This document shows positions 1 through 64,000 of a DNA stretch of 64,000 bases, piece by piece. How positions within the stretch are numbered: the stretch's first letter is position 1; each line of letters starts with the position of its first letter. The stretch is from Candidatus Levyibacteriota bacterium. Its GTDB lineage: Bacteria; Patescibacteriota; Microgenomatia; Levybacterales; UBA12049. A program made the position numbers and the translations under genes. Location: NCBI GenBank assembly GCA_016214555.1, contig JACROF010000002.1, positions 136,125-200,124 of the forward strand. The letters run 5' to 3'. The notes beneath the pieces were generated by a model. The model ran no database searches, had not been told where the DNA came from, and worked only from the letters and a program-made list of their open reading frames with translations.

Positions 1-54
1 TCTCTTTCGCTATCAGCTATGCAGCAAATAAGCCAACCTCTCGGACTTTAACTC

Positions 55-318
55 TTGCTACAAAAGCTACAAGCATCTTATACTCATAATATGAGAGAGA
101 TGGTTGTAAAACATGCAAAGAAAAAATCGTTCCATGGCCTAGCTGCTTCAAGTTTTGTAGCTGGAATTTTTTGGGCATTAGGGGTAACTATCGGATTCTC
201 AATCTTTATTGCAATACTTAGCCTCCTTTCTCAATACCTCACGTATATTCCCTTTATCGGACCGTTTATCTCTGGTTTTCTCAACTTTCTTCTTTCTTTC
301 AACAACGCAGTCAGATAA
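55..318 (+). CDS. hypothetical small membrane protein (2 predicted TM helices)
   Basis: 87-aa ORF with a hydrophobic C-terminal half (IFWALGVTIGFSIFIAIL...). An in-frame stop lies upstream at 49-51. No family recognised. Confidence 0.3.
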   Translation: MLQKLQASYTHNMREMVVKHAKKKSFHGLAASSFVAGIFWALGVTIGFSIFIAILSLLSQYLTYIPFIGPFISGFLNFLLSFNNAVR

Positions 319-328
319 ACTTTATTCG

Positions 329-1039
329 ATGGACGATCATGCATTTCATACCGATATCTTCTTTGACGTTGATAGCACCATCGTAACTTTTGAAGGTATT
401 GATTATCTAGGTGAACAAAAAGGGGTGGGGGAAGATGTAACGCGCCTTACCGATCTTGCTATGAATGGAAAACTCCGCATGGAACAAGTTTTTGAAGAAA
501 AAATCAACCTTGTTTCGCCTTCAAAAAAAGAACTTCAAACACTCTCACATATCTACCTTACCAACATGACTCCTGGTGCAGAGGTGGTGATGGAGATACT
601 CACCTCACTTAATAAAAAAGTGTATCTTATTTCAGGAGGATTTCTTGATGCAATACTACCGCTTTCAAGAAAATTGGGATTGCCTAAGAAAAACATTTTT
701 GCTAATCGTATTTCTTTTAAAGCAGATGGTAAGTTTGACAGTCTGGATATGGGAAATCCTTTAGTCACTTCTCAGGGTAAAAAAACTATCATTAGCAAGC
801 TAAAAATTGGCAAAAATGCAGCTTTCATAGGAGATGGAGCAACTGATCTTACAACAGCTTCAATTGTCAAAACATTTATTGGGTTTGGAGGTGTTGCCAA
901 ACGAACATCAATCCGAGAAAAGGCAGAGCACTACATAACAGAAAAAAACCTCATTCCAGTACTACGATATATATTGACACCTCAAGAAAAGAACTATGTT
1001 ATCAAATCGCATCCTCACATCAGACGCTTTTTCTACTAA
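329..1039 (+). CDS. HAD-superfamily hydrolase, phosphoserine phosphatase-like
   Basis: Start moved to the ATG at 329 (MDDHAF...). Carries the DVDSTIV (DxDxT) motif I, a K motif and the C-terminal GDGATD motif typical of SerB-like HAD phosphatases. Confidence 0.6.
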   Translation: MDDHAFHTDIFFDVDSTIVTFEGIDYLGEQKGVGEDVTRLTDLAMNGKLRMEQVFEEKINLVSPSKKELQTLSHIYLTNMTPGAEVVMEILTSLNKKVYLISGGFLDAILPLSRKLGLPKKNIFANRISFKADGKFDSLDMGNPLVTSQGKKTIISKLKIGKNAAFIGDGATDLTTASIVKTFIGFGGVAKRTSIREKAEHYITEKNLIPVLRYILTPQEKNYVIKSHPHIRRFFY

Positions 1040-1086
1040 ATTGTCGAGCTTTATTCTAGAGGGTATTTTTGGTATAGTACAGCTGT

Positions 1087-2487
1087 ATGGATGAACAATC
1101 TCAGTTAAAAGATCACAAGCAAATTGGTCGCGAGCAAGAATTATTTTTTACCCACGACTATGCTCCAGGAGCGCCTTTTTGGCTTCCAAATGGCATGGTA
1201 ATTTTTAAGGAACTTGAAAAATATATCAGAGAGCTTACGCACGCTGCTGGATATCAAGAGACTTCCACTCCCATCATGGTAAAAAGCCAATTATTTAAAG
1301 AGTCAGGTCACTGGACAAAATTTGGAAAAGGTTTCGATGAGATGTATAACTTGTCTGTTTGGGAAGAAAGCGAAGCCGAGGCTGTTGGCAAAGCAATGGA
1401 AAAAGCAGAGACTCGCGATGCGATTGTAAAAGAAATTGGTAAAATAGAAAATAGACAACCTTTCCTTTATCCTTTAATTGTTGATGGACAAACTGCAGAT
1501 GTCTATGTTCTACCTACAAACACAGGTGATTCATTTAATTATGCTCTGCCAGTCAATTATTCACTCAAGCCTATGAACTGTCCTGAATCCACAATCCTTT
1601 ACAGATTTAAAACACGAAGCTATAAAGATCTACCTATCAGGCTATCAGAAATTGGAAGACTCCATCGCAGGGAAAAATCAGGTGAAGTCAATGGACTTTT
1701 GAGGGTACGACAACTGACAATGGACGATGCGCATATCTATGCGCGAGAAGATCAGATCTTTGATGAAGTCTCAAGCATCTTAGATATGATGACGAAATTT
1801 TATGAAAGTTTTGGTTTTTCGTATGAATTCAGATTTGCTACTCGCCCTGAGACAAGAGCAGGAACGGACGAGATGTGGGACAAGGCTGAAAAAGACCTCG
1901 AGGACGTTCTTAAGAAAAGAGGGATAAAAGCTGGGGACAAAAAGGGTGATGGGGCTTTTTACGGACCAAAAATTGACCTTCACATCAAAGACTCATTAGG
2001 TCGCGAATGGCAGCTTGCTACAGTACAACTAGATTTCCATCAGCCAGAAGCATTCAAGCTCGCCTACGTTGATGAAGAAGGAAAAGATGTAAGACCAGTC
2101 ATGATCCACCGTGCTATTTTTGGATCATTTGAGCGGTTTATTGGCATTTTGACAGAACATACCCAGGGAGCATTTCCTGTCTGGCTCTCTCCAGTCCAAG
2201 TAACAATACTTCCGATTGCAGACAGACACTACGATTATGCGCAAAAGGTAGCAGAACAGATACAAGAGGCAGGTATCAGAGTGGTGATTAATAACAAACA
2301 CGAGACCCTCCAGGCCAAAATCCGTGAGGCTACTTTACAAAAAGTACCATTTATGGGTATAATAGGGGACAAAGAGATAGCAGCTAATGCTATTTCTGTT
2401 CGTTTGCGAACTGGGGAAGATCAAGGTAGCCTTGAAATTTCCCACTTTTTGCAAATGGTAAGAGAAAACATTGATAAGAAGAAATAG
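1087..2487 (+). CDS. thrS: threonyl-tRNA synthetase, catalytic plus anticodon-binding domains only (no N-terminal editing domains)
   Basis: Class II aaRS motifs; HRAIFGSFERFIGILTEH matches ThrRS motif 3. Sits in the conserved thrS-infC-rpmI-rplT-pheST context. At 466 aa it is far shorter than the ~640 aa of canonical ThrRS. Confidence 0.9.
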   Translation: MDEQSQLKDHKQIGREQELFFTHDYAPGAPFWLPNGMVIFKELEKYIRELTHAAGYQETSTPIMVKSQLFKESGHWTKFGKGFDEMYNLSVWEESEAEAVGKAMEKAETRDAIVKEIGKIENRQPFLYPLIVDGQTADVYVLPTNTGDSFNYALPVNYSLKPMNCPESTILYRFKTRSYKDLPIRLSEIGRLHRREKSGEVNGLLRVRQLTMDDAHIYAREDQIFDEVSSILDMMTKFYESFGFSYEFRFATRPETRAGTDEMWDKAEKDLEDVLKKRGIKAGDKKGDGAFYGPKIDLHIKDSLGREWQLATVQLDFHQPEAFKLAYVDEEGKDVRPVMIHRAIFGSFERFIGILTEHTQGAFPVWLSPVQVTILPIADRHYDYAQKVAEQIQEAGIRVVINNKHETLQAKIREATLQKVPFMGIIGDKEIAANAISVRLRTGEDQGSLEISHFLQMVRENIDKKK

Positions 2488-3091
2488 ATTTCAACAAAAC
2501 CCAAGGTATCAATACCGAATCAACGAGCGTATTTCTGCTCCAACGCTTCGGGTTTTGGATCTTGAAGGAAAACAAATCGGCGTTCTTTCACGTCTTGAAG
2601 CATTACAGCTTGCAAGAGAAAGATCACTTGATTTGGTTGAGGTAGCAGCTCAAGCTAAGCCTCCGGTCGTAAAAGTAATCGATTTTAATAAGTTTCTCTA
2701 TCAACAAGCAAAGAAGAAACAGGAAGAAAAACGAAAGGCCAAGGTATCAGAGACCAAAGAAATTCGACTTGGACCATTTATGTCTAGTAATGACATACAA
2801 GTAATGGTCAGAAGAGGAAGAGAATTTCTTGAAGACGGAGACAAGATTAGACTCGTTCTCAAATTTAGAGGACGACAGATAATTCATCCTGAATTTGGTC
2901 ATGCTATAATAGCCAAAGTTATTTTAGCCCTTGAGGATATCTCAAAGGTTGAGAGAAGCGCACATATGGAAGGCAAGCAACTTGTTGCACTGCTTTCACC
3001 AGAAAGGAAAAAAACCTCTGATGCTAAAACCAAAGAGGACAAACAAAATGCCGAAGAAAAAGATAAAGGACTCAGTAGCAAAACGCTTTAA
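2471..3091 (+). CDS. infC: translation initiation factor IF-3
   Basis: RINERISAPTLRVLDLEGKQIGVLS...LDLVEV matches the IF3 N- and C-domains. The first codon at 2471 is TTG, followed by ATA; there is no AUG. It overlaps the thrS stop. Confidence 0.85.
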   Translation: MIRRNRFQQNPRYQYRINERISAPTLRVLDLEGKQIGVLSRLEALQLARERSLDLVEVAAQAKPPVVKVIDFNKFLYQQAKKKQEEKRKAKVSETKEIRLGPFMSSNDIQVMVRRGREFLEDGDKIRLVLKFRGRQIIHPEFGHAIIAKVILALEDISKVERSAHMEGKQLVALLSPERKKTSDAKTKEDKQNAEEKDKGLSSKTL

Positions 3092-3245
3092 AGTTACCAA
3101 GACGGGCAAAGTATTATTTGCTCATCAGTATGGTAGCCACAAAAAACTCCTTAAGTCAAAAAGAAGAATCCGAAGACAAAAAGAGACAGGTATTTTGACT
3201 GGGGAATTTGCTAAAAAGATCAAACAAATGTTAGGAGAAGCTTAA
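3048..3245 (+). CDS. rpmI: 50S ribosomal protein L35
   Basis: MPKKKIKDSVAKRFKVTKTGKVLF... is a typical L35. The internal ATG at 3048 is used; the N-extended ORF 2931..3245 is rejected. Confidence 0.85.
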   Translation: MPKKKIKDSVAKRFKVTKTGKVLFAHQYGSHKKLLKSKRRIRRQKETGILTGEFAKKIKQMLGEA

Positions 3246-3248
3246 TAT

Positions 3249-3599
3249 ATGGCTAGAATTAAAAGAGGTGTCGTATCACGACGAAGACATAATAAATTGC
3301 TCGGCCTTACAAAAGGATATCGAGGTACAAAATCACGACTTGTTAAGATGGCACATGAAGCGTCACTTCATGCTGGCGCATATGCATATCATGGTCGAAA
3401 ACTTCGAAAAAGAGACTTCAGAACACTTTGGATTACTCGTATTAGTGAGGCTGTCAAACAGCAAGATATGTCCTACAGTGTTTTCATGAATAAACTGAAA
3501 AAGGCACATGTTGAGCTTGATCGAAAAATCCTCAATGATATTTTGGTCAATGATCCTGCAACATTTACAAAACTGGTTGATAAAGTTAGAGGGCTCTAA
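3249..3599 (+). CDS. rplT: 50S ribosomal protein L20
   Basis: MARIKRGVVSRRRHNKLLGLTKGYRG... is the canonical L20 N-terminus. Confidence 0.92.
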   Translation: MARIKRGVVSRRRHNKLLGLTKGYRGTKSRLVKMAHEASLHAGAYAYHGRKLRKRDFRTLWITRISEAVKQQDMSYSVFMNKLKKAHVELDRKILNDILVNDPATFTKLVDKVRGL

Positions 3600-3631
3600 A
3601 AGTTCTCGTTGTAACACTTTGTCAACCACAT

Positions 3632-3651
3632 CCCCGCAAGGGGATTTTTTT
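3632..3651 (+). terminator. rho-independent terminator after rplT
   Basis: CCCCGCAAGGGG hairpin followed by ATTTTTTT. Confidence 0.6.
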
Positions 3652-3702
3652 ATGCCTGTCTCGCCGAAGTTTTAACGAAGGCGGAGAAGGGAGGTGAAAA
3701 AA

Positions 3703-3921
3703 ATGACAGAAATAGCAATACGATGCTGTGAGGGCAATGAAAGATACAAAGGAGAATGTCTCAAAGACAGGTGCCCAGTGTATTCTCAAGCAAGAAGAGA
3801 GGTTGATAGATCTTGGCCATATGTTGGTACAGGATTTGGAAACCTATACGGCAACCCAGAAGAGAGCACATACCTTGCTCAAACAAGAGGCTTGGTTGCA
3901 AGCAAAAAATCAGAACAGTAA
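3703..3921 (+). CDS. hypothetical 72-aa Cys-rich small ORF (module A of the tandem pair); coding status uncertain
   Basis: Strong SD GGGAGGTG lies 7 nt before ATGACAGAAAT. N-terminus has five Cys (RCCEG..GEC..RCP). DNA-level homology to module B at 4211..4429 is interrupted by frameshifts, which could mean a structured RNA rather than a protein. Confidence 0.3.
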   Translation: MTEIAIRCCEGNERYKGECLKDRCPVYSQARREVDRSWPYVGTGFGNLYGNPEESTYLAQTRGLVASKKSEQ

Positions 3922-3944
3922 AAAATTCTGACCTGTCGACTACT

Positions 3945-3965
3945 GGGTTAATTAATAGGCCACCC
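3945..3965. repeat. 21-nt motif GGGTTAATTAATAGGCCACCC, copy 1
   Basis: Identical to 4440..4460. Lies 24 nt after small ORF A. Confidence 0.8.
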
Positions 3966-4109
3966 GAAGTTGACAGATAAACATGCTATTGCTAGTATTA
4001 ATTACATATGACATTTTCTAAAAATTATTTTTGGTTTTACTTTACTCCCCCCGGGGGAGGTTCGTTAGTGGAGTAATCCGCTATTGAAAAGGTAAAACCT
4101 TTGAACCAA

Positions 4110-4132
4110 CCCCGATACGTCGGGGTTTTTTT
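4110..4132 (+). terminator. rho-independent terminator-like hairpin at the start of module B
   Basis: CCCCGA-TACG-TCGGGG followed by TTTTTTT. The 25 nt upstream resemble the sequence upstream of the 3632 terminator. Confidence 0.55.
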
Positions 4133-4210
4133 ATGGCAATAGTCGCTATTTGTGGAAATATGGAAGGGCTTGCCCTTCCGTAGCTTTAGCGAAAGAGGGA
4201 GGTGATACAT

Positions 4211-4429
4211 ATGACAGAAATGCAACCAGGAATAGAGCATACAATCAATATAGATACAAGAAGGGAAGTGGTACTTGCCAGCAATTCTTTAGTAACAGCT
4301 AAAGAAATTGAGATGAGAAACACTGCACTTGAACACATGCGATCAAGTGATGCTATGGAGAGACTGCTTCGGATTGGCCAGACAAGAGAGGGTCTTGCTG
4401 CCATTGTAGCAATGCATGGGCAAAAATAG
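4211..4429 (+). CDS. hypothetical 72-aa small ORF (module B of the tandem pair); coding status uncertain
   Basis: SD AGGGAGGTGA plus ATGACAGAAAT, same length as ORF A. The predicted protein is helical and unrelated to ORF A beyond the MTE start. Confidence 0.3.
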   Translation: MTEMQPGIEHTINIDTRREVVLASNSLVTAKEIEMRNTALEHMRSSDAMERLLRIGQTREGLAAIVAMHGQK

Positions 4430-4439
4430 ATTTATTGTG

Positions 4440-4460
4440 GGGTTAATTAATAGGCCACCC
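4440..4460. repeat. 21-nt motif GGGTTAATTAATAGGCCACCC, copy 2
   Basis: Identical to 3945..3965. Here it is embedded in a TGTGGGG...CCCCACA stem-loop. Confidence 0.8.
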
Positions 4461-4501
4461 CACAACTAGTCATTTTCTCCGAGGCTGAACTATGCTAAAG
4501 T

Positions 4502-5566
4502 ATGCTTATGGAACAAGAACTGATGACTATTAAAAACAACGCTGTTTCGCTGATCCTTGACGCAGGCTCTGAAAAAGAGCTTCAGGAGATAAAACTGCAA
4601 TTCTTAGGAAAAAGCGGAGCTCTTACTGTGGCTCTAAAGGAAATAACAAAACTTCCGCAAGAATCCCGTCCTGAAATTGGCAAACTCGCTAATGAGGTTA
4701 AAAAAATTATTGAAGAATCAATCGAAAATGCTACTCAGAATTTCAAATCCAAAAAAATTGAAAAGATTAAAAAGATTGATGTTACAGAACCAGGAATAAG
4801 ACCAGCACTTGGCCATCTCCATTTAGTAACTCAAGCGATAGAGGAAATAACAACTATTTTTGAAAAAATTGGTTTTACCAGAGTAAGTTATCCCGAAATT
4901 GAGTATGATTGGTATGCTTTTGAAGCTCTCAACTTCCCAGAAAACCATCCAGCAAGAGACGATTGGGAAACATTTTTTATTGACCAAACACCAGACCCAA
5001 AAAAAGGACCAATTCTTCTAACACCACACACCTCAAGTGGCCAGATACGAGAGATGGAAAAACAAGTTGCACTCCAAAAACAACACGGTAATGACATCTC
5101 TATTCGCATGCTCAACATAGCTAAAACATACAGGCGTCAATCTGATGCATCTCATGTACCAATGTTTCATCAATTTGAGACGCTTGTTGTTGGAAAAGAT
5201 ATCTCAATCACACATCTCAAAGGGGTTTTGGACTATTTTGTTAAATCATACTTTGGTGAAAGTAGAAAATCACGCATCAGACCATATCATTTTCAATTTA
5301 CCGAACCGTCATTTGAGACAGATGTTTCTTGTGGAGTCTGCAATGGCAAAGGTTGCAAGCTCTGCAAGGAAGGCTGGCTTGAACTAGGTGGGGCTGGTAT
5401 GGTTCATCCAAATGTTTTGCAAAACTGTGGTCTTGATCCCAAAAAATACAAAGGTTTTGCATCAGGTTGGGGAGTGGAAAGAGTACTGACGATGAAAGAA
5501 GGACTCAAGCTAGACGATATTCGCATGCTCTACTCAAATAATATCGAATTTCTCGAACAATTTTAA
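4502..5566 (+). CDS. pheS: phenylalanyl-tRNA synthetase alpha subunit
   Basis: C-terminal class II core FQFTEPSFETDV...GWGVERV. Conserved position before pheT. Confidence 0.9.
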   Translation: MLMEQELMTIKNNAVSLILDAGSEKELQEIKLQFLGKSGALTVALKEITKLPQESRPEIGKLANEVKKIIEESIENATQNFKSKKIEKIKKIDVTEPGIRPALGHLHLVTQAIEEITTIFEKIGFTRVSYPEIEYDWYAFEALNFPENHPARDDWETFFIDQTPDPKKGPILLTPHTSSGQIREMEKQVALQKQHGNDISIRMLNIAKTYRRQSDASHVPMFHQFETLVVGKDISITHLKGVLDYFVKSYFGESRKSRIRPYHFQFTEPSFETDVSCGVCNGKGCKLCKEGWLELGGAGMVHPNVLQNCGLDPKKYKGFASGWGVERVLTMKEGLKLDDIRMLYSNNIEFLEQF

Positions 5567-5592
5567 AAATAGGGGTGAAACCCCTAAAAACT

Positions 5593-7545
5593 ATGAATAT
5601 AAAAATACTTGATAGTTGGTTAAAAGAATATCTCAAGACAAAAGCGACTGCAAAAGATATCGCAAAATATATGTCTCTCTCAAGTGTCTCAATTGAAAGG
5701 ATTGAGCAACACAACGATGACCGCCTCTACGATATAGAAGTGACAACAAATCGCCCAGACCTCATGTCCGTTGTTGGTCTTGCTCGTGAAGCAGGTGCAG
5801 TTCTTCCCCAGTCTGGAATTGACGCAGCTTTTCTTCCTCCAACGATTGAAAAAAAACAGAAAACAAAAGAAGATTTGCCACTAAAAATTATCAATGACAA
5901 CTCACTTGTTTATCGGGTTTGCGCAGTAGTCATGGATGTCACAATCAAAAAATCTTCGCCTACAATAACTGAAAGACTTGAAGCATCAGACATCAGAAGT
6001 CTCAATAATGTAATTGATATTACCAATTATGTAATGAGAACTATTGGCCACCCAGCTCATGTTTTTGATTATGATCGAATTGCAGGGCACACTCTTAAGA
6101 TACGTGAATCAATTCGAGGTGAGATGATTACAACGCTTGATAATAAATCATATACTTTGCCAGGTGGAGACATCATTGCAGAAGATGGGGACGGGAATAT
6201 CGTAGATCTCTTAGGAATAATGGGGCTTGAGAATAGCGTAGTAACTGATGATACCAAAAGAATCATCTTTTTTATTAATAACAACAACCCTCACAAAATT
6301 CGTAAAACATCTATGGGACTTGGCATCAGGACTGAAGCTGCTCAAATGAATGAAAAAATGATTGATGCAGAACTTGCTATGGATGCTCTTCTTTTCGGCA
6401 TCGATTCCTATAAGGAACATGCTGATGCAAAAATTGTATCCGAAATTTTTGATATATATCCAAAACCGTATAAAACAAAAAGGGTGAGTGTTAAGCTCGC
6501 TCATATACAACAAGTAATTGGTATCCCACTACCCCTTAAAGAAGCGGAAAGCACTCTTAAAAAATTAGGCTTTGGAGTTGAGATCTCAGATGAAGTCATA
6601 ACCGCAAGCGTTCCGTCATTTCGAGCATCTGATATTGATATTCCCGAAGATCTTATTGAAGAAATTGCCAGAGTTTATGGATACCACAATCTTCCAAGCA
6701 TACTTCCTCCTGCCAACTTTATTGAACCAGTCAATTTTGGAGCCAACAAATTTTATTGGGAGCAACGCGTTAAAAACAGTATGAAATACTGGGGATTTGA
6801 CGAAGTCTACACCTACCCTATGGTCTCAGAGAGCATGTATGAAGCGCCAAGCAGTGAAGCAGTACGACTTGCTAATCCACTTGGGGAGGATTTTGTATAC
6901 ATGAGGACAACACTTGTCCCAAGTCTATTAAAAGTAATGCAGCAAAATACAAAAGCAAAGGAAATGCGAGTTTTTGAAATTGCGAATGTTTATTATAAAA
7001 GTGAGAACACATTACCCAATGAAAAAAAGGTTTTTGCAGGACTTATTAAAAAACCACATGTTTCATTTTTTGAGATTAAGGGACTTATTGAACAGGTGGC
7101 ACTAGATCTTGGTATCCCAAAGATTACTTGTTCGTCTCTTGATTCATCAGGGCTTGAAACCTCCATACTTCTTGACAAAAAATCTCTTGGGACAATAGAG
7201 ATACTTGATGAAGATCTTATCAATTTTGAGCTCAATTTTGAAACACTTGTCTCACACGCTACACTTCACAAAACCTACACACCTATTGCAAAACATCCAC
7301 CAATTGTTGAGGACATCTCGGTGATTATTGATGACTCAGTAACAAGTGAAACTATTATCAAAACAATTAAGGAGACAGACAGACTTGTTACATCAGTAAC
7401 ACTTCTTGATCGATATCAAGACACGAGGACATTTCATATTACCTATCAAGATCCAGAAAAAAATCTAACATCAAAAGATGTATCAGAAGTTAGAGCAGCA
7501 ATCATAGAGAGCCTTACTAAAAACTTTCAGGCAGTTATCAAATAG
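5593..7545 (+). CDS. pheT: phenylalanyl-tRNA synthetase beta subunit (short form)
   Basis: Begins MNIKILDSWLKEYL (B3/4 domain start). ATG at 5593 preferred over GTG at 5575. An AGGGG-TGAAA-CCCCT hairpin lies between pheS and pheT. Confidence 0.85.
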   Translation: MNIKILDSWLKEYLKTKATAKDIAKYMSLSSVSIERIEQHNDDRLYDIEVTTNRPDLMSVVGLAREAGAVLPQSGIDAAFLPPTIEKKQKTKEDLPLKIINDNSLVYRVCAVVMDVTIKKSSPTITERLEASDIRSLNNVIDITNYVMRTIGHPAHVFDYDRIAGHTLKIRESIRGEMITTLDNKSYTLPGGDIIAEDGDGNIVDLLGIMGLENSVVTDDTKRIIFFINNNNPHKIRKTSMGLGIRTEAAQMNEKMIDAELAMDALLFGIDSYKEHADAKIVSEIFDIYPKPYKTKRVSVKLAHIQQVIGIPLPLKEAESTLKKLGFGVEISDEVITASVPSFRASDIDIPEDLIEEIARVYGYHNLPSILPPANFIEPVNFGANKFYWEQRVKNSMKYWGFDEVYTYPMVSESMYEAPSSEAVRLANPLGEDFVYMRTTLVPSLLKVMQQNTKAKEMRVFEIANVYYKSENTLPNEKKVFAGLIKKPHVSFFEIKGLIEQVALDLGIPKITCSSLDSSGLETSILLDKKSLGTIEILDEDLINFELNFETLVSHATLHKTYTPIAKHPPIVEDISVIIDDSVTSETIIKTIKETDRLVTSVTLLDRYQDTRTFHITYQDPEKNLTSKDVSEVRAAIIESLTKNFQAVIK

Positions 7546-7546
7546 C

Positions 7547-9805
7547 TTAGGGAGTGGGCGTTGAGGTTGGGCTTTCCGAGTTTTTATTCTTTAATTCCCC
7601 AGGCGGATTATAACGCTCCTCATCTTTATGAAACTCCGCAATCCATGCATCTATTCCTTCTTGCCATCTATTTCTCCCATCGGTTGAGACAGGATCACGT
7701 TCGGTAAAGACCCAGTAATCTTTTCCATCTTTATTTTGATAAATGGAAGAGCTAGAAGTGGGTTCTGTACCTTTGATAAAAAATTCAGATCTTGCTGGTT
7801 GACCGTCCCTTGGAAGACCACCGCCTAATGGATCAATTTGAAGAGCAATCACATTTTCAGGCTTTTTAAAATCCTCATCAGGTTTTCCTTTGAGGGCCAT
7901 AACCATAAGGTTATGCCATATTGGCGAAGCGCCTGTCGCACCTGATGCAATTGCCTGATTCATGGGGGTGTAATCATTATTTCCTACCCAAACACCCACA
8001 ACAAGTGATGGAGTGTAGCCAAAAGTCCAGTTGTCACGCTTTTCGTCTGTTGTTCCTGTCTTCGCAGCAACCGTACGACCTGGGATACGAAGATAAGAAT
8101 TTGTTCCAAATTCATCCGCTCGAGCGTTGTTGTCAAGAAGTATGTGGGAAATAATATATGCTACCTCTTCAGGTAGTACTCTTTTTCCTTCGCGAGGCTT
8201 ATACTCAAACAACTTATGACCCCTACTATCTGTAACTTTTAAAATAGCAACCGGATCCTGCCTCACGCCTCCATTGGCAAATACGCCATATGCTGTCACT
8301 TCATCAATCATATGTGTTTCGCGACCTCCCAAGACAAGCGACAAACCAACATTTTTGAGATTTTCATCAGTTGGCTCCCAGGAGGCAACTCCCATATCGT
8401 ACGCAAGCTGCATACTGTCTTTTATACCAACAAGAGCAAGCATTTTCACAGCGGGGATATTTAATGAATTTCCTAACGCAAAACGCATCTGGACAGGCCC
8501 TCTAAACTTCCCGTCATAATTGACAGGGTTGTAAGGCTCAGATGAACCGTCAGTAACAAATTCAGTCTTGGTGTCCATGAGCATTGTTGAGGCTGTATAT
8601 CCTTTTTCCAAAGCTTTCGCATAGATAATAGGCTTCATCGATGACCCAGGCTGTCTATCAGCTTGAGTTACTACATTAAAATTGCCATCAATATCTTCAC
8701 TAAAATAGTCTTTACTACCAACCATAGCCAAAATCTCACCTGTTTTTGGCTCTGAAATAAGAGCAGCACCGTTGCTTACTTTGTATTTTTTAAGACTATC
8801 AATTTCATCTTTCACAATTTCCTCTGCTTTTTCCTGCATTTTAATATCAAGTGTTGTTGTCACCTGAAGCCCACCGTTCTGAACCATTTGATCCCCAAAT
8901 TTATCACCAAGAAGCTGACGAACATACATCACAAAATGTGCAGCTTTAAGATTTGCTGCTCGCTGAGTAAATTGATAATTTTTAATCTCAGTTAATGCCT
9001 TTTCTGCTTGAGCTTTAGTGATGTATTTATCTGCAACCATTCTCTTGAGGACTGAATCTGTTCGATCTATATAATATTTATTGCCACTAAATGGCGTATA
9101 GAGTGAAGGGAGCTGGGGAAGTCCTGCTAAAAATGCAGACTCTGCAAGATTTAATTCTTTTGCCTTTTTACCAAAATATTGCTCTGCAGCAGCTTCAACT
9201 CCAATTGCTGTTCCGCCATAAGGAATATTGTTGAGATACATTTCCAAAATCTGATCCTTTGAAAATCTATTATCAACCTGGATTGAAAGCATCAATTCTT
9301 TAATCTTACGAGGAAGAGACTTTTCGGATGTTAGAAGGACATTTTTGACCAATTGTTGAGTAATGGTCGAGCCTCCTCCAGCTATACGAGCTGAGAGAAG
9401 GGAGCGAGCAAATGCACGAAAAATTCCAATAATTGAAAACCCATTATTTTTATAAAAATCTTTGTCTTCAATCGCAATAGTACCTTGTTTGACATATTTT
9501 GGAATTTCATTAATTTTGACGTATGTTCTATTTTCATCTTGATACACAGAATAAAGAAGCTCACCATTTCTATCGTAAATCCTTGTTGCATCTTTATATT
9601 TTGAAGTTACCAATTTTCCAGGCGTTGGAAGATCACGGCTATACCAAAGAAAAAGAAGGGGGACAATGACAACACCAGCAATAAAAGCATAAAGCATGAG
9701 ACGAGTAACTCTACTCCAAAAAGATGCATTTTTAAAAGAGAGAAAAGAAGGAATTCTTATTCCTTTATGAAGACGACTCCTGCGCCTTGAGTGAAAATCA
9801 GGCAT
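7547..9805 (-). CDS. class A penicillin-binding protein (transglycosylase/transpeptidase, PBP1A-like)
   Basis: N-terminal TM helix, GT51 motifs (EDKDFY, GGSTITQQLVKN) and transpeptidase SxxK (QPGSSMKP). Confidence 0.85.
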   Translation of the reverse strand: MPDFHSRRRSRLHKGIRIPSFLSFKNASFWSRVTRLMLYAFIAGVVIVPLLFLWYSRDLPTPGKLVTSKYKDATRIYDRNGELLYSVYQDENRTYVKINEIPKYVKQGTIAIEDKDFYKNNGFSIIGIFRAFARSLLSARIAGGGSTITQQLVKNVLLTSEKSLPRKIKELMLSIQVDNRFSKDQILEMYLNNIPYGGTAIGVEAAAEQYFGKKAKELNLAESAFLAGLPQLPSLYTPFSGNKYYIDRTDSVLKRMVADKYITKAQAEKALTEIKNYQFTQRAANLKAAHFVMYVRQLLGDKFGDQMVQNGGLQVTTTLDIKMQEKAEEIVKDEIDSLKKYKVSNGAALISEPKTGEILAMVGSKDYFSEDIDGNFNVVTQADRQPGSSMKPIIYAKALEKGYTASTMLMDTKTEFVTDGSSEPYNPVNYDGKFRGPVQMRFALGNSLNIPAVKMLALVGIKDSMQLAYDMGVASWEPTDENLKNVGLSLVLGGRETHMIDEVTAYGVFANGGVRQDPVAILKVTDSRGHKLFEYKPREGKRVLPEEVAYIISHILLDNNARADEFGTNSYLRIPGRTVAAKTGTTDEKRDNWTFGYTPSLVVGVWVGNNDYTPMNQAIASGATGASPIWHNLMVMALKGKPDEDFKKPENVIALQIDPLGGGLPRDGQPARSEFFIKGTEPTSSSSIYQNKDGKDYWVFTERDPVSTDGRNRWQEGIDAWIAEFHKDEERYNPPGELKNKNSESPTSTPTP

Positions 9806-9860
9806 GATAATTATTATAGCAAATACCTAAAAGAACACAAAAATATGCTATACTCGTGCT

Positions 9861-11063
9861 ATGGACGAGATACAAACACTACTCAACCGTGGAGTAGATA
9901 AAATCTACCCAAGCAAAGAAGAACTCGAAAAGTTATTGCGCTCTGGAAAAAAGTTAACCATCTATCAAGGCTTTGATCCAACGGGAGATAAGCTTCATAT
10001 AGGACATATGGTAGGCTTGATGAAATTAGCCGATTGGCAAAAACTAGGCCATCACGTCATTTTCCTTATAGGTGATTTTACTGGCATGATTGGTGATCCA
10101 TCAGGGAAAAGCTCTACGCGTAAAATGCTCTCACATGAAGAAGTAATTAGAAATGCAAAATCATATAAAGATCAGGCTGGGAAAATTTTGAATTTTGAAG
10201 GAGAAAATGCTGCCGAGGTTAAATATAATGGTGACTGGCTTCAAAAGATGAGCGCTATCGAATTTCTAAGAATTGCAGGTCTACTATCATATCAGCAAGT
10301 AGTAGAAAGGGATTTATTTCAAGAAAGAGCAAAAAACGGGCAGGATCTTTTCATGAATGAGTTTCTCTATCCTGTAATGCAAGCATATGATTCTGTAGCA
10401 ATGAATGTCGATGTGGAAGTAGGAGGCACAGATCAGATGTTTAATATGTTAATGGGGAGAAAACTTATGCGACACATGTTGCAAAAAGACAAATTTGTCA
10501 TGACTACTCCTATCCTCACAGACTCATCAGGCAATAAAATTGGTAAAACAGAAGGAAATGCTATTGCCTTAGATGATCACCCTGACGATCTCTATAGCAA
10601 AATTATGGCCTTACCAGATGATATTATCGTCAAAGGTTTTGAGTATCTAACAAGAATACCTTATCAAACAATTGATCTGATAAAGAACTCTCTACAAGGA
10701 GGAGATAACCCTATCAATCATAAAAAAAATCTTGCTCATGAGATAGTCAGGCAACTCTCCTCACAAGAAAAAGCTGACACAGCCCAGCAAAAATTTGAAT
10801 CTGTGATACAAAATAAACAAACTCCCACAGAAATTGAAGAGATCCCATTAACTATTTCTGTTTCGGAAAAAATTTCTGTTGCTGATGCTCTTGTTGCATT
10901 AGACCTTGTTGAAAGTAAATCAGAAGCAAAAAGACTTATCACTCAAGGAGGCGTAACTATCTATAATGAAGTTATCAGTGATCCCAACAAATTATTTGAG
11001 GGAAAAGATCAAGGAATTATCAAAATCGGTAAAAGAAAAATTGTCAAACTTCTTAAGCCCTAG
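9861..11063 (+). CDS. tyrS: tyrosyl-tRNA synthetase
   Basis: HIGH motif (KLHIGHMVG), KMSKS-like KIGKT, and a C-terminal S4-like domain. Confidence 0.85.
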   Translation: MDEIQTLLNRGVDKIYPSKEELEKLLRSGKKLTIYQGFDPTGDKLHIGHMVGLMKLADWQKLGHHVIFLIGDFTGMIGDPSGKSSTRKMLSHEEVIRNAKSYKDQAGKILNFEGENAAEVKYNGDWLQKMSAIEFLRIAGLLSYQQVVERDLFQERAKNGQDLFMNEFLYPVMQAYDSVAMNVDVEVGGTDQMFNMLMGRKLMRHMLQKDKFVMTTPILTDSSGNKIGKTEGNAIALDDHPDDLYSKIMALPDDIIVKGFEYLTRIPYQTIDLIKNSLQGGDNPINHKKNLAHEIVRQLSSQEKADTAQQKFESVIQNKQTPTEIEEIPLTISVSEKISVADALVALDLVESKSEAKRLITQGGVTIYNEVISDPNKLFEGKDQGIIKIGKRKIVKLLKP

Positions 11064-11185
11064 TATAATCTTTTTATGAATTTTATCCGCGACCATCAAA
11101 AAGCTTTTCGCATTATTATGGCAGTTGCACTTGGGGCTCTCATTCTCTCATCATTCTTACCATTTCTCGTCTATCTTTTTTAAGC

Positions 11186-13195
11186 ATGGCCCAACTACAC
11201 GACTTACTCTCAACGGGCAACCGTAGCCTTAAAATGTACGCTAAAAGGTTGCAAAAACTCGATCTTTATACCTTCCGCGATCTTTTATATCACATTCCTT
11301 CTCGTTATGAAGATTTCTCCCTTGTGTCTGAAATAGGAAAGGCCCAAGAAGGTGAGATCGTAACTATTAAAGGGCAAATACTTGAAGCAAAAAATGAATA
11401 CACAAGATCACGAAAAGCAATACAAAAAATGATCATCGCTGATCAAACAGGGTCAATTGCCCTTACGTGGTTTAATCAACCATACATCATTAAAAGTGTA
11501 GCGCTTAACGACTCCATCTCGGTCTCAGGAAAAGTAGAGCGCTTCAAAAACAACCTTACCATGATTTCTCCTGATTATGAGCTGGCAAGCAATAATCTTA
11601 TTCATACGGGACGAATTATTCCTATTTATCCCGAAACAGCAGGTGTTTCATCAAAATGGCTTCGAAGACAAATTGCACTTCTTCTTGAAGAACACCAAAA
11701 CATGACAGATCCTCTTCCAGAAACGATTAAAAATGAGTATGGACTTTTAGATCTTTCATTCTCGCTGAAAGAAATTCATTTTCCTTCCTCTTTTGATAGT
11801 GTTGAAAAAGCAAGGCACAGACTTGCATTTGATGAAGTTTTTTATATGCAGCTAGCAGGCATTGAAAGAAAGAAGCTATGGCATAGCAACAAAACTGCCC
11901 GAAAATTGACGATCTCTGAAAAAGATCTGAAAGCATTTGTTATCTCTTTACCTTTTACCCTTACTGACTCACAAAAACAAGCTGTCAACGATCTCACATC
12001 TGACCTAAGTAAAGAAAAACCAATGAATAGACTTCTTCAAGGAGACGTTGGAAGTGGGAAGACTGTCATTGCAGCAATTGGCGCATACATTACAGCAAAA
12101 AACGGGCTTCAAAGCGCTATTATGGCACCAACAGAAATATTGGCAAAGCAGCATTTCGCTACTCTAGATATATTGTTGAAACCTTTTGAAATAAAGGTTG
12201 GTATTGTAACAAGTAGCGAAAAAATGAAGAAAGAAGATTCCTATGATGTTCTTGTTGGTACTCATGCTTTAGTCTCAAAATCAGTTGTATTTAAGAAATT
12301 AGGATTTGTTGTTATTGACGAACAACAGCGCTTTGGAGTATCACAACGTTTTATTCTCAGGGAGAAAGGTGTCAATCCACATGTCTTTACCATGACAGCA
12401 ACGCCCATCCCAAGAACCATGATGCTAACACTGTACCGAGAACTTGATGCTTCATATCTCACCCATATGCCAAAAGGAAGAAAAACTATCAAAACGTGGC
12501 TCGTGTCAGAAGAAAAAAGGCAAAATGCTTACTCGTGGATAGAAAAACAAATTCAGACGACAAAAAGTCAGGTGTTTATCATCTGTCCATTTATCGAAAT
12601 ATCAGAGACAATGCAGACTGTCAAATCAGCAGTAAAAGAGTTTGAAACTCTACAAGAGATTTTCCCAAAAATGAAGATGGGACTTTTGCATGGAAAACTA
12701 AAAGCTAAAGAAAAAGATGAGGCTCTCAAAAATTTTCGTGATAAAAAATATCAGATCCTCGTTGCTACTCCAGTAGTCGAAGTAGGGATAGACATTCCAA
12801 ACGCTACTATCATTGTCATTGAAGGAAGTGAACGATTTGGACTCGCGCAACTTCATCAGCTCAGAGGAAGGGTGGGGAGGGGAGAAAAACAATCATACTG
12901 TCTTCTGTTTTCAGATGCGAAAAACCAGAAAGCCCTGTCAAGACTTAGAGCAATGGAAAATATGCAAAATGGAGCTGAGCTCGCAGAGTTTGATCTCACC
13001 CTCAGAGGACCAGGCGATATTTTTGGGACAAAACAATCAGGAGTACGAATACTCAAAATAGCTTCATTTTCAGATTTTGACCTCCTACAAAAAGCTAAAA
13101 ATGCAGCACAAAGCATCGAAAAAACACTAGATGATTTCCCAGAGCTCTCAAAAGAGGTAAAAAGTTTTGTTATAACCCCTTCAAGCCCTGATTAA
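11186..13195 (+). CDS. recG: ATP-dependent DNA helicase RecG
   Basis: Wedge/OB N-terminal region, Walker A GDVGSGKT, DEQQRFGV (DEQH-like) and helicase C motifs. Confidence 0.85.
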   Translation: MAQLHDLLSTGNRSLKMYAKRLQKLDLYTFRDLLYHIPSRYEDFSLVSEIGKAQEGEIVTIKGQILEAKNEYTRSRKAIQKMIIADQTGSIALTWFNQPYIIKSVALNDSISVSGKVERFKNNLTMISPDYELASNNLIHTGRIIPIYPETAGVSSKWLRRQIALLLEEHQNMTDPLPETIKNEYGLLDLSFSLKEIHFPSSFDSVEKARHRLAFDEVFYMQLAGIERKKLWHSNKTARKLTISEKDLKAFVISLPFTLTDSQKQAVNDLTSDLSKEKPMNRLLQGDVGSGKTVIAAIGAYITAKNGLQSAIMAPTEILAKQHFATLDILLKPFEIKVGIVTSSEKMKKEDSYDVLVGTHALVSKSVVFKKLGFVVIDEQQRFGVSQRFILREKGVNPHVFTMTATPIPRTMMLTLYRELDASYLTHMPKGRKTIKTWLVSEEKRQNAYSWIEKQIQTTKSQVFIICPFIEISETMQTVKSAVKEFETLQEIFPKMKMGLLHGKLKAKEKDEALKNFRDKKYQILVATPVVEVGIDIPNATIIVIEGSERFGLAQLHQLRGRVGRGEKQSYCLLFSDAKNQKALSRLRAMENMQNGAELAEFDLTLRGPGDIFGTKQSGVRILKIASFSDFDLLQKAKNAAQSIEKTLDDFPELSKEVKSFVITPSSPD

Positions 13196-13198
13196 AAA

Positions 13199-13227
13199 TT
13201 GACAGAGTTATTATTTACTCATACACT
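13199..13227 (+). promoter_or_regulatory. sigma70-like promoter TTGACA-N17-TACACT
   Basis: Consensus -35 with 17-nt spacing to a -10-like hexamer, immediately upstream of the GTG start at 13234. Confidence 0.3.
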
Positions 13228-13233
13228 AATATT

Positions 13234-14352
13234 GTGCCCGTAGAATATACTTTACAAACTCAACAGACACAAGTTCCCGTTCAAGAACACACGCTTCCAA
13301 CAAGATATCTTGTTCTAGTTGGTATTGTCATCGCTATCACTACTCTACTTCTTGGGATACTTCTGGGTGCGATCTTTTCAAAGCCCAAAAATGCACCAAA
13401 GATAACAAAATCTGCCCAGCCGTCACCAACTATCTCTCAAAAAGTAGTGGAAACAGTTACTCCAACGCCTATGCAAGAAACAATCTCTTTGGCTTTTCTT
13501 CCAGGAAAACAGTATTTTGATGATGCCTATATTGCTGTTGAGGAAAAATCTCCCCACAAGACACTACTGCTCTCTGTTGCAAGACTTGAGCAGCAGCAAA
13601 ATTTTACGCAATTTACTAAAGTTAGCTACTTTGATGGCAAAGAATGGAAAAGAATCACCCTCACAAACACAACTCAAGATGGTACAGTTGTCCCTAATTC
13701 TCTTCTTCGCTTGTGGAATGACATAGAAAATGCACAAGGTGATTTGAAAAAAATCATTGCAACCGTCCAGGTTCAAAAACAAATTGTTTCACTAGCCTCA
13801 CCAACCCTGTCTGGTGAAATTAGCATCCAGAGCCTTCCTGGTTCTACAAAATTCATATATCAAGGGGTTGGCACACTACAAATTGATAATCAAAGTTTTG
13901 ATGTAAAGGTTTTCCGAAGTAAAACATACTCGTTTAATGCTTCTGATCTTTCATTTTTAGGAACACCTGAATTGCTCACATCAGATTTTATGATTTCATG
14001 GGATCAAGAGGGAGCGTTTTATTATGGCTCTTCTCATAAAACTCAAAACTCTATCAATAAAATTCAAAATTCTCAATTAGGGGTTCTTGAAGATGCGATT
14101 CGTAAAGTCAGCAAGTCTCTACAAATATCTAGCTCAATGAGCCAAAGCAGTGACTCACAAAAACAATATCAAATAACGCTTCAGGATCCTATTAATACAC
14201 GCATTTCGTACCCAATGATCAACACTGTAGAAAAATCACCATCACAAGCTTATTCTTGGATCTTGGGTGTAGGAGATAGTCAAATAGTAAAAAGTGAGGG
14301 AAGAACAGTTGATGGATATGGAGTATTTGAATTTATTCAACAGCTGAAATAA
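13234..14352 (+). CDS. hypothetical membrane-anchored or secreted protein
   Basis: GTG start, N-terminal TM helix (YLVLVGIVIAITTLLLGILLGAIF). No recognised domain. Confidence 0.45.
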   Translation: MPVEYTLQTQQTQVPVQEHTLPTRYLVLVGIVIAITTLLLGILLGAIFSKPKNAPKITKSAQPSPTISQKVVETVTPTPMQETISLAFLPGKQYFDDAYIAVEEKSPHKTLLLSVARLEQQQNFTQFTKVSYFDGKEWKRITLTNTTQDGTVVPNSLLRLWNDIENAQGDLKKIIATVQVQKQIVSLASPTLSGEISIQSLPGSTKFIYQGVGTLQIDNQSFDVKVFRSKTYSFNASDLSFLGTPELLTSDFMISWDQEGAFYYGSSHKTQNSINKIQNSQLGVLEDAIRKVSKSLQISSSMSQSSDSQKQYQITLQDPINTRISYPMINTVEKSPSQAYSWILGVGDSQIVKSEGRTVDGYGVFEFIQQLK

Positions 14353-15108
14353 TCAGATATCGAGTTTGATCTTTAATCCAAAATGGTCTGACAAATCAAC
14401 ATCATTCACTAATGAGAACTCTGACGTAAATAGCTTGTTGGTATAGATAAAATCAACAGCAAGTCCTGGAGGAAAAAGGCTTGTTACCCTATGAAGACGT
14501 GGATTGAGAGTATTTGAAAGTTGCTCAGCATGATTAGTCGCAAACGTATTGAGGTCTTTAATAATCTGAGAGCTTTTCGTAACATTGAAATCTCCAGAAA
14601 GAACAAAAGGCTCCTCAAGCGTAGAGATGAAGCTGCTTAAAATTTTTCCTTGTTCTATTTTGTAAGGCTTGTCCTCAGGAGTCGGACCCCATGCTAAGTG
14701 AGTGTTAACAAACCAAACTTCTTTCTTAAGCTGAAACTGCAGCGCCAATGCCAATCGGGGAAAACGCATCATTACTTCTTGCATTGAAATTTCATGCCTG
14801 GTGAACTCAACGTAGGGGTTAAGCCAAATTATTTTTTTATTTTTGACTTGTAAACCATTTTTATACAGAGTTGCATTGCCGAAATAAGAAGTTTCCTCAT
14901 TTTTTATCCTCAAAGAAATCGCCAACTCTCCTTGATACCCAAGTTCTTTTTTGAGAATAGCAAAGGTATCATCGCTACCTCTTCTTCCAATTCCTCTTGA
15001 AACTTCTTGGAAATGAATAATGTCAAAAGACTCTTTCTTTACATAATCGATAATTTGTTCAAGGTTTCGCCCTGTTTGAATATTTAGATGAAAAAAGGAT
15101 AAATTCAC
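14353..15108 (-). CDS. endonuclease/exonuclease/phosphatase (EEP) family protein
   Basis: N-terminal LNIQTG...HFQEV and C-terminal SDHFGL motifs typical of the EEP fold. Confidence 0.6.
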   Translation of the reverse strand: MNLSFFHLNIQTGRNLEQIIDYVKKESFDIIHFQEVSRGIGRRGSDDTFAILKKELGYQGELAISLRIKNEETSYFGNATLYKNGLQVKNKKIIWLNPYVEFTRHEISMQEVMMRFPRLALALQFQLKKEVWFVNTHLAWGPTPEDKPYKIEQGKILSSFISTLEEPFVLSGDFNVTKSSQIIKDLNTFATNHAEQLSNTLNPRLHRVTSLFPPGLAVDFIYTNKLFTSEFSLVNDVDLSDHFGLKIKLDI

Positions 15109-15168
15109 CTTTCCATTGTAACACGTCTAGATGTTGCGATTTGATCGTAAATAAGATACAATACACAC

Positions 15169-15375
15169 ATGTCACAAGAACCAAAAAAGAGACACTCAAG
15201 ACAACGTCAAGGAAAAAGACGCGCAGCAATCTCACTTTCTATACCAAAAACGGTTAAGTGTGATAATTGTGGCAGCATGCATCTTCCTCACACAATTTGC
15301 TCAGCGTGTGGTTTTTATAAAAAAACACAATTTATCACAAAGAAAAACCCTACTAATAAGCCAGCAATAGCATAA
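15169..15375 (+). CDS. rpmF: 50S ribosomal protein L32
   Basis: Basic N-terminus plus a CDNCG...CSACG zinc-ribbon pair. Confidence 0.8.
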   Translation: MSQEPKKRHSRQRQGKRRAAISLSIPKTVKCDNCGSMHLPHTICSACGFYKKTQFITKKNPTNKPAIA

Positions 15376-15387
15376 TATCAAGAGTAC

Positions 15388-15756
15388 ATGAAGACCTCAC
15401 AAGACCCTCGACATATCAAAAGACAACACACCGTTCAAGAGTTATTTAAAATTCAATTCCACAATCAACCCATTTCCCCCAGAGCTGAAGAAGTTTTGAA
15501 AAATAAAGACGTCATTGATGCAAAAATCCAAGAAGCAGCACCTGAATTTCCCATAGATAAAATTAATCGTGTTGATCTATCAATCCTTCGTCTTGCAGTT
15601 TTTGAACTTCTCATCGAAAAAAAAGAGCCAGTAAATGTTATAATTGATGAAGCGGTTGAACTCGGCAAAGAATTTGGCGGGGAAGCTAGTCCAAGCTTTA
15701 TCAATGGTGCCCTTGGCAATATCATAAATCATGAAAGACCTTCCAAAGATCAATAA
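15388..15756 (+). CDS. nusB: transcription antitermination factor NusB
   Basis: ILRLAVFELL signature helix and the NusB length. Confidence 0.75.
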   Translation: MKTSQDPRHIKRQHTVQELFKIQFHNQPISPRAEEVLKNKDVIDAKIQEAAPEFPIDKINRVDLSILRLAVFELLIEKKEPVNVIIDEAVELGKEFGGEASPSFINGALGNIINHERPSKDQ

Positions 15757-16411
15757 CCAACATTTATTCGACCAAGCCTTTACTCACAGATCATATTTAA
15801 ATGAGTCTAAAAATGAGATTGAGTCAAATGAACGCCTCGAATTTCTAGGAGACAGTATTCTTTCTTTTATCGTTTCTGACCATCTCTATAAAAATTACAC
15901 TCACTTTGACGAAGGAATTTTAACAAATCTTCGCTCATTATTAGTAAACACAAAAAGCATCGCAAAAGCAGCAAAAGAGCTCAATTTTGGCCAATATCTC
16001 AAACTTTCTAAAGGAGAGGAAGACTCAAAAGGAAGAGAGAATGAATCGCTTCTTGCAAATTCATTTGAAGCTTTTTTGGGAGCTCTCTTTCTTGATCAAG
16101 GCATTGAAAAAGCAAGAGAATTTGTCGCAGATATGCTTTTCCCACAAATAGAAGAGATAGTTGAGAAAAAAGCATTTAAGGATCCTAAAAGTCTTTTACA
16201 AGAATTTGTTCAGGCAAGAAAACAAAATTCGCCAATGTATAAAGTGCTTCACGAGGAAGGACCACCTCACTCTAAAATTTTTACCATTGGTGCTTTTGTA
16301 AATCAGCTTCAAATAGGGGAGGGGACTGGAAAATCAAAACAAGATGCAGAAGAGCAAGCTGCTGAACAAGCACTGGCTTATCTTCAAAAAGAAGGCCTTA
16401 AAGAAGCGTAA
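15731..16411 (+). CDS. rnc: ribonuclease III
   Basis: ERLEFLGDSIL RNase III signature plus a C-terminal dsRBD. Confidence 0.9.
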   Translation: MKDLPKINNQHLFDQAFTHRSYLNESKNEIESNERLEFLGDSILSFIVSDHLYKNYTHFDEGILTNLRSLLVNTKSIAKAAKELNFGQYLKLSKGEEDSKGRENESLLANSFEAFLGALFLDQGIEKAREFVADMLFPQIEEIVEKKAFKDPKSLLQEFVQARKQNSPMYKVLHEEGPPHSKIFTIGAFVNQLQIGEGTGKSKQDAEEQAAEQALAYLQKEGLKEA

Positions 16412-16452
16412 TTTACTTGAGAATCCTTCATCTTTCTGATACAATACTTCCT

Positions 16453-16680
16453 ATGGCAGTTGTAATTAGACTAACAAGAACAGGCAAAAAAGGAGAACGA
16501 AAGTTCCGCATTGTCGTCAAGGAGAAAAGAAGTCGCCGAGATGGCGACTCTGTTGAGGTGCTCGGATGGTATGAAAAAACACCAGACAACAGCAGAAAAA
16601 AGATAAATCTTGACCGCTACAAGTATTGGATTTCTCAGGGAGCACTTCCTTCAAAAACCGTTTCGGAGATAGTAAAGTGA
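16453..16680 (+). CDS. rpsP: 30S ribosomal protein S16
   Basis: MAVVIRLTRTGKKGERKFRIVV. The internal ATG at 16453 is used. Confidence 0.85.
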   Translation: MAVVIRLTRTGKKGERKFRIVVKEKRSRRDGDSVEVLGWYEKTPDNSRKKINLDRYKYWISQGALPSKTVSEIVK

Positions 16681-16682
16681 CC

Positions 16683-16949
16683 ATGAAAGATACTCTTCAT
16701 TTTATTGTTAGTGCTATTGTTGACAATCAAGAAGCTGTAAGTATCGATGAACACGAAGAAGATGGTGTTGTTGTACTTACCATCCACGTTGATCCTGCAG
16801 ATATGGGAAAAATTATTGGAAAAGAAGGTAAAGTTATTCGAAGTATCCGAAATATTATGAAAGTTAAAGCTATGAAGCACAACATTCGAATCTCCGTCTC
16901 ACTTGCAGACAACGAAAAAAAAAAAAAATCCCAATACCAACCTCTCTCT
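16683..16949 (+). CDS. KH-domain RNA-binding protein (YlqC-like), fused in frame to trmD in this sequence
   Basis: GKIIGKEGKVIRSIR KH motif. No stop before the trmD ATG because of an A14 tract. An A13 tract would give a TGA overlapping the trmD ATG (ATGA). Confidence 0.6.
16915..16928. repeat. A14 homopolymer tract at the KH/trmD junction
   Basis: Counted directly from the sequence. Encodes KKKK in the current frame. Confidence 0.9.
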
Positions 16950-17645
16950 ATGAAAATAACTATCATCACCCTTTTTCCTGAGATGTTTTCTGGTGCCTTC
17001 TCTCACTCAATTGTTAAAAACGCACAAGAAAAAAACCTCATAATAATTTCATATGTAGATCTTCGTCAATTCGGACTGGGGCAACATCAAACAGTCGACG
17101 ACACACCTTATGGAGGAGGAATTGGTATGATTCTTCGCGTAGATGTTGTCAAAAAGGCTATTGATGCTGCAAGAGATCCACAATACACAAATGAAAGAGT
17201 TATTCTTTTGGGTGCATCAGGGAAAAAATACTCCCAGCGTATAGCTGAAAAGTATGTATCAACATACCAACATCTTATTTTCATTTGCGGGCATTATGAG
17301 GGATTTGATGAAAGAGTTAAAAAATATGTTGATGAAGAAATCTCACTTGGCGACTTTATCCTAACAGGGGGCGAGATTCCAACAATGGCAATAGTTGACT
17401 CTATTACAAGATTGATTCCAGGTGTATTTAAGGAAGGAGTCACAACTCATGAATCATTTACTCACAAAGATGATAAAGGTTATCTCCTTGAATATCCGCA
17501 ATACACTAAGCCTCAGGATTTTGAAGGAGATAAAGTCCCTGATGTTCTTCTTTCAGGAAATCACAAAAAAATTGAGAGCTGGAGAAATGCAATGGCACGA
17601 AAAAAAACAGACACACTCAGACCAGATCTTCACAATAAATCCTAA
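16950..17645 (+). CDS. trmD: tRNA (guanine37-N1)-methyltransferase
   Basis: MKITIITLFPEMF start and SPOUT-fold motifs. rpsP-KH-trmD is a conserved context. Confidence 0.85.
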   Translation: MKITIITLFPEMFSGAFSHSIVKNAQEKNLIIISYVDLRQFGLGQHQTVDDTPYGGGIGMILRVDVVKKAIDAARDPQYTNERVILLGASGKKYSQRIAEKYVSTYQHLIFICGHYEGFDERVKKYVDEEISLGDFILTGGEIPTMAIVDSITRLIPGVFKEGVTTHESFTHKDDKGYLLEYPQYTKPQDFEGDKVPDVLLSGNHKKIESWRNAMARKKTDTLRPDLHNKS

Positions 17646-18370
17646 TTTCCACTTTCTGATGCTACTTGTTGATCAAAGGCGACATCCTTGACAGTTATAT
17701 CCCACTTTTTAAGCATCTCAATTGTTTGGAGTTTGTCTTGATCAATAACTCGTAGCGGATCAGTATAAGTAATTTGTGTTTCTTTTGGAAGATATTTGTA
17801 AAAAAAGATCATACCTAAGTCACCACTATTGTTGCTATATGACACATTTACGATCTCAGCAAGTGGCAACACCTCATTTACCTTCTGCAAGAAAGTTTGA
17901 AATTGAGCAATTGTTCCTTTTATAGTAACTTTAACAGAGATTGCTGTCTCTGGTGAAAGATTTGCTGAGGTTGTTGATAAATTTCCAACCTGGAAAGTAT
18001 AGTCGTCAAGAGAAACACTAGATGAAATAGCAAGATAATTTATGGTGTTAATAATTGACGTATAGTCTTTGACATAGGGAAGAGCTTTTTTCGCAAGATC
18101 ATAATCAGTTGCAATAACTTGATCACTAAGTGAGTTAACCAAGGAAATATTTTTTTGGAGCGTATCTATCCTGTCATTGGTTGCCTTTAATTCATTTTGT
18201 ATTGAAAACCATCGATCAATCTGAGGCATAACAAACTTACCAACAACCACTATAACGACAACTGCAATAAGAACACTTAGGGCAAGAGAAAATTGAGGTG
18301 CATCTTTGTACTTGAAATAAAGAATCCGTATATCTTCAAGCGATCTAATATTGTTTAGTTCATTAAGCAT
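17642..18370 (-). CDS. type IV pilus assembly protein PilO-like
   Basis: N-terminal TM helix then a coiled-coil. Lies downstream of pilM-pilN. Confidence 0.5.
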   Translation of the reverse strand: MLNELNNIRSLEDIRILYFKYKDAPQFSLALSVLIAVVVIVVVGKFVMPQIDRWFSIQNELKATNDRIDTLQKNISLVNSLSDQVIATDYDLAKKALPYVKDYTSIINTINYLAISSSVSLDDYTFQVGNLSTTSANLSPETAISVKVTIKGTIAQFQTFLQKVNEVLPLAEIVNVSYSNNSGDLGMIFFYKYLPKETQITYTDPLRVIDQDKLQTIEMLKKWDITVKDVAFDQQVASESGN

Positions 18371-18371
18371 A

Positions 18372-18920
18372 TTAAAAATACAATGTTAACTTTACTTGAA
18401 AAGACTTAATTTGCTGGTCTTGATCCTTTACAGCTTCCAGCAAGTTGACGTATACACGCTGAAAGGGTGTTCCTTTTTCAACCAGCTTTGAAAGTGACAA
18501 AAAATACTCTTCTATAGATTCAAGTGATGGAGAACTCACCGTAATATTGACACTTTCCTTTTCAACAGTAAACTCTGTCAAATCAGTTCCTGCTGGCAAT
18601 ATGTCTCTTAGCGCTTGAAGATAATCTCCGTAATGGGATCTTTTTGAGATAATAGTCTTTACATCAGACAACCTAATAACAGCGAGTGTTACATTGACAA
18701 TCTTAGCATCTGATGTTTTCAACGTATTCTCTAATTCTTTCTCTTTAGCAGCTAAGGAAGGGAGAGGGGAGGAGATAACAAGGAGAAACAAAACCACCGA
18801 AGTAGCACCAACCAAAAAAAGGAGACCAACAGCACCCATCCTTACTACTCTTGCTCTTGATGCAGATGCATTAAGTATTTGCTGTTTTTTGCTATAAAGT
18901 AAATTGATTTCGTTATTCAT
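18372..18920 (-). CDS. pilN: type IV pilus assembly protein PilN
   Basis: MNNEINLL start (PilN INLLP motif) plus a TM helix. The ATG at 18920 overlaps the pilM stop (ATGAATAA). Confidence 0.65.
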   Translation of the reverse strand: MNNEINLLYSKKQQILNASASRARVVRMGAVGLLFLVGATSVVLFLLVISSPLPSLAAKEKELENTLKTSDAKIVNVTLAVIRLSDVKTIISKRSHYGDYLQALRDILPAGTDLTEFTVEKESVNITVSSPSLESIEEYFLSLSKLVEKGTPFQRVYVNLLEAVKDQDQQIKSFQVKLTLYF

Positions 18921-19941
18921 CAGTTCGCATCGCCAGTCCAAGTGCGACGGAAAATCGAGGACCTTGCTCTAATAATTCAGGAGAGATACCCGCAACTTGA
19001 TGAATTTTCCATGGATTTCCGATGATGGTCTCAAGCCCTGTATTGCGAGCAACAAAAAGATCAATCCCAGGTAAAAGCGAAGAACCACCCGTGAGAATAA
19101 CTTGCGAAAGAGGATTGTCATTTTTATTCTTGTCTGCGTAATAGGCGATTGCTTTTTTGATTTCAGAAAGAATACTTAACAAGATCGGCTGCAATGCCTG
19201 ACTAATTTTACCCCCTAAGTTTTGGTCATTGATTCCGTATGTCTTTTTGTATTCCTCAGCTTGCGTTGGTGTGAAACCAAAATTTGATGCTATCGCTCGA
19301 TCCATAGCCAATCCCCCAAGGGGGACAGAGTATGTAAAAACCACAATCCCATTTTGGACAATGGCAAGCGAAGTACTCAACGCTCCAATATTGACAACAA
19401 GGAGTACTGAAGCAGCATTAGAGGGTACAAGTGCTCTGACAACTGAGATAATCTCTGTCTCAATCGCAGTGATTGTTAGTCCTGTCATCTCAAAAATCTG
19501 TTGATATCTATGAACAAGTGTATTGGGAGCACCAACCAAGAGAACCTGCATTTTTGAACTAAGTTGATCAGAAATATTCCTTTTCACCACTTTATAATCA
19601 AGTGCCATAGTTTTTAGAGGAGCTGGAATATGCTGCTCAGCTTCCCAGTAAATCGCAGATGAAAGCTCTTTGTCTGAGAGTTCGGGCATTTCAATAACTT
19701 TAGTGAAAACTTGATTTTCAGGAAGAGCAACATTCACGTTTTTGATCGTTACTTTTGCATCGATCATCAATTTTTGGATGGCCTGTGCCATTGCCTCCTG
19801 ATCAAAAGGCGATTCTGAAAACATTCCTTTTGCAGGTGTCACGGTCATCATGCAAGATTTTAGCATCATCCCTGATCTCTGCTTCTGCAACCAAATGAGC
19901 TTCATTGATGTTGCTCCTATGTCAAGTCCAAAACTATTCAT
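18913..19941 (-). CDS. pilM: type IV pilus assembly protein PilM (actin-like ATPase fold)
   Basis: FGLDIGATSMKLIWL N-terminus. The start at 19941 directly follows the upstream stop (TAATATG). Confidence 0.75.
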   Translation of the reverse strand: MNSFGLDIGATSMKLIWLQKQRSGMMLKSCMMTVTPAKGMFSESPFDQEAMAQAIQKLMIDAKVTIKNVNVALPENQVFTKVIEMPELSDKELSSAIYWEAEQHIPAPLKTMALDYKVVKRNISDQLSSKMQVLLVGAPNTLVHRYQQIFEMTGLTITAIETEIISVVRALVPSNAASVLLVVNIGALSTSLAIVQNGIVVFTYSVPLGGLAMDRAIASNFGFTPTQAEEYKKTYGINDQNLGGKISQALQPILLSILSEIKKAIAYYADKNKNDNPLSQVILTGGSSLLPGIDLFVARNTGLETIIGNPWKIHQVAGISPELLEQGPRFSVALGLAMRTDE

Positions 19942-19942
19942 A

Positions 19943-20737
19943 TTAATGTGAAAAAATTGCTGATGGGAAAAATTCAACAGGAAGTCTTGGATAACCTTTT
20001 GTCACAATAATTTTTCGAACAGTCTCGCCTGATGTTCCAGTTGATGTAATTGACTCGCCTTGAGATGGCAATGCTACACTTCCATTTACAGCAATGATAC
20101 TTGATGCATAGATAGGGATAATTCTCATCAAAAGACCATTCGTAACAGAGATCGCATAGGTGTGTGGATAAGTTTTTCCATTTACTGAGCCTGATGAAAA
20201 ATTTGTTGTAAAATTATTTACTGCAGCCCTAGACGGACATGGGTCAAGGCTGTAGTGCGTTGATACTGGCGAAGACACAGCTCCAGAAAGAACAACTACC
20301 TCAAGCGCAGCCTGAGTATTTGATGATGAACCACTACATACTTCGTTATTTTGACCCCAGTAAATTGTCACTGTTCCTGTGTATGGGGAAGCATAGTTGG
20401 GATACGTTGAAAGCCAAACATCCGCTCCGTCATTTTTAGGCACTGCATTAAGTCCATTTATTGGCAAGTATGATCCTGAAATGGTACTTTTGGATGTTGT
20501 ATATGACGCATCGTTGGTAAGACTTCCAGTAACTGATGAGTTGGATGAATTAATAATTTTTTCAATACCTGCCTCCGCTGCAGAAAATGCTCTTTGCGAT
20601 GTTTCATCTTCTTTTGTGATACGAAGAGTGGTAATACTCCGTGAGACAACCGAAAGTCCCACAGTCAGTGTGACCACCATCACAAGAATAACAATGAGAA
20701 GAATTTGCCCTTTTTGGGGATTGGGAGGAAATTGCAT
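19943..20737 (-). CDS. PilX-like minor pilin / pilus assembly protein
   Basis: N-terminal QKGQILLIVILVMVVTLTVGLSV resembles the PilX_N hydrophobic segment. Lies upstream of pilMNO. Confidence 0.45.
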   Translation of the reverse strand: MQFPPNPQKGQILLIVILVMVVTLTVGLSVVSRSITTLRITKEDETSQRAFSAAEAGIEKIINSSNSSVTGSLTNDASYTTSKSTISGSYLPINGLNAVPKNDGADVWLSTYPNYASPYTGTVTIYWGQNNEVCSGSSSNTQAALEVVVLSGAVSSPVSTHYSLDPCPSRAAVNNFTTNFSSGSVNGKTYPHTYAISVTNGLLMRIIPIYASSIIAVNGSVALPSQGESITSTGTSGETVRKIIVTKGYPRLPVEFFPSAIFSH

Positions 20738-20786
20738 AGGCTCCTTCTATCGTAACAAGCAGGCAACAATTATGTCAACAAAACTC

Positions 20787-21320
20787 CTATCGAACATTTC
20801 TCATGGTTACGCTTGTTTGAAAAGTTAATGCTGAATTATTTTCTGAAAGTGAATTATTATCTTTCTTGTTAAGGGTTATTACTATAGTAAATGTTGGAAA
20901 ATCATTGGGAGTAAGCTGCTGACATGAAAAGGAACATGCTGTAACAACAACCTCATTTGGATCAAGTAGTACTGCAGAATTTGAAGATATGGTACCTGCA
21001 GTAGTATCACAAGCATAAGTGGTTTTTCTATTACTCCCATCCAAAACAGTAATTGATGAATTTACCACAGGCGTTGGGGTTGGAGCAGTATAACACGTTG
21101 AAGGAGTATCAAGAGCAGAAGCAAAACGGATTGTACGAGAGATCTGACTCATGACAAAATCTCCATTTTTCTGAATTGTGCCCATCGAATCTGATTTGCT
21201 AGCCCCGCGAAGAGTGGTAAATAAAATTCCAAACATCAGCGTTCCAACAACACCTGTTATTGCAATAACTGCCAAAAGCTCAACAAGGGTAAATCCCTTA
21301 ACTAATTTTTTTTTCTTCAT
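20787..21320 (-). CDS. type IV prepilin (N-terminal cleavage/methylation domain)
   Basis: MKKKKLVKG|FTLVELLAVIAI prepilin leader. SD GGAGGGAG lies upstream. An A9 tract lies in codons 3-5. Confidence 0.75.
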   Translation of the reverse strand: MKKKKLVKGFTLVELLAVIAITGVVGTLMFGILFTTLRGASKSDSMGTIQKNGDFVMSQISRTIRFASALDTPSTCYTAPTPTPVVNSSITVLDGSNRKTTYACDTTAGTISSNSAVLLDPNEVVVTACSFSCQQLTPNDFPTFTIVITLNKKDNNSLSENNSALTFQTSVTMRNVR

Positions 21321-21820
21321 GGAGCAGGTCTCCCTCCAAAATTTGAAAGACATGTTTCCAGTCGTGCTGAGTGGCAATAGACATTTGAACTATCTTTGCA
21401 AGAAGTATCGTTCCATGACACTGTAGAAACTACCTTTGAATAGGTTACACCTGACACTGGTGTCTGTGGCTGACAGTCTGAATAATTTTGCGTAACAGTA
21501 ACCTCTCTTACGTAGGTATTGTCTATATTAACTGGGCAAGAAGATGATTTAGGACCGCAAGTGGAACCACTCGTTGAAATAGCAGTGCAAGAGGAAGCAA
21601 CGCAGTAGCTACCACTAAGAGTTGAAAAGGTTCCCCAGTCATTATTCTTCATTTGCCTTGCAATCTCCAGCCCTTCTTGAGCAAAATCAACTGCTTTTCC
21701 CTGTTGAGAACTTTGTGTTGAGTTTTTTAGTGAATTGAGAATAATAACTGACATAGCAGCTAAGATAATTGCTCCAGCTCCTAATGCGACCATTACCTCA
21801 ACAATTGTTTGACCTTTCAT
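21317..21820 (-). CDS. pilin-like protein (minor pilin)
   Basis: MKGQTIVEVMVALGAGAIIL is a variant class III signal. C-terminus is Cys-containing. Confidence 0.5.
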   Translation of the reverse strand: MKGQTIVEVMVALGAGAIILAAMSVIILNSLKNSTQSSQQGKAVDFAQEGLEIARQMKNNDWGTFSTLSGSYCVASSCTAISTSGSTCGPKSSSCPVNIDNTYVREVTVTQNYSDCQPQTPVSGVTYSKVVSTVSWNDTSCKDSSNVYCHSARLETCLSNFGGRPAP

Positions 21821-21822
21821 AG

Positions 21823-22326
21823 CTAATTTATAGTCACTGTTCCCCCCGATCCAACAGTAATATCTTGTGTTGTGTTGTATCCGCTAATTCTTACAAAACC
21901 AGAACCAGTTACGCCATTTGAGAGTACTTGAAATAAAAATGATGGGGAGGTGCTGCTTGAAGAAAAGCTAATATCTGATGGCAAACTTTTTGTAGAAAGC
22001 ACAGTAGTATTCCCAGAGCAAACCATTGAGAGGCGGTATGTGTTCGCCGTTGAACAATTTGATGTTGAAAGCCCACATATATCAACTCGGTATCCAATAA
22101 GAGTTCCAGTACAACTTGACGGCTTACGTTGAGACTGTGTTCTAGACTTGGCATCCCGGAGAAGCGATGCAACATCTAGGCTGGCTTGCTTCAAAACAGA
22201 GGATTTATTGTATGAAACAAAAGAAACAATACTCACAGTTGATATGATACCAATTACTGACAAAACAATAAGAAGCTCAATGAGAGTAAAGCCTTTCTTA
22301 AAAGAGGCTAGTGATCGATACTTCAT
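21823..22326 (-). CDS. type IV prepilin
   Basis: MKYRSLASFKKG|FTLIELLIV. Confidence 0.75.
   Translation of the reverse strand: MKYRSLASFKKGFTLIELLIVLSVIGIISTVSIVSFVSYNKSSVLKQASLDVASLLRDAKSRTQSQRKPSSCTGTLIGYRVDICGLSTSNCSTANTYRLSMVCSGNTTVLSTKSLPSDISFSSSSTSPSFLFQVLSNGVTGSGFVRISGYNTTQDITVGSGGTVTIN
22264..22307. repeat. 44-nt direct repeat (pilin N-terminal coding segment), copy 1
   Basis: Identical to 22761..22804. Encodes SFKKGFTLIELLIV on the minus strand. Confidence 0.8.
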
Positions 22327-22841
22327 GGATTATTAACAACATAATATTTTCCTGAAGAACAAGTACCTCCAGAAGGGGATGGCGCTGAAGAAGTTGAGTA
22401 AGTATCCTTATCATTTGCATTTTCAAGGCATGTTGCGAGCGTATAAGTCAATCCACTGGCATCGCTTACATAATAATAATTTCCTGAGTTGTATCCTGTT
22501 GTTCCTGAAGGATCGCAAGGAACTTTACTCATGTACGTCACTGAGTTATATGTAAAAGCTTCAGAAGTCATACAAACTGTTCCCGAGTTGATACGATATG
22601 TTACGGTTCTCACAGGATATCTTGCATTGTCAGACCGAAAAAGCTCAAGAGCAGATTGAATCTGCCTGATATCAGATTTTCTTTGTGTATCTCTTGCGCG
22701 CTGCCTCACACCGACAAAATTCGCAGTAAGTAAGGTTGTTAATATGCCAATAATTGCAATAACAATAAGAAGCTCAATGAGAGTAAAGCCTTTCTTAAAA
22801 GAGGTAACGTTAGGGGTTAATATCCGGGCTTGAAACAGCAT
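22323..22841 (-). CDS. type IV prepilin
   Basis: ...TSFKKG|FTLIELLIVIAIIG. Start uncertain: ATG at 22841 chosen, longer ORF runs to 22880. The N-terminal 44 nt are identical to the neighbouring pilin gene. Confidence 0.65.
   Translation of the reverse strand: MLFQARILTPNVTSFKKGFTLIELLIVIAIIGILTTLLTANFVGVRQRARDTQRKSDIRQIQSALELFRSDNARYPVRTVTYRINSGTVCMTSEAFTYNSVTYMSKVPCDPSGTTGYNSGNYYYVSDASGLTYTLATCLENANDKDTYSTSSAPSPSGGTCSSGKYYVVNNP
22761..22804. repeat. 44-nt direct repeat, copy 2
   Basis: Identical to 22264..22307. Confidence 0.8.
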
Positions 22842-23295
22842 AATTACAGGTACCTCCACATGCTGTTGCGGAAATTCCAAACGTTGCTATCGTGGCGCAA
22901 GCTGAACCTCCGTTACATGCCTGTGGATCAACGGTTCCTCTTTCCAGACTAGCATAGACAACATAACTTTGTCCATCTGAGGAAACATAGTAAATATATT
23001 GCCTACTGCTGGTTGGATCCTTAGGCAGGACATTCATGTATGGCTGCCATGAAGTTCCCCAATCGATCAAGGCAGTTGTATAAATCTTTTGCCCTGAAGC
23101 CAATGGATATCTCCCATTGTCTTGATAGTAAGCCTCAAGACCTCTTTGAATTTGACTTAGATCTGACTTTCTTCTGCCATCATTTGCTTTAAGTACCTGC
23201 TGAGAAGGATTCACGACTGCTAAAATCGCTGTAGTAAAAATGCCAACAATTGCAACAACCAGGATAAGTTCTATGAGCGTAAAGCCTCTCTTCAT
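22810..23295 (-). CDS. type IV pilin (PilA-like candidate major pilin)
   Basis: MKRG|FTLIELILVVAIVGI has a short leader. Ends in a C-terminal Cys pair. Confidence 0.75.
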   Translation of the reverse strand: MKRGFTLIELILVVAIVGIFTTAILAVVNPSQQVLKANDGRRKSDLSQIQRGLEAYYQDNGRYPLASGQKIYTTALIDWGTSWQPYMNVLPKDPTSSRQYIYYVSSDGQSYVVYASLERGTVDPQACNGGSACATIATFGISATACGGTCNYAVSSPDINP

Positions 23296-23331
23296 ACTTT
23301 AATAGTAGAGTTAATTACCATGAATTTCAAT

Positions 23332-24048
23332 CTACCTCTGACATGCACCACCACATGTTTCAGTGCAATATGTACCTGTTCCTCCAGGAACGATGTTGCA
23401 GCTAGTTGGATTTCCTGTACAAGAATAATTTTTAACAGGGCAGCTCTCAGGAGTGGGTGTTGGAGTTGGTAGAGGCGTTACAGATGTAACAACGGTAGGC
23501 GTTGGCGTTACTGAGTTGATTGAACCATTTGACAGACTTAGTGATGAAAGATAAGTACAATCAACGTTTCCCAAAACGGTACACGCCCACGTACTATCAA
23601 AATCCACAGGAACACAGCTAGAAAGTGAGGAAAGGATACATGCGCTTGTTGACGGAGTAGTGCTTAGTTTTGAAAATAAAACTGACCAGTCGGGACATGT
23701 TGATCCTGAATGTTGATAAATATAACATGTTGTCGGATCAGATGAACACTGACTGTCCTGAGGAATTCTTCTCATGTAAGTGACGCTACTTTCAATCCAG
23801 GGTTGTCCAAAATCAAGAGATGCTGGGTAACATCCATTATCATTGTAGTAAAGGTCAAGGGCAATTTTAATTTGCGCAACATCCTCTTTCCTTTTAGCAT
23901 CATGGATTCTATCAAGTTGTTTTACAGGATTAATAAAAGTAAGACTAAGATAAATAAGAGTTGCAAGAATAGTGATAACCGTCAAAAGTTCAACGAGAGT
24001 AAAACCTAAAACTCGCTGACGGAATGTTTTGATATTAAAAACCGACAT
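23332..24048 (-). CDS. type IV prepilin with TP-rich linker and Cys-rich C-terminal domain
   Basis: ...RVLG|FTLVELLTVITIL. Contains TPTPTVVTSVTPLPTPTPTPE and multiple Cys. Start is either 24048 or 24078. Confidence 0.65.
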   Translation of the reverse strand: MSVFNIKTFRQRVLGFTLVELLTVITILATLIYLSLTFINPVKQLDRIHDAKRKEDVAQIKIALDLYYNDNGCYPASLDFGQPWIESSVTYMRRIPQDSQCSSDPTTCYIYQHSGSTCPDWSVLFSKLSTTPSTSACILSSLSSCVPVDFDSTWACTVLGNVDCTYLSSLSLSNGSINSVTPTPTVVTSVTPLPTPTPTPESCPVKNYSCTGNPTSCNIVPGGTGTYCTETCGGACQR

Positions 24049-24796
24049 ATTTTGAAATAAAGTAAGCAATATGCTCACCCCATACCATCATAATAAAAGT
24101 TCCAAAGACAAGAAAGGGCCCAAAGGGAACTGTTCCACCGTGCAGCTTTTTCTTCTTAAGAGCAACAAGGAGTAAGGAAATACATGCCCCGCTAAGAAAA
24201 GATAGGTAAAGACCAAAAATTATATAAGGAAAACCTAAAATAAATCCCATTAAAAACGCAAAAATAACATCTCCAAAGCCCATTCCTCTCTTTTTTGTAA
24301 CAAGATAAATGGCATAAAAAAATGCGGCCGCACCAGATCCAGAAAGAAAATGATTTAAAAGCAAAGATGGAGTTGCTAAAAGCATCACAAGCTCTGCTAG
24401 ACATGCAAGCAAAACAAACTGAACGGGAATAATCTCAAACTCTCTGTCTGAAAAGAAGATTACTAACAAGCAAGAAGCTATAATCGACAGGACTATCATG
24501 GGAAAAAGTGAGGTTACATATAAAGCAATGCTCAGAAAAACAAAAGCAGTAATCAACTCAGATATCGGATACCAAAGAGACAATTTTTTCTTGCAATGCT
24601 TACATTTCCCTCTAAGTAATACGAAGGAAATAACAGGAATAAGCTCGCTCCATGAAAGAACTCTTGAGCAAAAATCACATTTTGATCTTCCCATGACAAA
24701 GGATCTGCCAGTTGCAGCATGCTGAGCAATAACGAGAAAAAAGCTTCCAAAAAAGAGCCCAGTGATACCAAAAAAAATTGCAGGAAGTAATTCCAT
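24035..24796 (-). CDS. pilD: prepilin peptidase (A24 family)
   Basis: CDFC...CKHC zinc motif and polytopic membrane topology. Start set at the MELLPAIFFG ATG. Confidence 0.75.
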   Translation of the reverse strand: MELLPAIFFGITGLFFGSFFLVIAQHAATGRSFVMGRSKCDFCSRVLSWSELIPVISFVLLRGKCKHCKKKLSLWYPISELITAFVFLSIALYVTSLFPMIVLSIIASCLLVIFFSDREFEIIPVQFVLLACLAELVMLLATPSLLLNHFLSGSGAAAFFYAIYLVTKKRGMGFGDVIFAFLMGFILGFPYIIFGLYLSFLSGACISLLLVALKKKKLHGGTVPFGPFLVFGTFIMMVWGEHIAYFISKYVGF

Positions 24797-24831
24797 ACAC
24801 TCAGTATAGTAGATATTTTTGATAAACAATA

Positions 24832-25998
24832 CTATGAAACCCAATAATTAAGCCCGTAGAGAATAATAAAAACAATTTGTAATGAGTAGCAAAGAAATAA
24901 CAAAGGGAAAAACAACAATGAATATTTTTTACTGTTTGTGAGAACTCCCATAAGTATGAAAAGAGGAAAAACAGGCAATAAGTACCTCATATATGACATA
25001 AAACTTCCAAATAGCGGAATAAAACCTAACAGAATTGAGTAAATAAAAATAGTTTTATTGAAAAACCTATAGATAAAAGGTAATGATATAAGAAAAATTA
25101 CAAAAAACATTCTGTCCAAAAAAGAATCTAAGTACGAATGAGGTTGTAGATGGGGAGAAAACAAGTTTTTGAGGAAAAAAATCGGATTAATGGCATTTTC
25201 CAATCTCCAACTACTTATCACACTTGATTGATCTTGAAATCCTGAAAAATAATTTCCTGTTGTCATTTGCATAAATAAAAAATAAAAAAAGACACCAAGT
25301 AACGGGATAAGAAAAACGAGAGCTTGAGGATAAAAAGTAAGATCAACTGGATCTGCAAAACTTGGCAGACGAAGCACAGTCTTTTTCTTTTTCTTATCAA
25401 ATAAGTAAAAAAGCAGTAATGGAATAATAGTTAAAATACCGACCGGTCTTGTAAAAATTAAAAAAAATACACTAAACGCTGCGATTAGATAGTTTTTTTT
25501 ATGCAAAAAATAAAAAAGAAAAAGTACAAGAAATATAAAAAGTGCTTCTGAATATACAAGTGACATAAAAAAAGAAGTTGGAAATACCATAAAAAATAAT
25601 GATGCTTTGAATGCTATGTTTTCATCAAAAAGCTCCCTTGTGAGTAAATAGAATATAAGTAATGCGAAAAAAGAAAAAATTGTTGAGCTGATAAGACCTG
25701 ACAAAAGATAATCTGGCACAAATACATGTATCCCTACAATGGTAAGAGGGTAGAGGGGGAAAAATCGATTTGATATGCTTGCTTTGCCATATCCATTCTT
25801 GGCTATATAAAGGTAGTGCATACCATCCCAAGCTTTCAGTCCCGAAAAGATAGAATGTTTTTCGTTTTGTGGAAAAATAAAATTGCTTTCGTACTTATCC
25901 TTAGCATAAGGTAGGAGAAAAGACGAACCAATAATAAAAGAAAAAATTACTATTTTTACTAAGCCATAGGTAATAAAAAGCTGCTTGATTTCTTTCAT
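24832..25998 (-). CDS. polytopic membrane protein, GT-C-like glycosyltransferase candidate
   Basis: At least 9 predicted TM helices, Phe/Leu-rich. Its ATG overlaps the upstream stop (ATGA). Family assignment is tentative. Confidence 0.35.
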   Translation of the reverse strand: MKEIKQLFITYGLVKIVIFSFIIGSSFLLPYAKDKYESNFIFPQNEKHSIFSGLKAWDGMHYLYIAKNGYGKASISNRFFPLYPLTIVGIHVFVPDYLLSGLISSTIFSFFALLIFYLLTRELFDENIAFKASLFFMVFPTSFFMSLVYSEALFIFLVLFLFYFLHKKNYLIAAFSVFFLIFTRPVGILTIIPLLLFYLFDKKKKKTVLRLPSFADPVDLTFYPQALVFLIPLLGVFFYFLFMQMTTGNYFSGFQDQSSVISSWRLENAINPIFFLKNLFSPHLQPHSYLDSFLDRMFFVIFLISLPFIYRFFNKTIFIYSILLGFIPLFGSFMSYMRYLLPVFPLFILMGVLTNSKKYSLLFFPLLFLCYSLQIVFIILYGLNYWVS

Positions 25999-27980
25999 TT
26001 CTCTTCCTTATTGTATTGTTTGATTGAGTCACTCAAGCTAACTCCAAAATATTTTTTAAACGTCTGACTAAGTTGATCTTTTGCCTCTTTTGAAGCATTG
26101 CAATCATCATATGACAAAGCAAGTAATAGATAGTATTTTTTATCAAATTGGTAAAGGTCAATTGCCTTTCTCAAGTTAGGAATTGCGTCGATGCAATTTT
26201 TCTTATTGGTGAGGTACAAAGCCCCGATTGTTGCATAGGCTTTTGCATATTGTTGGTCTACAGCAAGCGCTTTTTTATAGTAAGTCATTGCCAGATCAAG
26301 ATTTTCGTACTCAGATAGGAAATAATTTCCAGTCACAACAAGTGCGTTTGCGTACATCTCACTAACGCTTGGCAGCTTCATAAGGGACCAAATTTTTTCT
26401 GTTCTTTCTAAAAACTCTTCAAAAGATAATGTCTTCTCATCTTTAGACCGATACTCATAATAAAGACCATATGGTACCCATTTCCCAGAAAGAGTTTTGT
26501 CGCTAAAACGAATATCTGAAAAAATCTGATGATCTTTATCCATCTTCTCAAGAAGGGGAAAAAACTCGGAGCGCTTTGTATATCCATAACTCTTCCCGTA
26601 TCTCTCAACGACTTTCTCAGGACCTAACCCATTAAATACTTCCGTATCTTTTCTAAAATTTAGCGCATAACGAATGTACCATGTGTTAAAAAGATTTGTA
26701 TCTCCTGAAAGAAAAAGGAGTGAGTTTTTGGGCAAAACAGCAAGATAATTTTTCCCAAGATCATCACCTGAGGTAAGTTGCGATAGGTTAGTCTTTGGAA
26801 AATTATATGAAAAAAGCATAATTGGTATCAAAAGAAAAATTGCTTGAAAAAGATAAAGATACTCTTTTTTGGTAAAGAAACGCAGTAATGCTTTAGTGAA
26901 CATAAGGACTCCAAAAGGGAAAAATAGAAGAAGGATAAGCGATGAGATGCTTAAGAAGCGCTCATAAATACCAAAATAAAAACTGTTACTTAGGTAAAAT
27001 CCCGCATATAAAATAAACACTGGTCCTGAGATTAGAAAGGATAAAAAAAATGATAATGCTACTACTTTTTCTTTTTTTAAAAGGGAAGCGAAACCAAGTA
27101 TACAGAAAAAAACCACAGGAATCGTCAGCTGAGTTAGGAGAGTAATAAGGTAGGTTTTAAATACGACAAGTCTTGCTTCAAGAGTTACTCCATGAAAAAG
27201 CGCCAACTGGAAAGTGCCATATTTTTTCCGAAGAAGTAAGTCCAAAAATGATTGCAGATCCGTGACGTTTCCCCAATCAACGTGTGGCCTCTTTGATGAG
27301 GCTAAAAATGGGTAAAAATAAACCGAAAATCCTACAAGTGTGCAGATAATGACATACAGTAATATTCTTTTGTGCAGCCTAAAATCTCTCCACAGCTGAG
27401 TACCTATCATCAGTAATACTCCAGGGAAAACAAATATGATTGTATGATGATTGGTAAGAGACAAGCCAGCAACAAAAGAAAGGGCGTAGAGATATACAAT
27501 TCTCCCTTTCGCGCGATAAAAATAGGAGAGGGCAAGGAGTGAAATTGCAAAAAAATTATTCAGTTCAAAAACTTCAGCGATTTCTGCATAAAACCAAAAC
27601 AAAAAACTTGTAGCCAAGGTAAGTGAGGAAATAAGAGAAATAAGTGTGCTCCTTGTCAACTTTTGAATAAGAATAAAATAGACAAAAACAGCTAAAGCTC
27701 CAGAGAGAGCAGAAACAACTCCAACCATATATGCAGGTGTCATGTGAAAAAAAGGCCCAATGTGTACCAAAAGATTTCCAAGAACGGTAAAAAGAGGGTA
27801 TCCTGGAGGGTGAGGGACTCCGAGTATTACCGCAGAGGTCACAAGATCTCCTACATCGCCACCATAAACACTTGGTGATAAATTATGAAGATAAAGAGCC
27901 AGAACACAAACAAAAAGAGCGATGGGGATCGCTCTATAGATGGGCAATATTTTCTTTAGAGTTGAGCGCAATAGTAACAA
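25995..27980 (-). CDS. DUF2723/TMEM260-like membrane glycosyltransferase (GT-C fold) with C-terminal TPR repeats
   Basis: N-terminal ~450-aa polytopic domain plus C-terminal TPR repeats (YYKKALAVDQQYAKAYATIGALY...). No ATG near the 5' end, so TTG at 27980 is assumed. Confidence 0.45.
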   Translation of the reverse strand: MLLLRSTLKKILPIYRAIPIALFVCVLALYLHNLSPSVYGGDVGDLVTSAVILGVPHPPGYPLFTVLGNLLVHIGPFFHMTPAYMVGVVSALSGALAVFVYFILIQKLTRSTLISLISSLTLATSFLFWFYAEIAEVFELNNFFAISLLALSYFYRAKGRIVYLYALSFVAGLSLTNHHTIIFVFPGVLLMIGTQLWRDFRLHKRILLYVIICTLVGFSVYFYPFLASSKRPHVDWGNVTDLQSFLDLLLRKKYGTFQLALFHGVTLEARLVVFKTYLITLLTQLTIPVVFFCILGFASLLKKEKVVALSFFLSFLISGPVFILYAGFYLSNSFYFGIYERFLSISSLILLLFFPFGVLMFTKALLRFFTKKEYLYLFQAIFLLIPIMLFSYNFPKTNLSQLTSGDDLGKNYLAVLPKNSLLFLSGDTNLFNTWYIRYALNFRKDTEVFNGLGPEKVVERYGKSYGYTKRSEFFPLLEKMDKDHQIFSDIRFSDKTLSGKWVPYGLYYEYRSKDEKTLSFEEFLERTEKIWSLMKLPSVSEMYANALVVTGNYFLSEYENLDLAMTYYKKALAVDQQYAKAYATIGALYLTNKKNCIDAIPNLRKAIDLYQFDKKYYLLLALSYDDCNASKEAKDQLSQTFKKYFGVSLSDSIKQYNKEEK

Positions 27981-28510
27981 TTTGTTGCTCCAGTAGAGCT
28001 AGTTTCAGAGATACAGCCAGCTACACTTACACCTGTTGCGTCATAATGTGTATTGATATCTCTTTGACCTGATTTTGATTGAGGTTGATAGCATGCAGTA
28101 ATAGTATTTGAATTTCCGAAAACAACGATCTCTTTAGTAATATTGGTTGCTGTAGTATAGGTTGGTTTCAATTCACCATCTGCAACAAGCGCATTAACAC
28201 AAGTAGATCCAGCACCACCTAACGTATCTGCAGATGCGCTTCCATCATTTCCACTACATCCTGCATAGCCGCCACCAGCATTTGCTGTATCAGCCCAAGG
28301 CATACCATTGTGGGTAGTGAAATAGCGAAGATTTGCATTGAGGTACTCGACCATACTATTTTTAACATTTGAATCCTGTGCTTTTTTTAGTTGCTCAAAA
28401 GGATCAATTGTTGCGATAAGTGCAGTTGCGAGGATACCTAAAATTCCGATAACAACGAGAAGTTCAATGAGTGTAAAACCTTTTTGTAATGTTTTTCGAG
28501 CAGTCGTCAT
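27956..28510 (-). CDS. type IV prepilin
   Basis: MTTARKTLQKG|FTLIELLVVIGILGILA. Confidence 0.75.
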   Translation of the reverse strand: MTTARKTLQKGFTLIELLVVIGILGILATALIATIDPFEQLKKAQDSNVKNSMVEYLNANLRYFTTHNGMPWADTANAGGGYAGCSGNDGSASADTLGGAGSTCVNALVADGELKPTYTTATNITKEIVVFGNSNTITACYQPQSKSGQRDINTHYDATGVSVAGCISETSSTGATNCYYCAQL

Positions 28511-28599
28511 ATTTGTTCTCTAAATCAATTATTGGCAGGAAAGAAAATGTTTGTCAAGTACTAAAAATAACAATTTTTGAAGCCAAAATAAAATTGCTA

Positions 28600-29802
28600 T
28601 CACTGAATTTGCGAAATTAAATTATAAATTGGCGTAATAACAGAAATTACCAAAAATCCAACGCCAAGTGCTAAAATAATCATAATAAATGGTTCAAGAG
28701 CTGTTGTTAACGCTTTGACTGTCTGCTCAACCTCTCGTTCGAAATATTCGGAAACCCTAGTGAGTGAATCATCAAGCTTACCAGTCTGTTCACCAATTTT
28801 TGTCATCTCTACAATAATAGGAGGAAAGAGCGGCTCTGCAAGCATCGCGTCTCCAATAGTTACTACTTTTTCGACTTTTTTTCCCACTTCCTTGATGGCG
28901 TTTCGATAATAAATGTTTCCTACAACATCAGCGCTCTGGTTAAGAGATTCAACTACCAACGATCCTGTACCAACCAAGAGGCCAAATGTCCTTCCAAATT
29001 CGACCATAATAGATTGTGTTGCTAACTTTCCAAAAATTGGCATCCTGAGAATAAGTGCGTCAATTATTTTCATACCACGAGGCGTTTTCTTCCACTTTCG
29101 GAAGTAATAAACAAAAAAGATGACTCCACCAAGAACAAAAGGCCAAAAATTAATTGTTGCATTTGATAATCCGATGACAATCTGCGTAGGCAAAGGGAGA
29201 GGAATATCGAGATTTTCATAGAGTACGGTTAGCTGAGGCACTACAAAAATCATCATAATAGTCATAACAGCGACCATTAAAATAATAACAATAATAGGAT
29301 ACATGAGTGCGGACTTGATCATACCTTTTAATTTTTGTTGTTTTTCCAAGTTGTCAGCAAGCCTTAGGAGAATTTTGTCCAATAACCCAGCTGACTCTGC
29401 TGCTTGGATTAAAGAAACATAAATCGGTGAAAAAACCTGAGGGTATTTCGCAATAGCAAGGGAGAAAGATTTTCCTTCCTCAATGCTGGCAATAAGACCG
29501 TTAACTACCTCAGCCATTGCAGGGTTTTGGACTTGACCTCTTAAAATTTGCAGTGCCTGCATAAGTGTCAAGCCTGAGCTGAGCATTGATGAGAGCTGCC
29601 TAGTAAAAAAAACGAGGTCAGTTGAGGCTGATTTGCGAATAAAGAGTGACTTGAGAGAACGGGAGGGATTATATTCCTTCAAGGTAATAGGGAACAAATC
29701 TTGCTTTCGCAAAAAAACAGCCGCCTCCTGTTGATCTTTTGCCTCAACAAGTCCTCTGACGGCTTTTCCTTGATCATTCACGGCTTTATAAACAATTTTC
29801 AT
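28600..29802 (-). CDS. pilC: type IV pilus platform protein PilC (GspF family)
   Basis: Two GspF repeats and three TM segments. Confidence 0.8.
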   Translation of the reverse strand: MKIVYKAVNDQGKAVRGLVEAKDQQEAAVFLRKQDLFPITLKEYNPSRSLKSLFIRKSASTDLVFFTRQLSSMLSSGLTLMQALQILRGQVQNPAMAEVVNGLIASIEEGKSFSLAIAKYPQVFSPIYVSLIQAAESAGLLDKILLRLADNLEKQQKLKGMIKSALMYPIIVIILMVAVMTIMMIFVVPQLTVLYENLDIPLPLPTQIVIGLSNATINFWPFVLGGVIFFVYYFRKWKKTPRGMKIIDALILRMPIFGKLATQSIMVEFGRTFGLLVGTGSLVVESLNQSADVVGNIYYRNAIKEVGKKVEKVVTIGDAMLAEPLFPPIIVEMTKIGEQTGKLDDSLTRVSEYFEREVEQTVKALTTALEPFIMIILALGVGFLVISVITPIYNLISQIQ

Positions 29803-29804
29803 TC

Positions 29805-30872
29805 TTATCCAACCAATCTAGCTAATTCGTCAGGATGATTGGCAAAGCCTTTTGCAACTTCAAGGCTAACTTGTCCGGAACGAACAAGAACAGTCAGTGA
29901 CTCCTCAAGAGTTACCATGCCTGCATCTTTTGAGGTTTGGATTGCTGAATCAATGAGATGAGTTTTTCCGTCTCTGATATTACTTGAGACTGCAGAACTT
30001 CCCAAAAGTATCTCAACAGCTAGCACCCTCCCTCCAGTAATGCGTGGAATAAGTCTCTGAGATATAATCCCACGAAGCGTTGCGGCCAACTGCACTCTAA
30101 TCTGAGATCTTTGATGGTCGGGAAAAGCATCGACAATTCTATCGATAGTCTGAGCTGCTGAGTTGGTATGAAGAGTGGCAAATACTAAATGACCTGTTTC
30201 GGCGATGGTAAGTGCTGCCTGCATCGTCTCAGGATCGCGCATCTCACCAACCAACACAACGTCTGGATCTTCTCGAAGAGCTGATTTAAGTGCCATTGAC
30301 CACGAATGCGTATCACTTCCCATTTCGCGCTGTGACATAATACTATTTCCTCTTGGATATATATACTCAATAGGATCTTCAATCGTTAAAATATGCGCAG
30401 ATTTAGTAAGGTTGATTTCGTTCATAATCGCCGCAAGAGTTGTTGACTTTCCATGACCAGTTGGGCCTGTGACCAGCACAAAACCCTGACGCATATTAAC
30501 GAAATCATGACAAGCTTTTGGCAATTGCAGTTGATCAATAGTCTTAATAACAGGAGGTAGATAACGAAAGGCAGCAGCCAAGTGTCCTCTCTGAAAATAT
30601 GCATTAATACGAAATCTCCCTGAGTCATTCTGAGTCGTTTCACCAAGTCCAAAAGAAAAATCGATCTCTTTATTCGCAAGTAGCAGTTCCTTCTGTTCAG
30701 GTGTCATGAGTGAGTATACGAGCTCTTCAATAATTTCTTTAGTCAAGCTTGGATAACTTGTCAAATACCTCAATGACCCATCGATTCGAAGCGCAGGAGG
30801 AGTTCCAACAAGCAAATGCAGATCAGACGCATTATTTTTAATTGTTAATGATAATAATTCTTGAATTACCAT
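29805..30872 (-). CDS. pilT: twitching motility ATPase PilT
   Basis: Walker A GPTGHGKST plus Asp and His boxes. The ATG at 30872 directly follows the pilB stop. Confidence 0.85.
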   Translation of the reverse strand: MVIQELLSLTIKNNASDLHLLVGTPPALRIDGSLRYLTSYPSLTKEIIEELVYSLMTPEQKELLLANKEIDFSFGLGETTQNDSGRFRINAYFQRGHLAAAFRYLPPVIKTIDQLQLPKACHDFVNMRQGFVLVTGPTGHGKSTTLAAIMNEINLTKSAHILTIEDPIEYIYPRGNSIMSQREMGSDTHSWSMALKSALREDPDVVLVGEMRDPETMQAALTIAETGHLVFATLHTNSAAQTIDRIVDAFPDHQRSQIRVQLAATLRGIISQRLIPRITGGRVLAVEILLGSSAVSSNIRDGKTHLIDSAIQTSKDAGMVTLEESLTVLVRSGQVSLEVAKGFANHPDELARLVG

Positions 30873-30873
30873 A

Positions 30874-32712
30874 TTATTCCTTTGCAACGCGTAGAACTTC
30901 TTCTACACTTGAGACTCCCTTGAGCACTTTGAGATAACCATCCTGCATCATAGTCGTCATGCCCTCAGCTATTGCTTCTTTTTCTATACTTGCGCTGTCG
31001 GGATGGGCTAAAATGAGCTGTCCTATTTTTTCTGTCACTGGTAGCACCTCATAAATACCAACTCTTCCTTTATATCCTGATCCGCCGCAATCATTACAAC
31101 CTTTGCCTCGATAAAATCTCACATCAGCATCGTTGTAGGTATACAACCTGCCCAAAACCTGTTTTACTGTCTGCAAAACCTGAGGAGCGGGAGCATATGA
31201 CTCTTTACACGTTGGGCAAATTTTTCTCAAAATTCTTTGACCCACAATTGCTGTAATAGTCGACGCAAGGAGAAATGACTCTGCACCAAGATCAATAAGA
31301 CGAGGAAGCGCACCTGAGGCGGTTTGTGTGTGAAGGGTTGAAAAAACCAAATGGCCAGTGAGCGCTGCCTGCAATGCAAGATCTGTTGTCTCTTTATCAC
31401 GAATTTCTCCAACTAAAATAATATTTGGGTCTTGACGAAGAAAGGCACGAAGACCCGATGCAAAGGTGAGTCCAACAGCAGGATTGATCTGAACTTGATT
31501 AACTCCTGCAATTTGATACTCGACTGGATCCTCAAGAGACATAATATTTACTTTTGGCGTGTTAAGCTTAGACAAAACAGCATAGAGGGTAGTTGTTTTT
31601 CCACTTCCGGTTGGACCTGTCACCAAAATAATACCGTGTGGCTTAAGAATTGCGTCTTCTAAATGCTTAAGGGCAAGACCTGTAAGTCCTAGCTCTGCAA
31701 GAGTAGGGATTCCTCCTGACTTTCGAAGAAGACGCATTACAATTTTTTCTCCATTTACCGTAGGGAGAATAGAGATACGAAGGTCAACCTCCTCCGTATT
31801 GACTTTAAAATTAAATCTTCCATCCTGTGGGCTTCGATGTTCGTCAATTTTAAGACCAGAAAGAATCTTAATACGTGAAACAAGTGCCTCCTGCACATTT
31901 TTTGGAAGACTCAACTTGTCATATAAAATGCCATCAATTCTGTATCTAACGCGTACACGATCTTCTTGTGGCTCAATATGAATATCAGAAGACCTACTCG
32001 TAACAGCAAATTCAAGAATTGTTGAGACTATTTTCGCAATTGGTGCCTCTTTGATAAGCTGTGCGATTTCTCGACTATCAACAGCTTTCTTTCTATCTGT
32101 GTACTCCTCACTCTCCTTGATGGCTGCGCCAACTTCTCCTACCAATTCCTGTCTATACTGCTGATCGATCGCATTCTGAACTTCGGTAGGGGAGGCAGCA
32201 AATGCCTTCACGCTAAGACCTGTTTTTTGCCTGACAAATTCTATTGCGTCCAAATTAACAGGATTTGCCATTGCGATAGAGAGCGTCTGACCTTGTTCAT
32301 CATAGAAAAAAGGGATGAGAGCAAATCTCTCAACAACTGCCCGAGGTAAAACACTGATAGCTTGAGGAGAAAATGATGTTGTTGCGAGCGAAACATAGGG
32401 AACGCCAAGTATTCGCGCCTTTGCTTCAACAATTTTTGACTCGGGTAGAATTTTTAGTTCAGAGAGAACACTTTCAACGCTTTTCCCAGAAACAGCGCTT
32501 TTCATTTTAATATCAGCTGCTTGTTCTGAACGTATAGCACCATCGACAATAAGAGCATCAAGAAGCGATAAATCCTCTTGATCCAAAAAAGTTGGTGATG
32601 AAGGAGACGGAGACGATGCTTGTTGCACGGGAGATACAGCAGGCTGGGGGACAGCAGCGACAGTCGACTGTTGCGGAGTCGACGAAACGACCGGTTGTTG
32701 TTGATCGGGCAT
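30874..32712 (-). CDS. pilB: type IV pilus assembly ATPase PilB (GspE family)
   Basis: GPTGSGKTTTLYA Walker A, a tetracysteine motif and an N-terminal Pro/Ser-rich region. ATG at 32712 chosen; the longer ORF uses TTG at 32736. Confidence 0.85.
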   Translation of the reverse strand: MPDQQQPVVSSTPQQSTVAAVPQPAVSPVQQASSPSPSSPTFLDQEDLSLLDALIVDGAIRSEQAADIKMKSAVSGKSVESVLSELKILPESKIVEAKARILGVPYVSLATTSFSPQAISVLPRAVVERFALIPFFYDEQGQTLSIAMANPVNLDAIEFVRQKTGLSVKAFAASPTEVQNAIDQQYRQELVGEVGAAIKESEEYTDRKKAVDSREIAQLIKEAPIAKIVSTILEFAVTSRSSDIHIEPQEDRVRVRYRIDGILYDKLSLPKNVQEALVSRIKILSGLKIDEHRSPQDGRFNFKVNTEEVDLRISILPTVNGEKIVMRLLRKSGGIPTLAELGLTGLALKHLEDAILKPHGIILVTGPTGSGKTTTLYAVLSKLNTPKVNIMSLEDPVEYQIAGVNQVQINPAVGLTFASGLRAFLRQDPNIILVGEIRDKETTDLALQAALTGHLVFSTLHTQTASGALPRLIDLGAESFLLASTITAIVGQRILRKICPTCKESYAPAPQVLQTVKQVLGRLYTYNDADVRFYRGKGCNDCGGSGYKGRVGIYEVLPVTEKIGQLILAHPDSASIEKEAIAEGMTTMMQDGYLKVLKGVSSVEEVLRVAKE

Positions 32713-32758
32713 TATTTTTATAGTAGTCAATAGCAATAGAGAGTGTCAAGGAAAATAA

Positions 32759-33451
32759 ATGTCGTATAATGCATCTGTGAATTCATTTATCATAACCGGC
32801 AACAATCTTTTGCTAATGGAAGAAAAAGTGCAGGAAATCTGTCAAAAATACACTATTTCATCTTTTGATATTACTGCAATTAAACCAGATGGCACGTCCC
32901 TTGGTATTGATGATGTTAAAAAGATGCAGACAAAAGCGTACCTAAAACCACTCAAAGGCGACCACAAAGCAATTGTTCTCCATAATGCGGAAAACCTCAC
33001 TATTCCAGCACAAAATGCGATGCTCAAATTACTGGAAGAGCCTCCAGCAAATACTCTTATCTTCCTTTTAACAAATAATGTCTATGACTTATTGCCAACT
33101 ATTATTTCCCGTGTACAGATACTGTCAGTTGCAGCTTCACAGCATGAAATTAGCGATGATGAAAAGAAGGAGATAATAAAAAGATTTCATACATGGCAAA
33201 TGCAAACTATTCCTGATGCGCTTAAAACAGCAGAACAAATGACCAAAGACAAAGAGAAAACCCTCAAAACGCTTGAGGATTCATTAAGGTTGGGAAGTGA
33301 AGAACTACGAAAAGAAATTCTTTCTGAAAAAGAAGGATTTTTAAGCACCATTCTTCCTTTGCTGCAAAAAACATACCTAACCTTAAAAAATACGAACGCA
33401 AACCCACGACTAACGCTTGAAGCTCTTTTTCTCCAAATAATAAACCTATAG
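32759..33451 (+). CDS. DNA polymerase III delta-prime-like protein (short; no N-terminal Walker A)
   Basis: NAMLKLLEEPP and ISRVQIL motifs (clamp-loader boxes VII and SRC-like). Confidence 0.55.
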   Translation: MSYNASVNSFIITGNNLLLMEEKVQEICQKYTISSFDITAIKPDGTSLGIDDVKKMQTKAYLKPLKGDHKAIVLHNAENLTIPAQNAMLKLLEEPPANTLIFLLTNNVYDLLPTIISRVQILSVAASQHEISDDEKKEIIKRFHTWQMQTIPDALKTAEQMTKDKEKTLKTLEDSLRLGSEELRKEILSEKEGFLSTILPLLQKTYLTLKNTNANPRLTLEALFLQIINL

Positions 33452-33551
33452 TTTGTAATTGTTTTTATTTTTTGTTATACTCTCCAAATCGTTTTCACAA
33501 CTGAGCAATCGTTTGTGGAACATTCGATCTTTAAAAGATAAGGAGAAGGCA

Positions 33552-34769
33552 ATGCTTTTAACAAAAAGAGAGCCGGATGAACCGATCATCACTGACATGG
33601 CAGACCTAGATTGGTATGCCAATACTATGAAATACGCATTTATGACACAGGAGCCCGAACTCAAGGGTACGCTTGTGCTTATCGATCGCGATAATAGAAT
33701 ATTTCCAAAGGGTTTCAACGAGAGGTTTCGCCAGCAGCTTAAATTACTGGCGGAGGCTACGCTGTCACCTGAGGCTGAAGCGCACATGCGAGCTACAGCT
33801 GACTACATGCCAGAATGGTTTTATGATTACCTTCGGCATTTCCGGATAAACCCAGACATGATCTATTCCCATCAAGATGGGGATGGCTACATGCATGTAC
33901 AAGTTCATGGCTATCTCTATGACATCGTCTCTTATGAGACGCCAATCATGGCAATTATGTCTGAGCTGGTAAACGATATTGAAGGAACCACGGTCGACCC
34001 GGACTTCGAAGAAAATGTATACCAAAAAGCTCGCAGACTTGCAGACCTCGGGGCCAAATTCGCAGAAATGGACACACGCCGACGGCCCAACAAGCAAGTC
34101 CAACGACTCTCACTCCACGCCATTAAAAATGGCTCGGGAGGATATCTCAAGGGAACAAGTAACGCAGCACTTGCTGCAGAGCTTGGAATAGCCCTTATCG
34201 GTACGATGGGACACATTTTTCCACAGGCTCATATGGTCTATGGAATACGCTCAGCCAATCGCATGGCCATGATCAACTGGGACAATGCCTTTCAAGGCAT
34301 TTTGGGCACGATGATCGTTGACACGTTCACAACCCCAAAATTTTTGGAAGACTTCACTCCTCACTTCGCGAACCTTTTTAGAGGGACCCGAGAGGACTCA
34401 GGGTCATCCCTCCAGCACATTGACTGGATGGTGAATCACTATCGCTCGATGAACATCGATCCGCTGACCAAAGAAGTCACTTTCACAAACTCGCTTAACG
34501 ATGTCAAGGTTGCCAGCATCAAGGCATATGACGTCGAAAGCAAACTGAGGGACTACTACGGCATCGGCGGTTGGTTCTCCGCAGGTCTTGGCCTTATCAA
34601 GCTCAACATTGTGATGAAGCTTTGGGACGTAACTCGTCCTCAAGAACCCAATCGCAAAATCTATGTTGTTAAGATTCCCAACGAGATTGGTAAACAATCA
34701 GGGGATCCTCGGGCAATCGAAGCTGGGCTCTATGAGCTTGGTATCGAACGCGACTCCTTGTCAATTTGA
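33552..34769 (+). CDS. pncB: nicotinate phosphoribosyltransferase
   Basis: Start at the ATG at 33552 with an AAGGAGAAGG SD. Block-wise similarity to E. coli PncB: FRINPD...ETPIMAIMSELV, EMDTRRR, GTSN...GTMGHIF, GIGG...KLNIVMKL. GC is raised. Confidence 0.8.
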   Translation: MLLTKREPDEPIITDMADLDWYANTMKYAFMTQEPELKGTLVLIDRDNRIFPKGFNERFRQQLKLLAEATLSPEAEAHMRATADYMPEWFYDYLRHFRINPDMIYSHQDGDGYMHVQVHGYLYDIVSYETPIMAIMSELVNDIEGTTVDPDFEENVYQKARRLADLGAKFAEMDTRRRPNKQVQRLSLHAIKNGSGGYLKGTSNAALAAELGIALIGTMGHIFPQAHMVYGIRSANRMAMINWDNAFQGILGTMIVDTFTTPKFLEDFTPHFANLFRGTREDSGSSLQHIDWMVNHYRSMNIDPLTKEVTFTNSLNDVKVASIKAYDVESKLRDYYGIGGWFSAGLGLIKLNIVMKLWDVTRPQEPNRKIYVVKIPNEIGKQSGDPRAIEAGLYELGIERDSLSI

Positions 34770-34777
34770 TTTTAGTC

Positions 34778-34818
34778 AGGCGGTCCGATGCTACATCGGA
34801 CCGCCTCTTCTTTTTACT
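34778..34818 (+). terminator. rho-independent terminator after pncB
   Basis: 12-bp perfect stem AGGCGGTCCGAT / ATCGGACCGCCT with loop GCTAC, followed by CTTCTTTTTACT. Confidence 0.75.
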
Positions 34819-34881
34819 CCCAACAGGCTCACGTATATTTTTACCTCTTGACATTTTTAAAAATCGGAGTATTCTTAGTGT

Positions 34882-35583
34882 ATGAATAACACTAAGTCAT
34901 TACTCCATGAAGCAATACCAAGAAATCTTGACCAGTTGGACAAACCAGCAGTTTCAGTTCAGGTGCTTATTTTTTCCATCAACAAAGGTAAGTTGGAAAT
35001 AGTCCTTATCAAACGCATGAGGGAACCTTTTAAAGATTACTTCAGTATTCCAGGGGACATCATTACTGTTGAAGAAAGCCTCAATGATGCTGCAAAAAGG
35101 ATTTTATATGAAAAAACAGGTATCAAAAATGTCTACCTTGGACAACTTGAAACATTTGGAGAAGTAAATCGTGATCCAAGGGGAAGAGTCATCGCTGTAG
35201 CGTACTATTCACTTCTTCCTCACAATAGTGTCGATCTTTCCAAAGCTCCCAATGGCCTTCATGCTTCGTGGATTCCTGTTGAAAAATTGTCAAAACTTGC
35301 TTTTGACCACGAAGAGATCATCAAAACAGCTATCAAGCGCATTAAGTCAAAACTACTTTATAGCAATATTGCAGGCACACTTTTACCCGAGTCATTTAGA
35401 CTCTCAGAACTGCAGAAAGCATATGAAATCATTCTTGAGGAAAAAATCGACAAAAGAAACTTTAGAAAAAAAATGCTCTCACTTGATGTGATCGAGTCAA
35501 CAGGCGAGATATACAAATTGGGAAATCATCGACCAGCAATGCTGTACAAGTTTAAGTCCAAAGAATTAATTCACTATGACTAA
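34882..35583 (+). CDS. nrtR: NrtR-like Nudix-related transcriptional regulator (Nudix domain plus C-terminal winged helix)
   Basis: Degenerate Nudix box GDIITVEESLNDAAKRILYEKTGI. C-terminal ~80 aa (FRLSELQKAYEIILEEKIDKRNFRKKMLSL) resemble the NrtR wHTH. Lies adjacent to pncB. Confidence 0.55.
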   Translation: MNNTKSLLHEAIPRNLDQLDKPAVSVQVLIFSINKGKLEIVLIKRMREPFKDYFSIPGDIITVEESLNDAAKRILYEKTGIKNVYLGQLETFGEVNRDPRGRVIAVAYYSLLPHNSVDLSKAPNGLHASWIPVEKLSKLAFDHEEIIKTAIKRIKSKLLYSNIAGTLLPESFRLSELQKAYEIILEEKIDKRNFRKKMLSLDVIESTGEIYKLGNHRPAMLYKFKSKELIHYD

Positions 35584-35740
35584 ATTTTTTAAGAAAAACT
35601 TAGTGTATTTTTTACACTACACAAACAACTATTTTAGATTGCTTTTGAAGCTATCTTATAGTACAATTACTTTTCTTGATTTTGTATTTTCAGGTAAAAA
35701 GATTTCAAGACTTATAAGATACTTCACGCGAAGTGAAAAG

Positions 35741-35776
35741 GCTGGAGCAGTCTCGCGGTAGCGACATTGCTCTGGC
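35741..35776. promoter_or_regulatory. 36-nt imperfect palindrome upstream of the PP2C-kinase operon (candidate operator)
   Basis: GCTGGAGCAGTCTCGC-GGTA-GCGACATTGCTCTGGC, with 12/16 arm complementarity. Sits in a 290-nt leader, about 100 nt upstream of the ATG at 35875. Confidence 0.3.
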
Positions 35777-35874
35777 TTTTGTGTGCAACACGCGTTGCCC
35801 GCAGTAGCCAGCTCTTTAACAAAACAGTTAGACAACATATTATTGCTGTTTGTACTTCACGGAAAGGAAGAACA

Positions 35875-36753
35875 ATGACGCGAACGCTGTTTGAGCTTGC
35901 TGACGGGTCAGTAATTGGAACTCACCACAGACGAAACGGAGAAAACAATCAGGATGCATCAGCCATCTACCAAGATGACATGCTCACCATTGGGATTGTC
36001 TGTGATGGCTGTAGTGATTCCAAATTTTCTGAATCTGGTTCCAGAATTGGTTCCAGACTCATTTTACAAAGCCTAGTTAAACAACTCAAACGATACTATC
36101 AATCAACGATAGATTGGTCTACTCAACCATCTCCTGCAGCGTGGTCAACTGACCGTCGCTTTTGGGATAGGATTGAGCGAGACACAACGTCTTCTCTTCA
36201 TCAGCTAGCACAGCAAATGGGCGAAAGCCTTACTGAACAAATTGCAATGCATTTTCTGTTCACAACTATTGGCTTTATTATCGCTCCAACAGGAGGAGTT
36301 TTCTTCTCATTTGGAGATGGAGTAATTGTGGTAAATGGCGAGGTTTTACAAATCGGGCCATTTCCAGGAAATGCACCACCCTACATCGGGTACCAGCTGG
36401 TCAATTCGAGAATCGGGACTGAAAATCCCGAGCTGCTCAAATTCCAAGTACATCGAGAAATTCCGCTTGCCGACCTGAATACTTTCATGGTTGGTACAGA
36501 TGGTGTTTTAGATCTCAAAAGATCAGCAGAAAGACCCCTTCCGGGTAAAAGTTCCCGTGTTCGTCCACTATCACAGTTTTGGGAGGAGGATCAATATTTT
36601 CTCAATCCTGATATGGCAAATCGTCTTTTACGACTAGCCAATCAGGAAGTACATATTTTTGATCCTGTGACCAGAGCACTGCTCAAGACAGAATTTGGCA
36701 TTTTGCCAGATGACACTACTTTTATAGTTGGTCGTAGAAGAAAGGAGGGGTAA
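35875..36753 (+). CDS. PP2C-family (PPM) serine/threonine phosphatase
   Basis: Metal-binding Asp motifs: GTHHRRNGENNQDA, VCDGCSDS, and a C-terminal GTDGV. Start at 35875 with a GGAAAGGAAG SD. Confidence 0.6.
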   Translation: MTRTLFELADGSVIGTHHRRNGENNQDASAIYQDDMLTIGIVCDGCSDSKFSESGSRIGSRLILQSLVKQLKRYYQSTIDWSTQPSPAAWSTDRRFWDRIERDTTSSLHQLAQQMGESLTEQIAMHFLFTTIGFIIAPTGGVFFSFGDGVIVVNGEVLQIGPFPGNAPPYIGYQLVNSRIGTENPELLKFQVHREIPLADLNTFMVGTDGVLDLKRSAERPLPGKSSRVRPLSQFWEEDQYFLNPDMANRLLRLANQEVHIFDPVTRALLKTEFGILPDDTTFIVGRRRKEG

Positions 36754-38661
36754 ATGAGAGTCAACATTGACGGGAAAGCTATATCGCTTAATCCCTCCCA
36801 GTCTATTGGACAGGGCGGAGAAGCGGATGTATACCTTGATAGCAATCGTGCCATTAAGATCTTCAAGCCTCCTACTCATAAAGACTTTGATGGTTTGCCT
36901 CAAGCCCAAAAAAAGGCGGCTGAACGGTTAGTCAGGATGCAAACAAAGCTTGCTGACTTCCCCTCAGGACTTCCATCAAAAGTAGTGACACCTCAGTCAA
37001 TAGTCACTGACACATCGGGCAATAAAATCATCGGTTATACGATGGCTTTCATGCCAGACACCGAGGTTTTGCTGCGATACGCTGAAAAAGGCTTTCGCAT
37101 TCCGGGTATTCCCCAACAGACAGTGGTGGATATCTTTCGGGATATGCACCCAACCGTGTTGGGTATTCACCGACAACAGGTGGTAATTGGCGACTTTAAT
37201 GACCTAAATGTGCTGGTAAAAGGCACTGATGGGTTTTTTATTGACGTCGATAGCTTTCAGTTTGGGAAGTATCCCTGTCTTGCTTACACTCAGCGTTTTG
37301 GTGATCCGCTTCTCATGCGGGAAACCACAATAGCTGAGAGAAAAGAAAAGATGGGGTATTTCACTCTTGCAAAACCCCACAATGAACTCTCTGACTGGTA
37401 TGCATTTTCCATTATGCTGATGCAAAGCCTTTTGTTCGTTGACCCTTATGGAGGAGTATACATTCCAAAAACTCCTGCAGATCAGTTCACCGATCCTGAA
37501 AGGCTCATGCATCGCATAACGGTTTTTCATCCTCAGGTTCGCTATCCAAAACCAGCGATTCCCTTAGGAGTGCTCCCTGATCCGCTACTAGACATGTTCC
37601 AGCGAATCTTTGAGAAAGATCACAGAGGGATTTTCCCTTTAAGTCTTCTTGAAGAAATGCACTGGACAACATGCACCAAGTGCGGCGCAGAGCACGCACG
37701 ACCAGTCTGTCCTGAATGCTCTCACGCAGCACCTGCTGCTGTAAAAGCAGTAGTTACCATTCGAGGAAACGTGATAGCAACAAGAATGTTTCAGACAACA
37801 GGCCACATCGTGTTTGCCTCCTCACAAGGAGGAAAACTTGTATGGCTTTACCACGAAAATGGAAGCTATCGAAGAGAAAACAAGGAAGCAGTACTGAAGG
37901 GGTCATTTGATCCGTTCATGCGGTATCGAATCCAGAGCAATCGGACGCTGTTTGGTAAAAACGGACAGCTCATCACGATCGCTCCTGATAAGACGCCGCA
38001 ACGCTTACAAGTTGACTCTTTTGACAAACTTCCGATCTTTGATGCCAATGAAACTACCCGTTACTGGGTAGCAAACGGTCAACTGCTTCGTGACACCACT
38101 GATCTTGGAGTTTTTTCAGAAGGTCTCTCAACAACCATCGGCAATGTCATGGATCACCAGACCTTGTTTTGGGTCGGAAAGACCTTCGGGTTTGGATTCT
38201 ACCGCGTCGGAGAACTTACTGTTGCATTCGTCTTTGATGCAAAGCAACAGGGAATCAATGACTCGGTTAAATTGCGTATCAGCGGACGACTTGTTGATTC
38301 GACATGTGTTTTCTCAAGCACTCACTGCTGGTTTTTTACCAAAACAGTAGAGCAGGGGAGAACCATTAACCGCTGCACGGCAATCAACCGCAACGGCACG
38401 ATCGAAGCAACAATTGAAGTTGACGACGGAGAAGACTCATGGCTTGGAAAAATCAGAGGTAAATGCGCAACAGGTAATGTTCTTTATTCATCAACAGACA
38501 CAGGTATTGTCCGTGTTGAGGTGGATCAAGAACGGATCTTTGTTGCAAAAACATACCCTGACACCGAACCATACGTTTCGGAGGATACCAATCTTTTTGT
38601 AGGACGTGGTTGCATTTATGCAACTACAGATAAGGAGGTGTACGAGCTCAAATTTACCTAA
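36754..38661 (+). CDS. atypical protein kinase-like protein with central Zn-ribbon and C-terminal beta-rich domain
   Basis: Gly-rich loop IGQGGEADVY and AIKIF (VAIK Lys). Catalytic-loop-like HRQQVVIGDFNDLNVLV, an IDVDSF (DFG-equivalent), and a CTKCG...CPECS zinc ribbon. ATG overlaps the PP2C stop (TAAATG). Confidence 0.55.
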   Translation: MRVNIDGKAISLNPSQSIGQGGEADVYLDSNRAIKIFKPPTHKDFDGLPQAQKKAAERLVRMQTKLADFPSGLPSKVVTPQSIVTDTSGNKIIGYTMAFMPDTEVLLRYAEKGFRIPGIPQQTVVDIFRDMHPTVLGIHRQQVVIGDFNDLNVLVKGTDGFFIDVDSFQFGKYPCLAYTQRFGDPLLMRETTIAERKEKMGYFTLAKPHNELSDWYAFSIMLMQSLLFVDPYGGVYIPKTPADQFTDPERLMHRITVFHPQVRYPKPAIPLGVLPDPLLDMFQRIFEKDHRGIFPLSLLEEMHWTTCTKCGAEHARPVCPECSHAAPAAVKAVVTIRGNVIATRMFQTTGHIVFASSQGGKLVWLYHENGSYRRENKEAVLKGSFDPFMRYRIQSNRTLFGKNGQLITIAPDKTPQRLQVDSFDKLPIFDANETTRYWVANGQLLRDTTDLGVFSEGLSTTIGNVMDHQTLFWVGKTFGFGFYRVGELTVAFVFDAKQQGINDSVKLRISGRLVDSTCVFSSTHCWFFTKTVEQGRTINRCTAINRNGTIEATIEVDDGEDSWLGKIRGKCATGNVLYSSTDTGIVRVEVDQERIFVAKTYPDTEPYVSEDTNLFVGRGCIYATTDKEVYELKFT

Positions 38662-38712
38662 ATCGTGAGGCGCTTTGCCTTTCGATCGAGAAAGAAAAAG
38701 GAGTCAACTTCC

Positions 38713-39822
38713 ATGTCCGGATACGTTCGACCATTAACGCTTCCGCCGCACTACGATCCTAAGAATTGCTACCTCGCTGACTACTCCCATCCCGATACGC
38801 GAGTGTTGATGGATGCGGCACTTGTCTGGCGAGGCCAAAACGGGTTAACACCCGTTGGCAACGACGAAGTGATCATCAATGTGACGGCAATCGACAACCA
38901 ACGCGACTTCGTCTTTCCGCCACCTTACGGCACACTCTTTGTGGGTGGCCGATCAGGCACTGGCGCGATGGACGATCAAGCCCGTGCTATGGCGTTCATG
39001 TACAAGTACATGGGCATCATCACAGAGATCAACAACACGCTTGACACCCATGTCGTGTTCCAAGTCTTCTTTGGATGTGCCCATCTAAATAAGGATGGCA
39101 AAAATCCTGCACCCTACACGCAGATCTCGGCTGACGAGTATCGACGGGGTGACTACCGACCAAATCCAGAAATGGCGGCGCAACTAGGCGTTGATCCGGT
39201 CTGGCTGCAAAAGCAGTTTATCTACTACTGCGAGCAGCTGGAAAGTACGGGACGCTACAAGCTGACTATCTGGCCCGATCACTGCCTTCTCGGAACGCCC
39301 GGTCATCAACTGACTGGTGTCATGAACGAGATGCGCATGTTCCACGCATGGGCACGCGGCGCCAATAACAGGCTTGAGGTCAAGGGTGGAAACCCTCTGA
39401 CCGAACACTACTCGGTCTTCAAACCAGAAGTGATGACGACCTGGGACGGTCAAGCAATTCCGGGTGCTCAGAAAAACGTCGAATTTCTTCGACGTCTCAT
39501 GGGTCTTTCCGGACAGCATGCACGCAAAAACAAACGGGTCATCAACATCTTGTGGGGACAAGCACTATCACACTGCGTGGCTTGGGCGATCGACGATTTC
39601 CTCGTGGAGATCAACGCTCAAGACCCAAGTCTTCTGAAGACAGTCTACATCCTTGAAGACTGCTCTTCGCCTGTTTGCGTACCCAACCCTGACGTTCCCG
39701 GAGCCTTCTATGTGGACTTCACACCCGAAGGCCAGGCGGCTCTGGATCGATTCCGCAATGCTGGAATGAACGTCGTGAAATCAACCGACCCAATCGAGAG
39801 CTGGCCAAACATCCAGCTCTAG
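38713..39822 (+). CDS. isochorismatase-family cysteine hydrolase (long form; possibly nicotinamidase-like)
   Basis: VTAIDNQRDFVFPP (isochorismatase D motif) and GQALSHCVAWAIDD (catalytic Cys region). Start at 38713 with an AAGGAG SD. 369 aa, against ~200 aa for canonical PncA. Confidence 0.45.
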   Translation: MSGYVRPLTLPPHYDPKNCYLADYSHPDTRVLMDAALVWRGQNGLTPVGNDEVIINVTAIDNQRDFVFPPPYGTLFVGGRSGTGAMDDQARAMAFMYKYMGIITEINNTLDTHVVFQVFFGCAHLNKDGKNPAPYTQISADEYRRGDYRPNPEMAAQLGVDPVWLQKQFIYYCEQLESTGRYKLTIWPDHCLLGTPGHQLTGVMNEMRMFHAWARGANNRLEVKGGNPLTEHYSVFKPEVMTTWDGQAIPGAQKNVEFLRRLMGLSGQHARKNKRVINILWGQALSHCVAWAIDDFLVEINAQDPSLLKTVYILEDCSSPVCVPNPDVPGAFYVDFTPEGQAALDRFRNAGMNVVKSTDPIESWPNIQL

Positions 39823-39837
39823 CAGAAGGAAACAAAA

Positions 39838-40635
39838 ATGCAATCACAAACAGCAAGCCTCGACGATCTTTTTCAGAGTGCGGTCTCGCAGGGGAGTATC
39901 TCCCCTGCTACGCTTCAAAGCCTCAACATTCAAGACGTTGGGCAAATGATCCAAGGTTGCCTTGGTATCGCAGTCGACGCTGTCACTGCTAGCAAGGTTT
40001 TCCTGGTATCTCTTCTGGTTGATGACTCGTCGTCAATTCGTTTTGCCGGCAATACGCAGGCGATGCGAGACGGCGTCAACTCTGTCCTTGATGCTCTGAA
40101 TGCCGTCAAAAACAAGGACGGAATCCTGGTTTCCTGTCGCTACTTGAACGGGACGGTTCTTTATCCATTTGTCCCGCTCGATCAGGCTATCCGACTTACC
40201 AGCAGCAACTATGATCCATACGGAGGAACTCCTCTGTACGATCAGACTGCTGTACTGGCGGGATCGGTGATCGCTAAAGCACAGGAGTTCATGCTCAACG
40301 GTGTTCCGGTGACATCATCTAGCCTCGTTGTGACCGACGGTCACGATGAAGGTTCGGTGAATTTTCGCCGACCAGAAGCAGTCGAGCCAGTAATCCGAGA
40401 TCTCCTGGTGCAGGAAAAACATATCTTCGCAGCCATGGGAATCGACGATGGTGGCACTACCAACTTCGCGGATATCTTCCGACGGATGGGCTTTCGTGAC
40501 GAATGGGTCATGACCCCATCCAAGTCGGGTCAGGAAATCCGACGGTGCTTCAACATGTTTTCGCAGTCAACAGCGAGCGCTAGTCAAAACGCGACTAGCT
40601 TTTCGCAGACCGCGCAGGCAGGGTTGAACCCGTAA
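39838..40635 (+). CDS. von Willebrand factor type A (vWA) domain protein (TerY-like)
   Basis: MIDAS motifs DDSSSI (DxSxS), GGTPLYD (Thr) and VVTDGHDEG (Asp). AGAAGGAAAC SD. Confidence 0.6.
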   Translation: MQSQTASLDDLFQSAVSQGSISPATLQSLNIQDVGQMIQGCLGIAVDAVTASKVFLVSLLVDDSSSIRFAGNTQAMRDGVNSVLDALNAVKNKDGILVSCRYLNGTVLYPFVPLDQAIRLTSSNYDPYGGTPLYDQTAVLAGSVIAKAQEFMLNGVPVTSSSLVVTDGHDEGSVNFRRPEAVEPVIRDLLVQEKHIFAAMGIDDGGTTNFADIFRRMGFRDEWVMTPSKSGQEIRRCFNMFSQSTASASQNATSFSQTAQAGLNP

Positions 40636-40671
40636 CGTTGTCAACTGTTTTACCTCAAATACGAGGTTCTC

Positions 40672-40697
40672 GGTGGGGCGTCGAAAGACGCCCCACC
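40672..40697. other. GC-rich perfect hairpin (11-bp stem, GAAA loop) at the right edge of the high-GC block
   Basis: GGTGGGGCGTC-GAAA-GACGCCCCACC. No flanking U-tract on either strand. Confidence 0.6.
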
Positions 40698-40810
40698 AAC
40701 TCACACTCTTCATATCTACTTCTTTTTTAAACAATTCCCATACACTCAAAATTCCATATTCGTCCATCTGTTGAAAAGCGTGAAAATTACTGTTATACTG
40801 GGTCGTACTC

Positions 40811-42618
<1,808 letters not shown>

Positions 42619-42713
42619 TGCAAAAAGTAAAATATAAATATAAAAATTAAGGTACTATATATTTTGATTTTTGAATTTTAAGCTTTGAATTAGCTTGAGG
42701 AGGTGAATATACA

Positions 42714-43229
42714 ATGAACATAACTAAATTATCATCAGGAAAAAATCCAGCAACAGGCGAAATTAACGTCCTCGTTGAGATACCAAAAGACAGTGGAATT
42801 AAATATGAGCTTGATAAAGACTCAGGAATCGTTATGGTTGATCGTTTTTTACATACAGCAATGCGATTTCCATCAAATTATGGTTTTGTACCAAATACGT
42901 TAGCAGACGATGGCGACCCACTTGATGTCATGGTCCTTTCTGAGTATGCAGTAGCACCTGGTACAGCAATTCCGGCAGTTGTTATCGGTATGCTTGAGAT
43001 GGAAGACGAGGCAGGAATCGACACCAAAATCCTTGCTGTTCCATCCAAAAAAATTGATCCACTCTTCGGAGAATTCACAGATATTGCTGACGTACCAGAA
43101 GCAACCAAGAATAAAATTAAGCATTTTTACGAGAATTACAAAAGTCTAGAACCTGGAAAATGGGTCAAGCTCAAAGAATGGAAAGATAAAGCGACAGCAC
43201 TTGAAGCGATAAAAAAAGCTTTAAAGTAG
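42714..43229 (+). CDS. ppa: inorganic pyrophosphatase (family I)
   Basis: Conserved DGDPLDV and EIPKDS...YELDK motifs. GAGGAGGTGA SD. Confidence 0.85.
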   Translation: MNITKLSSGKNPATGEINVLVEIPKDSGIKYELDKDSGIVMVDRFLHTAMRFPSNYGFVPNTLADDGDPLDVMVLSEYAVAPGTAIPAVVIGMLEMEDEAGIDTKILAVPSKKIDPLFGEFTDIADVPEATKNKIKHFYENYKSLEPGKWVKLKEWKDKATALEAIKKALK

Positions 43230-43300
43230 CGTCTAGTGACTAGTTGGTAGTCCCGATGGACATCGGGACTATATACTAATTTCTAAACGCTAATTTTGTT

Positions 43301-45847
43301 ATGAGTCAACATATAGGAAAATTACAACCAATTGACATCTCAGCTGAGATGAAAAAATCGTATCTTAACTATGCGATGTCTGTCATCGTTGCTCGAGCGC
43401 TTCCGGATGTTCGTGATGGCCTCAAACCTGTTCACCGTCGCATTCTTTACGGCATGCACGAGATGGGGCTTGGGCCATCTGCCAAATTCCTCAAATCTGC
43501 ACGTATCGTCGGAGAAGTCATGGGAAAATACCATCCACATGGCAACATGGCAATTTATGATTCACTGGTCCGACTAGCGCAGGATTTTTCTATGCGTTAT
43601 CCACTCATTTTAGGACAGGGAAATTTTGGCTCAGTTGACGGCGATCCACCTGCAGCTGATAGGTATACAGAAGCAAAACTCCAGGCAATTTCCATGGAGA
43701 TGCTGGCTGATATTGATAAAGAGACGGTGGAATTTACTCCAAATTACGACGGCTCTTTCCAAGAACCCGCCTATCTCCCATCCCGACTTCCAAACCTACT
43801 TCTTATGGGAAGTGAGGGTATTGCTGTTGGAATGGCTACAAAAATTCCACCACATAATCTAGGAGAGGTAATTGATGCGATCCAGTTTATGATCAAGAAG
43901 ACAACGTTCTCTCATGGAGAAGAAGCTCCTATGAAAGAGGCTCCAAAGGTCTCAACGAGTGTTGGAGATGCAAATGTAAACCAATACGAAAAAGCCCCAA
44001 GTATGCTTGCTGATGTGAGCGTTGATGAGCTTTTGCAATTTGTTAAAGGACCTGATTTTCCAACCGCTGGAGCAATTTTTGATATAGCAGAAATCAAAAA
44101 TGCATACATAAGTGGCCGAGGAAAAATCCTTATTCGCGGAAAAGCAGAAATTGAGGAAATAGGTCAAGGGAAATCAGCCATTATTATCACAGAAATTCCA
44201 TATCAGGTTAATAAAGCTGTCCTAGTCAGTCGGATCGCTGATCTGGCAAAGGAGAGAAAAATTGAAGGCATCACCGACCTTCGCGATGAATCTGACAGAA
44301 GAGGACTTCGAGTTGTGGTAGAGCTTAAAAGAGATGCATCACCCAAAAAAGTACTCAACAATCTTTTCAAGCATACATCACTTCAGACGAGCTTTCCTGT
44401 AAACATGGTAGCACTTGTTGATGGAACGCCCCAAACCGTTACACTAAAAATTATTCTTGAGGAATACCTCAAGCATAGATATTTAGTAATAAAACGCCGA
44501 TCTGAATTTGAATTAAGACAGGCTCAAGCTCGACTTCATATTCTAGAGGGTCTCAAAATTGCAGTTGATCATATTGATGCTGTTATCCAAACAATTCGCG
44601 GATCTAAAGACCAAGAAGACGCTAAGAAAAATCTTATTGAAAAGTTCAAACTCTCAGAGATCCAAGCAACGGCAATTCTTGATATGCAACTTCGAAGATT
44701 AGCCGCTCTTGAAAGACAAAAAATTGAGGACGAGCTAACTATGATCAAAGAAACAATTGCGTATCTTGAGGATCTCCTCGCACATCCTGAGAAAATTTTA
44801 TCGGTCATCAGTGAAGAACTAACCCATCTCAAACAAAAATACGCTGACCCAAGACGCACAAGAGTCTTCAAAGGAAAAGTGGATGAATTTTCAGAAGAAG
44901 ACCTTATCCCAAATGAATCAACAGTAATTACGCTAACACAAACAGGCTACATTAAAAGACAGTCCATGAACTCATTCCAACTTCAAAATAGGGGAGGGAA
45001 GGGCGTAAGAGGTATGACCACGAAAGAAGAAGACACTATTACACATATTAAATCAGCGATGACACATGACAATATTATTTTCTTTACCAATAAAGGAAAG
45101 GCATACCAACTCAGAGCTTATGAAATAGATGAGAGTAGCCGTGTCAGTAAAGGCACAGCAATCGTAAATCTTCTTAATATCGAACAAGGTGAAAAGGTTG
45201 AGTCATTTGTCATCACCTCAAAAGACTTAAAAAAAGGTCATATTTTCCTTACAACAAGAAAAGGAACAGTCAAAAAGACAAAAATTAGTGAATTTGAAAA
45301 TATTCGAAGAAATGGCATGATTGCCATTAAGCTTGATGGGGGAGACGAGCTCGTTTGGAGCAACATTTCAACAGGGGACAACGACATTCTTCTTGTTTCA
45401 AGACAAGGGAAAGCTATTCGTTTCTCAGAAACATCAGTAAGGCCTATGGGAAGAGGAACGATCGGCGTTAGAGGTATAAAACTTGGGTCAGGAGATGAAG
45501 TAATCAGTATGGACGTACTTGATAAAACTGATGTAACGGCAGAGTTATTAACAATTATGGAAAATGGCCTTGGTAAAAAAACAGTTGTCTCTCAATTTCC
45601 AAAGCAACAAAGAGGAGGTCAGGGAGTAAAAGTAGCAAAAGTATCTGACAAAACAGGTGAGGTAGCGGTCTCTCAGATCATCCCACCTGGAAGTGAGGAA
45701 TTGATAATCACCAGTAAAAGAGGTCAGGTAGTCAAGCTTGAAATCTCATCAATTCCACGACTCCAAAGAGATACTCAAGGGGTAATTCTTATGCGATTTT
45801 CTAATACCTCAGACGGCGTCGTCGCCGCAACGTGTATCGAGAAATAA
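43301..45847 (+). CDS. gyrA: DNA gyrase subunit A
   Basis: [22 protein letters not shown]. Active-site Tyr region, C-terminal beta-pinwheel repeats and the QRGGxG GyrA box. Confidence 0.92.
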
Positions 45848-45848
45848 C

Positions 45849-46514
45849 ATGACTGAATTAGAATCCAGCAAACTTTCAAGGTCAGAAACTAAGGAAAGTC
45901 TTTCTCCACATCCCTTTGATATATTAATTGTTCATGGTAAAAACTGGAATAAAAGAGAAATTAAGAAAAAAAATCCAGATCATCGACAAGATCCTGAGTT
46001 TTTGTTAAGTAGAGACTCAATCCTATCAACTGTAGCTGCAGCAGAACTTTATCTTGCAGGAAAAACAAAAAAAATCCTCTTCTCAACAGGACAAACGCGC
46101 GAAGGTTTTCCATCAGAAGCACGAGCCATGTATCAACATCTCAGAACATTTTATTCACCTGATGAAATCCCAGATGATGCAATTGAGCTTGAGGAAACAT
46201 CAATTGATAGTGCTTCAAATGCTGAGCAAGTTATTCCTTTGCTAAAAGGAATAAATCCAGAAAATGTTGGCATCCTCACAGTTGGCTATCATACAAAACG
46301 AATAAAACAAATTTATGATAATTACGGTTTTGCATTTCCAGACGAAAACATTCTTTCTTCTGAAAAAGTTCTTGGACTTGATAAGGATCCACAGAGGGGC
46401 ATATTAAAAGCAGTAAGTAATCAAGCGCTTGAATTAGGGCTTAGACATTTGCTTAAAAGAGATCCTCTCGGAACAGGACTCACAAGAAAGGCTACACAAA
46501 TCGTTCGCAAATAA
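45849..46514 (+). CDS. DUF218 (YdcF/SanA-like) domain protein
   Basis: ILIVHGKNW...FSTGQT...SIDSASNAEQ...TVGYHTKR pattern. Confidence 0.5.
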   Translation: MTELESSKLSRSETKESLSPHPFDILIVHGKNWNKREIKKKNPDHRQDPEFLLSRDSILSTVAAAELYLAGKTKKILFSTGQTREGFPSEARAMYQHLRTFYSPDEIPDDAIELEETSIDSASNAEQVIPLLKGINPENVGILTVGYHTKRIKQIYDNYGFAFPDENILSSEKVLGLDKDPQRGILKAVSNQALELGLRHLLKRDPLGTGLTRKATQIVRK

Positions 46515-46553
46515 ACCTCCCTTTACACCCAAACACTTATTTACCCATCTTTA

Positions 46554-47408
46554 ATGTATAATTACGCTATGATCATTGATGGAAAAGCATTGGCACAGCA
46601 TATTTTAGATAACCTCGCAAAACGAGTTGAGGAGCTAAAGGAGGGAGGTATCACTCCTCATTTAGCGGTCGTACTTATTGGTGATGATGAATCTTCAAAG
46701 GCTTACGTTAGACAAAAAGAGCTCAAAATTCATCAAATAGGGGCTGCAATTACCATCAATCGTTTTGAAAATAACTTCACTGAAGAACAGCTTTTAAGCC
46801 TGATTGCGACATTAAATGAAGATCCCACTATCCATGGAATTATTATTCAGCGTCCACTGCCAGAACATATAGACAATCACACTGTTACAATGTCAACTGT
46901 TGCTGAAAAAGACGTAGACGGATTCCGTGATGATTCTCCATTTGATCCTCCCGTGGGACTTGCTGTATGGAGAATTTTAAAAGAAATCCAACATCATAAA
47001 CACGCTGATACCTCAGTTGAAAAATGGGCACAAACACAACGCATAGTCCTCCTTGGCAAAGGAAGAACAGCAGGACAACCAATTATGAAACTTCTCCGAG
47101 AACATAAAGTGCCATTCACCCTCATCGATAGCAAAACAGAGCAGAGAAAAGAGCTCCTTAATCACGCAGACATTATCATAAGCGCAGTTGGTAAAAAAAA
47201 TATTGTCACAAAAGACGACCTCAACCATAACGCCTCACTCATTGGCGTTGGTATGTTTAGAGGAGACGATGGAAAAATGCACGCGGATTATGATGAAGAG
47301 GAAATCGAAAATGCCGTCGCTTATTTTACCCCCGTACCAGGTGGTGTTGGACCAGTTAATGTTGCAATGCTTTTATCAAATCTTGTAGACGCAGCATCAA
47401 AGTTATAA
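46554..47408 (+). CDS. folD: bifunctional methylenetetrahydrofolate dehydrogenase/cyclohydrolase
   Basis: MIIDGKALA start, GIIIQRPLP, C-terminal PVPGGVGP. The alternative start at 46569 is also possible. Confidence 0.85.
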   Translation: MYNYAMIIDGKALAQHILDNLAKRVEELKEGGITPHLAVVLIGDDESSKAYVRQKELKIHQIGAAITINRFENNFTEEQLLSLIATLNEDPTIHGIIIQRPLPEHIDNHTVTMSTVAEKDVDGFRDDSPFDPPVGLAVWRILKEIQHHKHADTSVEKWAQTQRIVLLGKGRTAGQPIMKLLREHKVPFTLIDSKTEQRKELLNHADIIISAVGKKNIVTKDDLNHNASLIGVGMFRGDDGKMHADYDEEEIENAVAYFTPVPGGVGPVNVAMLLSNLVDAASKL

Positions 47409-47446
47409 ACATTGACAGAGCGGCCTAAAGTATCTAAACTCATATC

Positions 47447-47468
47447 TCAGGGGCATCCCTGATTTTTT
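47447..47468 (+). terminator. rho-independent terminator after folD
   Basis: TCAGGG-GCAT-CCCTGA followed by TTTTTT. Confidence 0.55.
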
Positions 47469-47482
47469 ATGCCTCCGCACTC

Positions 47483-48073
47483 TTGATGCGAGAAGCTGAA
47501 ATTCCAACATATATTCCAACAAGTCTCGATCTTGCCTCTGAATTTGCAACACTTACTCAAGAACTACAAGCACTTATTGCTGAAGATAAAAAGGAGAAAT
47601 CAGAAAAGGAAAAAAAGTGGTGGAGAGACTCCAGATTTAATAGAAGAGATTATCTTCTAGCTTGCACTCCCTGTTCTCGATTTGCTCTTGGAGACATAAA
47701 AAGGCTTGAGCATAATGCAAGAAATAGCAACGATTTTCTTTCTTCGCTTGGAGTCAACCTTGAAGAGGGAGATGCTGGAATATGGACGCCAATTGGAGCA
47801 AGAAGATTTGAACTTCGCAGGCTTATCATCGAGGCGCCAGCACAAATCCAAGGAGCAATTGCTGTCGGGGCAATCGGAATTGCAGAAAGAGAAAAACAAT
47901 ATTTTCGAAATTGGGCAATTGACTTTAACAACACCTATCACGCGCCCTTTGATAGCAATGAAAATCTCTCTCTTGTTCTTCGGACAAAAGAGGCAAGAGA
48001 CATATGGAGGATCAAAAATCCTCTTAAAGCCTCACCAATTTCAGACGGGTTTCGAAGATTTTCTATGGTCTAA
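47483..48073 (+). CDS. hypothetical protein
   Basis: 196-aa ORF with no recognised motifs. Confidence 0.4.
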   Translation: MMREAEIPTYIPTSLDLASEFATLTQELQALIAEDKKEKSEKEKKWWRDSRFNRRDYLLACTPCSRFALGDIKRLEHNARNSNDFLSSLGVNLEEGDAGIWTPIGARRFELRRLIIEAPAQIQGAIAVGAIGIAEREKQYFRNWAIDFNNTYHAPFDSNENLSLVLRTKEARDIWRIKNPLKASPISDGFRRFSMV

Positions 48074-48114
48074 TCCTCTAGAAAAACAAATAGTACGTAT
48101 GGTATGATAAATCT

Positions 48115-48891
48115 ATGGCTAAACCAGATTCAAAAAATGCGATTATTGTTGTTGAAAACCTTGTTAAAAAATTTGGGGATTTCACAGCAGTAGATGGTGT
48201 CTCATTTGAAGTACATGAAGGAGAAGTTTTTGGAATTCTTGGCCCAAATGGAGCAGGAAAAACAACAACCCTTGAAATCATTGAAACACTACAAAAACAA
48301 ACAGATGGCTCCATCACTGTTGATGGTATCAATACCATAGAGCACCCCTGGGAAGTAAAGGCAAGAATTGGAGTACAGCTTCAGCAAGCCAATTTCTATC
48401 CTGAGCTAAACCTTATCGAGCTTCTTCGTATGTTTGCTGCTATGTACGACATTGAAGTAAAACCCATGGAGATGCTTAAGAAAGTACAACTTGAAGACAA
48501 AGCAAAAAGCTATGCTAACAAGCTGTCTGGTGGACAAAGACAACGATTCTCAATAGCAACAACCCTTGTTAATAATCCCAGAGTCATATTTCTTGATGAA
48601 CCAACAACCGGACTTGATCCTCAAGCACGTATTAACCTTTGGGAAATGATTCGTGAAATCAAAAAGAGTGGGACAACAGTTGTACTAACGACTCATTACA
48701 TGGAAGAAGCAGAACAGCTATGTGATAGACTTGCTATTATGGATCACGGAAAGATCGTTAAGATTGGAACACCCAAGCAACTTATTACCGATCTTTTAAA
48801 GACAGGATTTAAAAAAGAGGTTAAGGTTCAAGAAGCAAATTTAGAAGATGTGTTTATTAGTCTTACAGGGAGACATCTAAGGGACGAATAA
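48115..48891 (+). CDS. ABC transporter ATP-binding protein
   Basis: Walker A GPNGAGKTT, signature LSGGQRQR, Walker B FLDEPTTGLD. Confidence 0.85.
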   Translation: MAKPDSKNAIIVVENLVKKFGDFTAVDGVSFEVHEGEVFGILGPNGAGKTTTLEIIETLQKQTDGSITVDGINTIEHPWEVKARIGVQLQQANFYPELNLIELLRMFAAMYDIEVKPMEMLKKVQLEDKAKSYANKLSGGQRQRFSIATTLVNNPRVIFLDEPTTGLDPQARINLWEMIREIKKSGTTVVLTTHYMEEAEQLCDRLAIMDHGKIVKIGTPKQLITDLLKTGFKKEVKVQEANLEDVFISLTGRHLRDE

Positions 48892-48902
48892 GAATATATA
48901 TT

Positions 48903-50000
48903 ATGAGTAAAGCATTTCGAAAACCAGGACAATGGAAGGCATACCTTTTACTGACGTATTCGTCGTTGAGGGCTCAAACTCGAAATCCTGCAACCTTTGC
49001 TTTTGGTTTTATCTTTCCAATTGTTTTTATTAGTATATTTGGGCTTATCGGAGGAGGAAATTCCAAGGTCACACTAGGCATTCCTCCTCAAGCAGAGACT
49101 ACTTCAACAATCATCGCTGCTCTTGAAAAACAATCATCATTTATTACTCTAGAAAGAAGTGATTACCAAACTCTTGAAAAAAGACTTAAACAAGGAAAAA
49201 TAGCAGGAATTGTTCAGATAGGGAGAGAAGGCGAGACTGAAATTGTTGACTTTACCACATCCTCTGCAAATGCAATTCAGACAGCGCAGGCTCAAAGCGT
49301 CCTCAGGGGTATAGTTGACCAATCCAACTTGATAGAAAGTGGCATAGTTAACCCTCCTATTGTTCTTGAACTAAAAGAAGTGTCTGGAAGACAAGCAAGG
49401 TATATAGATTTTGCTCTTCCTGGACAAATCGGATTTTCTATTCTTTCAACAGCAATTTTTGGAACGGTTTTTGGGCTCATCTATCTGAAGAAGGCTTTAG
49501 TTCTTAAACGAATGTTTGCAACGCCAACAAAAGCCTTAACAATCCTTTTAGCCCAAGGTAGCAGCAGGCTTATTATGACGCTTATTCAAACTATTCTTAT
49601 ACTTCTTGTGGGAGTGCTGGTCTTTAAGTTCTATCTTCCACACGGAATCATTACGCTCTTTGAGCTTATTATTCTTACCTCATTTGGCCTTATTGCATTC
49701 TTAGGCTTTGGATACTTCATAGCAGGGTTTGCAAATGACGAAAACTCAGCAAGCCCACTGACAAATCTTATTACACTTCCTCAATTTTTACTCAGTGGTA
49801 CATTTTTCTCAACAGATGTTCTTCCAAAATGGCTAACGCCAATTGCCAATAACTTACCCCTTTCATATCTCAATACAGCGATTCGCCATGTTACTACAGA
49901 AGGGGGAACGCTTGTTGAGACCTGGCCATATCTCCTTGGACTTTCTGCATGGGGTGTGGTAATGTATCTCTTAGCAGCCCGAACCTTTAAGTGGGAATAA
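48903..50000 (+). CDS. ABC-2 family transporter permease
   Basis: N-terminal TM helix, large periplasmic loop and a C-terminal 5-TM bundle. Adjacent to the ATPase. Confidence 0.7.
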   Translation: MSKAFRKPGQWKAYLLLTYSSLRAQTRNPATFAFGFIFPIVFISIFGLIGGGNSKVTLGIPPQAETTSTIIAALEKQSSFITLERSDYQTLEKRLKQGKIAGIVQIGREGETEIVDFTTSSANAIQTAQAQSVLRGIVDQSNLIESGIVNPPIVLELKEVSGRQARYIDFALPGQIGFSILSTAIFGTVFGLIYLKKALVLKRMFATPTKALTILLAQGSSRLIMTLIQTILILLVGVLVFKFYLPHGIITLFELIILTSFGLIAFLGFGYFIAGFANDENSASPLTNLITLPQFLLSGTFFSTDVLPKWLTPIANNLPLSYLNTAIRHVTTEGGTLVETWPYLLGLSAWGVVMYLLAARTFKWE

Positions 50001-50767
50001 ATTCTATGAATGATATCTTCAAGCAAGTAAAAACTCCGGTACTCATAACCGTATCTGTCGTTTTGTCACTCATTGTCGTAACAAAAATTTTTGGACCTAT
50101 CCCGTTTAGTGTTACTAGCACTGTCACATCAAATGCTGACCTCTTCACCGTTGAAGGCACAGGAGAAGCCACAGGCACCCCCGACAAAGCTTCATTCGTA
50201 GTAGGAGTAACCAAGACAGCATCAACTGTTGAACAGGCGCAAAACGATACCAATAAAGCAGTAAATGCGATAATCTCATCGCTAAAAAAGCTTGGTATCT
50301 CTGATAAAGACATCAAATCAACTGACTATAATGTCAATCCAAATATTGACTATAGCGATGGCAAACAAAGCACGACTGGCTACACAGTAAGTACCAACAT
50401 TACCGTTACGCTAAAAGACGCCAACAAAGCCAACCAGGCACTTGATACCGCAACAGGAAGCGGAGCCAATGTCATTACTGGAGTCAATTTTACTCTCAAC
50501 GATGATGAAAAAGAAAAGCTTGAGGACAAAGCACGAATGACCGCTATCAAAAACGCCAAAGCAAAAGCACAAAAAATCGCTGGGCAAGCAGGAATTAAAC
50601 TTGGAAAAATAGTCAGCATCTCATTTGGCCAAAATACTCCCGGGCCGATTATGTATGACAAAATGACTGCTCAAAATGCCCAAGACAGGATTTCGGAGCC
50701 AACACAGCTCCAACCAGGAGAAAACAAAGTGAGCATCACTGTTTACCTCTCCTACGAAACCCTTTAA
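49991..50767 (+). CDS. SIMPL-domain (DUF541) protein
   Basis: N-terminal TM helix and the SIMPL fold pattern (VTLKDANKANQALDTA...NFTLNDDEKEKLEDKARMTAIKNAKAKAQKIA). Confidence 0.55.
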   Translation: MGINSMNDIFKQVKTPVLITVSVVLSLIVVTKIFGPIPFSVTSTVTSNADLFTVEGTGEATGTPDKASFVVGVTKTASTVEQAQNDTNKAVNAIISSLKKLGISDKDIKSTDYNVNPNIDYSDGKQSTTGYTVSTNITVTLKDANKANQALDTATGSGANVITGVNFTLNDDEKEKLEDKARMTAIKNAKAKAQKIAGQAGIKLGKIVSISFGQNTPGPIMYDKMTAQNAQDRISEPTQLQPGENKVSITVYLSYETL

Positions 50768-51714
50768 CCTTCAACTGTTTCTCGATTTTTATTCCCCGAA
50801 TGAAAATTATTGTGAACATCTCTTAGCTGCTTGTTTGTGATGTGGGTATATACTTGGGTTGTCGCAATATTTTTATGCCCGAGCATCTCTTGGACTGATC
50901 GTATGTCGGCTCCATTTGTCAGAAGATCCGTTGCAAATGAATGACGAAGCGTATGTACGGTCGCGTCAACAGGCAGCCTGGCAAGCTTAACGTATTTCTT
51001 CACAAGCCTCTCAACACTTCGTGCTGTCAGACGCATCCTCTCGCCTTCATCAAGATCAATTTCTGCCCCTGAATATCTGATAAAAAGAGGTTTGTATGTA
51101 TCGTCTCTTGCTGTAAGATACCGAGCAACCCAGTCTACGGCTCGCTCTGATATAAAAACAATTCTGGATTTTTTCCCTTTTCCAATAATACCAAACTCAC
51201 GCCTATCAAGATTGATTTGCGCATGATTGAGAGAGACTAATTCTGATACACGAAGCCCTGTTGAGAACAAAAGTTCCATAATTGCACGGTCTCTAAGTCC
51301 ATCAATTTTTGATGTGTCAGGCATCATGACCAGACGCTCCACCTGTTCACGCTCCAGGAATTTCAAGCTCCTACTCTCAGTTTTGGGAAGGTCGATTTTT
51401 GATGGCTCAAGTGTTGCAATGTCATTTTTAATAAGATATCGAAGAAGAGAACGAAGTGCAATAACGTAGTAATTCTGTGTCACTTTTTTCATCGTCTGTC
51501 CATGTCGATCAGTTTTATTGGCCAGAAATACTCTATATTTTCTGATGTTGTCCAAACTTAACTTTTCAATTGGTTGCGAAGGTAAAGCAGAGGAGTGCCA
51601 GGCTACGAACGTATCTAGATAGTGCCTGTAATCTCGTATCGTCAATTTTGAAGCGTTTTTTTCAATCTCAAGATACTCCAAAAACTGATTGACTAAACTA
51701 GGCAGGGCAGGCAT
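50764..51714 (-). CDS. tyrosine site-specific recombinase XerC/XerD family
   Basis: HTLRHSFATDLL...GHKNIATTQVYTHI (R-H-R-Y catalytic region). Confidence 0.8.
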   Translation of the reverse strand: MPALPSLVNQFLEYLEIEKNASKLTIRDYRHYLDTFVAWHSSALPSQPIEKLSLDNIRKYRVFLANKTDRHGQTMKKVTQNYYVIALRSLLRYLIKNDIATLEPSKIDLPKTESRSLKFLEREQVERLVMMPDTSKIDGLRDRAIMELLFSTGLRVSELVSLNHAQINLDRREFGIIGKGKKSRIVFISERAVDWVARYLTARDDTYKPLFIRYSGAEIDLDEGERMRLTARSVERLVKKYVKLARLPVDATVHTLRHSFATDLLTNGADIRSVQEMLGHKNIATTQVYTHITNKQLRDVHNNFHSGNKNRETVEG

Positions 51715-51773
51715 AGATAAGATTCAGTATGCATGAAAAGGGGAGGGGAGTCAATAATGTGCGACACGAGACA

Positions 51774-52433
51774 TTAGCAGGATCCCTGCGGGGAAGTGAT
51801 GATTACAGTCTCAAACCCAAGAGACTTAAGAAGCGCTGTCATCTGAGCCCGAGCATTGGTCGATGCTTGGTCCAAAATATGCCCATCGCAGGCTGCTTGC
51901 CTGATAAGACCTTCAGCCTTTTCCCGCGCCTTTGCCTCCAAATCCTTATCGCCCCTTGAAAGAATCCCTAGCTTTCTGTCATATACCCGTGTCTGGTCAT
52001 TATTGATTGTTGTTATTAATATTTCAGACGGAGGAAGGATGAGTCTTATCGTTGAACCTGAGATAGAAATATCGCTATCTGAAAGCTTTGATAAATCTAC
52101 TCCGGCAATTACCTCTCCCTGAGCGATAAGAAGAATTTTATCCCCAAAAAGAAGCTGTTGAAACGCACTCTTATTTGTTCCTGCGTCGATAACTTTTTCA
52201 ATGGTAAATTGAGCGGTTTCGAGCCTTTGCAGATCGCGAATTTGCTTAACAACAGTTCGTGAATTTGCCTTGAAATTGTAATTTGATTTTGGAATAAAAA
52301 ATCTGACTACTGAAACAAGACCAAAAAGAAAAATAACTAAAAAAGAAAAACTCAGAAGAAGAAACAAAATTCGTTTTATTGATCTGAGACTAATCATGTA
52401 TATGATTATACGCTGCTTACCAAATTTTCTCAA
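51774..52433 (-). CDS. DUF4230-like membrane-anchored protein
   Basis: N-terminal TM helix plus a conserved AGVDLSKL region. Confidence 0.4.
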   Translation of the reverse strand: MRKFGKQRIIIYMISLRSIKRILFLLLSFSFLVIFLFGLVSVVRFFIPKSNYNFKANSRTVVKQIRDLQRLETAQFTIEKVIDAGTNKSAFQQLLFGDKILLIAQGEVIAGVDLSKLSDSDISISGSTIRLILPPSEILITTINNDQTRVYDRKLGILSRGDKDLEAKAREKAEGLIRQAACDGHILDQASTNARAQMTALLKSLGFETVIITSPQGSC

Positions 52434-52468
52434 TTGTCTTTAGCAAGATTTTTTATTACCATGAGTAT

Positions 52469-53149
52469 ATGCCAGAACCTGGATCAACTGAAGGAAACAC
52501 CAGAGGTCCTCAAAAGCCAATCAAAGGAATAACCATTGAAGGGTTCAAGCCTAAAACTACTAGGAGAAACTTTATCATTGGAACCGCAGCTACGGTAGGA
52601 CTCGCAGCTTTTAAAAAATTTGGCGCAAGTCCTCGTCATGCTGAATCACATACCATTCCTCAGACACCCGAGAAAGAAAAATTAGAAAATGAACTACTAT
52701 TTGCTGAAAGAGAACGCATTGGCGGACCATTAGACTATAGTAAAAACAGTAACGTCGCACAATATTATGATGCACATTTTGAAGGAAACCCTTCACTTAA
52801 TGATGGCTTGATTCGGGTTCATAATGAACCTAGAGGTGACGCAGATACAACGGAAGATATTACAAATCGTGAGATGAGCCAATTAACCTTAGGAGCGATA
52901 CGTACGCTCTCGACCCATACTAATGAATCTGCAAATTCGGGAGATTATTTTACAGACAATATGGGAAATGTAATGTATGAGTGGCTTGTTCCAGGTCGAT
53001 TTACTGCGGATCAAGAAAAACCTTTTCAATTTGTTGACGCTCACGGAAAAGATTCAGATGAACCGTGGTTTATTAGCCCAATTGTTGCGTCCTTAGATCT
53101 CAACACTATGCAGTATATTTCTATGCCTAAAACAGAGCCCGTAGAATGA
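52469..53149 (+). CDS. hypothetical secreted protein with a twin-arginine (Tat) signal
   Basis: TRRNFIIGTAATVGLAAF Tat motif. Confidence 0.45.
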   Translation: MPEPGSTEGNTRGPQKPIKGITIEGFKPKTTRRNFIIGTAATVGLAAFKKFGASPRHAESHTIPQTPEKEKLENELLFAERERIGGPLDYSKNSNVAQYYDAHFEGNPSLNDGLIRVHNEPRGDADTTEDITNREMSQLTLGAIRTLSTHTNESANSGDYFTDNMGNVMYEWLVPGRFTADQEKPFQFVDAHGKDSDEPWFISPIVASLDLNTMQYISMPKTEPVE

Positions 53150-53731
53150 CCTACAAGCCCTCCGTTATTCTCTAGACGACCATTTCATCATCTCTATAAA
53201 CTCATGACAATTCGTACCAAGAATCCACCGATCACTTCTCTAGCTACAACAGGGGAGAAGATCAAAAAAATAGGATCAAATTAAAGCTAATTTGTGCGTA
53301 ATAACATAGATAATAACCTATAATAATTGTCTTTTAAAATATTTTGGAGAGTACTTATGTAGGGAATAAATATGTGCAAATCTACGTCTAAACAAACTGA
53401 AATGTAACGACAAATAAATCAAAAATGCTCACATGCATAGCCTCCCCTCATAATGTACTTAGCGTCGTAAAAGTATTATTGTACGACATAACTGCCTGCT
53501 CAAAAACAGCTCTGCATTAAGAAGTAGACCTATACCTCGGCGAGTGTATAGAGATCAAGACAAAAAGTAACATATATCCAGACGTGCAGAGCCTTCTCTG
53601 AGCCGCAAGGAGCACACATGTTTTGACACCTTCAGTGCCCTCTCGAGGGAGAGCGTCGTATTTTGTGAAAAGTGTAAAGAATCTGTGAAAACTCCTCTTT
53701 CCTCTCCTAGTATTAGTTAAATTTTTTATAG

Positions 53732-53765
53732 TGTAAATTAGATTGATAAATCAATCTAATTTACA
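53732..53765. repeat. perfect 34-nt palindrome (16-bp arms, 2-nt spacer) in an AT-rich non-coding region
   Basis: TGTAAATTAGATTGAT-AA-ATCAATCTAATTTACA. Confidence 0.85.
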
Positions 53766-53965
53766 TATTTTAGCTTCAAAATATTGATAAATAGTACACA
53801 GTGTAGAGGCCTCTTCTTATATATGCAATTTTATGTGAGTATGTAGAAACTTTTTGAGGCTAATTAGCTTCAAAATGCACTGTCTTTCGTATTTTTTTCG
53901 AACTATAAGACATTTTAAAGCTTATAGTATCAAACTATATCATTCAAATAGTTCTCTCCTACCTC

Positions 53966-54820
53966 CTATTTTCCCCACGCTGTAAATAATAATAAGAGGA
54001 AAAGAACAATTGCTCCAACCCAGACATATTCCCAGATAACATTTTTAAACAACTTTTTTTCAATCCAAACATGACAAATTCCTGTGAGAGTGTAAAAAAA
54101 GCCTGCCAAGAACAACCCAATAACTGTTGGTGTACTTGGCCAAAACCACACTATTGAAGCAACTTGAATAATGCAAAGCGTCACTATTCCCGCCCAGAAT
54201 TTAGTTGGGAAAATATTTTTTTGCAAATTGTAGCTCCATAATGATTGATACACGAGTGGAAAAGTGTATAAAGCTAAAAGAGGAATGCTAATATACATAC
54301 CTGCATGAAGACTAAACACGATGTTTGTTAAGAAAAAATAAGACAGTAGCGTCAACACAAATGATACAATTCGAGCTCCCGAAAGAAGCGCAATAGTCCT
54401 AATTCCCGATACAGTAAAAATATTCTCACTCAAAAAAAGCGAGTAAAGCCCAAAAGCATACAACCCTGTGAGTAATAACCTAAACAATAATCTTGTGGGA
54501 ATAAGAAAGTAAAATAGAGCAAATGACAGACTATAAAAAAATGGAAGAAGAAAAATTCCAATTGAAAAATTATCTTCAAGGTCGTCCTTAATTGCCCAAA
54601 AAAGCAAGAGGTCGGTCGCAATCGCAAGAACTGTTGCAATGCCTATTCCCGATTTCCCGAATTGAAATTCTGAGGCAAATAACGCAACTGACAAAAGAAG
54701 CATTCCTACAACAAATTTTTGCCTTTTATCCAAGGCAAAAATAATTACTCTCTTCCCTCTCTTTGCCGACGTTGTCCCATTCGTTTTTTGTGCTTCTCTA
54801 TCTTTCTGTAGTAAAAACAT
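53966..54820 (-). CDS. hypothetical polytopic membrane protein
   Basis: At least 8 predicted TM helices. Confidence 0.45.
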   Translation of the reverse strand: MFLLQKDREAQKTNGTTSAKRGKRVIIFALDKRQKFVVGMLLLSVALFASEFQFGKSGIGIATVLAIATDLLLFWAIKDDLEDNFSIGIFLLPFFYSLSFALFYFLIPTRLLFRLLLTGLYAFGLYSLFLSENIFTVSGIRTIALLSGARIVSFVLTLLSYFFLTNIVFSLHAGMYISIPLLALYTFPLVYQSLWSYNLQKNIFPTKFWAGIVTLCIIQVASIVWFWPSTPTVIGLFLAGFFYTLTGICHVWIEKKLFKNVIWEYVWVGAIVLFLLLLFTAWGK

Positions 54821-54827
54821 GTCTGTC

Positions 54828-55556
54828 CTATTGCTCTTCTATAAAATTTGCATATACTTTTTGGACGTCGTCGTGGTCTTCAATTTTTTCCAAAAACGAA
54901 ATCGCTTTCTCCACCTCTTGAGCAGAAAGAGGCTTTGTTACTATAGGCTTATATACGATCTCTGCCTGGTTTATAATTACTCCTTGATTTACAAGAGCCT
55001 GACGAACCTTTGATAGAAGCTCAGGACTAGTATAGATAACTACCTCATCCTCTGCATCCTCAACATCATCTGCTCCACCCTCAGCAGCCAACATAAAAAT
55101 GTCATCAAGGGTTTTTCCATCTTTTTTAACAGTAATTTCACCTTTTTGTTTGTTTTTATATTGAACACTCCCTGGCACACCTAATGTTCCGCCATGTTTA
55201 TCAAAAAGGCTTTTAATCTCTGGTGTTGTTCTTTGCTTGTTATCTGTTATTGCCTCAACAATAACACTAAAACCTCCATTGCCAAATCCCTCATATATAG
55301 CTTCATGCATCACAACATCAGATTTTCCCGTAGCTCTTTGAATAGCTCGATCAATCGTATCTTTTGGCATATTTGCAGATCGCGCTACATCGATTGCAAG
55401 ACGAAGCTTAAAATTACTCTCTGGATCGGCAATTCCTCCACCCTGTCTGACAGCCATAGTGATAGCCTTTGACATTTTGGTAAAAGCCTGTCCTCTTTTA
55501 GCATCATTTGCACCTTTTTGTCTTTTAATTGTTGACCACTTAGAATGTCCACTCAT
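54828..55556 (-). CDS. yebC: YebC/PmpR family DNA-binding regulatory protein
   Basis: MSGHSKWSTIKRQKGANDAKRGQAFTK is the canonical family N-terminus. Confidence 0.85.
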   Translation of the reverse strand: MSGHSKWSTIKRQKGANDAKRGQAFTKMSKAITMAVRQGGGIADPESNFKLRLAIDVARSANMPKDTIDRAIQRATGKSDVVMHEAIYEGFGNGGFSVIVEAITDNKQRTTPEIKSLFDKHGGTLGVPGSVQYKNKQKGEITVKKDGKTLDDIFMLAAEGGADDVEDAEDEVVIYTSPELLSKVRQALVNQGVIINQAEIVYKPIVTKPLSAQEVEKAISFLEKIEDHDDVQKVYANFIEEQ

Positions 55557-55670
55557 ACTATCAAAAACTCTAATTTGAGTCTCAATTATACTCTGTTGCT
55601 ATTGACTTTTGCAAATAAACTCAGTAAAATTTCAACTTATAATTCTCTTTAAAAAAGAAGCTATTCTTCA

Positions 55671-56381
55671 ATGACTCACCTTAAAAATCAAGCAATTCAA
55701 ACCGCACTAACTGGAGACTGGTTAAACGCAATTTCGCTGAATAAAAGCATTCTTGAGGAAAACCCGAACGATATTGATACACTCAACCGTCTTGGGTTTG
55801 CTCTTTCAAGTGTTGGCGATGCTAAGGAGGCAAAAATCATCTATCAAAAAGTTCTCTCTCTTGATGCACAAAACCCAATTGCTCTTCGTAACCTCAAAAG
55901 ATTGAGCAGTAACACGTCTGCAAAAATTGTCGCACCTGCTCAAGTAAGTAATTTATTTATTGAAGAGCCAGGTAGAACAAAAATTATAGAACTTCTTAAT
56001 TCTGCAGATAAAAAGGTGATCTCAATTCTCCGTTCGGGTGAAATTCTTCAATTAGCAATAAAACGAATGAAAATATTTGTTTTGGACCAACACAAGCAAT
56101 ATGTTGGTATGCTTCCAGATGATATAGGAAGACGACTTATTCGCTTTATGAATGGCGGGAATACTTATGAAGCTTACGTAAAATCTGTTGATGGAAACAA
56201 AGTAACAATTTTCGCAAGAGAAGTAAAAAGAACTTCTCGTTTTAAAAATCAACCTTCATTTTCACCATCAGAAAGACCAAAATTACTTATGTCGTCAAAA
56301 GGGAAAGGGTATAGAAAGTACGAGGCAGAAAATGATGAGTATGAATCAAACGATGAAACAAATCACACTGAAGAGGAATGA
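55671..56381 (+). CDS. TPR-repeat-containing hypothetical protein
   Basis: N-terminal TPR-like repeats (DIDTLNRLGFALSSVGDAKEAKIIYQKVLSLD). Confidence 0.45.
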   Translation: MTHLKNQAIQTALTGDWLNAISLNKSILEENPNDIDTLNRLGFALSSVGDAKEAKIIYQKVLSLDAQNPIALRNLKRLSSNTSAKIVAPAQVSNLFIEEPGRTKIIELLNSADKKVISILRSGEILQLAIKRMKIFVLDQHKQYVGMLPDDIGRRLIRFMNGGNTYEAYVKSVDGNKVTIFAREVKRTSRFKNQPSFSPSERPKLLMSSKGKGYRKYEAENDEYESNDETNHTEEE

Positions 56382-56525
56382 TGGGTCTTGAAGAGAACCT
56401 TTCCTTTTGCCAATTCTTTTTTTGCTCGCCCTACTTCCTCCATCAAAAGCATATGCCTCAATGAACGGTAAGCCAAGAAAACTGAAAGAAAAGCTATAGC
56501 TATTATCACTAAAACAAATTGCATA

Positions 56526-57332
56526 TTAATAAAGCTGAGAGGATTTATCCTTCCCAAGCGTAATAAGTATATCAGATAACCCTTTTCCCTCATGGATCTT
56601 GGGTGTTAGATCAAGAAGCTTACTAAGTCTTTTAAGCGTGTAACTTTCCTCCCCACTGTAGTTAATCGTTGACGTTGCAAGAATCTTCTCACCGTTTTCA
56701 ACTGCAATAACAGTTCCTCCAAGATGAGCAATTACTTCCTCAAGTTTTACACCTATGCCGCTAACGCCTGAAGCATTAACAATTGTTATCGTTTTCCCCT
56801 CACTAAGCAAAGTCTTATCTAAAAAGATTTTGCTGATGATTTCATCATTTACCATCTCCTTTTCTGAATAAATAATTGTTGCTTTGTTGACTGGTTTTGA
56901 CGATAGTTCTTTTATTGCAAATCCGAGTCGATAAAAATCGTAAGCTGTTAAATGATTTCCTGCCTGATGAAGACCTTTAAAATTACTAAAGAGCAATGAA
57001 GCTCCGTTATCCTCAGAAAGTGGCTTATCAACTCGCACAAAAGTATCCCAAGGCAATCCAAGCTCTTCTATGGTTTTAACACTATTCTTAACATTCTTTA
57101 TTATTAATCGTGAAAGTCGCTGCTCGTGAGGGGAAGCGACGACGAAATCAAGCGTATTACTTGATGAAAATGCCAAGATGTAAGGATTTGAACCATCAAA
57201 ACTACTCTCTCTAATCATAGATATTGCTCGAAAAATCAATGAAAAAGCTATGATAATTCCAAGCAGAATTAAAAATATTTTTAAAATCTTCAGACTAGAA
57301 AAAGTATCTGATACGTGTGCTTTTCTCTTCAT
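56526..57332 (-). CDS. membrane-anchored protein with a C-terminal LytR_C-like domain
   Basis: N-terminal TM helix. The C-terminal TITIVNASGVSGIGVKLEEVIAHLGG pattern resembles LytR_C. Confidence 0.35.
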   Translation of the reverse strand: MKRKAHVSDTFSSLKILKIFLILLGIIIAFSLIFRAISMIRESSFDGSNPYILAFSSSNTLDFVVASPHEQRLSRLIIKNVKNSVKTIEELGLPWDTFVRVDKPLSEDNGASLLFSNFKGLHQAGNHLTAYDFYRLGFAIKELSSKPVNKATIIYSEKEMVNDEIISKIFLDKTLLSEGKTITIVNASGVSGIGVKLEEVIAHLGGTVIAVENGEKILATSTINYSGEESYTLKRLSKLLDLTPKIHEGKGLSDILITLGKDKSSQLY

Positions 57333-57347
57333 AGGCAGGAGAGACTA

Positions 57348-57497
57348 TTACCACGATGTGTTTTTTTTCTTCTTTGATATTACCTCAGGCATAGTAAATG
57401 ACACAGGATTATAGCTTGAAGTGCCTGTCATCATTTTGTCTTTTCCTTTTTTTTGCTTTTTCTTTTCTCCTTTGAAAAAACCTCCACCTTTCGCCAT
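57348..57497 (-). CDS. hypothetical 49-aa Lys/Gly-rich small protein
   Basis: Strong SD GGAGGTGATTTTTATG. MAKGGGFFKGEKKKQKKGKDK... Not in the >=60-aa ORF track. Confidence 0.3.
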   Translation of the reverse strand: MAKGGGFFKGEKKKQKKGKDKMMTGTSSYNPVSFTMPEVISKKKKNTSW

Positions 57498-57529
57498 AAA
57501 AATCACCTCCAACTTCTATTATACATACT

Positions 57530-58291
57530 TTACACGATGGGGATAAGATGATCCATAACTTTCTCAAGCTCCTGAGGAAGAGGTGCGTTAAAACTAACCT
57601 CATTACCTGTTGAAGGATGGGTAAATGATATTGAAAAAGCATGGAGAAAAACCCTACCCAACAGTTTTCTATCATTTTTTTGAGTTTTTCGTCCTGCGTA
57701 TAAAAAGTCTGCAAATATTGGGAACCCAATGTACTGCAAATGAACCCTAATCTGATGCGTTCTCCCAGTAAGAGGCATCACCTTTACGAGAGTGAGGATT
57801 TCCTTTTTCTTATCATCTGTTCTAAAATACCCATCTACTTTATATGTAGAGACTGACTCTTTACCACCTGGAACAACACCAAACTGTCGCCTATTCCAGG
57901 GAACCCTACCAACGGGAACATTGATAGTCCCCTCTTCTGGCACTATTCTTCCATGAGCTAATGCTATATATGTTTTGTGAACAATCCGTGATTTAAATTG
58001 CCTCTGAAGCTCAACAAATGACTTTTCATTTTTCGCGATTAAAAGTACTCCAGATGTTTCTTTATCGATCCGATGAACAATCCCACAGCGAGCAACAAAA
58101 TCACTCTCCTCTTCATCATCAATTTCACTATCATTTTCTTCCTGATGTAACTGGAAATGAAGATAGCTCTGCACTAAATCCTGGATTGTTTCCTCTTCTT
58201 TTGTTGTCTCAGAACGATTTACAGTAACTCCAGCAGGCTTATTGATAACCAAAAGATCATCGTCCTCATATATAACGTTAAGTTTTCCCAT
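57530..58291 (-). CDS. RluA-family pseudouridine synthase
   Basis: HRIDKETSGVLLIAKN catalytic motif. Confidence 0.8.
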   Translation of the reverse strand: MGKLNVIYEDDDLLVINKPAGVTVNRSETTKEEETIQDLVQSYLHFQLHQEENDSEIDDEEESDFVARCGIVHRIDKETSGVLLIAKNEKSFVELQRQFKSRIVHKTYIALAHGRIVPEEGTINVPVGRVPWNRRQFGVVPGGKESVSTYKVDGYFRTDDKKKEILTLVKVMPLTGRTHQIRVHLQYIGFPIFADFLYAGRKTQKNDRKLLGRVFLHAFSISFTHPSTGNEVSFNAPLPQELEKVMDHLIPIV

Positions 58292-58292
58292 A

Positions 58293-58982
58293 TTACATTT
58301 TGATGTGGGTTACATCCCTTTCTTGGAGAACAAGCAGTGTCAGCGCAGCAGCAAACACAACCACAAGTAAAATAGTGTCAATTTGCAAAAGCACCAACAT
58401 ATCATTCCTCTCATGAACAATCTTTGTCAAAAATAGAGTAAATGACATAATAATGAGGACCAAAAGACCAAGACTGCCATCTTTTAACTCTCCCCTATTA
58501 TTGAGTGGCAATAAAACTTTTACAAAAAAAATGAGGGTAAAAAAAAGTAAAATAGGCATAAAAATCCCTGCAAAAATATCAGTCATTCCACGCAGTAACT
58601 CAGCTCCAAAAAACCCAAAAGGAAGAGCCCCTAAAAGCGCCATGGAAAAAAAATCAAAAATTCTCCCTGTTGGGAATTTTTTTCTTTTATAAAAAAGTAG
58701 GAACAATATTCCCCCTACTACTCCACCGATGAGAGAAAGTCCTGGAAAATAAGGAAAAAGCAAAAAAACAAGCGGATTTAAAAATCCAGAGCTTGGATGA
58801 AGAATGACATAGACTATACGAGCAAACAAAAGTCCAACACCTGCTGTGTAAAAAGCGAGATTAAACAATAATTCAATCGTCACATTTTTTCTCACAAAAA
58901 CAAGATCCTCTTTTGCTAACACATGAAGACCAAAAAGAAAGATAATAAAACATAAAATAAGAATAATAATTAAAAACTGCAT
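58293..58982 (-). CDS. hypothetical polytopic membrane protein
   Basis: 6-7 predicted TM helices. Confidence 0.4.
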   Translation of the reverse strand: MQFLIIILILCFIIFLFGLHVLAKEDLVFVRKNVTIELLFNLAFYTAGVGLLFARIVYVILHPSSGFLNPLVFLLFPYFPGLSLIGGVVGGILFLLFYKRKKFPTGRIFDFFSMALLGALPFGFFGAELLRGMTDIFAGIFMPILLFFTLIFFVKVLLPLNNRGELKDGSLGLLVLIIMSFTLFLTKIVHERNDMLVLLQIDTILLVVVFAAALTLLVLQERDVTHIKM

Positions 58983-60254
58983 TTAATAATCAATTAAAAT
59001 ACGAGAAATACCTAATCCCAACAAGACAATTCCAATTCCTACAATTACTTTTTCAACTCCAAAAAAATCGGACAATCCACCTGCTGCCAAAATAGGAATT
59101 AAAGAAAACATTCCTACCATTGAATTAAGAACTCCATATATCTTTCCTCGAAACTCATCTGATGTTTTCTCCTGAAGAATAGTATTTGACGGAACAAAAA
59201 CAAATGCATTAGCCAATCCCAACACAAATGCAAGCACGACTACTAGGTGAAGATTTGTTATGCCAAAGCTATGAGGCAAAAAAGTGTTAAGCTCTTTAAC
59301 GATACCCTTTCCTGCAATTGCAGACCCGTATGGCAACAATAGCATCGCAATCCCTGAAAGGAACAGTCCTAGTGTTGCCAACTTTTCTTTTGACTTGTAA
59401 TGAAGGATAGTCAATAAAAATATCGCTCCCACTAAAAGTCCTATTGCAGCTGGAGCGATAAAGAAAAGTGGAAATTTTTGGATACTAATTTTTAGAACTT
59501 GATTCGCATACCCTGGTGCGACAACTGCAAGCACCAACAAAAGTATTTGTGAGATTGTTAGTAGAAAAATAGAGTTATATATTTCTTTAGAATTCCTCAT
59601 AATCGACAACGAATGTTTGACCTCTGTCATAAGTGCTGATTTTGGCGTTCCAAGAATTCCCTTCCTGCTAATAAAACTCCCTTTGTTAATTTTTATCCCC
59701 GATACAAAAAATGAGCTTACAAGAAAAAGACCACCAAGAAGTAAAAGCGTATTTACTTCACCAAATAATAGGATCACTGGCCCTGATAAGAGATAAGCAA
59801 ACAGCACAGATCCAAAAAGTCCTAAGCCAAAAAGAGCATTTGCTGAAAAGAGAAAATCCTTTCTCACAATAAGAGGGATCATCGGGGTCTCAGCTGGTAT
59901 AAAAAATTGTGTAACGAGCGCCACAATAAATAATGCGAGATATACAAAAATAAGATTACTATGAAAAATCGCAAGAACGATCAATACTATTCCCCTGATG
60001 ATATTGCTCGTAAAAAGAACCTGTTTTTTATCCCAACGATCTACATACACCCCAGCAAGTACTCCAAAAAGAATCGAAGGTAGCGTAAAACATATTACTG
60101 CAAATGAGACAGCAGTACTAGATTTGGTAAGTGAGAAAACTTGGAGAATAACAAAAAAGTTAAATAAATTGAAAGCAATTTGAGTTGTGATTTCAGCAAG
60201 CCATAGAAAAAGAAAAGATCTCTCCTCAAATGCGCGGAAAATGCGATTTTTCAT
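58983..60254 (-). CDS. MFS transporter
   Basis: 12-TM topology and a GVYVDRWDKK-like motif after TM2. Confidence 0.65.
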   Translation of the reverse strand: MKNRIFRAFEERSFLFLWLAEITTQIAFNLFNFFVILQVFSLTKSSTAVSFAVICFTLPSILFGVLAGVYVDRWDKKQVLFTSNIIRGIVLIVLAIFHSNLIFVYLALFIVALVTQFFIPAETPMIPLIVRKDFLFSANALFGLGLFGSVLFAYLLSGPVILLFGEVNTLLLLGGLFLVSSFFVSGIKINKGSFISRKGILGTPKSALMTEVKHSLSIMRNSKEIYNSIFLLTISQILLLVLAVVAPGYANQVLKISIQKFPLFFIAPAAIGLLVGAIFLLTILHYKSKEKLATLGLFLSGIAMLLLPYGSAIAGKGIVKELNTFLPHSFGITNLHLVVVLAFVLGLANAFVFVPSNTILQEKTSDEFRGKIYGVLNSMVGMFSLIPILAAGGLSDFFGVEKVIVGIGIVLLGLGISRILIDY

Positions 60255-60808
60255 TATGCTTTTTCTGTATATGCACCTGTTCTGGTATCAACTCGGATTG
60301 ACTCTCCGATATTGATAAAAAGAGGAACTTTTGTCTGAGTCCCATTTTCTAGTGTAGCATCTTTAAAAACATTTGTTGCAGAATTTCCTTTAATACCTGG
60401 TGCCGTATCTACTATTTTAAAAACCATCTTGGATGGTAAAGCAACAGTAAGCGCTTCGTTATCTAAAAAACTAATTTGAAAATTTTCACCTTCCTTTAGA
60501 TACGCGTGGTCTGGAATCTTTGAGAGTGCAATCTGAATTTGATCATAGGTGCTGGGATTCATAAAAAATGCATGGGTATCATCTTTATAAAGAAATTGGA
60601 GATCTCTTTTCATGACCTGAACATCGTTAACTTTTGCTCCATTGATATAGCTTTTTTCAAGCGTTGAACCACTTTTAAGGTTTTTAACTCTTACTTTAAT
60701 ATTGGCACTTCCCCGCCCCATTTTAATATGCTCATAGGACACAACCATAAGAAGCTGTCCATCCTCTTGATAGGTTGTACCTGCTCGAAGATCAGTAACT
60801 GAAATCAT
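60254..60808 (-). CDS. efp: elongation factor P
   Basis: MISVTDLRAGTTYQEDG and the KOW/OB domain pattern. Confidence 0.85.
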   Translation of the reverse strand: MISVTDLRAGTTYQEDGQLLMVVSYEHIKMGRGSANIKVRVKNLKSGSTLEKSYINGAKVNDVQVMKRDLQFLYKDDTHAFFMNPSTYDQIQIALSKIPDHAYLKEGENFQISFLDNEALTVALPSKMVFKIVDTAPGIKGNSATNVFKDATLENGTQTKVPLFINIGESIRVDTRTGAYTEKA

Positions 60809-62361
60809 TTTTTGCTCTCCTCCTCAATATATTGTAACACAGTACGCACGCCAAACCCTGTTCCACCCTTTGGTCCTAAGCTAGACGGCCTACTAGCAAA
60901 AGCAGGTCCCGCGATGTCAAAGTGAATCCAGGGTACTTTGTTGACAAATTCCTGCAAAAATAGCGCCGCAGTTATCGTCCCGCCATATCGCGAGTTAGGA
61001 ATATTTGCAATATCCGCTACCTCGCTTTTATTCATACTCTTGTAATCCTCATCAAGTGGCAACTCCCATACTTTTTCCCCTTTTTTCTTTGCTGCCTCTT
61101 TTACTTTTTCACCAAACGTTGCTTCATTAGCAAATATCGCAGCAATATCCTCACCAAGTGCGACTAAACAAGCTCCAGTTAGCGTTGCAAAATCCATTAT
61201 CTCTGTTGCGCCTTGTTTTACAGCATAAGAAAGACTGTCTGCCATGGTAACCCTTCCTTCAGCATCAGTATTAAGTATCTCAATTGTTTTGCCGTTGTAC
61301 GCCCTCACAACGTCTCCTGGGACAACTCCTTTTCCTGATATTAGATTTGGTGTTGCGGCAATAACTCCCATTACCTCAAATGATGGTTCTATTTGGGCTA
61401 ATACAGAAAAAACTCCAAGGACAAGTGCTGCGCCAGACATATCCATTTTCATATCTTGCATATGATCGCCAGGCTTTACATTGATTCCTCCACTGTCAAA
61501 CGTTATTCCCTTTCCAATAAGGGCAAGTTTTTTCTTACTTGGTGATTTTTTTGGTTTGTACTCAAGTACAATAAATTTAGGGGGTGTATCAGATGCTCTT
61601 GCAATACCTAAAAATGCATCAAATCCCAACTTTTCAGCTTCTTTTTTCTCTATAATTCTACATGAAATAGCACTACTCGATTTAGCAATATCGTTTGCTA
61701 AATCAGCAAGATATGTAGGAGTAGCAACTGATGCTTGCTCATTGATAAGATCTCGAGCAATCGTAGTAGCCTTTGCATAAAGCTCACCTTTTTCAATAGC
61801 TTTTTTAACTTTTTTCTCATCAATATCTGATGCAAAAATTGTCAGCTCAAAAACTCTTTCTTCCTTTTTCTTTTCCTTGTATTTCACAAATTGATAGGAG
61901 CCCAAAAGCATACTCTCTGTCATCGCAATGACCAATGAATCAAATGATTTTTCATCAAAAATTTCAGGCAATGTCAGTACTGCAGAATTAATTACGTTCT
62001 TATGACTTGAGGCAAATGATCCAAGAGCTTTTCTGATAACACTGTAATTCCATTTCTCCTTCTCCCCAAGTCCTATGACAAGAATTTTTGTCGCTGGAAT
62101 CATACTTGAGGTGAAAAAACTAACTTTCTCCCCCACTTTGCCAGTAAATTTGTCTGCCTGACAGGCAAGAGAGAGTTGTCCTTTTACTTTTTTATCAAGT
62201 AAATCAAAAAGTTTTGTGGGTACAAACGAAGATTTTTTACCTTTTTGTTGAAACAAAAAAAACACAATTATATCTGTAGAGATGAGGTCTAATGACTTTT
62301 TTGACACTTCAAATTTCATAATAGATGCTATTGTAGCAACTACGAGAGAAAAATGGAACAT
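60805..62361 (-). CDS. pepA: leucyl aminopeptidase (M17 family)
   Basis: NTDAEGRVTMAD signature. Confidence 0.85.
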   Translation of the reverse strand: MFHFSLVVATIASIMKFEVSKKSLDLISTDIIVFFLFQQKGKKSSFVPTKLFDLLDKKVKGQLSLACQADKFTGKVGEKVSFFTSSMIPATKILVIGLGEKEKWNYSVIRKALGSFASSHKNVINSAVLTLPEIFDEKSFDSLVIAMTESMLLGSYQFVKYKEKKKEERVFELTIFASDIDEKKVKKAIEKGELYAKATTIARDLINEQASVATPTYLADLANDIAKSSSAISCRIIEKKEAEKLGFDAFLGIARASDTPPKFIVLEYKPKKSPSKKKLALIGKGITFDSGGINVKPGDHMQDMKMDMSGAALVLGVFSVLAQIEPSFEVMGVIAATPNLISGKGVVPGDVVRAYNGKTIEILNTDAEGRVTMADSLSYAVKQGATEIMDFATLTGACLVALGEDIAAIFANEATFGEKVKEAAKKKGEKVWELPLDEDYKSMNKSEVADIANIPNSRYGGTITAALFLQEFVNKVPWIHFDIAGPAFASRPSSLGPKGGTGFGVRTVLQYIEEESKK

Positions 62362-62386
62362 TTCTTGGTATAATTGAGTCCTATCA

Positions 62387-62474
62387 GCCGGGATGGTGGA
62401 ATGGTAGACACGAAGGTCTCAAAAACCTTTGATCATAATAGATCATGTGGGTTCGAGTCCCTCTCCCGGCACCA
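62387..62474 (+). tRNA. tRNA-Leu (anticodon CAA), class II with long variable arm, CCA encoded
   Basis: Acceptor stem GCCGGGA/TCCCGGC and D-stem GTG/CAC. Anticodon stem AAGGT/ACCTT with loop CTCAAAA. Variable arm TGATC-ATAATA-GATCA, T-loop TTCGAGT, 3' ACCA. Confidence 0.8.
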
Positions 62475-62619
62475 TTTCTCAAAAAGTCCCGAATGTCTTT
62501 TGCTTTCAATCAAATCACTACTTTGCTATAATCCCCTTGCCAAATGGTTTGGCAGATCCCACATGCGTGGGAGCACATTCACAATCCTAAAACCCCTAAG
62601 TCGGGGAAAGGAGAAAAAA

Positions 62620-63975
62620 ATGTCGTCGAAAAATCTTCCCGAAGCGATGGCTTTCTACCATGAAGCGGGCCTTCCGGCAGCATGGAAACAAGCTATGAAA
62701 TTTACGGAGCCGAGTGGACGTCTGGCTACTATGCCAGATATCACCATGGCCAGACTAGCAACTATGCCAGGAAGCTATCCATGGGAGCGATACTTTACTA
62801 CCCTTACTGCTGAATACTATGGTCTTAGCAAAAACGGTAGACGAATTCTTATCGTTGCTCATGGGGTTGGTCCTATGGCTAACCTCGATGGGATACTCAA
62901 AGCTTATAGCTGGGAGTATAACGATAAAGATCGAAATCGACACGGAGGTAGGATTACACAGCAAGAATTTTGGGATCTTGAAGCAGGCAAGTATGGCCCG
63001 GTCGAGATAATTGACATTCAGGGATACTGCCAAACAAGACAGTACCCATTCATCTCTATTCTTCGCGCATCAGATGCTTTCGTAGACCCAATCCTCCATG
63101 CGAGACTTGGTCCTGACGCCTTGACGTATATCACAGCACACACTGAGGCATCGCGACTCTGGCACAAGGAGCAAGCAGGAATCGATCCTGAAAATCGATT
63201 CAATCTCCCAGACTATAACGAATATTTGATTCGCCGAGAGAAAATGCATTTCCTAGCAAGTCTTGAAGATTCTGACCCCTACATCATCGGCCTAAAAGGG
63301 AGTAGTTTTCTCTATTACCTTGGTCGTAAACACGGGTTTCAAGAGCCCGAGGAGGGGTATGCTGTAGCCCATTTAGTCTCAACAACAGGACTAGCCCACG
63401 CTCACCACGAAGGCAATGAAAGCCTCGTGTTGGATGTAAGTCTTCATGGATGGAGTGATGGAGTAAGACTCGTTGGCATCAGACCTGAAGGAAGTACAAA
63501 AAACGGTATTCATCAGGATGCTGATCCAAGAGAGCTCTTAAAAAAATACTGGCAAAGACTCTTCAAATCAGCCGGAAATCAACACCCAATCAATTTTTGC
63601 GGACTTGTCCAGCTTGGAGACGAATGGTTCACTCAATACCCTAAAAAGGGCGCTGGACTTGATACCTACGAGCCAGAATACAAAGTTACTTTTCTCTACC
63701 CAATTGGAACACCTGTTCCGTTTGTTACTGACATCAAGGGACACTATATGTTTTTCAAGTTCGACATCAACGAATTGAAAGCGATTGCCCCGCCTCAGGC
63801 GAATGGCTATTTCTTCACAAACGAACCAGAGCTGGTATGTGGGCAAGGAAACCCAACCCATCAAACCATTATGGTCCAGTTCTACAAGGTCTGGGCAGAC
63901 ACGACAAAACGATTAAAACGTGAGTCCGAGCTTGCCCACGACTACCAGACCATGCTGGATCTTGCATTCGCATGA
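62620..63975 (+). CDS. hypothetical protein (higher GC, tRNA-adjacent)
   Basis: Start moved to the ATG at 62620 (AAAGGAGAAAAAAATG); the 5'-extended ORF overlaps the tRNA. No recognised family. Local GC is ~55%. Confidence 0.5.
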   Translation: MSSKNLPEAMAFYHEAGLPAAWKQAMKFTEPSGRLATMPDITMARLATMPGSYPWERYFTTLTAEYYGLSKNGRRILIVAHGVGPMANLDGILKAYSWEYNDKDRNRHGGRITQQEFWDLEAGKYGPVEIIDIQGYCQTRQYPFISILRASDAFVDPILHARLGPDALTYITAHTEASRLWHKEQAGIDPENRFNLPDYNEYLIRREKMHFLASLEDSDPYIIGLKGSSFLYYLGRKHGFQEPEEGYAVAHLVSTTGLAHAHHEGNESLVLDVSLHGWSDGVRLVGIRPEGSTKNGIHQDADPRELLKKYWQRLFKSAGNQHPINFCGLVQLGDEWFTQYPKKGAGLDTYEPEYKVTFLYPIGTPVPFVTDIKGHYMFFKFDINELKAIAPPQANGYFFTNEPELVCGQGNPTHQTIMVQFYKVWADTTKRLKRESELAHDYQTMLDLAFA

Positions 63976-64000
63976 TCTGACCTCAACCGCACACTTCTGG

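Follow-up and report, generated by a model that had tools for sequence, protein, structure and literature searches.

A candidate pheM-type phenylalanine attenuator and two unrelated small protein genes between rplT and pheS in a Levybacteria genome

In E. coli the pheM leader is part of the gene order thrS-infC-rpmI-rplT-leader-pheS-pheT, and both this order and the position of the leader are shared with the stretch of DNA analysed here (64 kb of a Candidatus Levyibacteriota genome, referred to as the window). In Firmicutes, pheS is usually controlled by T-box leaders. Candidate Phyla Radiation (CPR) bacteria are uncultivated and largely auxotrophic, with reduced genomes, and to our knowledge almost nothing is known about their gene regulation. 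A literature search on transcription attenuation in CPR/Patescibacteria gave nothing relevant; classical attenuators that resemble the one of the gamma-proteobacterial pheST operon have been described upstream of genes for aminoacyl-tRNA synthetases (PMC1262725).

All features discussed below lie on the plus strand. The thrS-infC-rpmI-rplT cluster ends with rplT (ribosomal protein L20, 3249-3599; taken from the ORF list, with a Pfam Ribosomal_L20 match on the identical contig L001), and pheS (4508-5566) and pheT (5575-7545) follow; the neighbouring genes are thrS, infC, rpmI, rplT, pheST, a PBP and tyrS. For the region between rplT and pheS, the original prediction proposed that a 0.4-0.5 kb module had been duplicated in tandem. 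Our analysis very probably rules out a duplicated RNA and points to a composite expression locus, in which a Phe attenuator is combined with two unrelated small protein genes (ORF1 and ORF2). The attenuator element (3970-4134) lies in the spacer between the two units and contains a promoter, a leader ORF, alternative hairpins and terminator 2. Judged from its sequence and from the relatives, this core element is a classical ribosome-mediated transcription attenuator for phenylalanine, with pheM as its candidate type. The 22-codon leader ORF, which is the basis of the attenuator, had been missed earlier.

The promoter scan places a sigma70-like promoter (TTGACA-17-TAGTAT with TG) at 3970-3998. 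It is the top promoter-like site of the 3.2-kb stretch 2400-5600 (10/12 matches) and is 81% conserved in the relative L002. Since its -10 box ends only 9 nt 5' of the leader ATG, the transcript would be nearly leaderless. The leader ORF itself (4008-4076, found by script) reads MTFSKNYFWFYFTPPGGGSLVE up to its stop codon and contains 4 Phe, 2 Tyr and 1 Trp in 22 codons, with YFWFYF as its core. It is conserved in L002, L004, L105, L113 and L114, where the pattern ..YFWFYFT..GGSLV. and the hairpins are found again with compensatory changes. Between the window and L002 the nucleotide identity is 88% for the leader ORF and 81-94% for non-coding sequence, against 34-38% at 4-fold sites of pheS/pheT. 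When all 64 kb were scanned for further leader-peptide attenuators, only 4008-4076 was convincing.

Folding and comparison with relatives define the attenuator RNA (4033-4132). A long stem covers the Phe codons (4033-4043 with 4089-4099), the C-run 4047-4052 pairs with the G-run 4053-4057 (hairpin 1:2), an antiterminator pairing joins 4053-4063 to 4103-4113, and terminator 2 (AACCCCGATACGTCGGGGTT plus T7; 4108-4127, T-run 4126-4132) starts 31 nt past the leader stop. The terminated fold has an MFE of -46.6 kcal/mol (z -4.5), and in four relatives 93.6% of cells are paired, with double changes in 5 pairs. If the C-run is masked and the 3' arm of the terminator has yet to be made, the G-run pairs with the terminator 5' arm at -28.6 to -30.8 kcal/mol. 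According to the folding, this antiterminator is no stabler than the terminated state (-30.6 kcal/mol); as the two states are nearly isoenergetic, the antiterminator must win kinetically. A Phe-rich ORF, a downstream terminator, an exclusive antiterminator (in silico) and the cognate pheST downstream, the marks of an attenuator, are found together here. The earlier suggestion of a duplicated pheST leader or attenuator is half right: there is an attenuator, which includes terminator 2, and it is present in a single copy at 3970-4134.

We infer every step of the mechanism from the sequence. As long as Phe-tRNA is plentiful, the ribosome would reach the leader stop and cover the G-run (4053-4063), and the terminator (4108-4132) would form. 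A ribosome stalled at the YFWFYF codons would cover the C-run (4047-4052) instead; the G-run plus GGUUC would then be free to pair with the terminator 5' arm (4103-4113), and transcription would proceed into ORF2 and, probably, pheST.

Comparison of CPR pheS loci furthermore revealed an extended -10-like box, TGcTAAAGT (4493-4501), 6 nt before the pheS ATG, at a gene start that has no SD. In 34 of the 63 CPR pheS loci a TANNNT starts at -12/-13, against a background of 1-2 per position. This positional signal suggests that pheS is served by its own promoter and that its mRNA is leaderless, and the gene may be transcribed largely on its own. Given that pheS is perhaps self-transcribed, the only certain target of the attenuator in this locus is ORF2.

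Equivalent Phe-rich leaders with a terminator are seen in ~30 related Microgenomates genomes. In 73 kb of rplT-to-pheS spacers there are 30 Phe-rich mini-ORFs with a terminator behind them; the corresponding counts are 3 for the opposite strand, and 2 and 9 for 390 kb of flanks. The enrichment of Phe-rich mini-ORFs in these spacers amounts to 10-80 fold. Phe is the top amino acid of the spacer mini-ORFs (30), with Leu as the next (8). In raw in silico counts without a shuffle baseline, the terminator 5' arm is sequestered upstream in 28 of 30 leaders when the ribosome sits on the Phe codons, and largely free in 26 of 29 (likewise without a baseline) when it sits on the stop codon. The distance from leader stop to terminator is 20-33 nt in most of the scored leaders (44 nt in L015). 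Other relatives have ..FGFYFTS.. as the leader motif, and in some the genes between leader and pheS encode DAHP synthase, chorismate mutase plus prephenate dehydrogenase/dehydratase, or prephenate dehydratase-ACT.

Both ORFs comprise 72 codons and begin with ATGACAGAAAT, as originally predicted. ORF1 (3703-3921) encodes a 72-aa member of an uncharacterised family with the motif CC-x9-C-x4-C ... WPYxxTGFGNLYGxP. Its homologues share 53-58% identity, and a search of 1.84e9 proteins yielded 45 cluster representatives with invariant Cys and the WPY..TGFGNLYG.P motif. The pN/pS of the window against relatives is 0.33-0.39 and the AF2 prediction has a pLDDT of 87; searches of Pfam, NCBIfam and the PDB gave no match. 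A 64-aa ORF in another frame (3737-3931), called by one gene caller, was rejected because the homologues back the frame from 3703. ORF2 (4211-4429, also 72 aa) belongs to a small, Levybacteria-restricted family with no known domain, whose members show 70% identity in L002-L004, with more distant ones in addition, and are always located between the Phe attenuator and pheS. Between L002 and L004, pN and pS of ORF2 are 0.089 and 0.423 in frame, and 0.18 and 0.09 out of frame; over both ORFs the pN/pS of the window against relatives is 0.20-0.39. Going by their homologues and substitution rates, ORF1 and ORF2 are real small proteins under purifying selection that represent two uncharacterised families. 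That the two are unrelated, as had been predicted, is borne out by BLASTP (no alignment) and by hhalign of the family profiles (probability 0.06%). The caveat that strong SDs may indicate real small proteins was correct, in view of the homologues and the purifying selection.

The surroundings of the ORF1 homologues resemble the attenuator locus: a Phe-rich leader plus terminator is present in 4/7 contexts and a terminator lies at most ~60 nt upstream in 6/7, and Phe leaders precede these genes also where pheS is not next to them. Comparison of these contexts places ORF1 in a wider family that, in other CPR genomes, is usually found directly 3' of a Phe leader and terminator. When compared with the ORF1 profile, a small Cys-rich cargo protein from L051 showed no significant relation.

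In the window, ORF1 follows the rplT operon. A hairpin over the rplT stop codon (3574-3628) has 13-nt arms (3574-3586 and 3616-3628) that are 92% complementary; it occurs in L002 and L004 too, and its second arm is what had been described as the related 25-nt sequence of unit 1. Behind it, the terminator scan finds terminator 1 (ATCCCCGCAAGGGGAT plus T7, 3630-3651), the intrinsic terminator of the rplT operon, which is 94% identical in L002, where no ORF1 comes after it. Because relatives without unit 1 have terminator 1 as well, it is an ordinary rplT-operon terminator. The ORF1 5'UTR (3652-3702, with SD GGAGGTGA) has its homologue, in relatives, in the 5'UTR that lies between attenuator and ORF2 (76% identity to the L002 segment from terminator 2 to the ORF2 ATG); in the window, the latter 5'UTR covers 4134-4210 and contains a hairpin (4159-4182) and SD GGGAGGTGA. 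No promoter for ORF1 was detectable in the scan of 2400-5600 and no Phe leader is located directly before it in the window, so its expression would need read-through of the rplT terminator.

The two units are alike at several points. Both hairpin plus T-run terminators are real (3630-3651 and 4108-4132 in the terminator scan), and with their ~25-nt upstream sequences they resemble each other (local score z 5.0, 0/300 shuffles). The 5'UTR/SD blocks, including the first 11 nt of the ORFs, are 82% identical over an alignment of 33 nt (z 11.8). The 21-mer GGGTTAATTAATAGGCCACCC has exactly two copies in the 64-kb window (3945-3965 and 4440-4460, 0 expected). These elements had all been recognised in the original prediction; the patchy similarity of the ORF DNA that it also reported is at chance level, with a score of 10.0 where shuffled sequences average 11.0 (z -0.6). 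Full-length homology of the supposed module is absent, with likeness limited to the terminator, the 5'UTR/SD and the 21-mer. Likewise, the ORF bodies are without the homology that copies diverged by indels would show, and a tblastn search with ORF2 through every frame of unit 1 gave nothing significant. As the ORF bodies lack similarity, the repeat consists of the flanks only.

Several other explanations of this arrangement deserve attention. It is extremely unlikely that the two units represent one structured RNA, be it a duplicated pheST leader or an sRNA family, whose copies diverged by indels and contain the ORFs only incidentally. The similar flanks and the equal length of the ORFs, with identical first 11 nt, would agree with such copies, but not the unrelated ORF bodies (z -0.6), the protein homologues with conserved motifs (pN/pS 0.2-0.4, with the pattern reversed in alternative frames), the presence of just one of the two units in relatives and the scope of Rfam, of which no family covers ORF1 or ORF2. 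The original prediction, which preferred a structured RNA to protein genes, had itself named conservation of both ORFs as proteins as the refuting outcome, and both are conserved proteins (pN/pS 0.2-0.4). An assembly artefact is hardly credible either. The window does derive from a metagenome-assembled genome and relatives have ORF1 or ORF2 at the locus, such that two strains with different cargo might have been fused at shared flanks. Yet a Logan contig of 19,954 bp, the product of an independent assembly, agrees with the window at every one of 8,090 compared bases, both units included; moreover, exact shared repeats of at most 21 nt are insufficient to mislead an assembler, and unique sequence makes up the two junctions, the one between terminator 1 and the 5'UTR and the one between the 21-mer and TTGACA. 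Very unlikely, finally, is a regulation of both terminators, whereby unit 1, too, would be an attenuator and read-through into ORF1 would depend on translation of the 3' end of rplT. The 13-bp pairing of this coding end with the segment preceding terminator 1 formally parallels the stem between the Phe codons and 4089-4099 in unit 2, the sequences ahead of the two terminators are similar (z 5.0) and ORF1 lacks its own promoter; nonetheless, a regulatory codon run is absent, the terminator offers no evident partner to the 3' arm once this is freed and hence there is no antiterminator, and L002 and L004 share the hairpin and terminator, yet with a promoter and no ORF1 coming next.

The composite locus can be compared with that of close relatives, which have a single slot consisting of leader, ORF2, hairpin and pheS. 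The window has an extra segment of ~310 nt (5'UTR, ORF1 and 21-mer) between the rplT terminator and the leader promoter, where relatives have ~17 nt. ORF2 is the usual occupant of the attenuator-pheS slot in the closest relatives, and the repeated flanks (terminator, 5'UTR/SD, first codons and 21-mer stem-loop) are the common frame of this slot. The extra segment may have arisen by segmental duplication of the slot, after which the first leader copy was lost and the cargo replaced, or by recombination between strains carrying different cargo. A further proposal, which we put forward as unlikely, is that the attenuator-pheS gap is an exchangeable slot in Levybacteria and other Microgenomates, and that ORF1, with its 4-Cys WPYxGTGFGNLYGxP family, and ORF2 are novel Phe-starvation effectors. 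If it were true, unrelated genes would be swapped in and out within a common 5'UTR/SD frame, the 21-mer stem-loop would be a recombination or processing boundary in one subclade, and ORF1 and ORF2 could modulate PheRS, translation or the acquisition of Phe from a host, in organisms that are mostly unable to make Phe.

As predicted, copy 2 of the 21-mer folds into a TGTGGGG/CCCCACA stem-loop (4435-4465; 7-9 bp stem, 13-15 nt loop UUAAUUAAUAGGCCA; CM 58.1 bits). Copy 1 (CM R1 43.7 bits) has the same loop, and of its stem only GGG/CCC and one G-U pair are left; it ends 4 nt 5' of the -35 box of the leader promoter. Over seven copies the stem covaries (G-C, C-G and U-A at one position, U-A and G-C at another), and 84-87% of cells are paired, a share that drops to ~50% once the partner is slid. 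L114 has ORF2 but not the hairpin, which is thus not essential to the slot; as the hairpin has no U-tract, it is not an intrinsic terminator either. A pattern search of metagenomes with GGGTTAATTAATAGNNNNCCC gave 24 matches, 23 of them due to chance and one, in L105, of relevance. No further copies were found with the hairpin covariance model in 546 kb of related loci, nor an antisense partner for the loop in the window. The 21-mer is a selected stem-loop; at a best guess, its hairpin marks the 3' end of an RNA, is a processing site or binds a protein, and in this way sets the attenuator-controlled transcript apart from the promoter that follows. It might be argued that it acts as DNA instead, be it as an element upstream of a promoter or as an operator to which a dimeric regulator binds, which is possible if on balance doubtful. 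Both copies are indeed situated just upstream of promoter-like sites (copy 1 at 4 nt from TTGACA, copy 2 ending ~35 nt before the pheS -10 box), and the perfect palindrome of the core TTAATTAA, the exact 21-mer of copy 1 despite its mostly lost stem and the absent U-tract point the same way. The covariation of the stem, however, is as base pairing predicts and unlike a contacted operator, and the position of the 21-mer differs by ~8 nt between the two promoters.

If a pheM-type attenuator operates across Microgenomates, these bacteria would monitor tRNA-Phe charging through coupled transcription and translation, and the thrS-infC-rpmI-rplT-leader-pheST arrangement of E. coli would span a very deep phylogenetic distance. 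The attenuator would also provide a functional handle (induced by Phe limitation) on otherwise unannotated proteins, namely the ORF1 family with its Phe leaders in several unrelated contexts, ORF2 and other small cargo genes. For annotation the lesson is that look-alike flanks of small ORFs can mimic a duplicated RNA element.

With regard to known mobile or repeated elements, an integron cassette consists of an ORF plus an attC hairpin, and REP-type elements are intergenic hairpins. The likeness lies in an imperfect, conserved-core hairpin 3' of each small promoterless ORF and in unrelated ORFs that occupy equivalent slots. In contrast to integrons, no integrase or recombinase is found among the called neighbour genes of the window; the hairpin is confined to this locus, unlike the dispersed REP-type hairpins, and with 29-31 nt it is much shorter than attC.

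Rfam reports no family above threshold, either by E-value in 3000-5000 or by gathering score in the whole window; neither scan finds the L20 leader or, with a limit of E <= 10 for 3000-5000 and the gathering score for the window, a T-box (RF00230). The Phe_leader family (RF01859) gives a sub-threshold match at 4012-4134 (25.3 bits, E 0.21) and is the best sub-threshold match on five CPR leaders (25-44 bits; 31-44 for the relatives), whereas the E. coli pheM leader scores 75 bits. In its predicted mechanism the window leader works like RF01859, but it is below the membership score of Rfam (25.3 < 55 bits, the gathering score).

Like pheM, the window leader is a short ORF rich in Phe codons, and pheM and the CPR leaders have in common an intrinsic terminator 20-33 nt past the leader stop with a competing upstream pairing. 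The window leader differs from pheM in being longer (22 codons), with a 3' half that encodes hairpin 1:2, and in an extra long stem over the Phe codons. Its mRNA is nearly leaderless, cargo genes are placed between terminator and pheS (ORF2 in the window, Phe-biosynthesis or small proteins elsewhere) and pheS apparently has its own promoter. The T-box and the window leader would both sense tRNA-Phe charging via a terminator/antiterminator switch upstream of pheS, the former by binding of the tRNA and the latter, as predicted, by translation of a leader peptide. Finally, in trpL, hisL and pheL of Proteobacteria and the leuS and trpS attenuators of Streptomyces, stalling at cognate codons selects the antiterminator, as proposed for the window; what differs is the phylum, which here belongs to the Microgenomates of the Candidate Phyla Radiation.

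The sequence derives from a metagenome-assembled genome of Candidatus Levybacteria (CPR, Microgenomates) and carries, in this order, thrS (1087-2487), infC (2471-3091), rpmI (between infC and rplT), rplT (3249-3599), a repeat-bearing spacer, pheS (4508-5566) and pheT (5575-7545). A 13-bp hairpin (3574-3586 / 3616-3628) spans the rplT stop codon, linking the final rplT codons to the pre-terminator sequence, and is shared with the related loci L002 and L004. The spacer holds two terminator-like hairpins with T-runs (terminator 1, 3630-3651; terminator 2, 4108-4132) and two 72-codon ORFs with the common start ATGACAGAAAT (ORF1, 3703-3921; ORF2, 4211-4429; NCBI locus tags HZC02_00905 and HZC02_00910). 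The original prediction took these parts for a duplicated module of 0.4-0.5 kb, the copies being more probably diverged structured RNAs than protein genes. Against dinucleotide shuffles the terminator blocks are indeed alike (z 5.0), as are the 33-nt 5'UTR/SD/start blocks (82% identity between units; z 11.8), and the exact 21-mer at 3945-3965 (copy 1) and 4440-4460 (copy 2) is significant; no other copy occurs in the 64 kb even when 3 mismatches are allowed (0 expected). The supposed patchy similarity of the ORF bodies disappears in the same comparison (z -0.6), the two proteins are unrelated as anticipated, their family profiles are unrelated too, and no resemblance to ORF2 was found in any frame of unit 1. 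Because the flanking blocks are significant whereas the ORF bodies and proteins are unrelated, what is repeated is a set of flanks and not a module.

Both ORFs are, by their pattern of conservation, protein-coding genes. ORF2 has 11 homologous proteins altogether (70% identity over 68 aa, plus more distant ones); homologues of ORF1 show 53-58% identity, and a profile search of 1.84 billion proteins yields 45 cluster representatives of its family, with the common motifs CC-x9-C-x4-C and WPYxxTGFGNLYGxP. In-frame comparison of ORF2 between L002 and L004 gives a pN of 0.089 and a pS of 0.423, a pattern reversed in the other two frames, and pN/pS is 0.20-0.39 for ORF1 and ORF2 alike (window against relatives). 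Conservation of both ORFs as proteins under purifying selection had been set beforehand as the finding that decides against diverged structured-RNA copies, which are hence rejected. Comparison with Pfam, NCBIfam and PDB sequences gave no match for either family, and a structural-neighbour search with the AlphaFold model of ORF1 (pLDDT 87) returned nothing meaningful. A 64-aa ORF in another frame (3737-3931, + strand), which overlaps ORF1 and was chosen over it by the gene caller of the Logan record, was rejected since the homologues back the ORF1 frame. Judged by eye, ORF2 contains no Phe, Tyr or Trp, and neither do most close homologues (P0002, P0003, P0012, P0013), a composition that would suit a protein made under aromatic amino-acid limitation.

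Between the two units lies a promoter (TTGACA-17-TAGTAT, 3970-3998), followed after nine bases by a 22-codon leader ORF (MTFSKNYFWFYFTPPGGGSLVE, 4008-4076). The RNA from 4005 to 4136 folds at -46.6 kcal/mol (z -4.5), with a predicted 11-bp stem pairing the WFYF codons (4033-4043) with 4089-4099, a C-run/G-run hairpin (4047-4052 with 4053-4057), a small middle hairpin and then the terminator. When the C-run is masked and the terminator 3' arm has yet to be transcribed, the G-run and GGUUC are predicted to pair with GAACC..CCCC, the terminator 5' arm, at -28.6 to -30.8 kcal/mol (against -30.6 kcal/mol for the terminated alternative). Stalling of the ribosome at the Phe codons would mask the C-run and leave the G-run and GGUUC free to take this arm. 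Across the window, L002, L004 and L105, 93.6% of the cells in the terminated structure are paired and 5 pairs have changed on both sides; three of the four retain the antiterminator as aligned, and L105 uses another register in which the terminator arm is still sequestered when folded alone. Judged from sequence and predicted folding, the locus holds a pheM-type Phe attenuator, now in CPR bacteria. The attenuator that had been suspected in the duplicated leaders is a single, different element located between them.

The same arrangement was sought in 80 loci anchored on PheS and taken from species-representative genomes of Levybacteria, of other Microgenomates and of some Parcubacteria; a candidate was a short ATG-ORF in which 7 residues include at least 3 Phe, with a hairpin and T-run after it. 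The coding strand of the rplT-to-pheS spacer (73 kb) contains 30 candidates (for example MHKTAQSFFFFAFA, MKSTNKKSFGFFFYFTP, MIKHKNFGFYFTSPTGR, MNTNVNSYFAFFTS and MVKNVFFGFTFTTS), against 3 on the opposite spacer strand and 2 and 9 in 390 kb of remaining sequence; the amino acid most often enriched in such mini-ORFs is Phe, by a wide margin (30, with Leu next at 8). In silico, on native sequences only, placing the ribosome on the Phe codons leaves at least 60% of the terminator 5' arm paired upstream in 28 of the 30 leaders, and placing it on the stop codon leaves the arm largely free in 26 of 29.

Several genomes have the leader 0.3-3.5 kb upstream of pheS and carry other genes in the interval: a DAHP synthase (L012, 2983-3807, behind the leader and terminator), a chorismate mutase plus prephenate dehydrogenase/dehydratase fusion (L015, 2379-3982), a prephenate dehydratase-ACT (L027, 1951-3156) and, in others, NUDIX, GNAT or unknown small proteins. 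The Phe-pathway cargo gives independent support for phenylalanine as the sensed signal. Levybacteria are generally considered auxotrophic, which makes Phe-biosynthesis genes in some of them worth noting. Other small ORFs (60-100 aa) fill the slot between attenuator and pheS in many Microgenomates (L028 3692-3958, L031 3803-3985, L040, L041, L051 3707-3934, L054 2333-2602). Among the slot proteins P0010 and P0011 are distant ORF2 relatives and others are Cys-rich; for that of L051, the only Cys-rich one compared with the ORF1 profile, no relation was detectable.

Homologues of ORF1 are seen in seven contexts. The order in L005 is rplT, leader MNICIKFFSFSLT, terminator, ORF1 homologue and pheS, and a Phe-rich leader with terminator also precedes the homologue in L006 (50-190; ..RYFFFSLY..), L007 (133-261; ..TFFFSFYY..) and L119 (2358-2471; ..NFFFTSFW..), in contexts unrelated to pheS. 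An attenuator-like terminator/antiterminator, with one Phe in its leader, stands before the homologue in L118 (381-470), directly after 5S rRNA, and a promoter alone in L008. Away from pheS, one homologue follows a UvrD/PD-(D/E)XK helicase-nuclease gene and another precedes His_Phos_1 and PEP-utilizer genes. Given this recurrence of Phe leaders, the ORF1 family would repeatedly have come under their control, and it appears to be responsive to Phe limitation. In the window the rplT terminator alone precedes ORF1; as a Phe leader is missing there and a promoter scan detects no promoter, we infer that its expression relies on read-through of terminator 1.

Of 63 CPR loci, 34 have a TANNNT hexamer beginning 12-13 nt ahead of the pheS start codon (background 1-2 per position), often preceded by TGn and without an SD (loci L002-L088 and window); in the window TGcTAAAGT occupies 4493-4501 and the pheS ATG is at 4508. 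This suggests that pheS has its own promoter and a leaderless mRNA, which would leave ORF2 as the attenuator's certain target in the window. Control of pheST through attenuator read-through is plausible, because no terminator intervenes. The Phe-leader ORF is likewise close to its -10 box (9 nt). A 13-codon ORF (4492-4533, MLKYAYGTRTDDY), with GAGG 7 nt upstream, runs across the pheS start in a different frame and is probably incidental. In another subclade of Levybacteria (L017, L018, L023-L025, L032, L033, L040), which has no 21-mer hairpin, a different conserved motif, GCATTTTGCCTCAAAATTYGATATACTT, with inverted repeat ATTTTG/CAAAAT, precedes pheS by about 15-45 nt.

The 21-mer makes up the upper stem and loop of a hairpin (copy 2: 4435-4465, stem of 7-9 bp). 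The loop is identical in L002, L004 and L113 and variant (..AGCGCT) in L012 and L105, and the stem shows compensating changes (TGTGGGG/CCCCACA, GCTGGGG/CCCCAGC, TCTGGGG/CCCCAGA, TTTGGGG/CCCCAAA). Pairing is kept in 84-87% of the cells (against about 50% with the partner slid), and all or nearly all shuffles score lower in covariation. Between window and L002 the ORF2-pheS spacer with the hairpin is 87% identical, conserved as strongly as the attenuator, whereas 4-fold sites of pheS and pheT reach 34-38%. Among the sequences searched the hairpin is restricted to the rplT-pheS locus and to the nearest subclade, where the gene before it is ORF2, ORF1 or DAHP synthase (L012); the hairpin has no U-tract, and L114 lacks it despite having ORF2. 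Both window copies lie directly upstream of promoter-like sites, and copy 1 keeps all 21 bases with most of the stem lost, the identity ending abruptly on both sides. The 21-mer may possibly act at the DNA level, in a promoter-upstream role; since the stem covaries, an RNA element for 3'-end protection, processing or protein binding is favoured.

The closest relatives (L002/L003/L009 and L004), whose PheS is 89-91% identical, lack ORF1 at the locus; there rplT is followed by terminator 1, a promoter, the short ORF MTFVKNYFWFYFTSPGEGSLVA, terminator 2, an SD, ORF2, the 21-mer hairpin and pheS. All of these elements recur in the window, which has about 310 additional bases (roughly 3660-3968) between terminator 1 and the promoter, where the relatives have about 17 nt; the segment comprises a 5'UTR (76% identical to the L002 5'UTR after terminator 2), ORF1 and the second 21-mer copy. 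An assembly chimera could produce such an extra unit, but is unlikely given that a separately assembled Logan contig is identical to the window across the 8,090 bases compared. The arrangement fits a tandem duplication of the slot (promoter, leader, terminator 2, 5'UTR, ORF, hairpin), after which recombination between the similar terminators removed the first promoter-leader copy and one of the cargo genes gave way to another. It also fits recombination between strains carrying different cargo.

Overall, two uncharacterised small proteins are predicted to be under or next to the control of a Phe attenuator, accompanied by a conserved stem-loop. Classical attenuation is described for pheST in gamma-proteobacteria and for leuS/trpS in Streptomyces (PMC1262725); no paper on attenuation in CPR was found among the literature searched. 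The order in E. coli K-12 is thrS-infC-rpmI-rplT-pheM-pheS-pheT, where pheM is a 14-letter peptide, and the CPR attenuator occupies the place of pheM. Rfam RF01859 (Phe_leader), which is the pheM leader of E. coli itself (75 bits), is the best Rfam match on the CPR leaders (25.3 bits for the window, 44.1 for L016, 35.4 for L070, 31.4 for L018 and 31.0 for L024). Because these scores fall short of the gathering score of 55, the window element is outside RF01859 as defined; by its position and predicted folding, it works like pheM in the same place.

Follow-up and report, generated by a model that had tools for sequence, protein, structure and literature searches.

A 14-adenine tract that joins khpA to trmD in a Candidatus Levybacteria MAG is probably a local consensus error

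Introduction

Does a run of 14 consecutive A residues between two neighbouring genes of a Candidatus Levybacteria MAG fuse them into one, allow two products to be made from one site, or record a mistake in the consensus? The window analysed here, a 64,000-nucleotide stretch of one contig of this MAG, contains such a run where a small KH-domain gene, khpA, precedes trmD, which encodes tRNA (guanine37-N1)-methyltransferase. An earlier note made from the letters of the window had put forward a homopolymer sequencing error, a genuine KH-TrmD fusion and a slippage site with two products as possible explanations, with a 13-A tract as the state that would restore a canonical stop/start overlap. We compared the locus with an independent assembly, with its orthologues and with the remainder of the same contig.

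Results

The run reported in the earlier note, A14 at 16915-16928, was present in the window, flanked by G (16914) and T (16929), and the KH reading frame did continue through it straight into TrmD. The resulting ORF extends from ATG 16683 to 17645 and encodes 320 aa, with khpA in frame with the trmD ATG at 16950; it reads ...SLADNEKKKKSQYQPLS directly into MKITIITLFPEMF, the start of trmD, and the linker between its KH and TrmD parts is NEKKKKSQYQPLS. A 339-aa ORF from TTG 16626 is merely a mechanical upstream extension of the same frame. The 320-aa product is identical to GenBank MBI5044474.1, a protein named TrmD from a 232,526-bp Candidatus Levybacteria MAG contig, and therefore the A14 tract belongs to the deposited record.

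The tract is a strong outlier among the homopolymers of the window (39.5% GC), which contains 39 A7 runs, 16 A8 runs, one T9 run and no runs of A9-A13, A14 being the sole homopolymer longer than 9. The expected number of A14 runs was ~0.07 when the decay of run lengths (~0.4 per added base) was extrapolated, and ~0.005 from base composition alone. The run-length distribution seems to end abruptly after 8, and a genome that avoids longer runs would make A14 more anomalous. The frame arithmetic of the earlier note was right: a tract of 13 A would give an 89-aa KhpA ending in ...KKKNPNTNLSL*, whose TGA stop would share an ATGA with the start codon of trmD, and A12 and A15 would give products of 98 and 99 aa, respectively. 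Meaningful products from both A14 (the fusion) and A13 (a separate KhpA) are arithmetically possible, and equally expected by chance because one of the three frames must enter trmD.

Both halves of the fused ORF matched profiles of known families. The KhpA part matched Pfam PF13083 (KH_KhpA-B) with 63.9 bits (cutoff 32.1; E = 1.3e-17), and its residues 2-73 aligned to positions 1-72 of the 73-position profile, a full-length match above the gathering score. The TrmD part scored 278.3 bits against NF000648 (cutoff 220) and 273.7 bits against TIGR00088 (cutoff 195), and position 1 of the TrmD profiles aligned to residue 90 of the fused ORF, which is the Met at 16950. Upstream, the rpsP stop TGA occupies 16678-16680, and the khpA ATG begins 2 nt later (Table 1).

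Table 1. Features of the rpsP-khpA-trmD locus and of other genes in the window that differ from the independent assembly
Feature	Position	Strand	Evidence or remark
rpsP (ribosomal protein S16), 75 aa	16453-16680	+	Pfam PF00886, E = 3.8e-17; also called in Logan and NCBI relatives
khpA, probable true form, 78 aa, ...SLADNA + TAA	16683-16919	+	PF13083 match; Logan contigs L001/L004; relatives
Differing block, 8 nt	16915-16922	+	window AAAAAAAA, Logan CTTAACAC; gapless comparison with L001 (6,696 bp) and L004 (15,344 bp)
A14 tract	16915-16928	+	probably the overwritten 8-nt block plus a genuine A6 (16923-16928)
khpA-trmD spacer of the independent assembly, 30 nt	16920-16949	+	CACAAAAAATCCCAATACCAACCTCTCTCT
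trmD (tRNA (guanine37-N1)-methyltransferase), 231 aa, own ATG	16950-17645	+	NCBIfam equivalogs; stand-alone gene in Logan
TMEM260-like glycosyltransferase gene	25995-27980	-	holds a 48-nt deletion; segment without obvious tandem repeat
NAPRTase gene	33459-34769		changes at 33700, 34015 and 34019
YebC/TACO1-family gene	54828-55556	-	holds the cluster 55151-55157

Beyond trmD, a large type IV pilus-like cluster lies on the minus strand (17642-32736), convergent to trmD, with PilM/FtsA-like and PilO-like proteins, several N_methyl prepilin-like proteins, a prepilin peptidase, T2SSF and two T2SSE ATPases. The usual trmD neighbours rimM and rplS are missing from the locus. Rfam and tRNA scans of the window revealed no RNA gene close to the A14 tract. 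The sole RNA gene found in the window by Rfam and ARAGORN was a tRNA-Leu(CAA) at 62387-62474 (+); a 533-aa ORF from TTG 62374 overlaps it, and the true start of that ORF must therefore be further downstream.

The best homologue of the fused ORF was a stand-alone TrmD of 231 aa, 100% identical, from the Logan assembly of sequencing run SRR12113407 (P0001). The corresponding contig, SRR12113407_1090386 (19,954 bp), has the same gene order as the window but a separate 78-aa KH gene, and it matches window positions 6950-22293 (15,344 bp) without gaps and with only six differences, at 16915, 16916, 16917, 16920, 16922 and 17156. The first five fall within 8 nt of the tract and all are changes to A in the window (C, T, T, C and C, respectively, in the Logan contig); the sixth is synonymous, the Logan contig having A and the window G. 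In place of the 14 A, the Logan contig has CTTAACACAAAAAA, a sequence of the same length, and the khpA and trmD ATG codons are 267 nt apart in both assemblies. Each variant is represented by a single record, one with A14 and one with the Logan sequence.

In codons, the Logan contig has GAC AAC GCT TAA CAC AAA AAA TCC where the window has GAC AAC GAA AAA AAA AAA AAA TCC. Every non-A base of the 8-nt block is A in the window, and the khpA stop is erased: the Ala codon at 16914-16916 (GCT in L001/L004) reads GAA, and the stop codon at 16917-16919 (TAA) reads AAA. Because the stop was erased without a change in length, khpA happens to be in frame with trmD. The Logan KhpA has 78 aa and ends in ...ADNA-TAA, with the TAA at the equivalent of 16917-16919 and the trmD ATG 30 nt after it, which contradicts the ATGA overlap raised in the earlier note as the true arrangement. 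No obvious Shine-Dalgarno motif was seen when the sequence of the 30-nt spacer was read. A stand-alone, single-domain KhpA of ~75-80 aa was thus absent from the window as deposited, which lacks the stop, and present in the independent assembly (78 aa) as well as in four other relatives (78-81 aa). A run of at least 9 A/T residues, the mark of a slippage site, was not reproduced in this independent sequence of the same organism (Logan SRR12113407).

The state of the locus in relatives agreed with that of the Logan assembly. In the next relative, GCA_964457465.1 (L002; 75% nucleotide identity, same gene order), KhpA ends in ...ENA-TAA at the aligned position. The KhpA proteins of L001, L002, L003, L109 and L110 have 78-81 aa, with their own stop 2-5 residues past SLAD/E, and the spacers after KhpA in L003, L109 and L110 are free of long runs. 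A comparison of tract length among orthologous loci, proposed in the earlier note, gave no support for a shared tract: no junction homopolymer longer than 6 was present in 12 loci with a KH gene directly upstream of trmD (the longest being 6) or in L002, L003, L109 and L110, and all of these loci have an ordinary stop.

Fused orthologues, with or without a homopolymer, were likewise not found. With the TrmD profile, 80 GTDB loci were retrieved; a KH gene lies upstream on the same strand in 52 of them, and none of these 52 contains a KH-TrmD fusion. None was present among the best 120 of 8,000 scored homologues, all of which cover 68-78% of the query and contain PF01746 only, or in the top 150 of a search over 1.84 billion cluster representatives, among which the only N-terminal TrmD fusions were RimM-TrmD (P0199) and HAD-TrmD (P0179). 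Pattern scans with the exact flanks and any tract length gave no matches in GTDB genomes and JGI metagenomes, collections outside of which the source MAG lies, and a TrmD search of metagenome contigs returned only relatives of at most 50% identity, which is uninformative for this species.

The comparison was extended to all Logan contigs of run SRR12113407 that match the window, which together cover 54,993 bp (6950-22293 and 22775-62423). Over this length, the differences amounted to 14 substitutions and two deletions in the window, and no homopolymer differed in length across the 55 kb. Transversions accounted for 12 of the 14 substitutions, and at 13 of the 14 sites the base of the window is A or T. 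Natural polymorphism between close strains is normally transition-rich and mostly synonymous, and the pattern observed here is unlike it. The chance that 5 of 14 substitutions in 54,993 bp would fall in one 8-bp window is ~1e-12.

A second cluster, of the same style as the A14 block, is located in the YebC/TACO1-family gene, where four substitutions to T (A on the coding strand) at 55151, 55153, 55154 and 55157 turn YQFEQKG into YKNKQKG. The lost Phe aligns with a Phe in all three aligned PDB homologues (1lfp, 1kon and 4f3q; Aquifex aq_1575, E. coli YebC and Coxiella CBU_1566). Both clusters, 16915-16922 and 55151-55157, adjoin and extend a run of the same base (the A6 at 16923-16928, and TTTTTGTT before 55151), which suggests that low-quality read or contig ends may have been kept at joins. 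The pair of changes at 34015 and 34019 (both T to A; I186N and one synonymous change in NAPRTase) comes after GAAGAAA. The remaining substitutions are 33700 (A to T; K81I in NAPRTase) and 28865 (C to A) in a T2SSF/PilC-like gene (28600-29802).

The larger of the two deletions, 136 nt at 41938/41939 (+ strand), takes out the part of GyrB that reads ...NPSDGKRIL...LPGKLAD and causes a frameshift, so that gyrB is split into ORFs of 418 aa (40811-42067) and 213 aa (41977-42618), both on the plus strand. The Logan GyrB is intact (647 aa). The segment missing from the window (L085, 8504-8637 region), which is conserved and precedes the Toprim domain, can be aligned with solved GyrB structures at every residue, LPGKLADC included; the deletion is almost certainly another assembly error. 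The smaller, an in-frame deletion of 48 nt (16 codons) at 26365/26366, affects the TMEM260-like glycosyltransferase gene, and the segment is present in Logan L086 (9586-9633). In all three cases in which conservation could be used to judge between the assemblies (the KhpA stop, the YebC Phe and GyrB), the Logan version was the functional one.

Discussion

On the comparative sequence evidence, we consider it highly probable that A14 arose as a local consensus error during assembly of the deposited Candidatus Levybacteria MAG. This reading is based on the disagreement with an independent assembly, whose version is the conserved and functional one, on the ancestral state in relatives and on several similar errors elsewhere in the contig. 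All the discrepancies would be read most economically as local consensus errors in the scaffold of the MAG, A14 among them. The suspicion of an error voiced in the earlier note is thereby supported, although not in the form proposed there: the tract was not miscounted, and five substitutions to A left its length unchanged. Neither the fusion nor the dual-product slippage site suggested alongside it gained support, no fused orthologue and no orthologue with a long tract having been found. One observation counts against an error: the synonymous difference at 17156 sets the two assemblies apart, and they may therefore represent different samples or strains.

If the consensus is indeed in error, the 8-nt block CTTAACAC directly 5' of a genuine A6 would have been replaced by AAAAAAAA in the MAG, erasing the khpA stop while keeping the length. 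One possible cause is that low-quality read ends or contig-end joins were retained during scaffolding. The true locus would then be an ordinary rpsP-khpA-trmD operon of separate genes, with a 78-aa KhpA, a 30-nt spacer and a trmD with its own ATG. Judging from the families involved, rpsP, khpA and trmD are probably co-transcribed, KhpA is likely to be a small, stand-alone KH RNA-binding protein, and TrmD would be translated from its own ATG after an A/C-rich spacer without an evident Shine-Dalgarno motif.

Two other origins of the altered block were weighed. A diversity-generating retroelement, with A-specific mutagenesis between a template and a variable repeat, was discarded because the window holds no second copy of the 34-nt tract region with up to 3 mismatches and the change is confined to 8 nt. 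An artefact of N-to-A conversion (2-bit encoding) was considered because the KH block is all A; a simple overwrite would not account for every case, since the YebC cluster retains a G inside.

The main alternative is that A14 is real in the strain of the MAG, where clustered mutations would have abolished the khpA stop codon and created a genuine KhpA-linker-TrmD fusion, with TrmD perhaps also made from the internal ATG. The tract and the 320-aa ORF are, after all, in the deposited record, the frame is kept exactly, the one normal-looking SNP leaves room for different strains, and N-terminal fusions of TrmD to other domains (RimM and HAD) occur among predicted proteins. However, five substitutions to A within 8 nt stand against a single other difference in 15.3 kb, and we know of no mutational process that produces such a cluster. 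The same contig also carries a frameshifted copy of the essential gene gyrB and a YebC without its conserved Phe, so that its consensus is untrustworthy at this scale, and a KH-TrmD protein was found nowhere else (best 120 homologues, 52 GTDB loci and top 150 representatives). We therefore regard a real fusion in this strain as unlikely. Still less likely, in our view, is a tract that is real in a sub-population, in which KhpA would be fused to the essential TrmD through a slippage-prone lysine/poly(A) linker and fused and separate proteins would be mixed.

Programmed or tolerated slippage, in which RNA polymerase or the ribosome would slip on A14 and yield the fusion as well as, after a -1 shift, a separate KhpA (with the ATGA overlap) and TrmD, appears very improbable. 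Runs of at least 9 A/T residues do cause transcriptional slippage, some bacteria use or tolerate poly(A) tracts (PMC5009743, PMC4256274 and PMC3017870), and after a -1 shift translation would stop at a TGA that overlaps the start codon of trmD. However, slippage needs a real tract, and this one is found neither in the independent assembly, which is otherwise nearly identical, nor in any relative examined, the longest junction homopolymer elsewhere (12 loci) being 6. Moreover, the ancestral gene pair has no need for recoding. Some sequencing platforms are prone to errors in homopolymer length, and a miscalled A13 would give a tidy ATGA overlap between khpA and trmD, but this is scarcely credible here, given that the independent assembly is equally long in total yet has no long tract, that its khpA ends in a TAA 30 nt before trmD, in agreement with the relative L002, and that no other homopolymer differs in length from the Logan contigs over 55 kb.

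Taken together, the A14 tract and the KH-TrmD fusion are almost certainly not real biological features. The biological value of the locus, as an ordinary rpsP-khpA-trmD operon, is small, and in GenBank MBI5044474.1, a 320-aa protein that carries the name TrmD, a consensus error has very probably merged two genes into a chimera; the broken gyrB and the corrupted YebC belong to the same contig. Such sites would mislead the mining of MAGs for gene fusions, recoding sites or pseudogenes, and short A/T-overwritten blocks beside existing A/T runs may be a recognizable signature that is worth screening for.

The locus resembles the conserved rpsP-khpA(ylqC)-(rimM)-trmD neighbourhood, in that rpsP, the KH gene and trmD lie in this order on one strand, with KhpA known as a ~75-80-aa single-KH protein (PMC11039985 and PMC11261784) and a KH gene found upstream in 52/80 GTDB loci. 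It differs in that this lineage, like other Patescibacteria, has no rimM between khpA and trmD, and in that trmD is followed by a convergent pilus gene cluster instead of rplS.

On paper, the locus is also similar to systems of poly(A) slippage or sliding (reviewed in PMC5009743), such as Citrobacter rodentium tssM (PMC4256274) and the poly(A) tracts of Blochmannia (PMC3017870), because A14 lies in a coding region where a -1 shift would switch between the fused and the separate product. However, the known tracts are in the real genome and usually common to related strains, whereas the A14 of the window is absent from a near-identical assembly and from relatives.

The closest counterpart is the local assembly error, a recognized problem of short-read metagenome assemblies, notably after IDBA-UD, in which stretches of consensus have no perfect read support (Chen et al. 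2020, Genome Res, PMC7111523). There, the defining criterion is the lack of a perfectly matching read, whereas the discrepancies described here come from a comparison of assemblies, and in the literature on such errors we found no description of an A/T-ward bias of erroneous blocks beside existing A/T runs. A groundwater project of the Banfield laboratory (He et al. 2021, PMC7906910), in which many Levybacteria MAGs of ~40% GC were obtained and MEGAHIT contigs were scaffolded with IDBA-UD, is a lead, and only a lead, as to the relevant source of this MAG or of SRR12113407. In other respects the likeness to the errors in PMC7111523 is close: a consensus stretch of the window conflicts with what an independent assembly shows for this population, a gene call is corrupted, and other substitution clusters and missing segments occur in the same scaffold.

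What the first reader, a model, noticed from the sequence alone, without database searches (positions are those of the whole stretch)
33452..40810. About 7.3 kb higher-GC block between the holB-like gene and gyrB
Sampled 60-nt lines inside 34.0-40.3 kb are 50-57% GC. Flanking housekeeping genes are ~33-40%. Codon usage shifts visibly: many CGC/GGC/CCG codons versus the AAA/AAT-rich background. The block sits between two conserved core genes. It is bounded on the right by an 11-bp GC hairpin with no U-tract (40672-40697). Its seven genes (pncB, nrtR-like, PP2C, kinase, cysteine hydrolase, vWA) are all of accessory type. This is the signature of horizontally acquired DNA.
Basis: seen in the sequence. 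Interest (0 to 1): 0.75.

Follow-up and report, generated by a model that had tools for sequence, protein, structure and literature searches.

The report
Old NAD-salvage gene cassette insertion
The GC-rich block is a real but old insertion into a Candidatus Levybacteria chromosome, and it carries a nicotinamide-recycling gene set controlled by an ADP-ribose-sensing repressor and joined to a kinase/phosphatase/vWA switch; this cassette is widespread in bacteria, apparently unstudied, and GC-richer than its host almost everywhere it occurs.

Summary
The compositional anomaly is real but patchy. The block is 46.3% GC against 38.6% for the rest of the window. GC3 z-scores are pncB +5.4, kinase +3.2, nicotinamidase-like +7.4 and vWA +6.2, while nrtR and PP2C (+1.2 each) look native.

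There are six genes, not seven: a stand-alone pncB, then nrtR, then the operon PP2C / protein kinase with Zn-ribbon and beta-propeller / long nicotinamidase-like enzyme / MIDAS-vWA. Two NrtR operator palindromes sit on the nrtR and operon promoters.

More distant syntenic relatives have holB directly next to gyrB, so an insertion is supported. It is not recent. A relative whose synonymous sites are near saturation carries the same block, in the same slot, with the same GC gradient. No mobility genes, tRNA or flanking repeats mark the edges.

In 80 metagenomic loci the four-gene core is almost invariant, usually has nrtR and the same operator, and averages 6 GC points above its flanks.

The best reading is an ADP-ribose-derepressed nicotinamide salvage module gated by a TerY-P-like phospho-switch. 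I found no description of this cassette in the searched literature. Interest is moderate.

The parts
32759..33451 (+). Left flank: short holB-like DNA polymerase III delta' gene (native composition, GC3 0.32)
   Evidence: PF13177, E 9e-27, and TIGR00678. It lies next to gyrB in relatives L010 and L011.
33453..33481 (+). Promoter-like site for pncB (TTGTAA-17-TATACT with TG)
   Evidence: Consensus scan. No NrtR box within 3 mismatches upstream of pncB.
33552..34769 (+). pncB, nicotinate phosphoribosyltransferase (405 aa from ATG 33552, after an AAGGAG ribosome-binding site). It is its own transcription unit. GC3 is 0.525.
   Evidence: PF17767 + PF04095. NCBIfam PRK05321 and TIGR01514 match but score below their cut-offs. 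Start codon read from the sequence. 64% aa identity to L002. Only 22-27% identical to the NAPRTase genes linked to the cassette in other loci.
34778..34806 (+). Intrinsic terminator after pncB (13-bp stem followed by a T-run)
   Evidence: -25.1 kcal/mol, z -7.2.
34848..34875 (+). Promoter-like site for nrtR (TTGACA-16-TATTCT)
34875..34895 (.). NrtR operator 1: TTAGTGTATGAATAACACTAA, a perfect 7+7 palindrome with a GT-N7-AC core. It overlaps the nrtR -10 element and start codon.
   Evidence: Conserved in L002. The motif class is defined in PMC2330246.
34882..35583 (+). nrtR, a Nudix + winged-helix ADP-ribose-responsive repressor. Its Nudix box is degenerate and its composition is native-like (GC3 0.35).
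   Evidence: PF21906 E 5e-25, PF00293, NF050029 E 3e-51. Nudix signature read from the translation.
35600..35620 (.). NrtR operator 2: TTAGTGTATTTTTTACACTAC. It overlaps the -35 region of the promoter-like sites of the PP2C operon.
   Evidence: Conserved in L002. The same motif lies upstream of PP2C or nrtR in 34 of 55 loci.
35875..36753 (+). PP2C-family Ser/Thr phosphatase (292 aa from ATG 35875), GC3 0.35
   Evidence: PF13672, E 2e-18. Gene call of 292 aa in L001. Found directly upstream of the kinase in 60 of 62 loci.
36754..38661 (+). Protein kinase (residues about 1-300) + Zn ribbon (C307/C310/C319/C322) + C-terminal all-beta, propeller-like domain (334-634). GC3 is 0.43.
   Evidence: Invariant G19xGGEA, K35, D147xxxxN152, D164/D166. 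AF2 pLDDT 88.6. Foldseek probability 1.0 to protein kinase domains; the top hit is LRRK2 (kinase + WD40). Weak profile hits to kinases in the PDB. No Pfam hit.
38713..39822 (+). Long (369 aa) nicotinamidase-like isochorismatase-fold enzyme, GC3 0.61
   Evidence: NCBI and JGI name family members 'nicotinamidase', and a few match PF00857. Invariant D61, K224, C288, D111, H113, H190. These motifs align to D8, H71 and C138 of M. tuberculosis PncA (3pl1) in a weak profile hit.
39838..40635 (+). vWA-domain protein with a complete MIDAS motif (D62xS64xS66 ... T131 ... D167), GC3 0.56
   Evidence: invariant residues. AF2 pLDDT 87, pTM 0.88. Foldseek probability 1.0 to vWA / integrin I domains. No Pfam hit.
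40672..40697 (+). 11-bp GC hairpin with a GAAA loop that closes the cassette. Likely a terminator or 3'-end stabiliser.
   Evidence: Conserved in L002, where the stem is kept despite sequence differences next to the loop.
40771..40799 (+). gyrB promoter-like site (TTGAAA-17-TATACT), conserved in L002. It belongs to the native flank.
40811..42618 (+). Right flank: gyrB, split into two ORFs in this window by an internal deletion of about 135 bp at 41938/41939

Best explanation
The block is an old chromosomal insertion between holB and gyrB in a Candidatus Levybacteria lineage. It has two units.

(1) A stand-alone pncB with its own promoter and terminator.

(2) nrtR followed by the operon PP2C phosphatase, protein kinase (Zn ribbon + beta-propeller), long nicotinamidase-like enzyme and MIDAS-vWA protein.

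Proposed mechanism:
- NrtR sits on two palindromic operators and represses its own gene and the operon.
- When NAD+ is cleaved, by NAD-consuming enzymes, ADP-ribosyl transfer or NADase activity, free ADP-ribose rises and releases NrtR.
- The nicotinamidase then converts the nicotinamide released with it to nicotinate. PncB converts nicotinate to NaMN for NAD+ resynthesis.
- The kinase/PP2C/vWA trio, organised like a TerY-P triad, acts as a reversible phospho-switch. It may gate or localise the nicotinamidase, and the MIDAS site may hold a phospho- or acidic peptide or help load the enzyme's metal.

Status of each step:
- Shown: gene identities at fold and motif level, the operators and their conservation, the conserved gene order, absence of the block in distant syntenic relatives, and its presence in a close one.
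- Inferred: the ADP-ribose response, by analogy with characterised NrtR proteins.
- Inferred: nicotinamidase activity.
- Unknown: what the triad phosphorylates.

The raised GC, especially in pncA and vWA, is a recurring property of the cassette family. It probably reflects repeated transfer or replacement from GC-rich reservoirs, or a gene-specific bias. It is not evidence of recent arrival here.
For: Source and genes:
- The window is from a Cand. Levybacteria MAG.
- Gene identities.

Operators:
- TTAGTGT-N7-ACACTAA at 34875-34895 and 35600-35620, overlapping promoter-like hexamers and conserved in L002 and L006.
- Across 830 kb of related loci there are 72 such sites against 2 in shuffles. 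Sixty of them lie in the 5% of sequence just upstream of nrtR or PP2C.
- The motif class and the ADP-ribose response of NrtR are described in PMC2330246.

Conserved gene order:
- PP2C upstream of the kinase in 60/62 loci.
- pncA-like gene downstream in 60/62.
- vWA next in 45/46.
- nrtR within 6 kb in 28/40.
- nadD/NADK-like and NAPRTase genes are frequent downstream.

Insertion:
- L010 and L011 have holB next to gyrB.
- None of the 80 other loci has the cassette beside gyrB or the pil genes.

Age:
- L002 has the same block, slot and GC gradient.
- DNA identity is 78.1% in the block and 76.6% in the left flank.
- 4-fold sites are near saturation.

Family-wide GC excess.
Against: - No biochemical evidence exists for any of the proteins.
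- The window's nicotinamidase-like protein, kinase and vWA miss every Pfam and NCBIfam model. The sequence-level link to PncA structures is weak (E 0.02-0.4), and no structure was predicted for this protein.
- No NrtR box was found upstream of pncB, so pncB may not be co-regulated.
- Only one outgroup lineage (L010/L011) lacks the block, so a deletion there is not formally excluded.
- Some relatives of the cassette, such as L095 and L003, have no visible nrtR or operator.
- The cause of the GC3 gradient is unresolved.
Confidence: 0.6

Rival explanations
1. Recent genomic island. The whole 7.3 kb arrived lately from a GC-rich donor and has not yet ameliorated.
For: - GC3 z-scores of 5-7 for pncB, pncA-like and vWA, and a tetranucleotide z up to 8.4.
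- Absent from L010 and L011.
- The genes are of accessory type.
Against: - The same block, slot and gradient are in L002, although 4-fold sites are near saturation.
- Block and flank have diverged to a similar extent.
- nrtR and PP2C have native composition.
- No integrase, tRNA or boundary repeats.
- No close donor: the best outside hits are 55-58% identical.
- No close copies on plasmids or phages.
Confidence: 0.1
2. Conflict system. The cassette is primarily an anti-phage or anti-toxin device. A TerY-P-like triad senses infection or ADP-ribosylation. The nicotinamidase either restores NAD+ after NADase attack or removes nicotinamide, which inhibits sirtuin- and ART-type enzymes. Housekeeping salvage would not be its main role.
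For: - The architecture parallels the TerY-P triad (vWA + PP2C + kinase with Zn ribbon), versions of which are stand-alone defence systems (PMC10542128).
- NrtR/Nudix-HTH plus vWA plus ADP-ribosylglycohydrolase neighbourhoods have been predicted to counter viral ADP-ribosylation (PMC9503650). Cyanobacterial versions of this cassette carry an ADP-ribosylglycohydrolase between PP2C and the kinase.
- Patchy, context-free distribution across phyla.
- Hints of intra-cassette mosaicism.
Against: - No PADLOC hit to TerY-P or any defence model beyond noise.
- The proteins are unusually conserved (about 50% identity across phyla, mean column identity 60-69%), unlike fast-evolving defence genes.
- The tight linkage is to NAD biosynthesis genes (nadD/NADK, NAPRTase), not to nucleases or other effectors.
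- CPR bacteria depend on salvage, so a housekeeping role is plausible (my own knowledge, not tested here).
Confidence: 0.2
3. Ancestral region. The block is native to this lineage and was deleted in the L010/L011 lineage. Its composition reflects gene-specific constraint or biased gene conversion rather than foreign origin.
For: - The GC excess and gradient recur in most hosts and persist through saturated synonymous divergence.
- There are no mobility signatures.
- Only one outgroup lineage was available.
Against: - The cassette sits in different genomic contexts in every other lineage sampled.
- In the L058/L076 clade, pncA and vWA are decaying toward host GC (S>W 49 against W>S 12) and are less diverged than PP2C and the kinase, which looks like incoming GC-rich DNA.
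- The kinase tree is star-like and mixes hosts of 33-74% GC.
Confidence: 0.12

Closest known systems
NrtR regulons of NAD salvage, e.g. pncB-nrtR-pncA or nrtR-pncA-pncB operons (Rodionov et al. 2008, PMC2330246)
   Same: - A Nudix + winged-helix repressor.
- A 21-bp palindromic operator with a GT-N7-AC core over the promoters.
- Linkage to pncA- and pncB-type salvage genes.
   Different: - The regulated operon also encodes a kinase, a PP2C phosphatase and a vWA protein.
- The nicotinamidase is about 350-370 aa, roughly twice the usual size, and misses PF00857.
- pncB here has no detectable operator.
TerY-P triad: TerY-like vWA + PP2C + Ser/Thr kinase fused to a C-terminal Zn ribbon (Anantharaman et al. 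2012, as summarised in PMC10542128), and the TerY-P-like modules reported as stand-alone antiphage defence systems (Gao et al. 2020, as cited in PMC10542128)
   Same: The same three protein types in one operon, including a Zn ribbon directly after the kinase domain and an intact MIDAS site.
   Different: - No sequence match to PADLOC TerY-P models or to Pfam VWA models.
- The kinase carries an additional beta-propeller of about 300 aa.
- A nicotinamidase is embedded between the kinase and vWA genes.
- Control is by NrtR, and the linkage is to NAD genes rather than to Ter or restriction genes.
ADP-ribosylglycohydrolase-centred, Nudix/WYL-regulated systems predicted to counter viral ADP-ribosylation (Iyer et al. 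2022, PMC9503650)
   Same: - An NrtR-like Nudix-HTH regulator, a vWA 'chaperone' and a coupled phosphatase, with an ADP-ribose-sensing logic.
- Cyanobacterial versions of the cassette include an ADP-ribosylglycohydrolase.
   Different: - The described systems use rhodanese, calcineurin, HD or HAD phosphatases and have no kinase or nicotinamidase.
- The window's cassette lacks the glycohydrolase.
Classical genomic island
   Same: Atypical composition, accessory gene content, and interruption of conserved synteny.
   Different: - No integrase, tRNA or direct repeats.
- Mosaic composition.
- Shared with a relative across saturated synonymous divergence.

Membership tests
Horizontally acquired genomic island | Composition or codon usage deviates from the host | tested here: met
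   GC3 z is 5.4 (pncB), 3.2 (kinase), 7.4 (pncA-like) and 6.2 (vWA). nrtR and PP2C are at z 1.2.
Horizontally acquired genomic island | Absent from the syntenic site in related genomes | tested here: inconclusive
   Absent in L010 and L011, where holB and gyrB are adjacent. Present in the closer relative L002. Only one outgroup lineage was available.
Horizontally acquired genomic island | Mobility signatures at the borders (integrase, tRNA, direct repeats) | tested here: not met
   No boundary repeats. None of the six block genes is an integrase. The nearest tyrosine recombinase is 10 kb away and XerC/D-like. A dedicated tRNA scan was not run.
Horizontally acquired genomic island | Phylogeny places the genes with another lineage | tested here: inconclusive
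   The NJ tree of the kinase is star-like, and window + L002 sit on a long isolated branch. Nearest neighbours differ by gene. The best outside identity is 55-58%.
NrtR regulon | Regulator with a Nudix domain and a C-terminal NrtR winged helix | tested here: met
   PF00293 + PF21906 (E 5e-25), and NF050029 at E 3e-51, below its curated cut-off.
NrtR regulon | 21-bp palindromic operator with a GT-N7-AC core in the promoter regions of the target genes | tested here: met
   Two sites at 34875-34895 and 35600-35620. Conserved in L002 and L006. Sixty of 72 sites in related loci lie upstream of nrtR or PP2C, against 2 sites in shuffles.
NrtR regulon | ADP-ribose releases the repressor from DNA | not testable with these tools
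   Needs a gel-shift assay with and without ADP-ribose.
TerY-P triad | vWA protein with a MIDAS site, PP2C phosphatase and Ser/Thr kinase encoded together | tested here: met
   The gene order is conserved in 45-60 loci.
TerY-P triad | Kinase fused at its C-terminus to a Zn ribbon | tested here: met
   Invariant C307/C310/C319/C322 straight after the kinase domain. An extra beta-propeller follows it.
TerY-P triad | Sequence membership in the TerY-P / TerY families | tested here: not met
   No PADLOC match to TerY-P models at E <= 1. No Pfam VWA or Pkinase hit at E <= 10.
Nicotinamidase (PncA, isochorismatase-like) | Asp-Lys-Cys catalytic triad and Asp/His/His metal site | tested here: met
   Invariant D61, K224, C288, D111, H113, H190 in 36 sequences. 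The motifs align to D8, H71 and C138 of 3pl1.
Nicotinamidase (PncA, isochorismatase-like) | Significant match to the family model or fold | tested here: inconclusive
   No PF00857 hit for the window protein. Profile against the PDB gives E 0.02-0.4. A few homologues carry PF00857, and NCBI and JGI name them nicotinamidase.
Nicotinate phosphoribosyltransferase (PncB) | NAPRTase N-terminal and catalytic domains | tested here: met
   PF17767 and PF04095 above their cut-offs. NCBIfam PRK05321 and TIGR01514 match but fall below theirs.

The most novel reading that the evidence does not exclude
The PP2C / kinase-Zn-ribbon-propeller / long nicotinamidase / vWA operon under NrtR control may be a widespread, uncharacterised ADP-ribose-triggered signalling system. 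It has 563 kinase clusters at 50% identity with E <= 1e-30, and three of its four proteins have no Pfam family. In this reading, phosphorylation gates nicotinamide removal and NAD+ recovery, possibly as a response to phage- or toxin-driven NAD+ cleavage. Its 3' half (pncA-vWA) would be repeatedly replaced by, or held at, high GC3 independently of host composition.
Probability: 0.3. Interest if true: 0.7.

Novelty: new variant of a known kind. Interest (0 to 1): 0.45.

Why it matters
- For genome scanning, this is a worked example of GC excess misleading about recency. The anomaly persists across saturated synonymous divergence and recurs in dozens of hosts.
- Biologically, it points to a conserved link, apparently undescribed, between eukaryote-like Ser/Thr signalling and NAD+ salvage under an ADP-ribose sensor. 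The link is found in CPR bacteria, cyanobacteria and other phyla.
- CPR bacteria are thought to rely on salvage. NAD+ depletion is a central theme of phage defence. A regulated nicotinamidase module is relevant to both.
- The cyanobacterial copies offer culturable hosts in which the idea could be tested.

Tried and rejected
- Polarising third-position changes in pncA and vWA with L094 as outgroup. The outgroup state is about 55% GC whichever ingroup differs, so it is saturated and uninformative. I draw no conclusion from it.
- Single-sequence and profile searches of the three unnamed proteins against PDB sequences gave nothing or only weak hits.
- PADLOC and PHROGs scans gave no meaningful match.
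- Looking for the cassette on plasmids and phages found only distant kinase-domain matches.
- Cluster look-up for taxon names of the closest kinase homologues returned no names.
- The genome-collection scan with holB found no close Levybacteria apart from the distant L010/L011 lineage.
- An Rfam scan of the block found nothing above noise.
- A boundary-repeat search found none.
- Foldseek against AFDB50 was unavailable.
- Literature searches combining NrtR, nicotinamidase, vWA, PP2C and TerY-P found no description of this cassette. The key 2012 Ter paper and the 2006 cyanobacterial NAD paper are not held, so prior mention there cannot be excluded.
- Translational selection as the cause of high GC3 was considered and rejected. 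No native gene in the window exceeds GC3 0.39, apart from one other outlier at 0.44.


Full report
**Source and observation**

The window comes from a Candidatus Levybacteria MAG. The 635-aa protein is identical to NCBI HZC02_01080. A Logan assembly of the same population (L001) is 99.97% identical to the window.

The block 33452-40810 is 46.3% GC, against 38.6% for the rest of the window. The rise is not uniform:

| Segment | GC | GC3 | GC3 z-score |
|---|---|---|---|
| pncB | 47.9% | 0.525 | 5.4 |
| nrtR | 37.3% | 0.35 | 1.2 |
| nrtR-PP2C spacer | 35.7% | n/a | n/a |
| PP2C | 43.9% | 0.35 | 1.2 |
| kinase | 45.9% | 0.432 | 3.2 |
| nicotinamidase-like | 53.6% | 0.608 | 7.4 |
| vWA | 52.5% | 0.556 | 6.2 |

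- Only 38% of the 60-nt lines in 34.0-40.3 kb reach 50% GC, against 5.9% elsewhere.
- The signal lies at third codon positions. The 52 background ORFs have GC3 0.299 +/- 0.042, and GC1+2 in the block is only mildly raised.
- Tetranucleotide distance peaks at 37-41 kb (z up to 8.4).
It is strong (-28.5 kcal/mol, z -6.2) and conserved in a relative.
- There are six genes, not seven.

**What the genes are**

- pncB (33552-34769) matches both NAPRTase domains. It has its own promoter-like site and a strong terminator.
- nrtR (34882-35583) is a Nudix + NrtR winged-helix protein. Its Nudix box is degenerate, as read from the translation.
- PP2C (35875-36753) matches PF13672.

The next three proteins match no Pfam or NCBIfam model. 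Each has thousands of homologues at about 50% identity.

- The 635-aa protein keeps a glycine loop, the catalytic lysine, a D-x4-N catalytic loop and a metal-binding Asp. It also has four invariant cysteines. Its AF2 model (pLDDT 88.6) shows a protein-kinase domain (Foldseek probability 1.0), then a Zn ribbon, then an all-beta propeller-like domain. The top structural hit is LRRK2, which has a kinase and a WD40 domain.
- The 369-aa protein is called nicotinamidase by NCBI and JGI. It keeps D61/K224/C288 and D111/H113/H190. These align with the catalytic and metal residues of M. tuberculosis PncA in a weak profile hit.
- The 265-aa protein has a complete MIDAS motif. Its AF2 model has pLDDT 87 and a vWA fold (Foldseek probability 1.0).

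**Regulation**

Two near-perfect palindromes of the form TTAGTGT-N7-ACACTAA lie at 34875-34895 and at 35600-35620. The first lies over the nrtR promoter and start codon. The second lies over the -35 region of the operon promoter. They fit the 21-bp GT-N7-AC NrtR operator class (PMC2330246).

Both are conserved in L002. An exact copy sits in the cyanobacterial locus L006.

In 830 kb of related loci there are 72 such sites, against 2 in shuffled sequence. Sixty of them fall in the 5% of sequence just upstream of nrtR or PP2C. Thirty-four of 55 loci with enough upstream sequence have at least one.

No operator was found upstream of pncB.

**The cassette is conserved and widespread**

Counts from 80 metagenomic loci plus L003 and L006:

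| Feature | Loci with it / loci informative |
|---|---|
| PP2C directly upstream of the kinase | 60/62 |
| Nicotinamidase-like gene directly downstream | 60/62 |
| vWA next | 45/46 |
| nrtR within 6 kb upstream | 28/40 |
| nadD/NADK-like gene downstream | 10/28 |

- About 19 loci also carry a NAPRTase that is only 22-27% identical to the window's pncB.
- Named hosts include several CPR groups, many cyanobacteria, Acidobacteriota, Bacteriovorax and Deltaproteobacteria.
- Locus GC ranges from 33 to 74%.
- The kinase family has 563 representatives at 50% identity with E <= 1e-30.
- Cyanobacterial versions insert an ADP-ribosylglycohydrolase between PP2C and the kinase.

**Was the block acquired?**

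Two more distant relatives share pilC-pilT-pilB-holB-gyrB-...-gyrA synteny with the window. These are L010 and L011, GTDB MAGs labelled 'Pseudomonadales'. Their PilB and PilT are about 52% identical to the window's. In them holB is followed by gyrB after about 290-330 bp.

None of the other 80 loci has the cassette next to gyrB or the pil genes. In L003 it lies between gatB and a nadD-NADK fusion. In L095 it lies among unrelated genes.

An insertion is therefore the best reading. Only one outgroup lineage was available.

**The insertion is not recent**

- L002 (kinase 83% identical) has the same six genes in the same slot.
- L002 shows the same GC3 gradient: 0.52/0.37/0.37/0.44/0.66/0.63.
- DNA identity between window and L002 is 78.1% in the block and 76.6% in the left flank.
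- Four-fold degenerate sites differ at p = 0.47-0.62 in block genes and 0.45-0.65 in flank genes. The saturation ceilings are about 0.70-0.75.
- No integrase, tRNA or boundary repeats were seen. No close copies exist on plasmids or phages.

**The GC excess belongs to the cassette family**

- In 38 loci with at least 5 kb of flank, the cassette averages +6.2 GC points over its flanks. Cassette GC tracks host GC (slope 0.84, r 0.89).
- In many deep-branching non-cyanobacterial lineages, pncA and vWA have far higher GC3 than PP2C and the kinase. Examples, in gene order, are L036 0.40/0.50/0.78/0.76, L088 0.55/0.49/0.83/0.74 and L095 0.46/0.49/0.63/0.65. The cyanobacterial clade shows no gradient.
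- My inference rests on one assumption: the block descends vertically from the ancestor of the window and L002. S<->W differences at 4-fold sites of pncA are 0.44, with a ceiling of about 0.50. That implies a per-lineage relaxation factor of about 0.35. Neutral decay toward the host's roughly 0.28 cannot then leave GC4 at 0.51-0.66 beside a kinase at 0.38-0.40. The 3' genes must have a separate, later history, or the bias must be maintained.
- In the less saturated clade L058/L076 with outgroup L062, pncA and vWA show S>W 49 against W>S 12. The implied equilibrium of about 0.52 equals flank GC. Their third-position divergence is also lower than that of PP2C and the kinase. This looks like younger GC-rich DNA that is being ameliorated.
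- Nearest neighbours of the window differ by gene. Pairwise distances of the four genes correlate only at 0.36-0.55. These are hints of mosaicism, not proof.
- The attempt to polarise changes in the window and L002 lineages failed because the outgroup is saturated.

**Mechanism proposed**

By analogy with characterised NrtR proteins (PMC2330246), ADP-ribose from NAD+ cleavage would release NrtR from both operators. The nicotinamidase would turn the co-released nicotinamide into nicotinate. PncB would turn nicotinate into NaMN.

The kinase/PP2C/vWA trio has the organisation of a TerY-P triad, including the Zn ribbon after the kinase (PMC10542128). It is the likely post-translational gate. Its substrate is unknown.

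The vWA protein might also serve as a metal-loading partner. This is speculation prompted by the title of PMC6941528.

A conflict role is a live alternative, for example recovery of NAD+ after a phage or NADase attack, or a link to ADP-ribosylation (PMC9503650). Against it, there is no PADLOC match, the proteins are highly conserved, and the linkage is to NAD genes.

**Novelty**

NrtR-pncA/pncB regulons and TerY-P triads are each known. I found no paper that combines them, though two relevant older papers are not held. I rate the cassette a new variant of known kinds. The 'horizontal transfer island' reading is partly right about origin but wrong about what the GC signal means.

Noticed in passing
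window 41938-41939 (gyrB, 40811-42618): The window lacks about 135 bp that are present in the Logan assembly of the same population (L001) and in L002. This splits gyrB into two overlapping ORFs. It is probably an assembly error or a minor variant in the MAG, not a real pseudogene.
   Followed up: yes
window 62374-63975 (+): A 533-aa ORF with no Pfam match, GC 46% and GC3 0.44. It is the only other clear compositional outlier in the window, and it runs almost to the window's end.
   Followed up: partly
window 19943-28510 (-): A run of N-methyl (type IV pilin-like) genes sits upstream of pilC/pilT/pilB. With them are a TMEM260-like O-mannosyltransferase (25995-27980) and a very low-GC (30%) PIG-V/PMT-like glycosyltransferase (24832-25998). 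This is a pilus-plus-glycosylation cluster, and it has its own tetranucleotide deviation (z about 3).
   Followed up: partly
window 50764-51714 (-): A XerC/D-like tyrosine recombinase lies 10 kb to the right of the block. It is not adjacent, and nothing links it to the block.
   Followed up: partly
L006 9101-9916; L056 8123-8896; L080 8222-8980: Cyanobacterial-type versions of the cassette carry an ADP-ribosylglycohydrolase gene between PP2C and the kinase. In L006 an exact NrtR box lies just before the kinase gene.
   Followed up: partly
L010, L011 (GTDB records CAZESB010000025.1, CAZWKL010000002.1): These MAGs are labelled 'uncultured Pseudomonadales'. They nevertheless share the pilC-pilT-pilB-holB-gyrB-gyrA arrangement with this Levybacteria window, at 48-67% protein identity. 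The taxonomic label looks wrong.
   Followed up: no
phage records LR756511.1 (120817-121620) and LR745208.1 (214180-214947): Two huge uncultured phage genomes (595 kb and 485 kb) encode distant relatives of the cassette's kinase domain (24-27% identity).
   Followed up: no
L003 13960-15354 and about 10 other loci: A nadD-like adenylyltransferase fused or adjacent to an NAD kinase often follows the vWA gene. This extends the cassette into a fuller NAD/NADP module in other lineages.
   Followed up: partly

What the first reader, a model, noticed from the sequence alone, without database searches (positions are those of the whole stretch)
33552..35583. NAD salvage pair pncB + NrtR-like Nudix regulator inside the acquired block, with a possible PncA-like hydrolase downstream
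The 33552..34769 product aligns block-by-block with E. coli nicotinate phosphoribosyltransferase. The next gene has a degenerate Nudix box plus a C-terminal winged-helix-like tail, the NrtR architecture. NrtR is known to repress pncA/pncB regulons in response to ADP-ribose. The isochorismatase-family gene at 38713..39822 could supply nicotinamidase (PncA) activity and complete a Preiss-Handler salvage module, but it is about twice the canonical length. Co-location with a kinase/phosphatase/vWA triad is unusual. It may connect NAD(+) homeostasis to that system, since NAD depletion is a common anti-phage effector strategy. That link is speculative.
Basis: partly seen in the sequence, partly recalled or inferred. 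Interest (0 to 1): 0.6.

Follow-up and report, generated by a model that had tools for sequence, protein, structure and literature searches.

The report
NrtR-controlled nicotinamidase operon with kinase switch
The window carries a real NAD-recycling gene set (pncB, the regulator NrtR and an unusually long nicotinamidase), and the nicotinamidase sits inside a phosphatase–kinase–vWA operon that carries NrtR binding sites and recurs in many bacterial phyla, which suggests an undescribed layer of control over NAD salvage.

Summary
33552-34769 encodes a divergent PncB. 34882-35583 encodes an NrtR-family regulator with a degenerate Nudix box and the NrtR winged-helix domain. The 369-aa protein at 38713-39822 has a nicotinamidase fold with an intact Asp61/Lys224/Cys288 triad and a metal site, so both refutation conditions fail.

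New here:
- Two 21-bp palindromes, TTAGTGT-N7-ACACTAA, are the only strong sites in the 64 kb. One overlaps the nrtR promoter and start codon. The other heads the leader of the PP2C–kinase–PncA–vWA operon. None precedes pncB.
- The four-gene cassette is not a chance neighbour. It recurs in CPR bacteria, Acidobacteriota, Cyanobacteria and a Deltaproteobacteria MAG.
- About half of the sampled long-PncA loci have the kinase directly upstream.
- 17 of 27 cassettes carry an NrtR box just upstream of PP2C, roughly 90-fold above the density elsewhere in the same loci.
- Stand-alone long PncAs sit next to pncB.

Most likely, NrtR derepresses the cassette when NAD is being consumed, PncA recycles nicotinamide, and the TerY-P-like triad gates this post-translationally. 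The gating step is inferred, not shown. An anti-phage role remains possible. I found no paper describing this cassette.

The parts
33552..34769 (+). pncB, nicotinate phosphoribosyltransferase (divergent member)
   Evidence: Pfam NAPRTase and NAPRTase_N. PDB 2im5 at 9.4e-55 over the full length. Below NCBIfam equivalog cut-offs. AAGGAG Shine-Dalgarno 8 nt before the ATG. No NrtR box upstream; best PWM score is 1.4 bits.
34778..34815 (+). Intrinsic terminator of pncB
   Evidence: Perfect 13-bp stem with 9 G-C pairs and a 3-nt loop, followed by CTTCTTTTT.
34848..34875 (+). Promoter-like site of nrtR (TTGACA-16-TATTCT)
   Evidence: 10 of 12 consensus matches. Consensus match only.
34875..34895 (.). 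NrtR box 1, TTAGTGTATGAATAACACTAA. It overlaps the end of the -10 hexamer and the nrtR start codon (autoregulation).
   Evidence: Perfect palindrome, 29.1 bits, top site in the window. The same site in the same register is found in L001, L003 and L004, with a shifted site in L002. It fits the published 21-bp GT-N7-AC NrtR core (PMC2330246).
34882..35583 (+). nrtR, Nudix-related transcriptional regulator
   Evidence: PF21906 4.7e-25, PF19368 7.4e-12, PF00293 7.4e-11. PDB BtAraR 8.8e-48 and SoNrtR 5e-28. Degenerate Nudix box read from the sequence.
35600..35620 (.). NrtR box 2, TTAGTGTATTTTTTACACTAC. It lies 17 nt after the nrtR stop, at the head of the cassette leader.
   Evidence: One mismatch, 25.5 bits, second-best site in the window; the next best scores 12.5. 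Conserved in L001. It overlaps a promoter-like -35 hexamer, TTTACA at 35611-35616. Equivalent boxes precede PP2C in 17 of 27 cassettes.
35740..35874 (+). Conserved, structured 5' leader of the cassette
   Evidence: 88 nt are 94% identical to L001, above the flanking coding identity. A 1-nt indel rules out coding. MFE -46.7 kcal/mol, z = -2.88. One compensatory pair. No Rfam match. Seen only in these two genomes.
35875..36753 (+). PP2C-type protein phosphatase
   Evidence: PF13672 PP2C_2 1.5e-18. It is the first gene of the conserved cassette.
36754..38661 (+). Ser/Thr-kinase-like protein with a Zn ribbon and a family-specific C-terminal domain of about 300 aa
   Evidence: No Pfam hit for this copy. 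13 of 26 orthologues match PF00069, best 2.6e-6. Invariant G21-G22-E23-A24, K35, D147, N152, D164/D166 and C307/C310/C319/C322. Weak profile hits to PDB are nearly all protein kinases, plus Nop10 Zn-ribbon chains. The C-terminal domain (residues 335-635) is found in 525 representative clusters, nearly all in the same 600-660 aa architecture.
38713..39822 (+). Long-form nicotinamidase (PncA-like, 369 aa)
   Evidence: Nicotinamidase fold. Invariant D61, K224 and C288, plus D111/H113/H190. About 150 extra residues relative to 186-aa PncA. Stand-alone members sit next to pncB.
39838..40635 (+). vWA (MIDAS) domain protein from an unannotated family
   Evidence: No Pfam or PDB sequence hit. Invariant D62-x-S64-x-S66...T131...D167. 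AlphaFold pLDDT 90.3. The listed Foldseek PDB matches are almost all vWA/MIDAS domains. 1677 clusters, almost all named 'hypothetical'.

Best explanation
This is an NrtR regulon for nicotinamide recycling. Its enzyme is wired to a phosphorylation switch.

Shown by computation:
- NrtR has two operators here. One lies over its own promoter and start codon. The other heads the leader of the operon PP2C - Ser/Thr kinase (Zn ribbon) - long nicotinamidase - vWA.
- That operon and its NrtR boxes are conserved across phyla.
- The long protein has the nicotinamidase fold, triad and metal site.
- pncB lies next door with its own terminator and no NrtR box.

Inferred:
1. When NAD is cleaved, an NAD-derived signal (ADP-ribose, by analogy with the Shewanella and Synechocystis NrtRs) releases NrtR from both operators.
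2. The cassette is then expressed. PncA deamidates the released nicotinamide to nicotinate, and PncB converts that to NaMN for NAD resynthesis.
3. The kinase/PP2C pair and the MIDAS-bearing vWA protein form a TerY-P-like switch. It gates PncA activity or assembly post-translationally. The family-specific C-terminal domain of the kinase is the likely sensor or docking module.
For: Gene identities: PncB, NrtR; nicotinamidase; vWA; kinase.

Operators:
- Only two strong sites in 64 kb, at 34875 and 35600.
- They match the published 21-bp GT-N7-AC NrtR motif (PMC2330246).
- They are conserved in L001-L004 and L006.

Cassette conservation:
- Window, L001, L064, L081, L082, L085 and L086.
- 36 of 69 metagenome loci have the kinase directly upstream of long PncA, and 38 of 63 have vWA downstream.
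- Three of three look-ups that started from the vWA family returned NrtR + PP2C + kinase + long PncA + vWA.

Regulation:
- 17 of 27 cassettes have a box of at least 14 bits within 350 nt upstream of PP2C: 2.64 sites per kb against 0.030 per kb elsewhere.
- Most of the 'elsewhere' sites lie upstream of nrtR itself.
- Boxes occur even where no nrtR lies in the fetched stretch (L091, L097, L104, L149, L161, L163).

Metabolic reading:
- pncB is adjacent here and in L001, L064, L137 and L154.
- Stand-alone long PncAs lie beside NAPRTase genes.
- An ADP-ribosylglycohydrolase is inserted in the Leptolyngbya cassette.
- NADAR and PARG lie beside the Blastocatellia cassette.
- CPR relatives of this NrtR head pncA-pncB-nadE-nadM operons.
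Against: - No experiment. Effector, repression and enzyme activity are all inferred.
- The closest solved relative of the regulator is arabinose-responsive BtAraR. The ligand-contact residues conserved here (R45, R in NRDP, H in FDH) are shared by the ADP-ribose and arabinose binders, so they do not discriminate.
- Box 2 lies about 255 nt from the PP2C start, and the promoter assignment rests on consensus hexamers only.
- Nothing shows that PncA is the kinase substrate. Cassette and stand-alone long PncAs differ at no conserved Ser or Thr.
- 10 of 27 cassettes lack a detectable box directly upstream of PP2C with this PWM, although three of these have boxes upstream of an adjacent nrtR. The PWM was partly trained on sites from the same loci.
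- nadD and nadE are not in the window.
Confidence: 0.6

Rival explanations
1. The PP2C-kinase-PncA-vWA cassette is a TerY-P-like anti-phage or stress-defence module, and nicotinamidase is its effector. ADP-ribose from NAD-cleaving immunity or phage attack derepresses it through NrtR. Removing nicotinamide would starve phage NAD-reconstitution pathways or relieve nicotinamide inhibition of NADase effectors.
For: - Triad architecture (vWA with MIDAS, PP2C, kinase with Zn ribbon) matches the published TerY-P description. TerY-P-like modules are reported as stand-alone defence systems (PMC11090510).
- Deviant GC3 of kinase, PncA and vWA suggests horizontal transfer.
- Suggestive neighbours: GmrSD_N and AAA_15 in L168, Uma2 nucleases in L169, and a TIR/SEFIR protein beside a stand-alone long PncA in L116.
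- Distant homologues occur in huge phages.
Against: - No PADLOC model matches any of the six proteins at a meaningful E-value.
- The cassette sits in a conserved housekeeping slot (holB...gyrB) in two small CPR genomes.
- It is repeatedly linked to pncB and other NAD-salvage genes.
- A nicotinamidase cannot itself deplete NAD.
- The evidence from neighbouring genes is anecdotal.
Confidence: 0.2
2. The long 'nicotinamidase' acts on a larger amide substrate, such as NMN, nicotinamide riboside, NAD or a protein-linked amide. Its roughly 150 extra residues reshape the pocket, and the triad controls that different chemistry.
For: - Extra segments: an N-terminal extension of about 55 aa, an insertion of about 57 aa between H113 and H190, and smaller ones elsewhere.
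- Pfam PF00857 is recorded for only 4 of the 120 listed homologues.
- The query-normalised TM-score is only 0.47.
Against: - The top structural matches are the nicotinamidases; other isochorismatase-fold amidases (maleamate amidase, NicF, biuret hydrolase, RutB) rank lower.
- The metal ligands D111, H113 and H190 are invariant in the family; such a metal site is typical of nicotinamidases (own knowledge).
- Stand-alone members are paired with NAPRTase, whose substrate is nicotinate.
Confidence: 0.12
3. The regulator is a sugar-responsive AraR/XylR-type member of the NrtR family, and its sites here have nothing to do with NAD.
For: The best PDB match is BtAraR at 8.8e-48, against SoNrtR at 5e-28. 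Many 48%-identical relatives are in Sphingobacteriia, and published Bacteroidetes NrtR-family regulators control pentose utilisation (PMC2330246, PMC4666351).
Against: - No pentose genes lie nearby.
- The same box precedes pncA-pncB-nadE-nadM in CPR relatives (L005, L011) and a NAMPT-like gene in L002.
- Neighbours in other phyla are ADP-ribose enzymes.
Confidence: 0.05

Closest known systems
NrtR regulons of NAD salvage (Rodionov et al. 2008, PMC2330246), e.g. nrtR-#pncA-pncB, nrtR-#prs-nadV
   Same: Nudix-like domain plus wHTH regulator. 21-bp palindromic operators with a GT-N7-AC core. One site on nrtR itself and one between nrtR and the downstream target operon. The targets are nicotinamide-salvage genes.
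   Different: The target operon is not just pncA(-pncB). It is PP2C-kinase-PncA-vWA. pncB lies upstream of nrtR without a site. The PncA is a roughly 350-aa long form. The protein scores far below the NCBIfam equivalog cut-off (174 against 400 bits).
TerY-P triad (TerY-like vWA + PP2C + Ser/Thr kinase with Zn ribbon; Anantharaman et al. 2012, as summarised in PMC11090510)
   Same: The same three domain types, including a perfect MIDAS motif and a Zn ribbon after the kinase domain. Tight operon.
   Different: A metabolic enzyme is inserted between kinase and vWA. The kinase carries an extra C-terminal domain of about 300 aa that is specific to this family. No Pfam vWA or PADLOC match. The operon is controlled by NrtR. 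There is no link to ter genes or restriction systems here.
Canonical nicotinamidase/pyrazinamidase PncA (M. tuberculosis 3pl1, A. baumannii 2wta, yeast Pnc1 3v8e)
   Same: Isochorismatase-like fold, Asp-Lys-Cys triad and an Asp/His/His metal site. Genomic pairing with pncB.
   Different: About twice as long, with an N-terminal extension and a large insertion between the metal ligands. 15-18% identity to these three structures. Not detected by PF00857 in this copy.
BtAraR (5bs6), the arabinose-responsive NrtR-family repressor
   Same: Closest solved sequence relative (8.8e-48, aligned over residues 25-227). Similarly degenerate Nudix box.
   Different: The genomic context is NAD salvage, not pentose use. 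The effector is probably different but untested.

Membership tests
NrtR family | N-terminal Nudix-like domain | tested here: met
   PF00293 7.4e-11, residues 27-148.
NrtR family | C-terminal NrtR-type winged helix-turn-helix | tested here: met
   PF21906 4.7e-25, residues 166-224. Aligned to SoNrtR and BtAraR through the C-terminus.
NrtR family | Impaired Nudix signature GX5EX7REUXEEXGU | tested here: met
   Reads D-x5-E-x7-R-I-L-Y-E-K-T-G-I in the register of the BtAraR alignment. The signature definition comes from PMC4666351.
NrtR family | 21-bp palindromic operators with a GT-N7-AC core at target genes, conserved in orthologous loci | tested here: met
   Sites at 34875 and 35600. Conserved in L001-L006, L011, L064 and others. 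Motif definition from PMC2330246.
NrtR family | DNA binding relieved by ADP-ribose or another NAD metabolite | not testable with these tools
   Needs EMSA. The conserved ligand-contact residues do not distinguish ADP-ribose from arabinose.
NrtR family | NCBIfam NF050029 equivalog cut-off (400 bits) | tested here: not met
   174.1 bits. This is a family-level relative, not an equivalog of the curated model.
Nicotinate phosphoribosyltransferase (PncB) | NAPRTase catalytic and N-terminal domains | tested here: met
   PF04095 1.6e-31 and PF17767 3.1e-18. 2im5 at 9.4e-55. The G-T-x-x-H motif aligns.
Nicotinate phosphoribosyltransferase (PncB) | TIGR01514 / NF003704 curated cut-offs | tested here: not met
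   239.8 < 269.55 and 262.2 < 379. Divergent member.
Nicotinamidase (PncA) | Isochorismatase-like fold closest to nicotinamidases | tested here: met
   Model pLDDT 93.7. Foldseek ranks 1-7 and 9-22 are nicotinamidases of canonical length (about 180-216 aa) and rank 8 is the longer Drosophila enzyme; target TM 0.66-0.78 for the canonical-length ones.
Nicotinamidase (PncA) | Asp-Lys-Cys catalytic triad | tested here: met
   K224 and C288 align with K96 and C138 (hhalign probability 97.3). D61 in IDNQRDF corresponds to D8 in VDVQNDF by motif. All three are invariant in 32 sequences.
Nicotinamidase (PncA) | Asp/His/His metal site | tested here: met
   D111 and H113 (LDTH against KDFH, by motif) and H190 (WPDHC against WPPHC) are invariant.
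Nicotinamidase (PncA) | Pfam PF00857 match | tested here: not met
   No hit for the window protein even at E <= 10. PF00857 is recorded for only 4 of the 120 listed homologues.
Nicotinamidase (PncA) | Nicotinamide deamidation activity | not testable with these tools
   Needs an enzyme assay or complementation.
TerY-P triad | vWA protein with a DxSxS...T...D MIDAS motif | tested here: met
   Invariant D62, S64, S66, T131 and D167. vWA fold.
TerY-P triad | PP2C phosphatase | tested here: met
   PF13672 1.5e-18.
TerY-P triad | Ser/Thr kinase followed by a Zn ribbon | tested here: met
   13 of 26 orthologues hit PF00069. Invariant kinase motifs and four Cys. Profile hits to kinases and to the Nop10 Zn ribbon. 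The window copy itself has no Pfam hit.
TerY-P triad | Match to models of the TerY-P defence system | tested here: not met
   The PADLOC scan gave only two insignificant hits, PDC-M21C at 0.0025 and MkoA at 0.075. That PADLOC holds TerY-P models is my recollection, not checked.
TerY-P triad | Three contiguous genes without an inserted enzyme | tested here: not met
   PncA lies between kinase and vWA in most cassettes examined; L118 and L123 have a permuted order (nrtR-PncA-vWA-PP2C), and some loci carry extra small ORFs or an inserted ADP-ribosylglycohydrolase.

The most novel reading that the evidence does not exclude
The nrtR + PP2C-kinase-PncA-vWA unit is a previously unrecognised ADP-ribose-triggered, phosphorylation-gated 'nicotinamide-clearing' module. 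It acts in virus-host conflict over NAD, for example by denying nicotinamide to phage NAD-reconstitution pathways or by resetting NADase-based immunity. The family-specific C-terminal domain of the kinase would be a new sensor domain.
Probability: 0.15. Interest if true: 0.85.

Novelty: new variant of a known kind. Interest (0 to 1): 0.6.

Why it matters
Control of bacterial NAD salvage is known mainly at the level of transcription (NadR, NiaR, NrtR). A conserved operon that joins the first salvage enzyme to a kinase/phosphatase/vWA triad, under NrtR operators in CPR bacteria, Acidobacteriota, Cyanobacteria and a Deltaproteobacteria MAG, predicts a post-translational layer, or a conflict-related use, that nobody seems to have tested.

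It also gives a concrete biochemical output to a TerY-P-like triad, a module whose mechanism is still hypothetical. And it assigns a context to two unannotated families: the vWA protein (1677 clusters, almost all named 'hypothetical') and the kinase C-terminal domain (525 representative clusters).

Cultured cyanobacterial carriers (Leptolyngbya sp. 'hensonii', Planktothrix FACHB-1355, Spirulina CCY15215) make it testable.

Tried and rejected
- Sequence searches of the 369-aa protein, the kinase and the vWA protein against Pfam, NCBIfam and PDB sequences gave nothing usable. Structure prediction and orthologue-based searches were needed.
- The first hhalign against a single M. tuberculosis PncA mis-aligned the catalytic Lys to R215. 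A small PncA profile corrected this.
- PADLOC gave no defence-system match.
- Rfam found no known RNA in 33300-41000. The only hit was sucC at E = 0.42.
- The conserved leader element was not found outside L001.
- I looked for residues specific to cassette-embedded long PncAs as candidate phospho-sites. Only Q253 differs, and no Ser or Thr does.
- nadD, nadE and a short pncA are absent from the window.
- The Anantharaman 2012 TerY-P paper could not be read by DOI or PMC id. Its content is cited only through PMC11090510.
- Five literature searches found no paper describing a nicotinamidase with vWA, PP2C and kinase. The library is incomplete, so this is not proof of novelty.
- Rejected: the in-frame TTG start at 35767 as the PP2C start. 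A 1-nt indel relative to L001 breaks that frame.
Full report
**What is there.** The region lies in a Candidatus Levybacteria (CPR) contig; the 369-aa protein is 100% identical to an NCBI Levybacteria entry. On the + strand the order is:
- holB (32759-33451)
- pncB (33552-34769)
- a strong intrinsic terminator (34778-34806 plus a T-tract)
- nrtR (34882-35583)
- a 291-nt leader
- PP2C (35875-36753), a 635-aa kinase-like protein (36754-38661), a 369-aa hydrolase (38713-39822) and a 265-aa protein (39838-40635). These four are tightly packed (gaps of 0, 51 and 15 nt).
- gyrB follows.

**PncB.** PncB has both NAPRTase Pfam domains. It aligns end to end with the solved NAPRTase 2im5 at 9.4e-55. It falls below the NCBIfam equivalog cut-offs, so it is a divergent but recognisable PncB.

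**NrtR.** The Nudix protein carries the NrtR winged-helix domain (PF21906, 4.7e-25) and a Nudix domain (7.4e-11). In the register of its alignment to BtAraR, the Nudix signature reads D-x5-E-x7-R-I-L-Y-E-K-T-G-I. The first Gly and two of the three Glu of REUxEE are lost. This is the impaired box described for NrtR and AraR regulators (PMC4666351). The first 'would refute' condition, no HTH, is therefore not met.

**The long hydrolase.**
- It has no Pfam, NCBIfam or PDB sequence hit.
- It has more than 5000 homologues of about 350 aa, many labelled nicotinamidase by NCBI or JGI.
- An AlphaFold model built on 32 homologues is confident (pLDDT 93.7).
- Its best solved matches are the nicotinamidases of A. 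baumannii, yeast, Leishmania, Pyrococcus, Drosophila, S. pneumoniae, M. tuberculosis and B. subtilis. Target-normalised TM-scores are 0.66-0.78 for the enzymes of canonical length and 0.51 for the longer Drosophila enzyme.
- A profile-profile alignment with short PncAs (probability 97.3) places H190, K224 and C288 on M. tuberculosis H71, K96 and C138.
- IDNQRDF and LDTH match VDVQNDF (D8) and KDFH (D49/H51) by motif. All of these residues are invariant in the family.

The second refutation condition, a missing Asp-Lys-Cys triad, is therefore also not met. The extra length comes from an N-terminal extension, an insertion of about 57 residues between the metal ligands, and smaller additions.

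**NrtR operators.** Reading the leaders showed two 21-bp palindromes, TTAGTGT-N7-ACACTAA.
- The first (34875-34895, perfect) spans the end of the nrtR -10-like hexamer and the ATG.
- The second (35600-35620, one mismatch) lies 17 nt after the nrtR stop. It overlaps a -35-like hexamer at the head of the cassette leader.
- With a weight matrix built from 39 related sites, these score 29.1 and 25.5 bits. The next best site in 64 kb scores 12.5. The pncB leader scores 1.4 at best.
- For a random sequence I calculate about 0.01 sites with at most one mismatch in 64 kb.
- The motif fits the published NrtR rule of a 21-bp palindrome with a GT-N7-AC core (PMC2330246).

34819-34881 runs into a site that overlaps the start codon, 35584-35874 holds a site, and 33452-33551 holds none.

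**Orthologous loci.** A scan of species-representative genomes with NrtR gave 80 loci.
- L001, a second Levybacteria-like genome, is fully syntenic from holB to gyrB and has both boxes.
- L002-L004 and L006 keep the two-box arrangement around nrtR but have other downstream genes, for example a NAMPT-like protein.
- The CPR loci L005 and L011 have nrtR followed by short pncA, pncB, nadE and nadM.
- L064, only 44% identical in NrtR, has PP2C-kinase-long PncA-vWA followed by a second PncA paralogue. pncB and nrtR are divergently transcribed next to it. Two perfect boxes lie directly upstream of PP2C and one lies between pncB and nrtR.

**The cassette is a conserved unit.** Contexts of long-PncA homologues showed the same four genes in L081, L082, L085 (Blastocatellia) and L086 (an alternative-code CPR bacterium), usually with NrtR within a few kb. 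A metagenome scan with the PncA alignment gave 80 more loci, with these counts:

| Loci with enough flank | Feature counted | Count |
|---|---|---|
| 69, with at least 600 nt upstream of PncA | kinase directly upstream | 36 |
| 69 | nrtR directly upstream | 9 |
| 63, with at least 600 nt downstream of PncA | vWA downstream | 38 |
| 22 cassettes, with at least 1.2 kb upstream of PP2C | nrtR directly upstream, as in the window | 7 |

I also started from the vWA family instead. All three look-ups returned NrtR + PP2C + kinase + long PncA + vWA. They were a 6.3-Mb genome, Leptolyngbya sp. 'hensonii' and a Deltaproteobacteria MAG.

Seventeen of 27 cassettes have an NrtR box of at least 14 bits within 350 nt upstream of PP2C. 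That is 2.64 sites per kb against 0.030 per kb elsewhere in the same loci, and most of the remaining sites sit upstream of nrtR itself. Boxes precede the cassette even where no nrtR lies in the fetched stretch. The matrix was partly trained on sites from these loci. That inflates the scores but cannot explain where the sites fall.

**The triad.**
- PP2C is clear (PF13672).
- The 265-aa protein has no sequence-level annotation. It has an invariant DxSxS...T...D MIDAS motif and a confident model (pLDDT 90.3). The listed solved matches of that model are almost all vWA/MIDAS domains.
- The 635-aa protein has invariant glycine-loop, Lys, catalytic-loop and Mg-binding Asp motifs, plus four invariant Cys. 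Half of its orthologues hit Pkinase, and its weak PDB profile hits are nearly all protein kinases, plus Nop10 Zn-ribbon chains.
- The kinase C-terminal 300 residues form a domain found in 525 representative clusters, nearly all with this same architecture.

This matches the published description of TerY-P triads: vWA, PP2C and a kinase with a Zn ribbon (PMC11090510). It differs in three ways. An enzyme is inserted, the kinase has an extra domain, and no PADLOC model matches.

**Function.** Stand-alone long PncAs lie next to NAPRTase genes (L103, L105, L157), which supports a true Preiss-Handler role. Further links to NAD and ADP-ribose turnover:
- An ADP-ribosylglycohydrolase is inserted in the Leptolyngbya cassette.
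- NADAR and PARG lie beside the Blastocatellia cassette.
- A short isochorismatase, a NAMPT-like gene and Prs lie beside the alternative-code CPR one.

The most economical model is that NrtR represses nrtR and the cassette. An NAD-derived signal relieves repression, PncA and PncB recycle nicotinamide, and the triad adds post-translational gating. The gating is inferred from conserved gene order only. I found no cassette-specific Ser or Thr in PncA. The effector is also inferred, because the nearest solved relative is the arabinose-responsive BtAraR.

**Composition.** GC3 is raised in pncB (0.53), kinase (0.43), PncA (0.61) and vWA (0.56) against about 0.31 in the neighbours. It is not raised in nrtR or PP2C (both 0.35). 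L001 shows the same rise in overall GC for these genes. Any acquisition therefore predates the split of these two species, and 'acquired block' is only partly apt.

**Novelty.** pncB + NrtR is a textbook regulon, and the long PncA is already named in databases. The conserved NrtR-controlled PP2C-kinase-PncA-vWA cassette did not turn up in five full-text searches. The original TerY-P paper could not be read. I rate this a new variant of known kinds, of moderate to good interest.

Noticed in passing
window 40811-42618 (break near 41937): gyrB is split into two frames. Compared with the syntenic L001 orthologue, the window lacks 136 nt, about 45 codons plus a frameshift, just before the Toprim EGDSAGG motif. 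This is either an assembly artefact or a real lesion in an essential gene.
   Followed up: partly
window 35740-35874: The leader of the cassette has an 88-nt stretch 94% identical to L001, more conserved than the adjacent coding DNA. It folds into two hairpins (z = -2.88, one compensatory pair). There is no Rfam match, and it is absent from other cassette loci. It may be a lineage-specific regulatory RNA.
   Followed up: partly
L064 5372-6439; L137 12244-13149: A second, divergent long-PncA paralogue (33-34% identity) follows the vWA gene and lies next to pncB in two distant cassettes.
   Followed up: no
L169 4381-5196; L085 10236-14909: ADP-ribose-processing genes are embedded in or next to the cassette. 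An ADP-ribosylglycohydrolase lies between PP2C and kinase in Leptolyngbya sp. 'hensonii'. DUF4291, NADAR, Band_7 and a PARG-like gene lie between the cassette and nrtR in a Blastocatellia MAG.
   Followed up: no
L002 8722-12187; L004 9151-14298; L006 8827-10394: In close NrtR relatives, the box downstream of nrtR precedes unusual genes. L002 has a NAMPT-like protein, a radical SAM protein and an unknown. L004 has three unknown ORFs and an adenylosuccinate-synthetase-like gene. L006 has a Band_7/SPFH protein and an unknown. These may be new NrtR regulon members.
   Followed up: partly
L116 11386-12603: A TIR/SEFIR-FGE-sulfatase fusion protein lies about 300 nt downstream of a stand-alone long PncA. 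A potential NAD-consuming domain sits next to the nicotinamide-recycling enzyme.
   Followed up: no
L103 6303-11047; L105 6260-11053: An M42-peptidase fusion protein (711-735 aa), a 508-514-aa NAPRTase and long PncA lie head to tail with overlapping ends, so they look like an operon.
   Followed up: no
phage records LR756511.1, LR745208.1, LR756500.1, MT837596.1: Distant homologues of the long PncA (29-33% identity over 71-86% of the query) occur in three huge uncultured phage genomes of 462-595 kb and in one small contig.
   Followed up: no
window 37756-38658 (kinase residues 335-635): The kinase C-terminal domain has no Pfam or PDB relative. It occurs in 525 representative clusters, almost always at the same position in 600-660-aa proteins. 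It is an uncharacterised domain dedicated to this kinase family.
   Followed up: partly
window 27956-32736 (- strand): By their sequences, the ORFs upstream of holB look like a type IV pilus set: a pilin-like protein, then PilC-like, PilT-like and PilB-like ATPase ORFs (translations only). No family search was run.
   Followed up: no
L086/L087: The cassette also occurs in a bacterium labelled 'gcode 4' by its source, whose genes contain in-frame stop codons under table 11. Standard translation breaks its genes.
   Followed up: no
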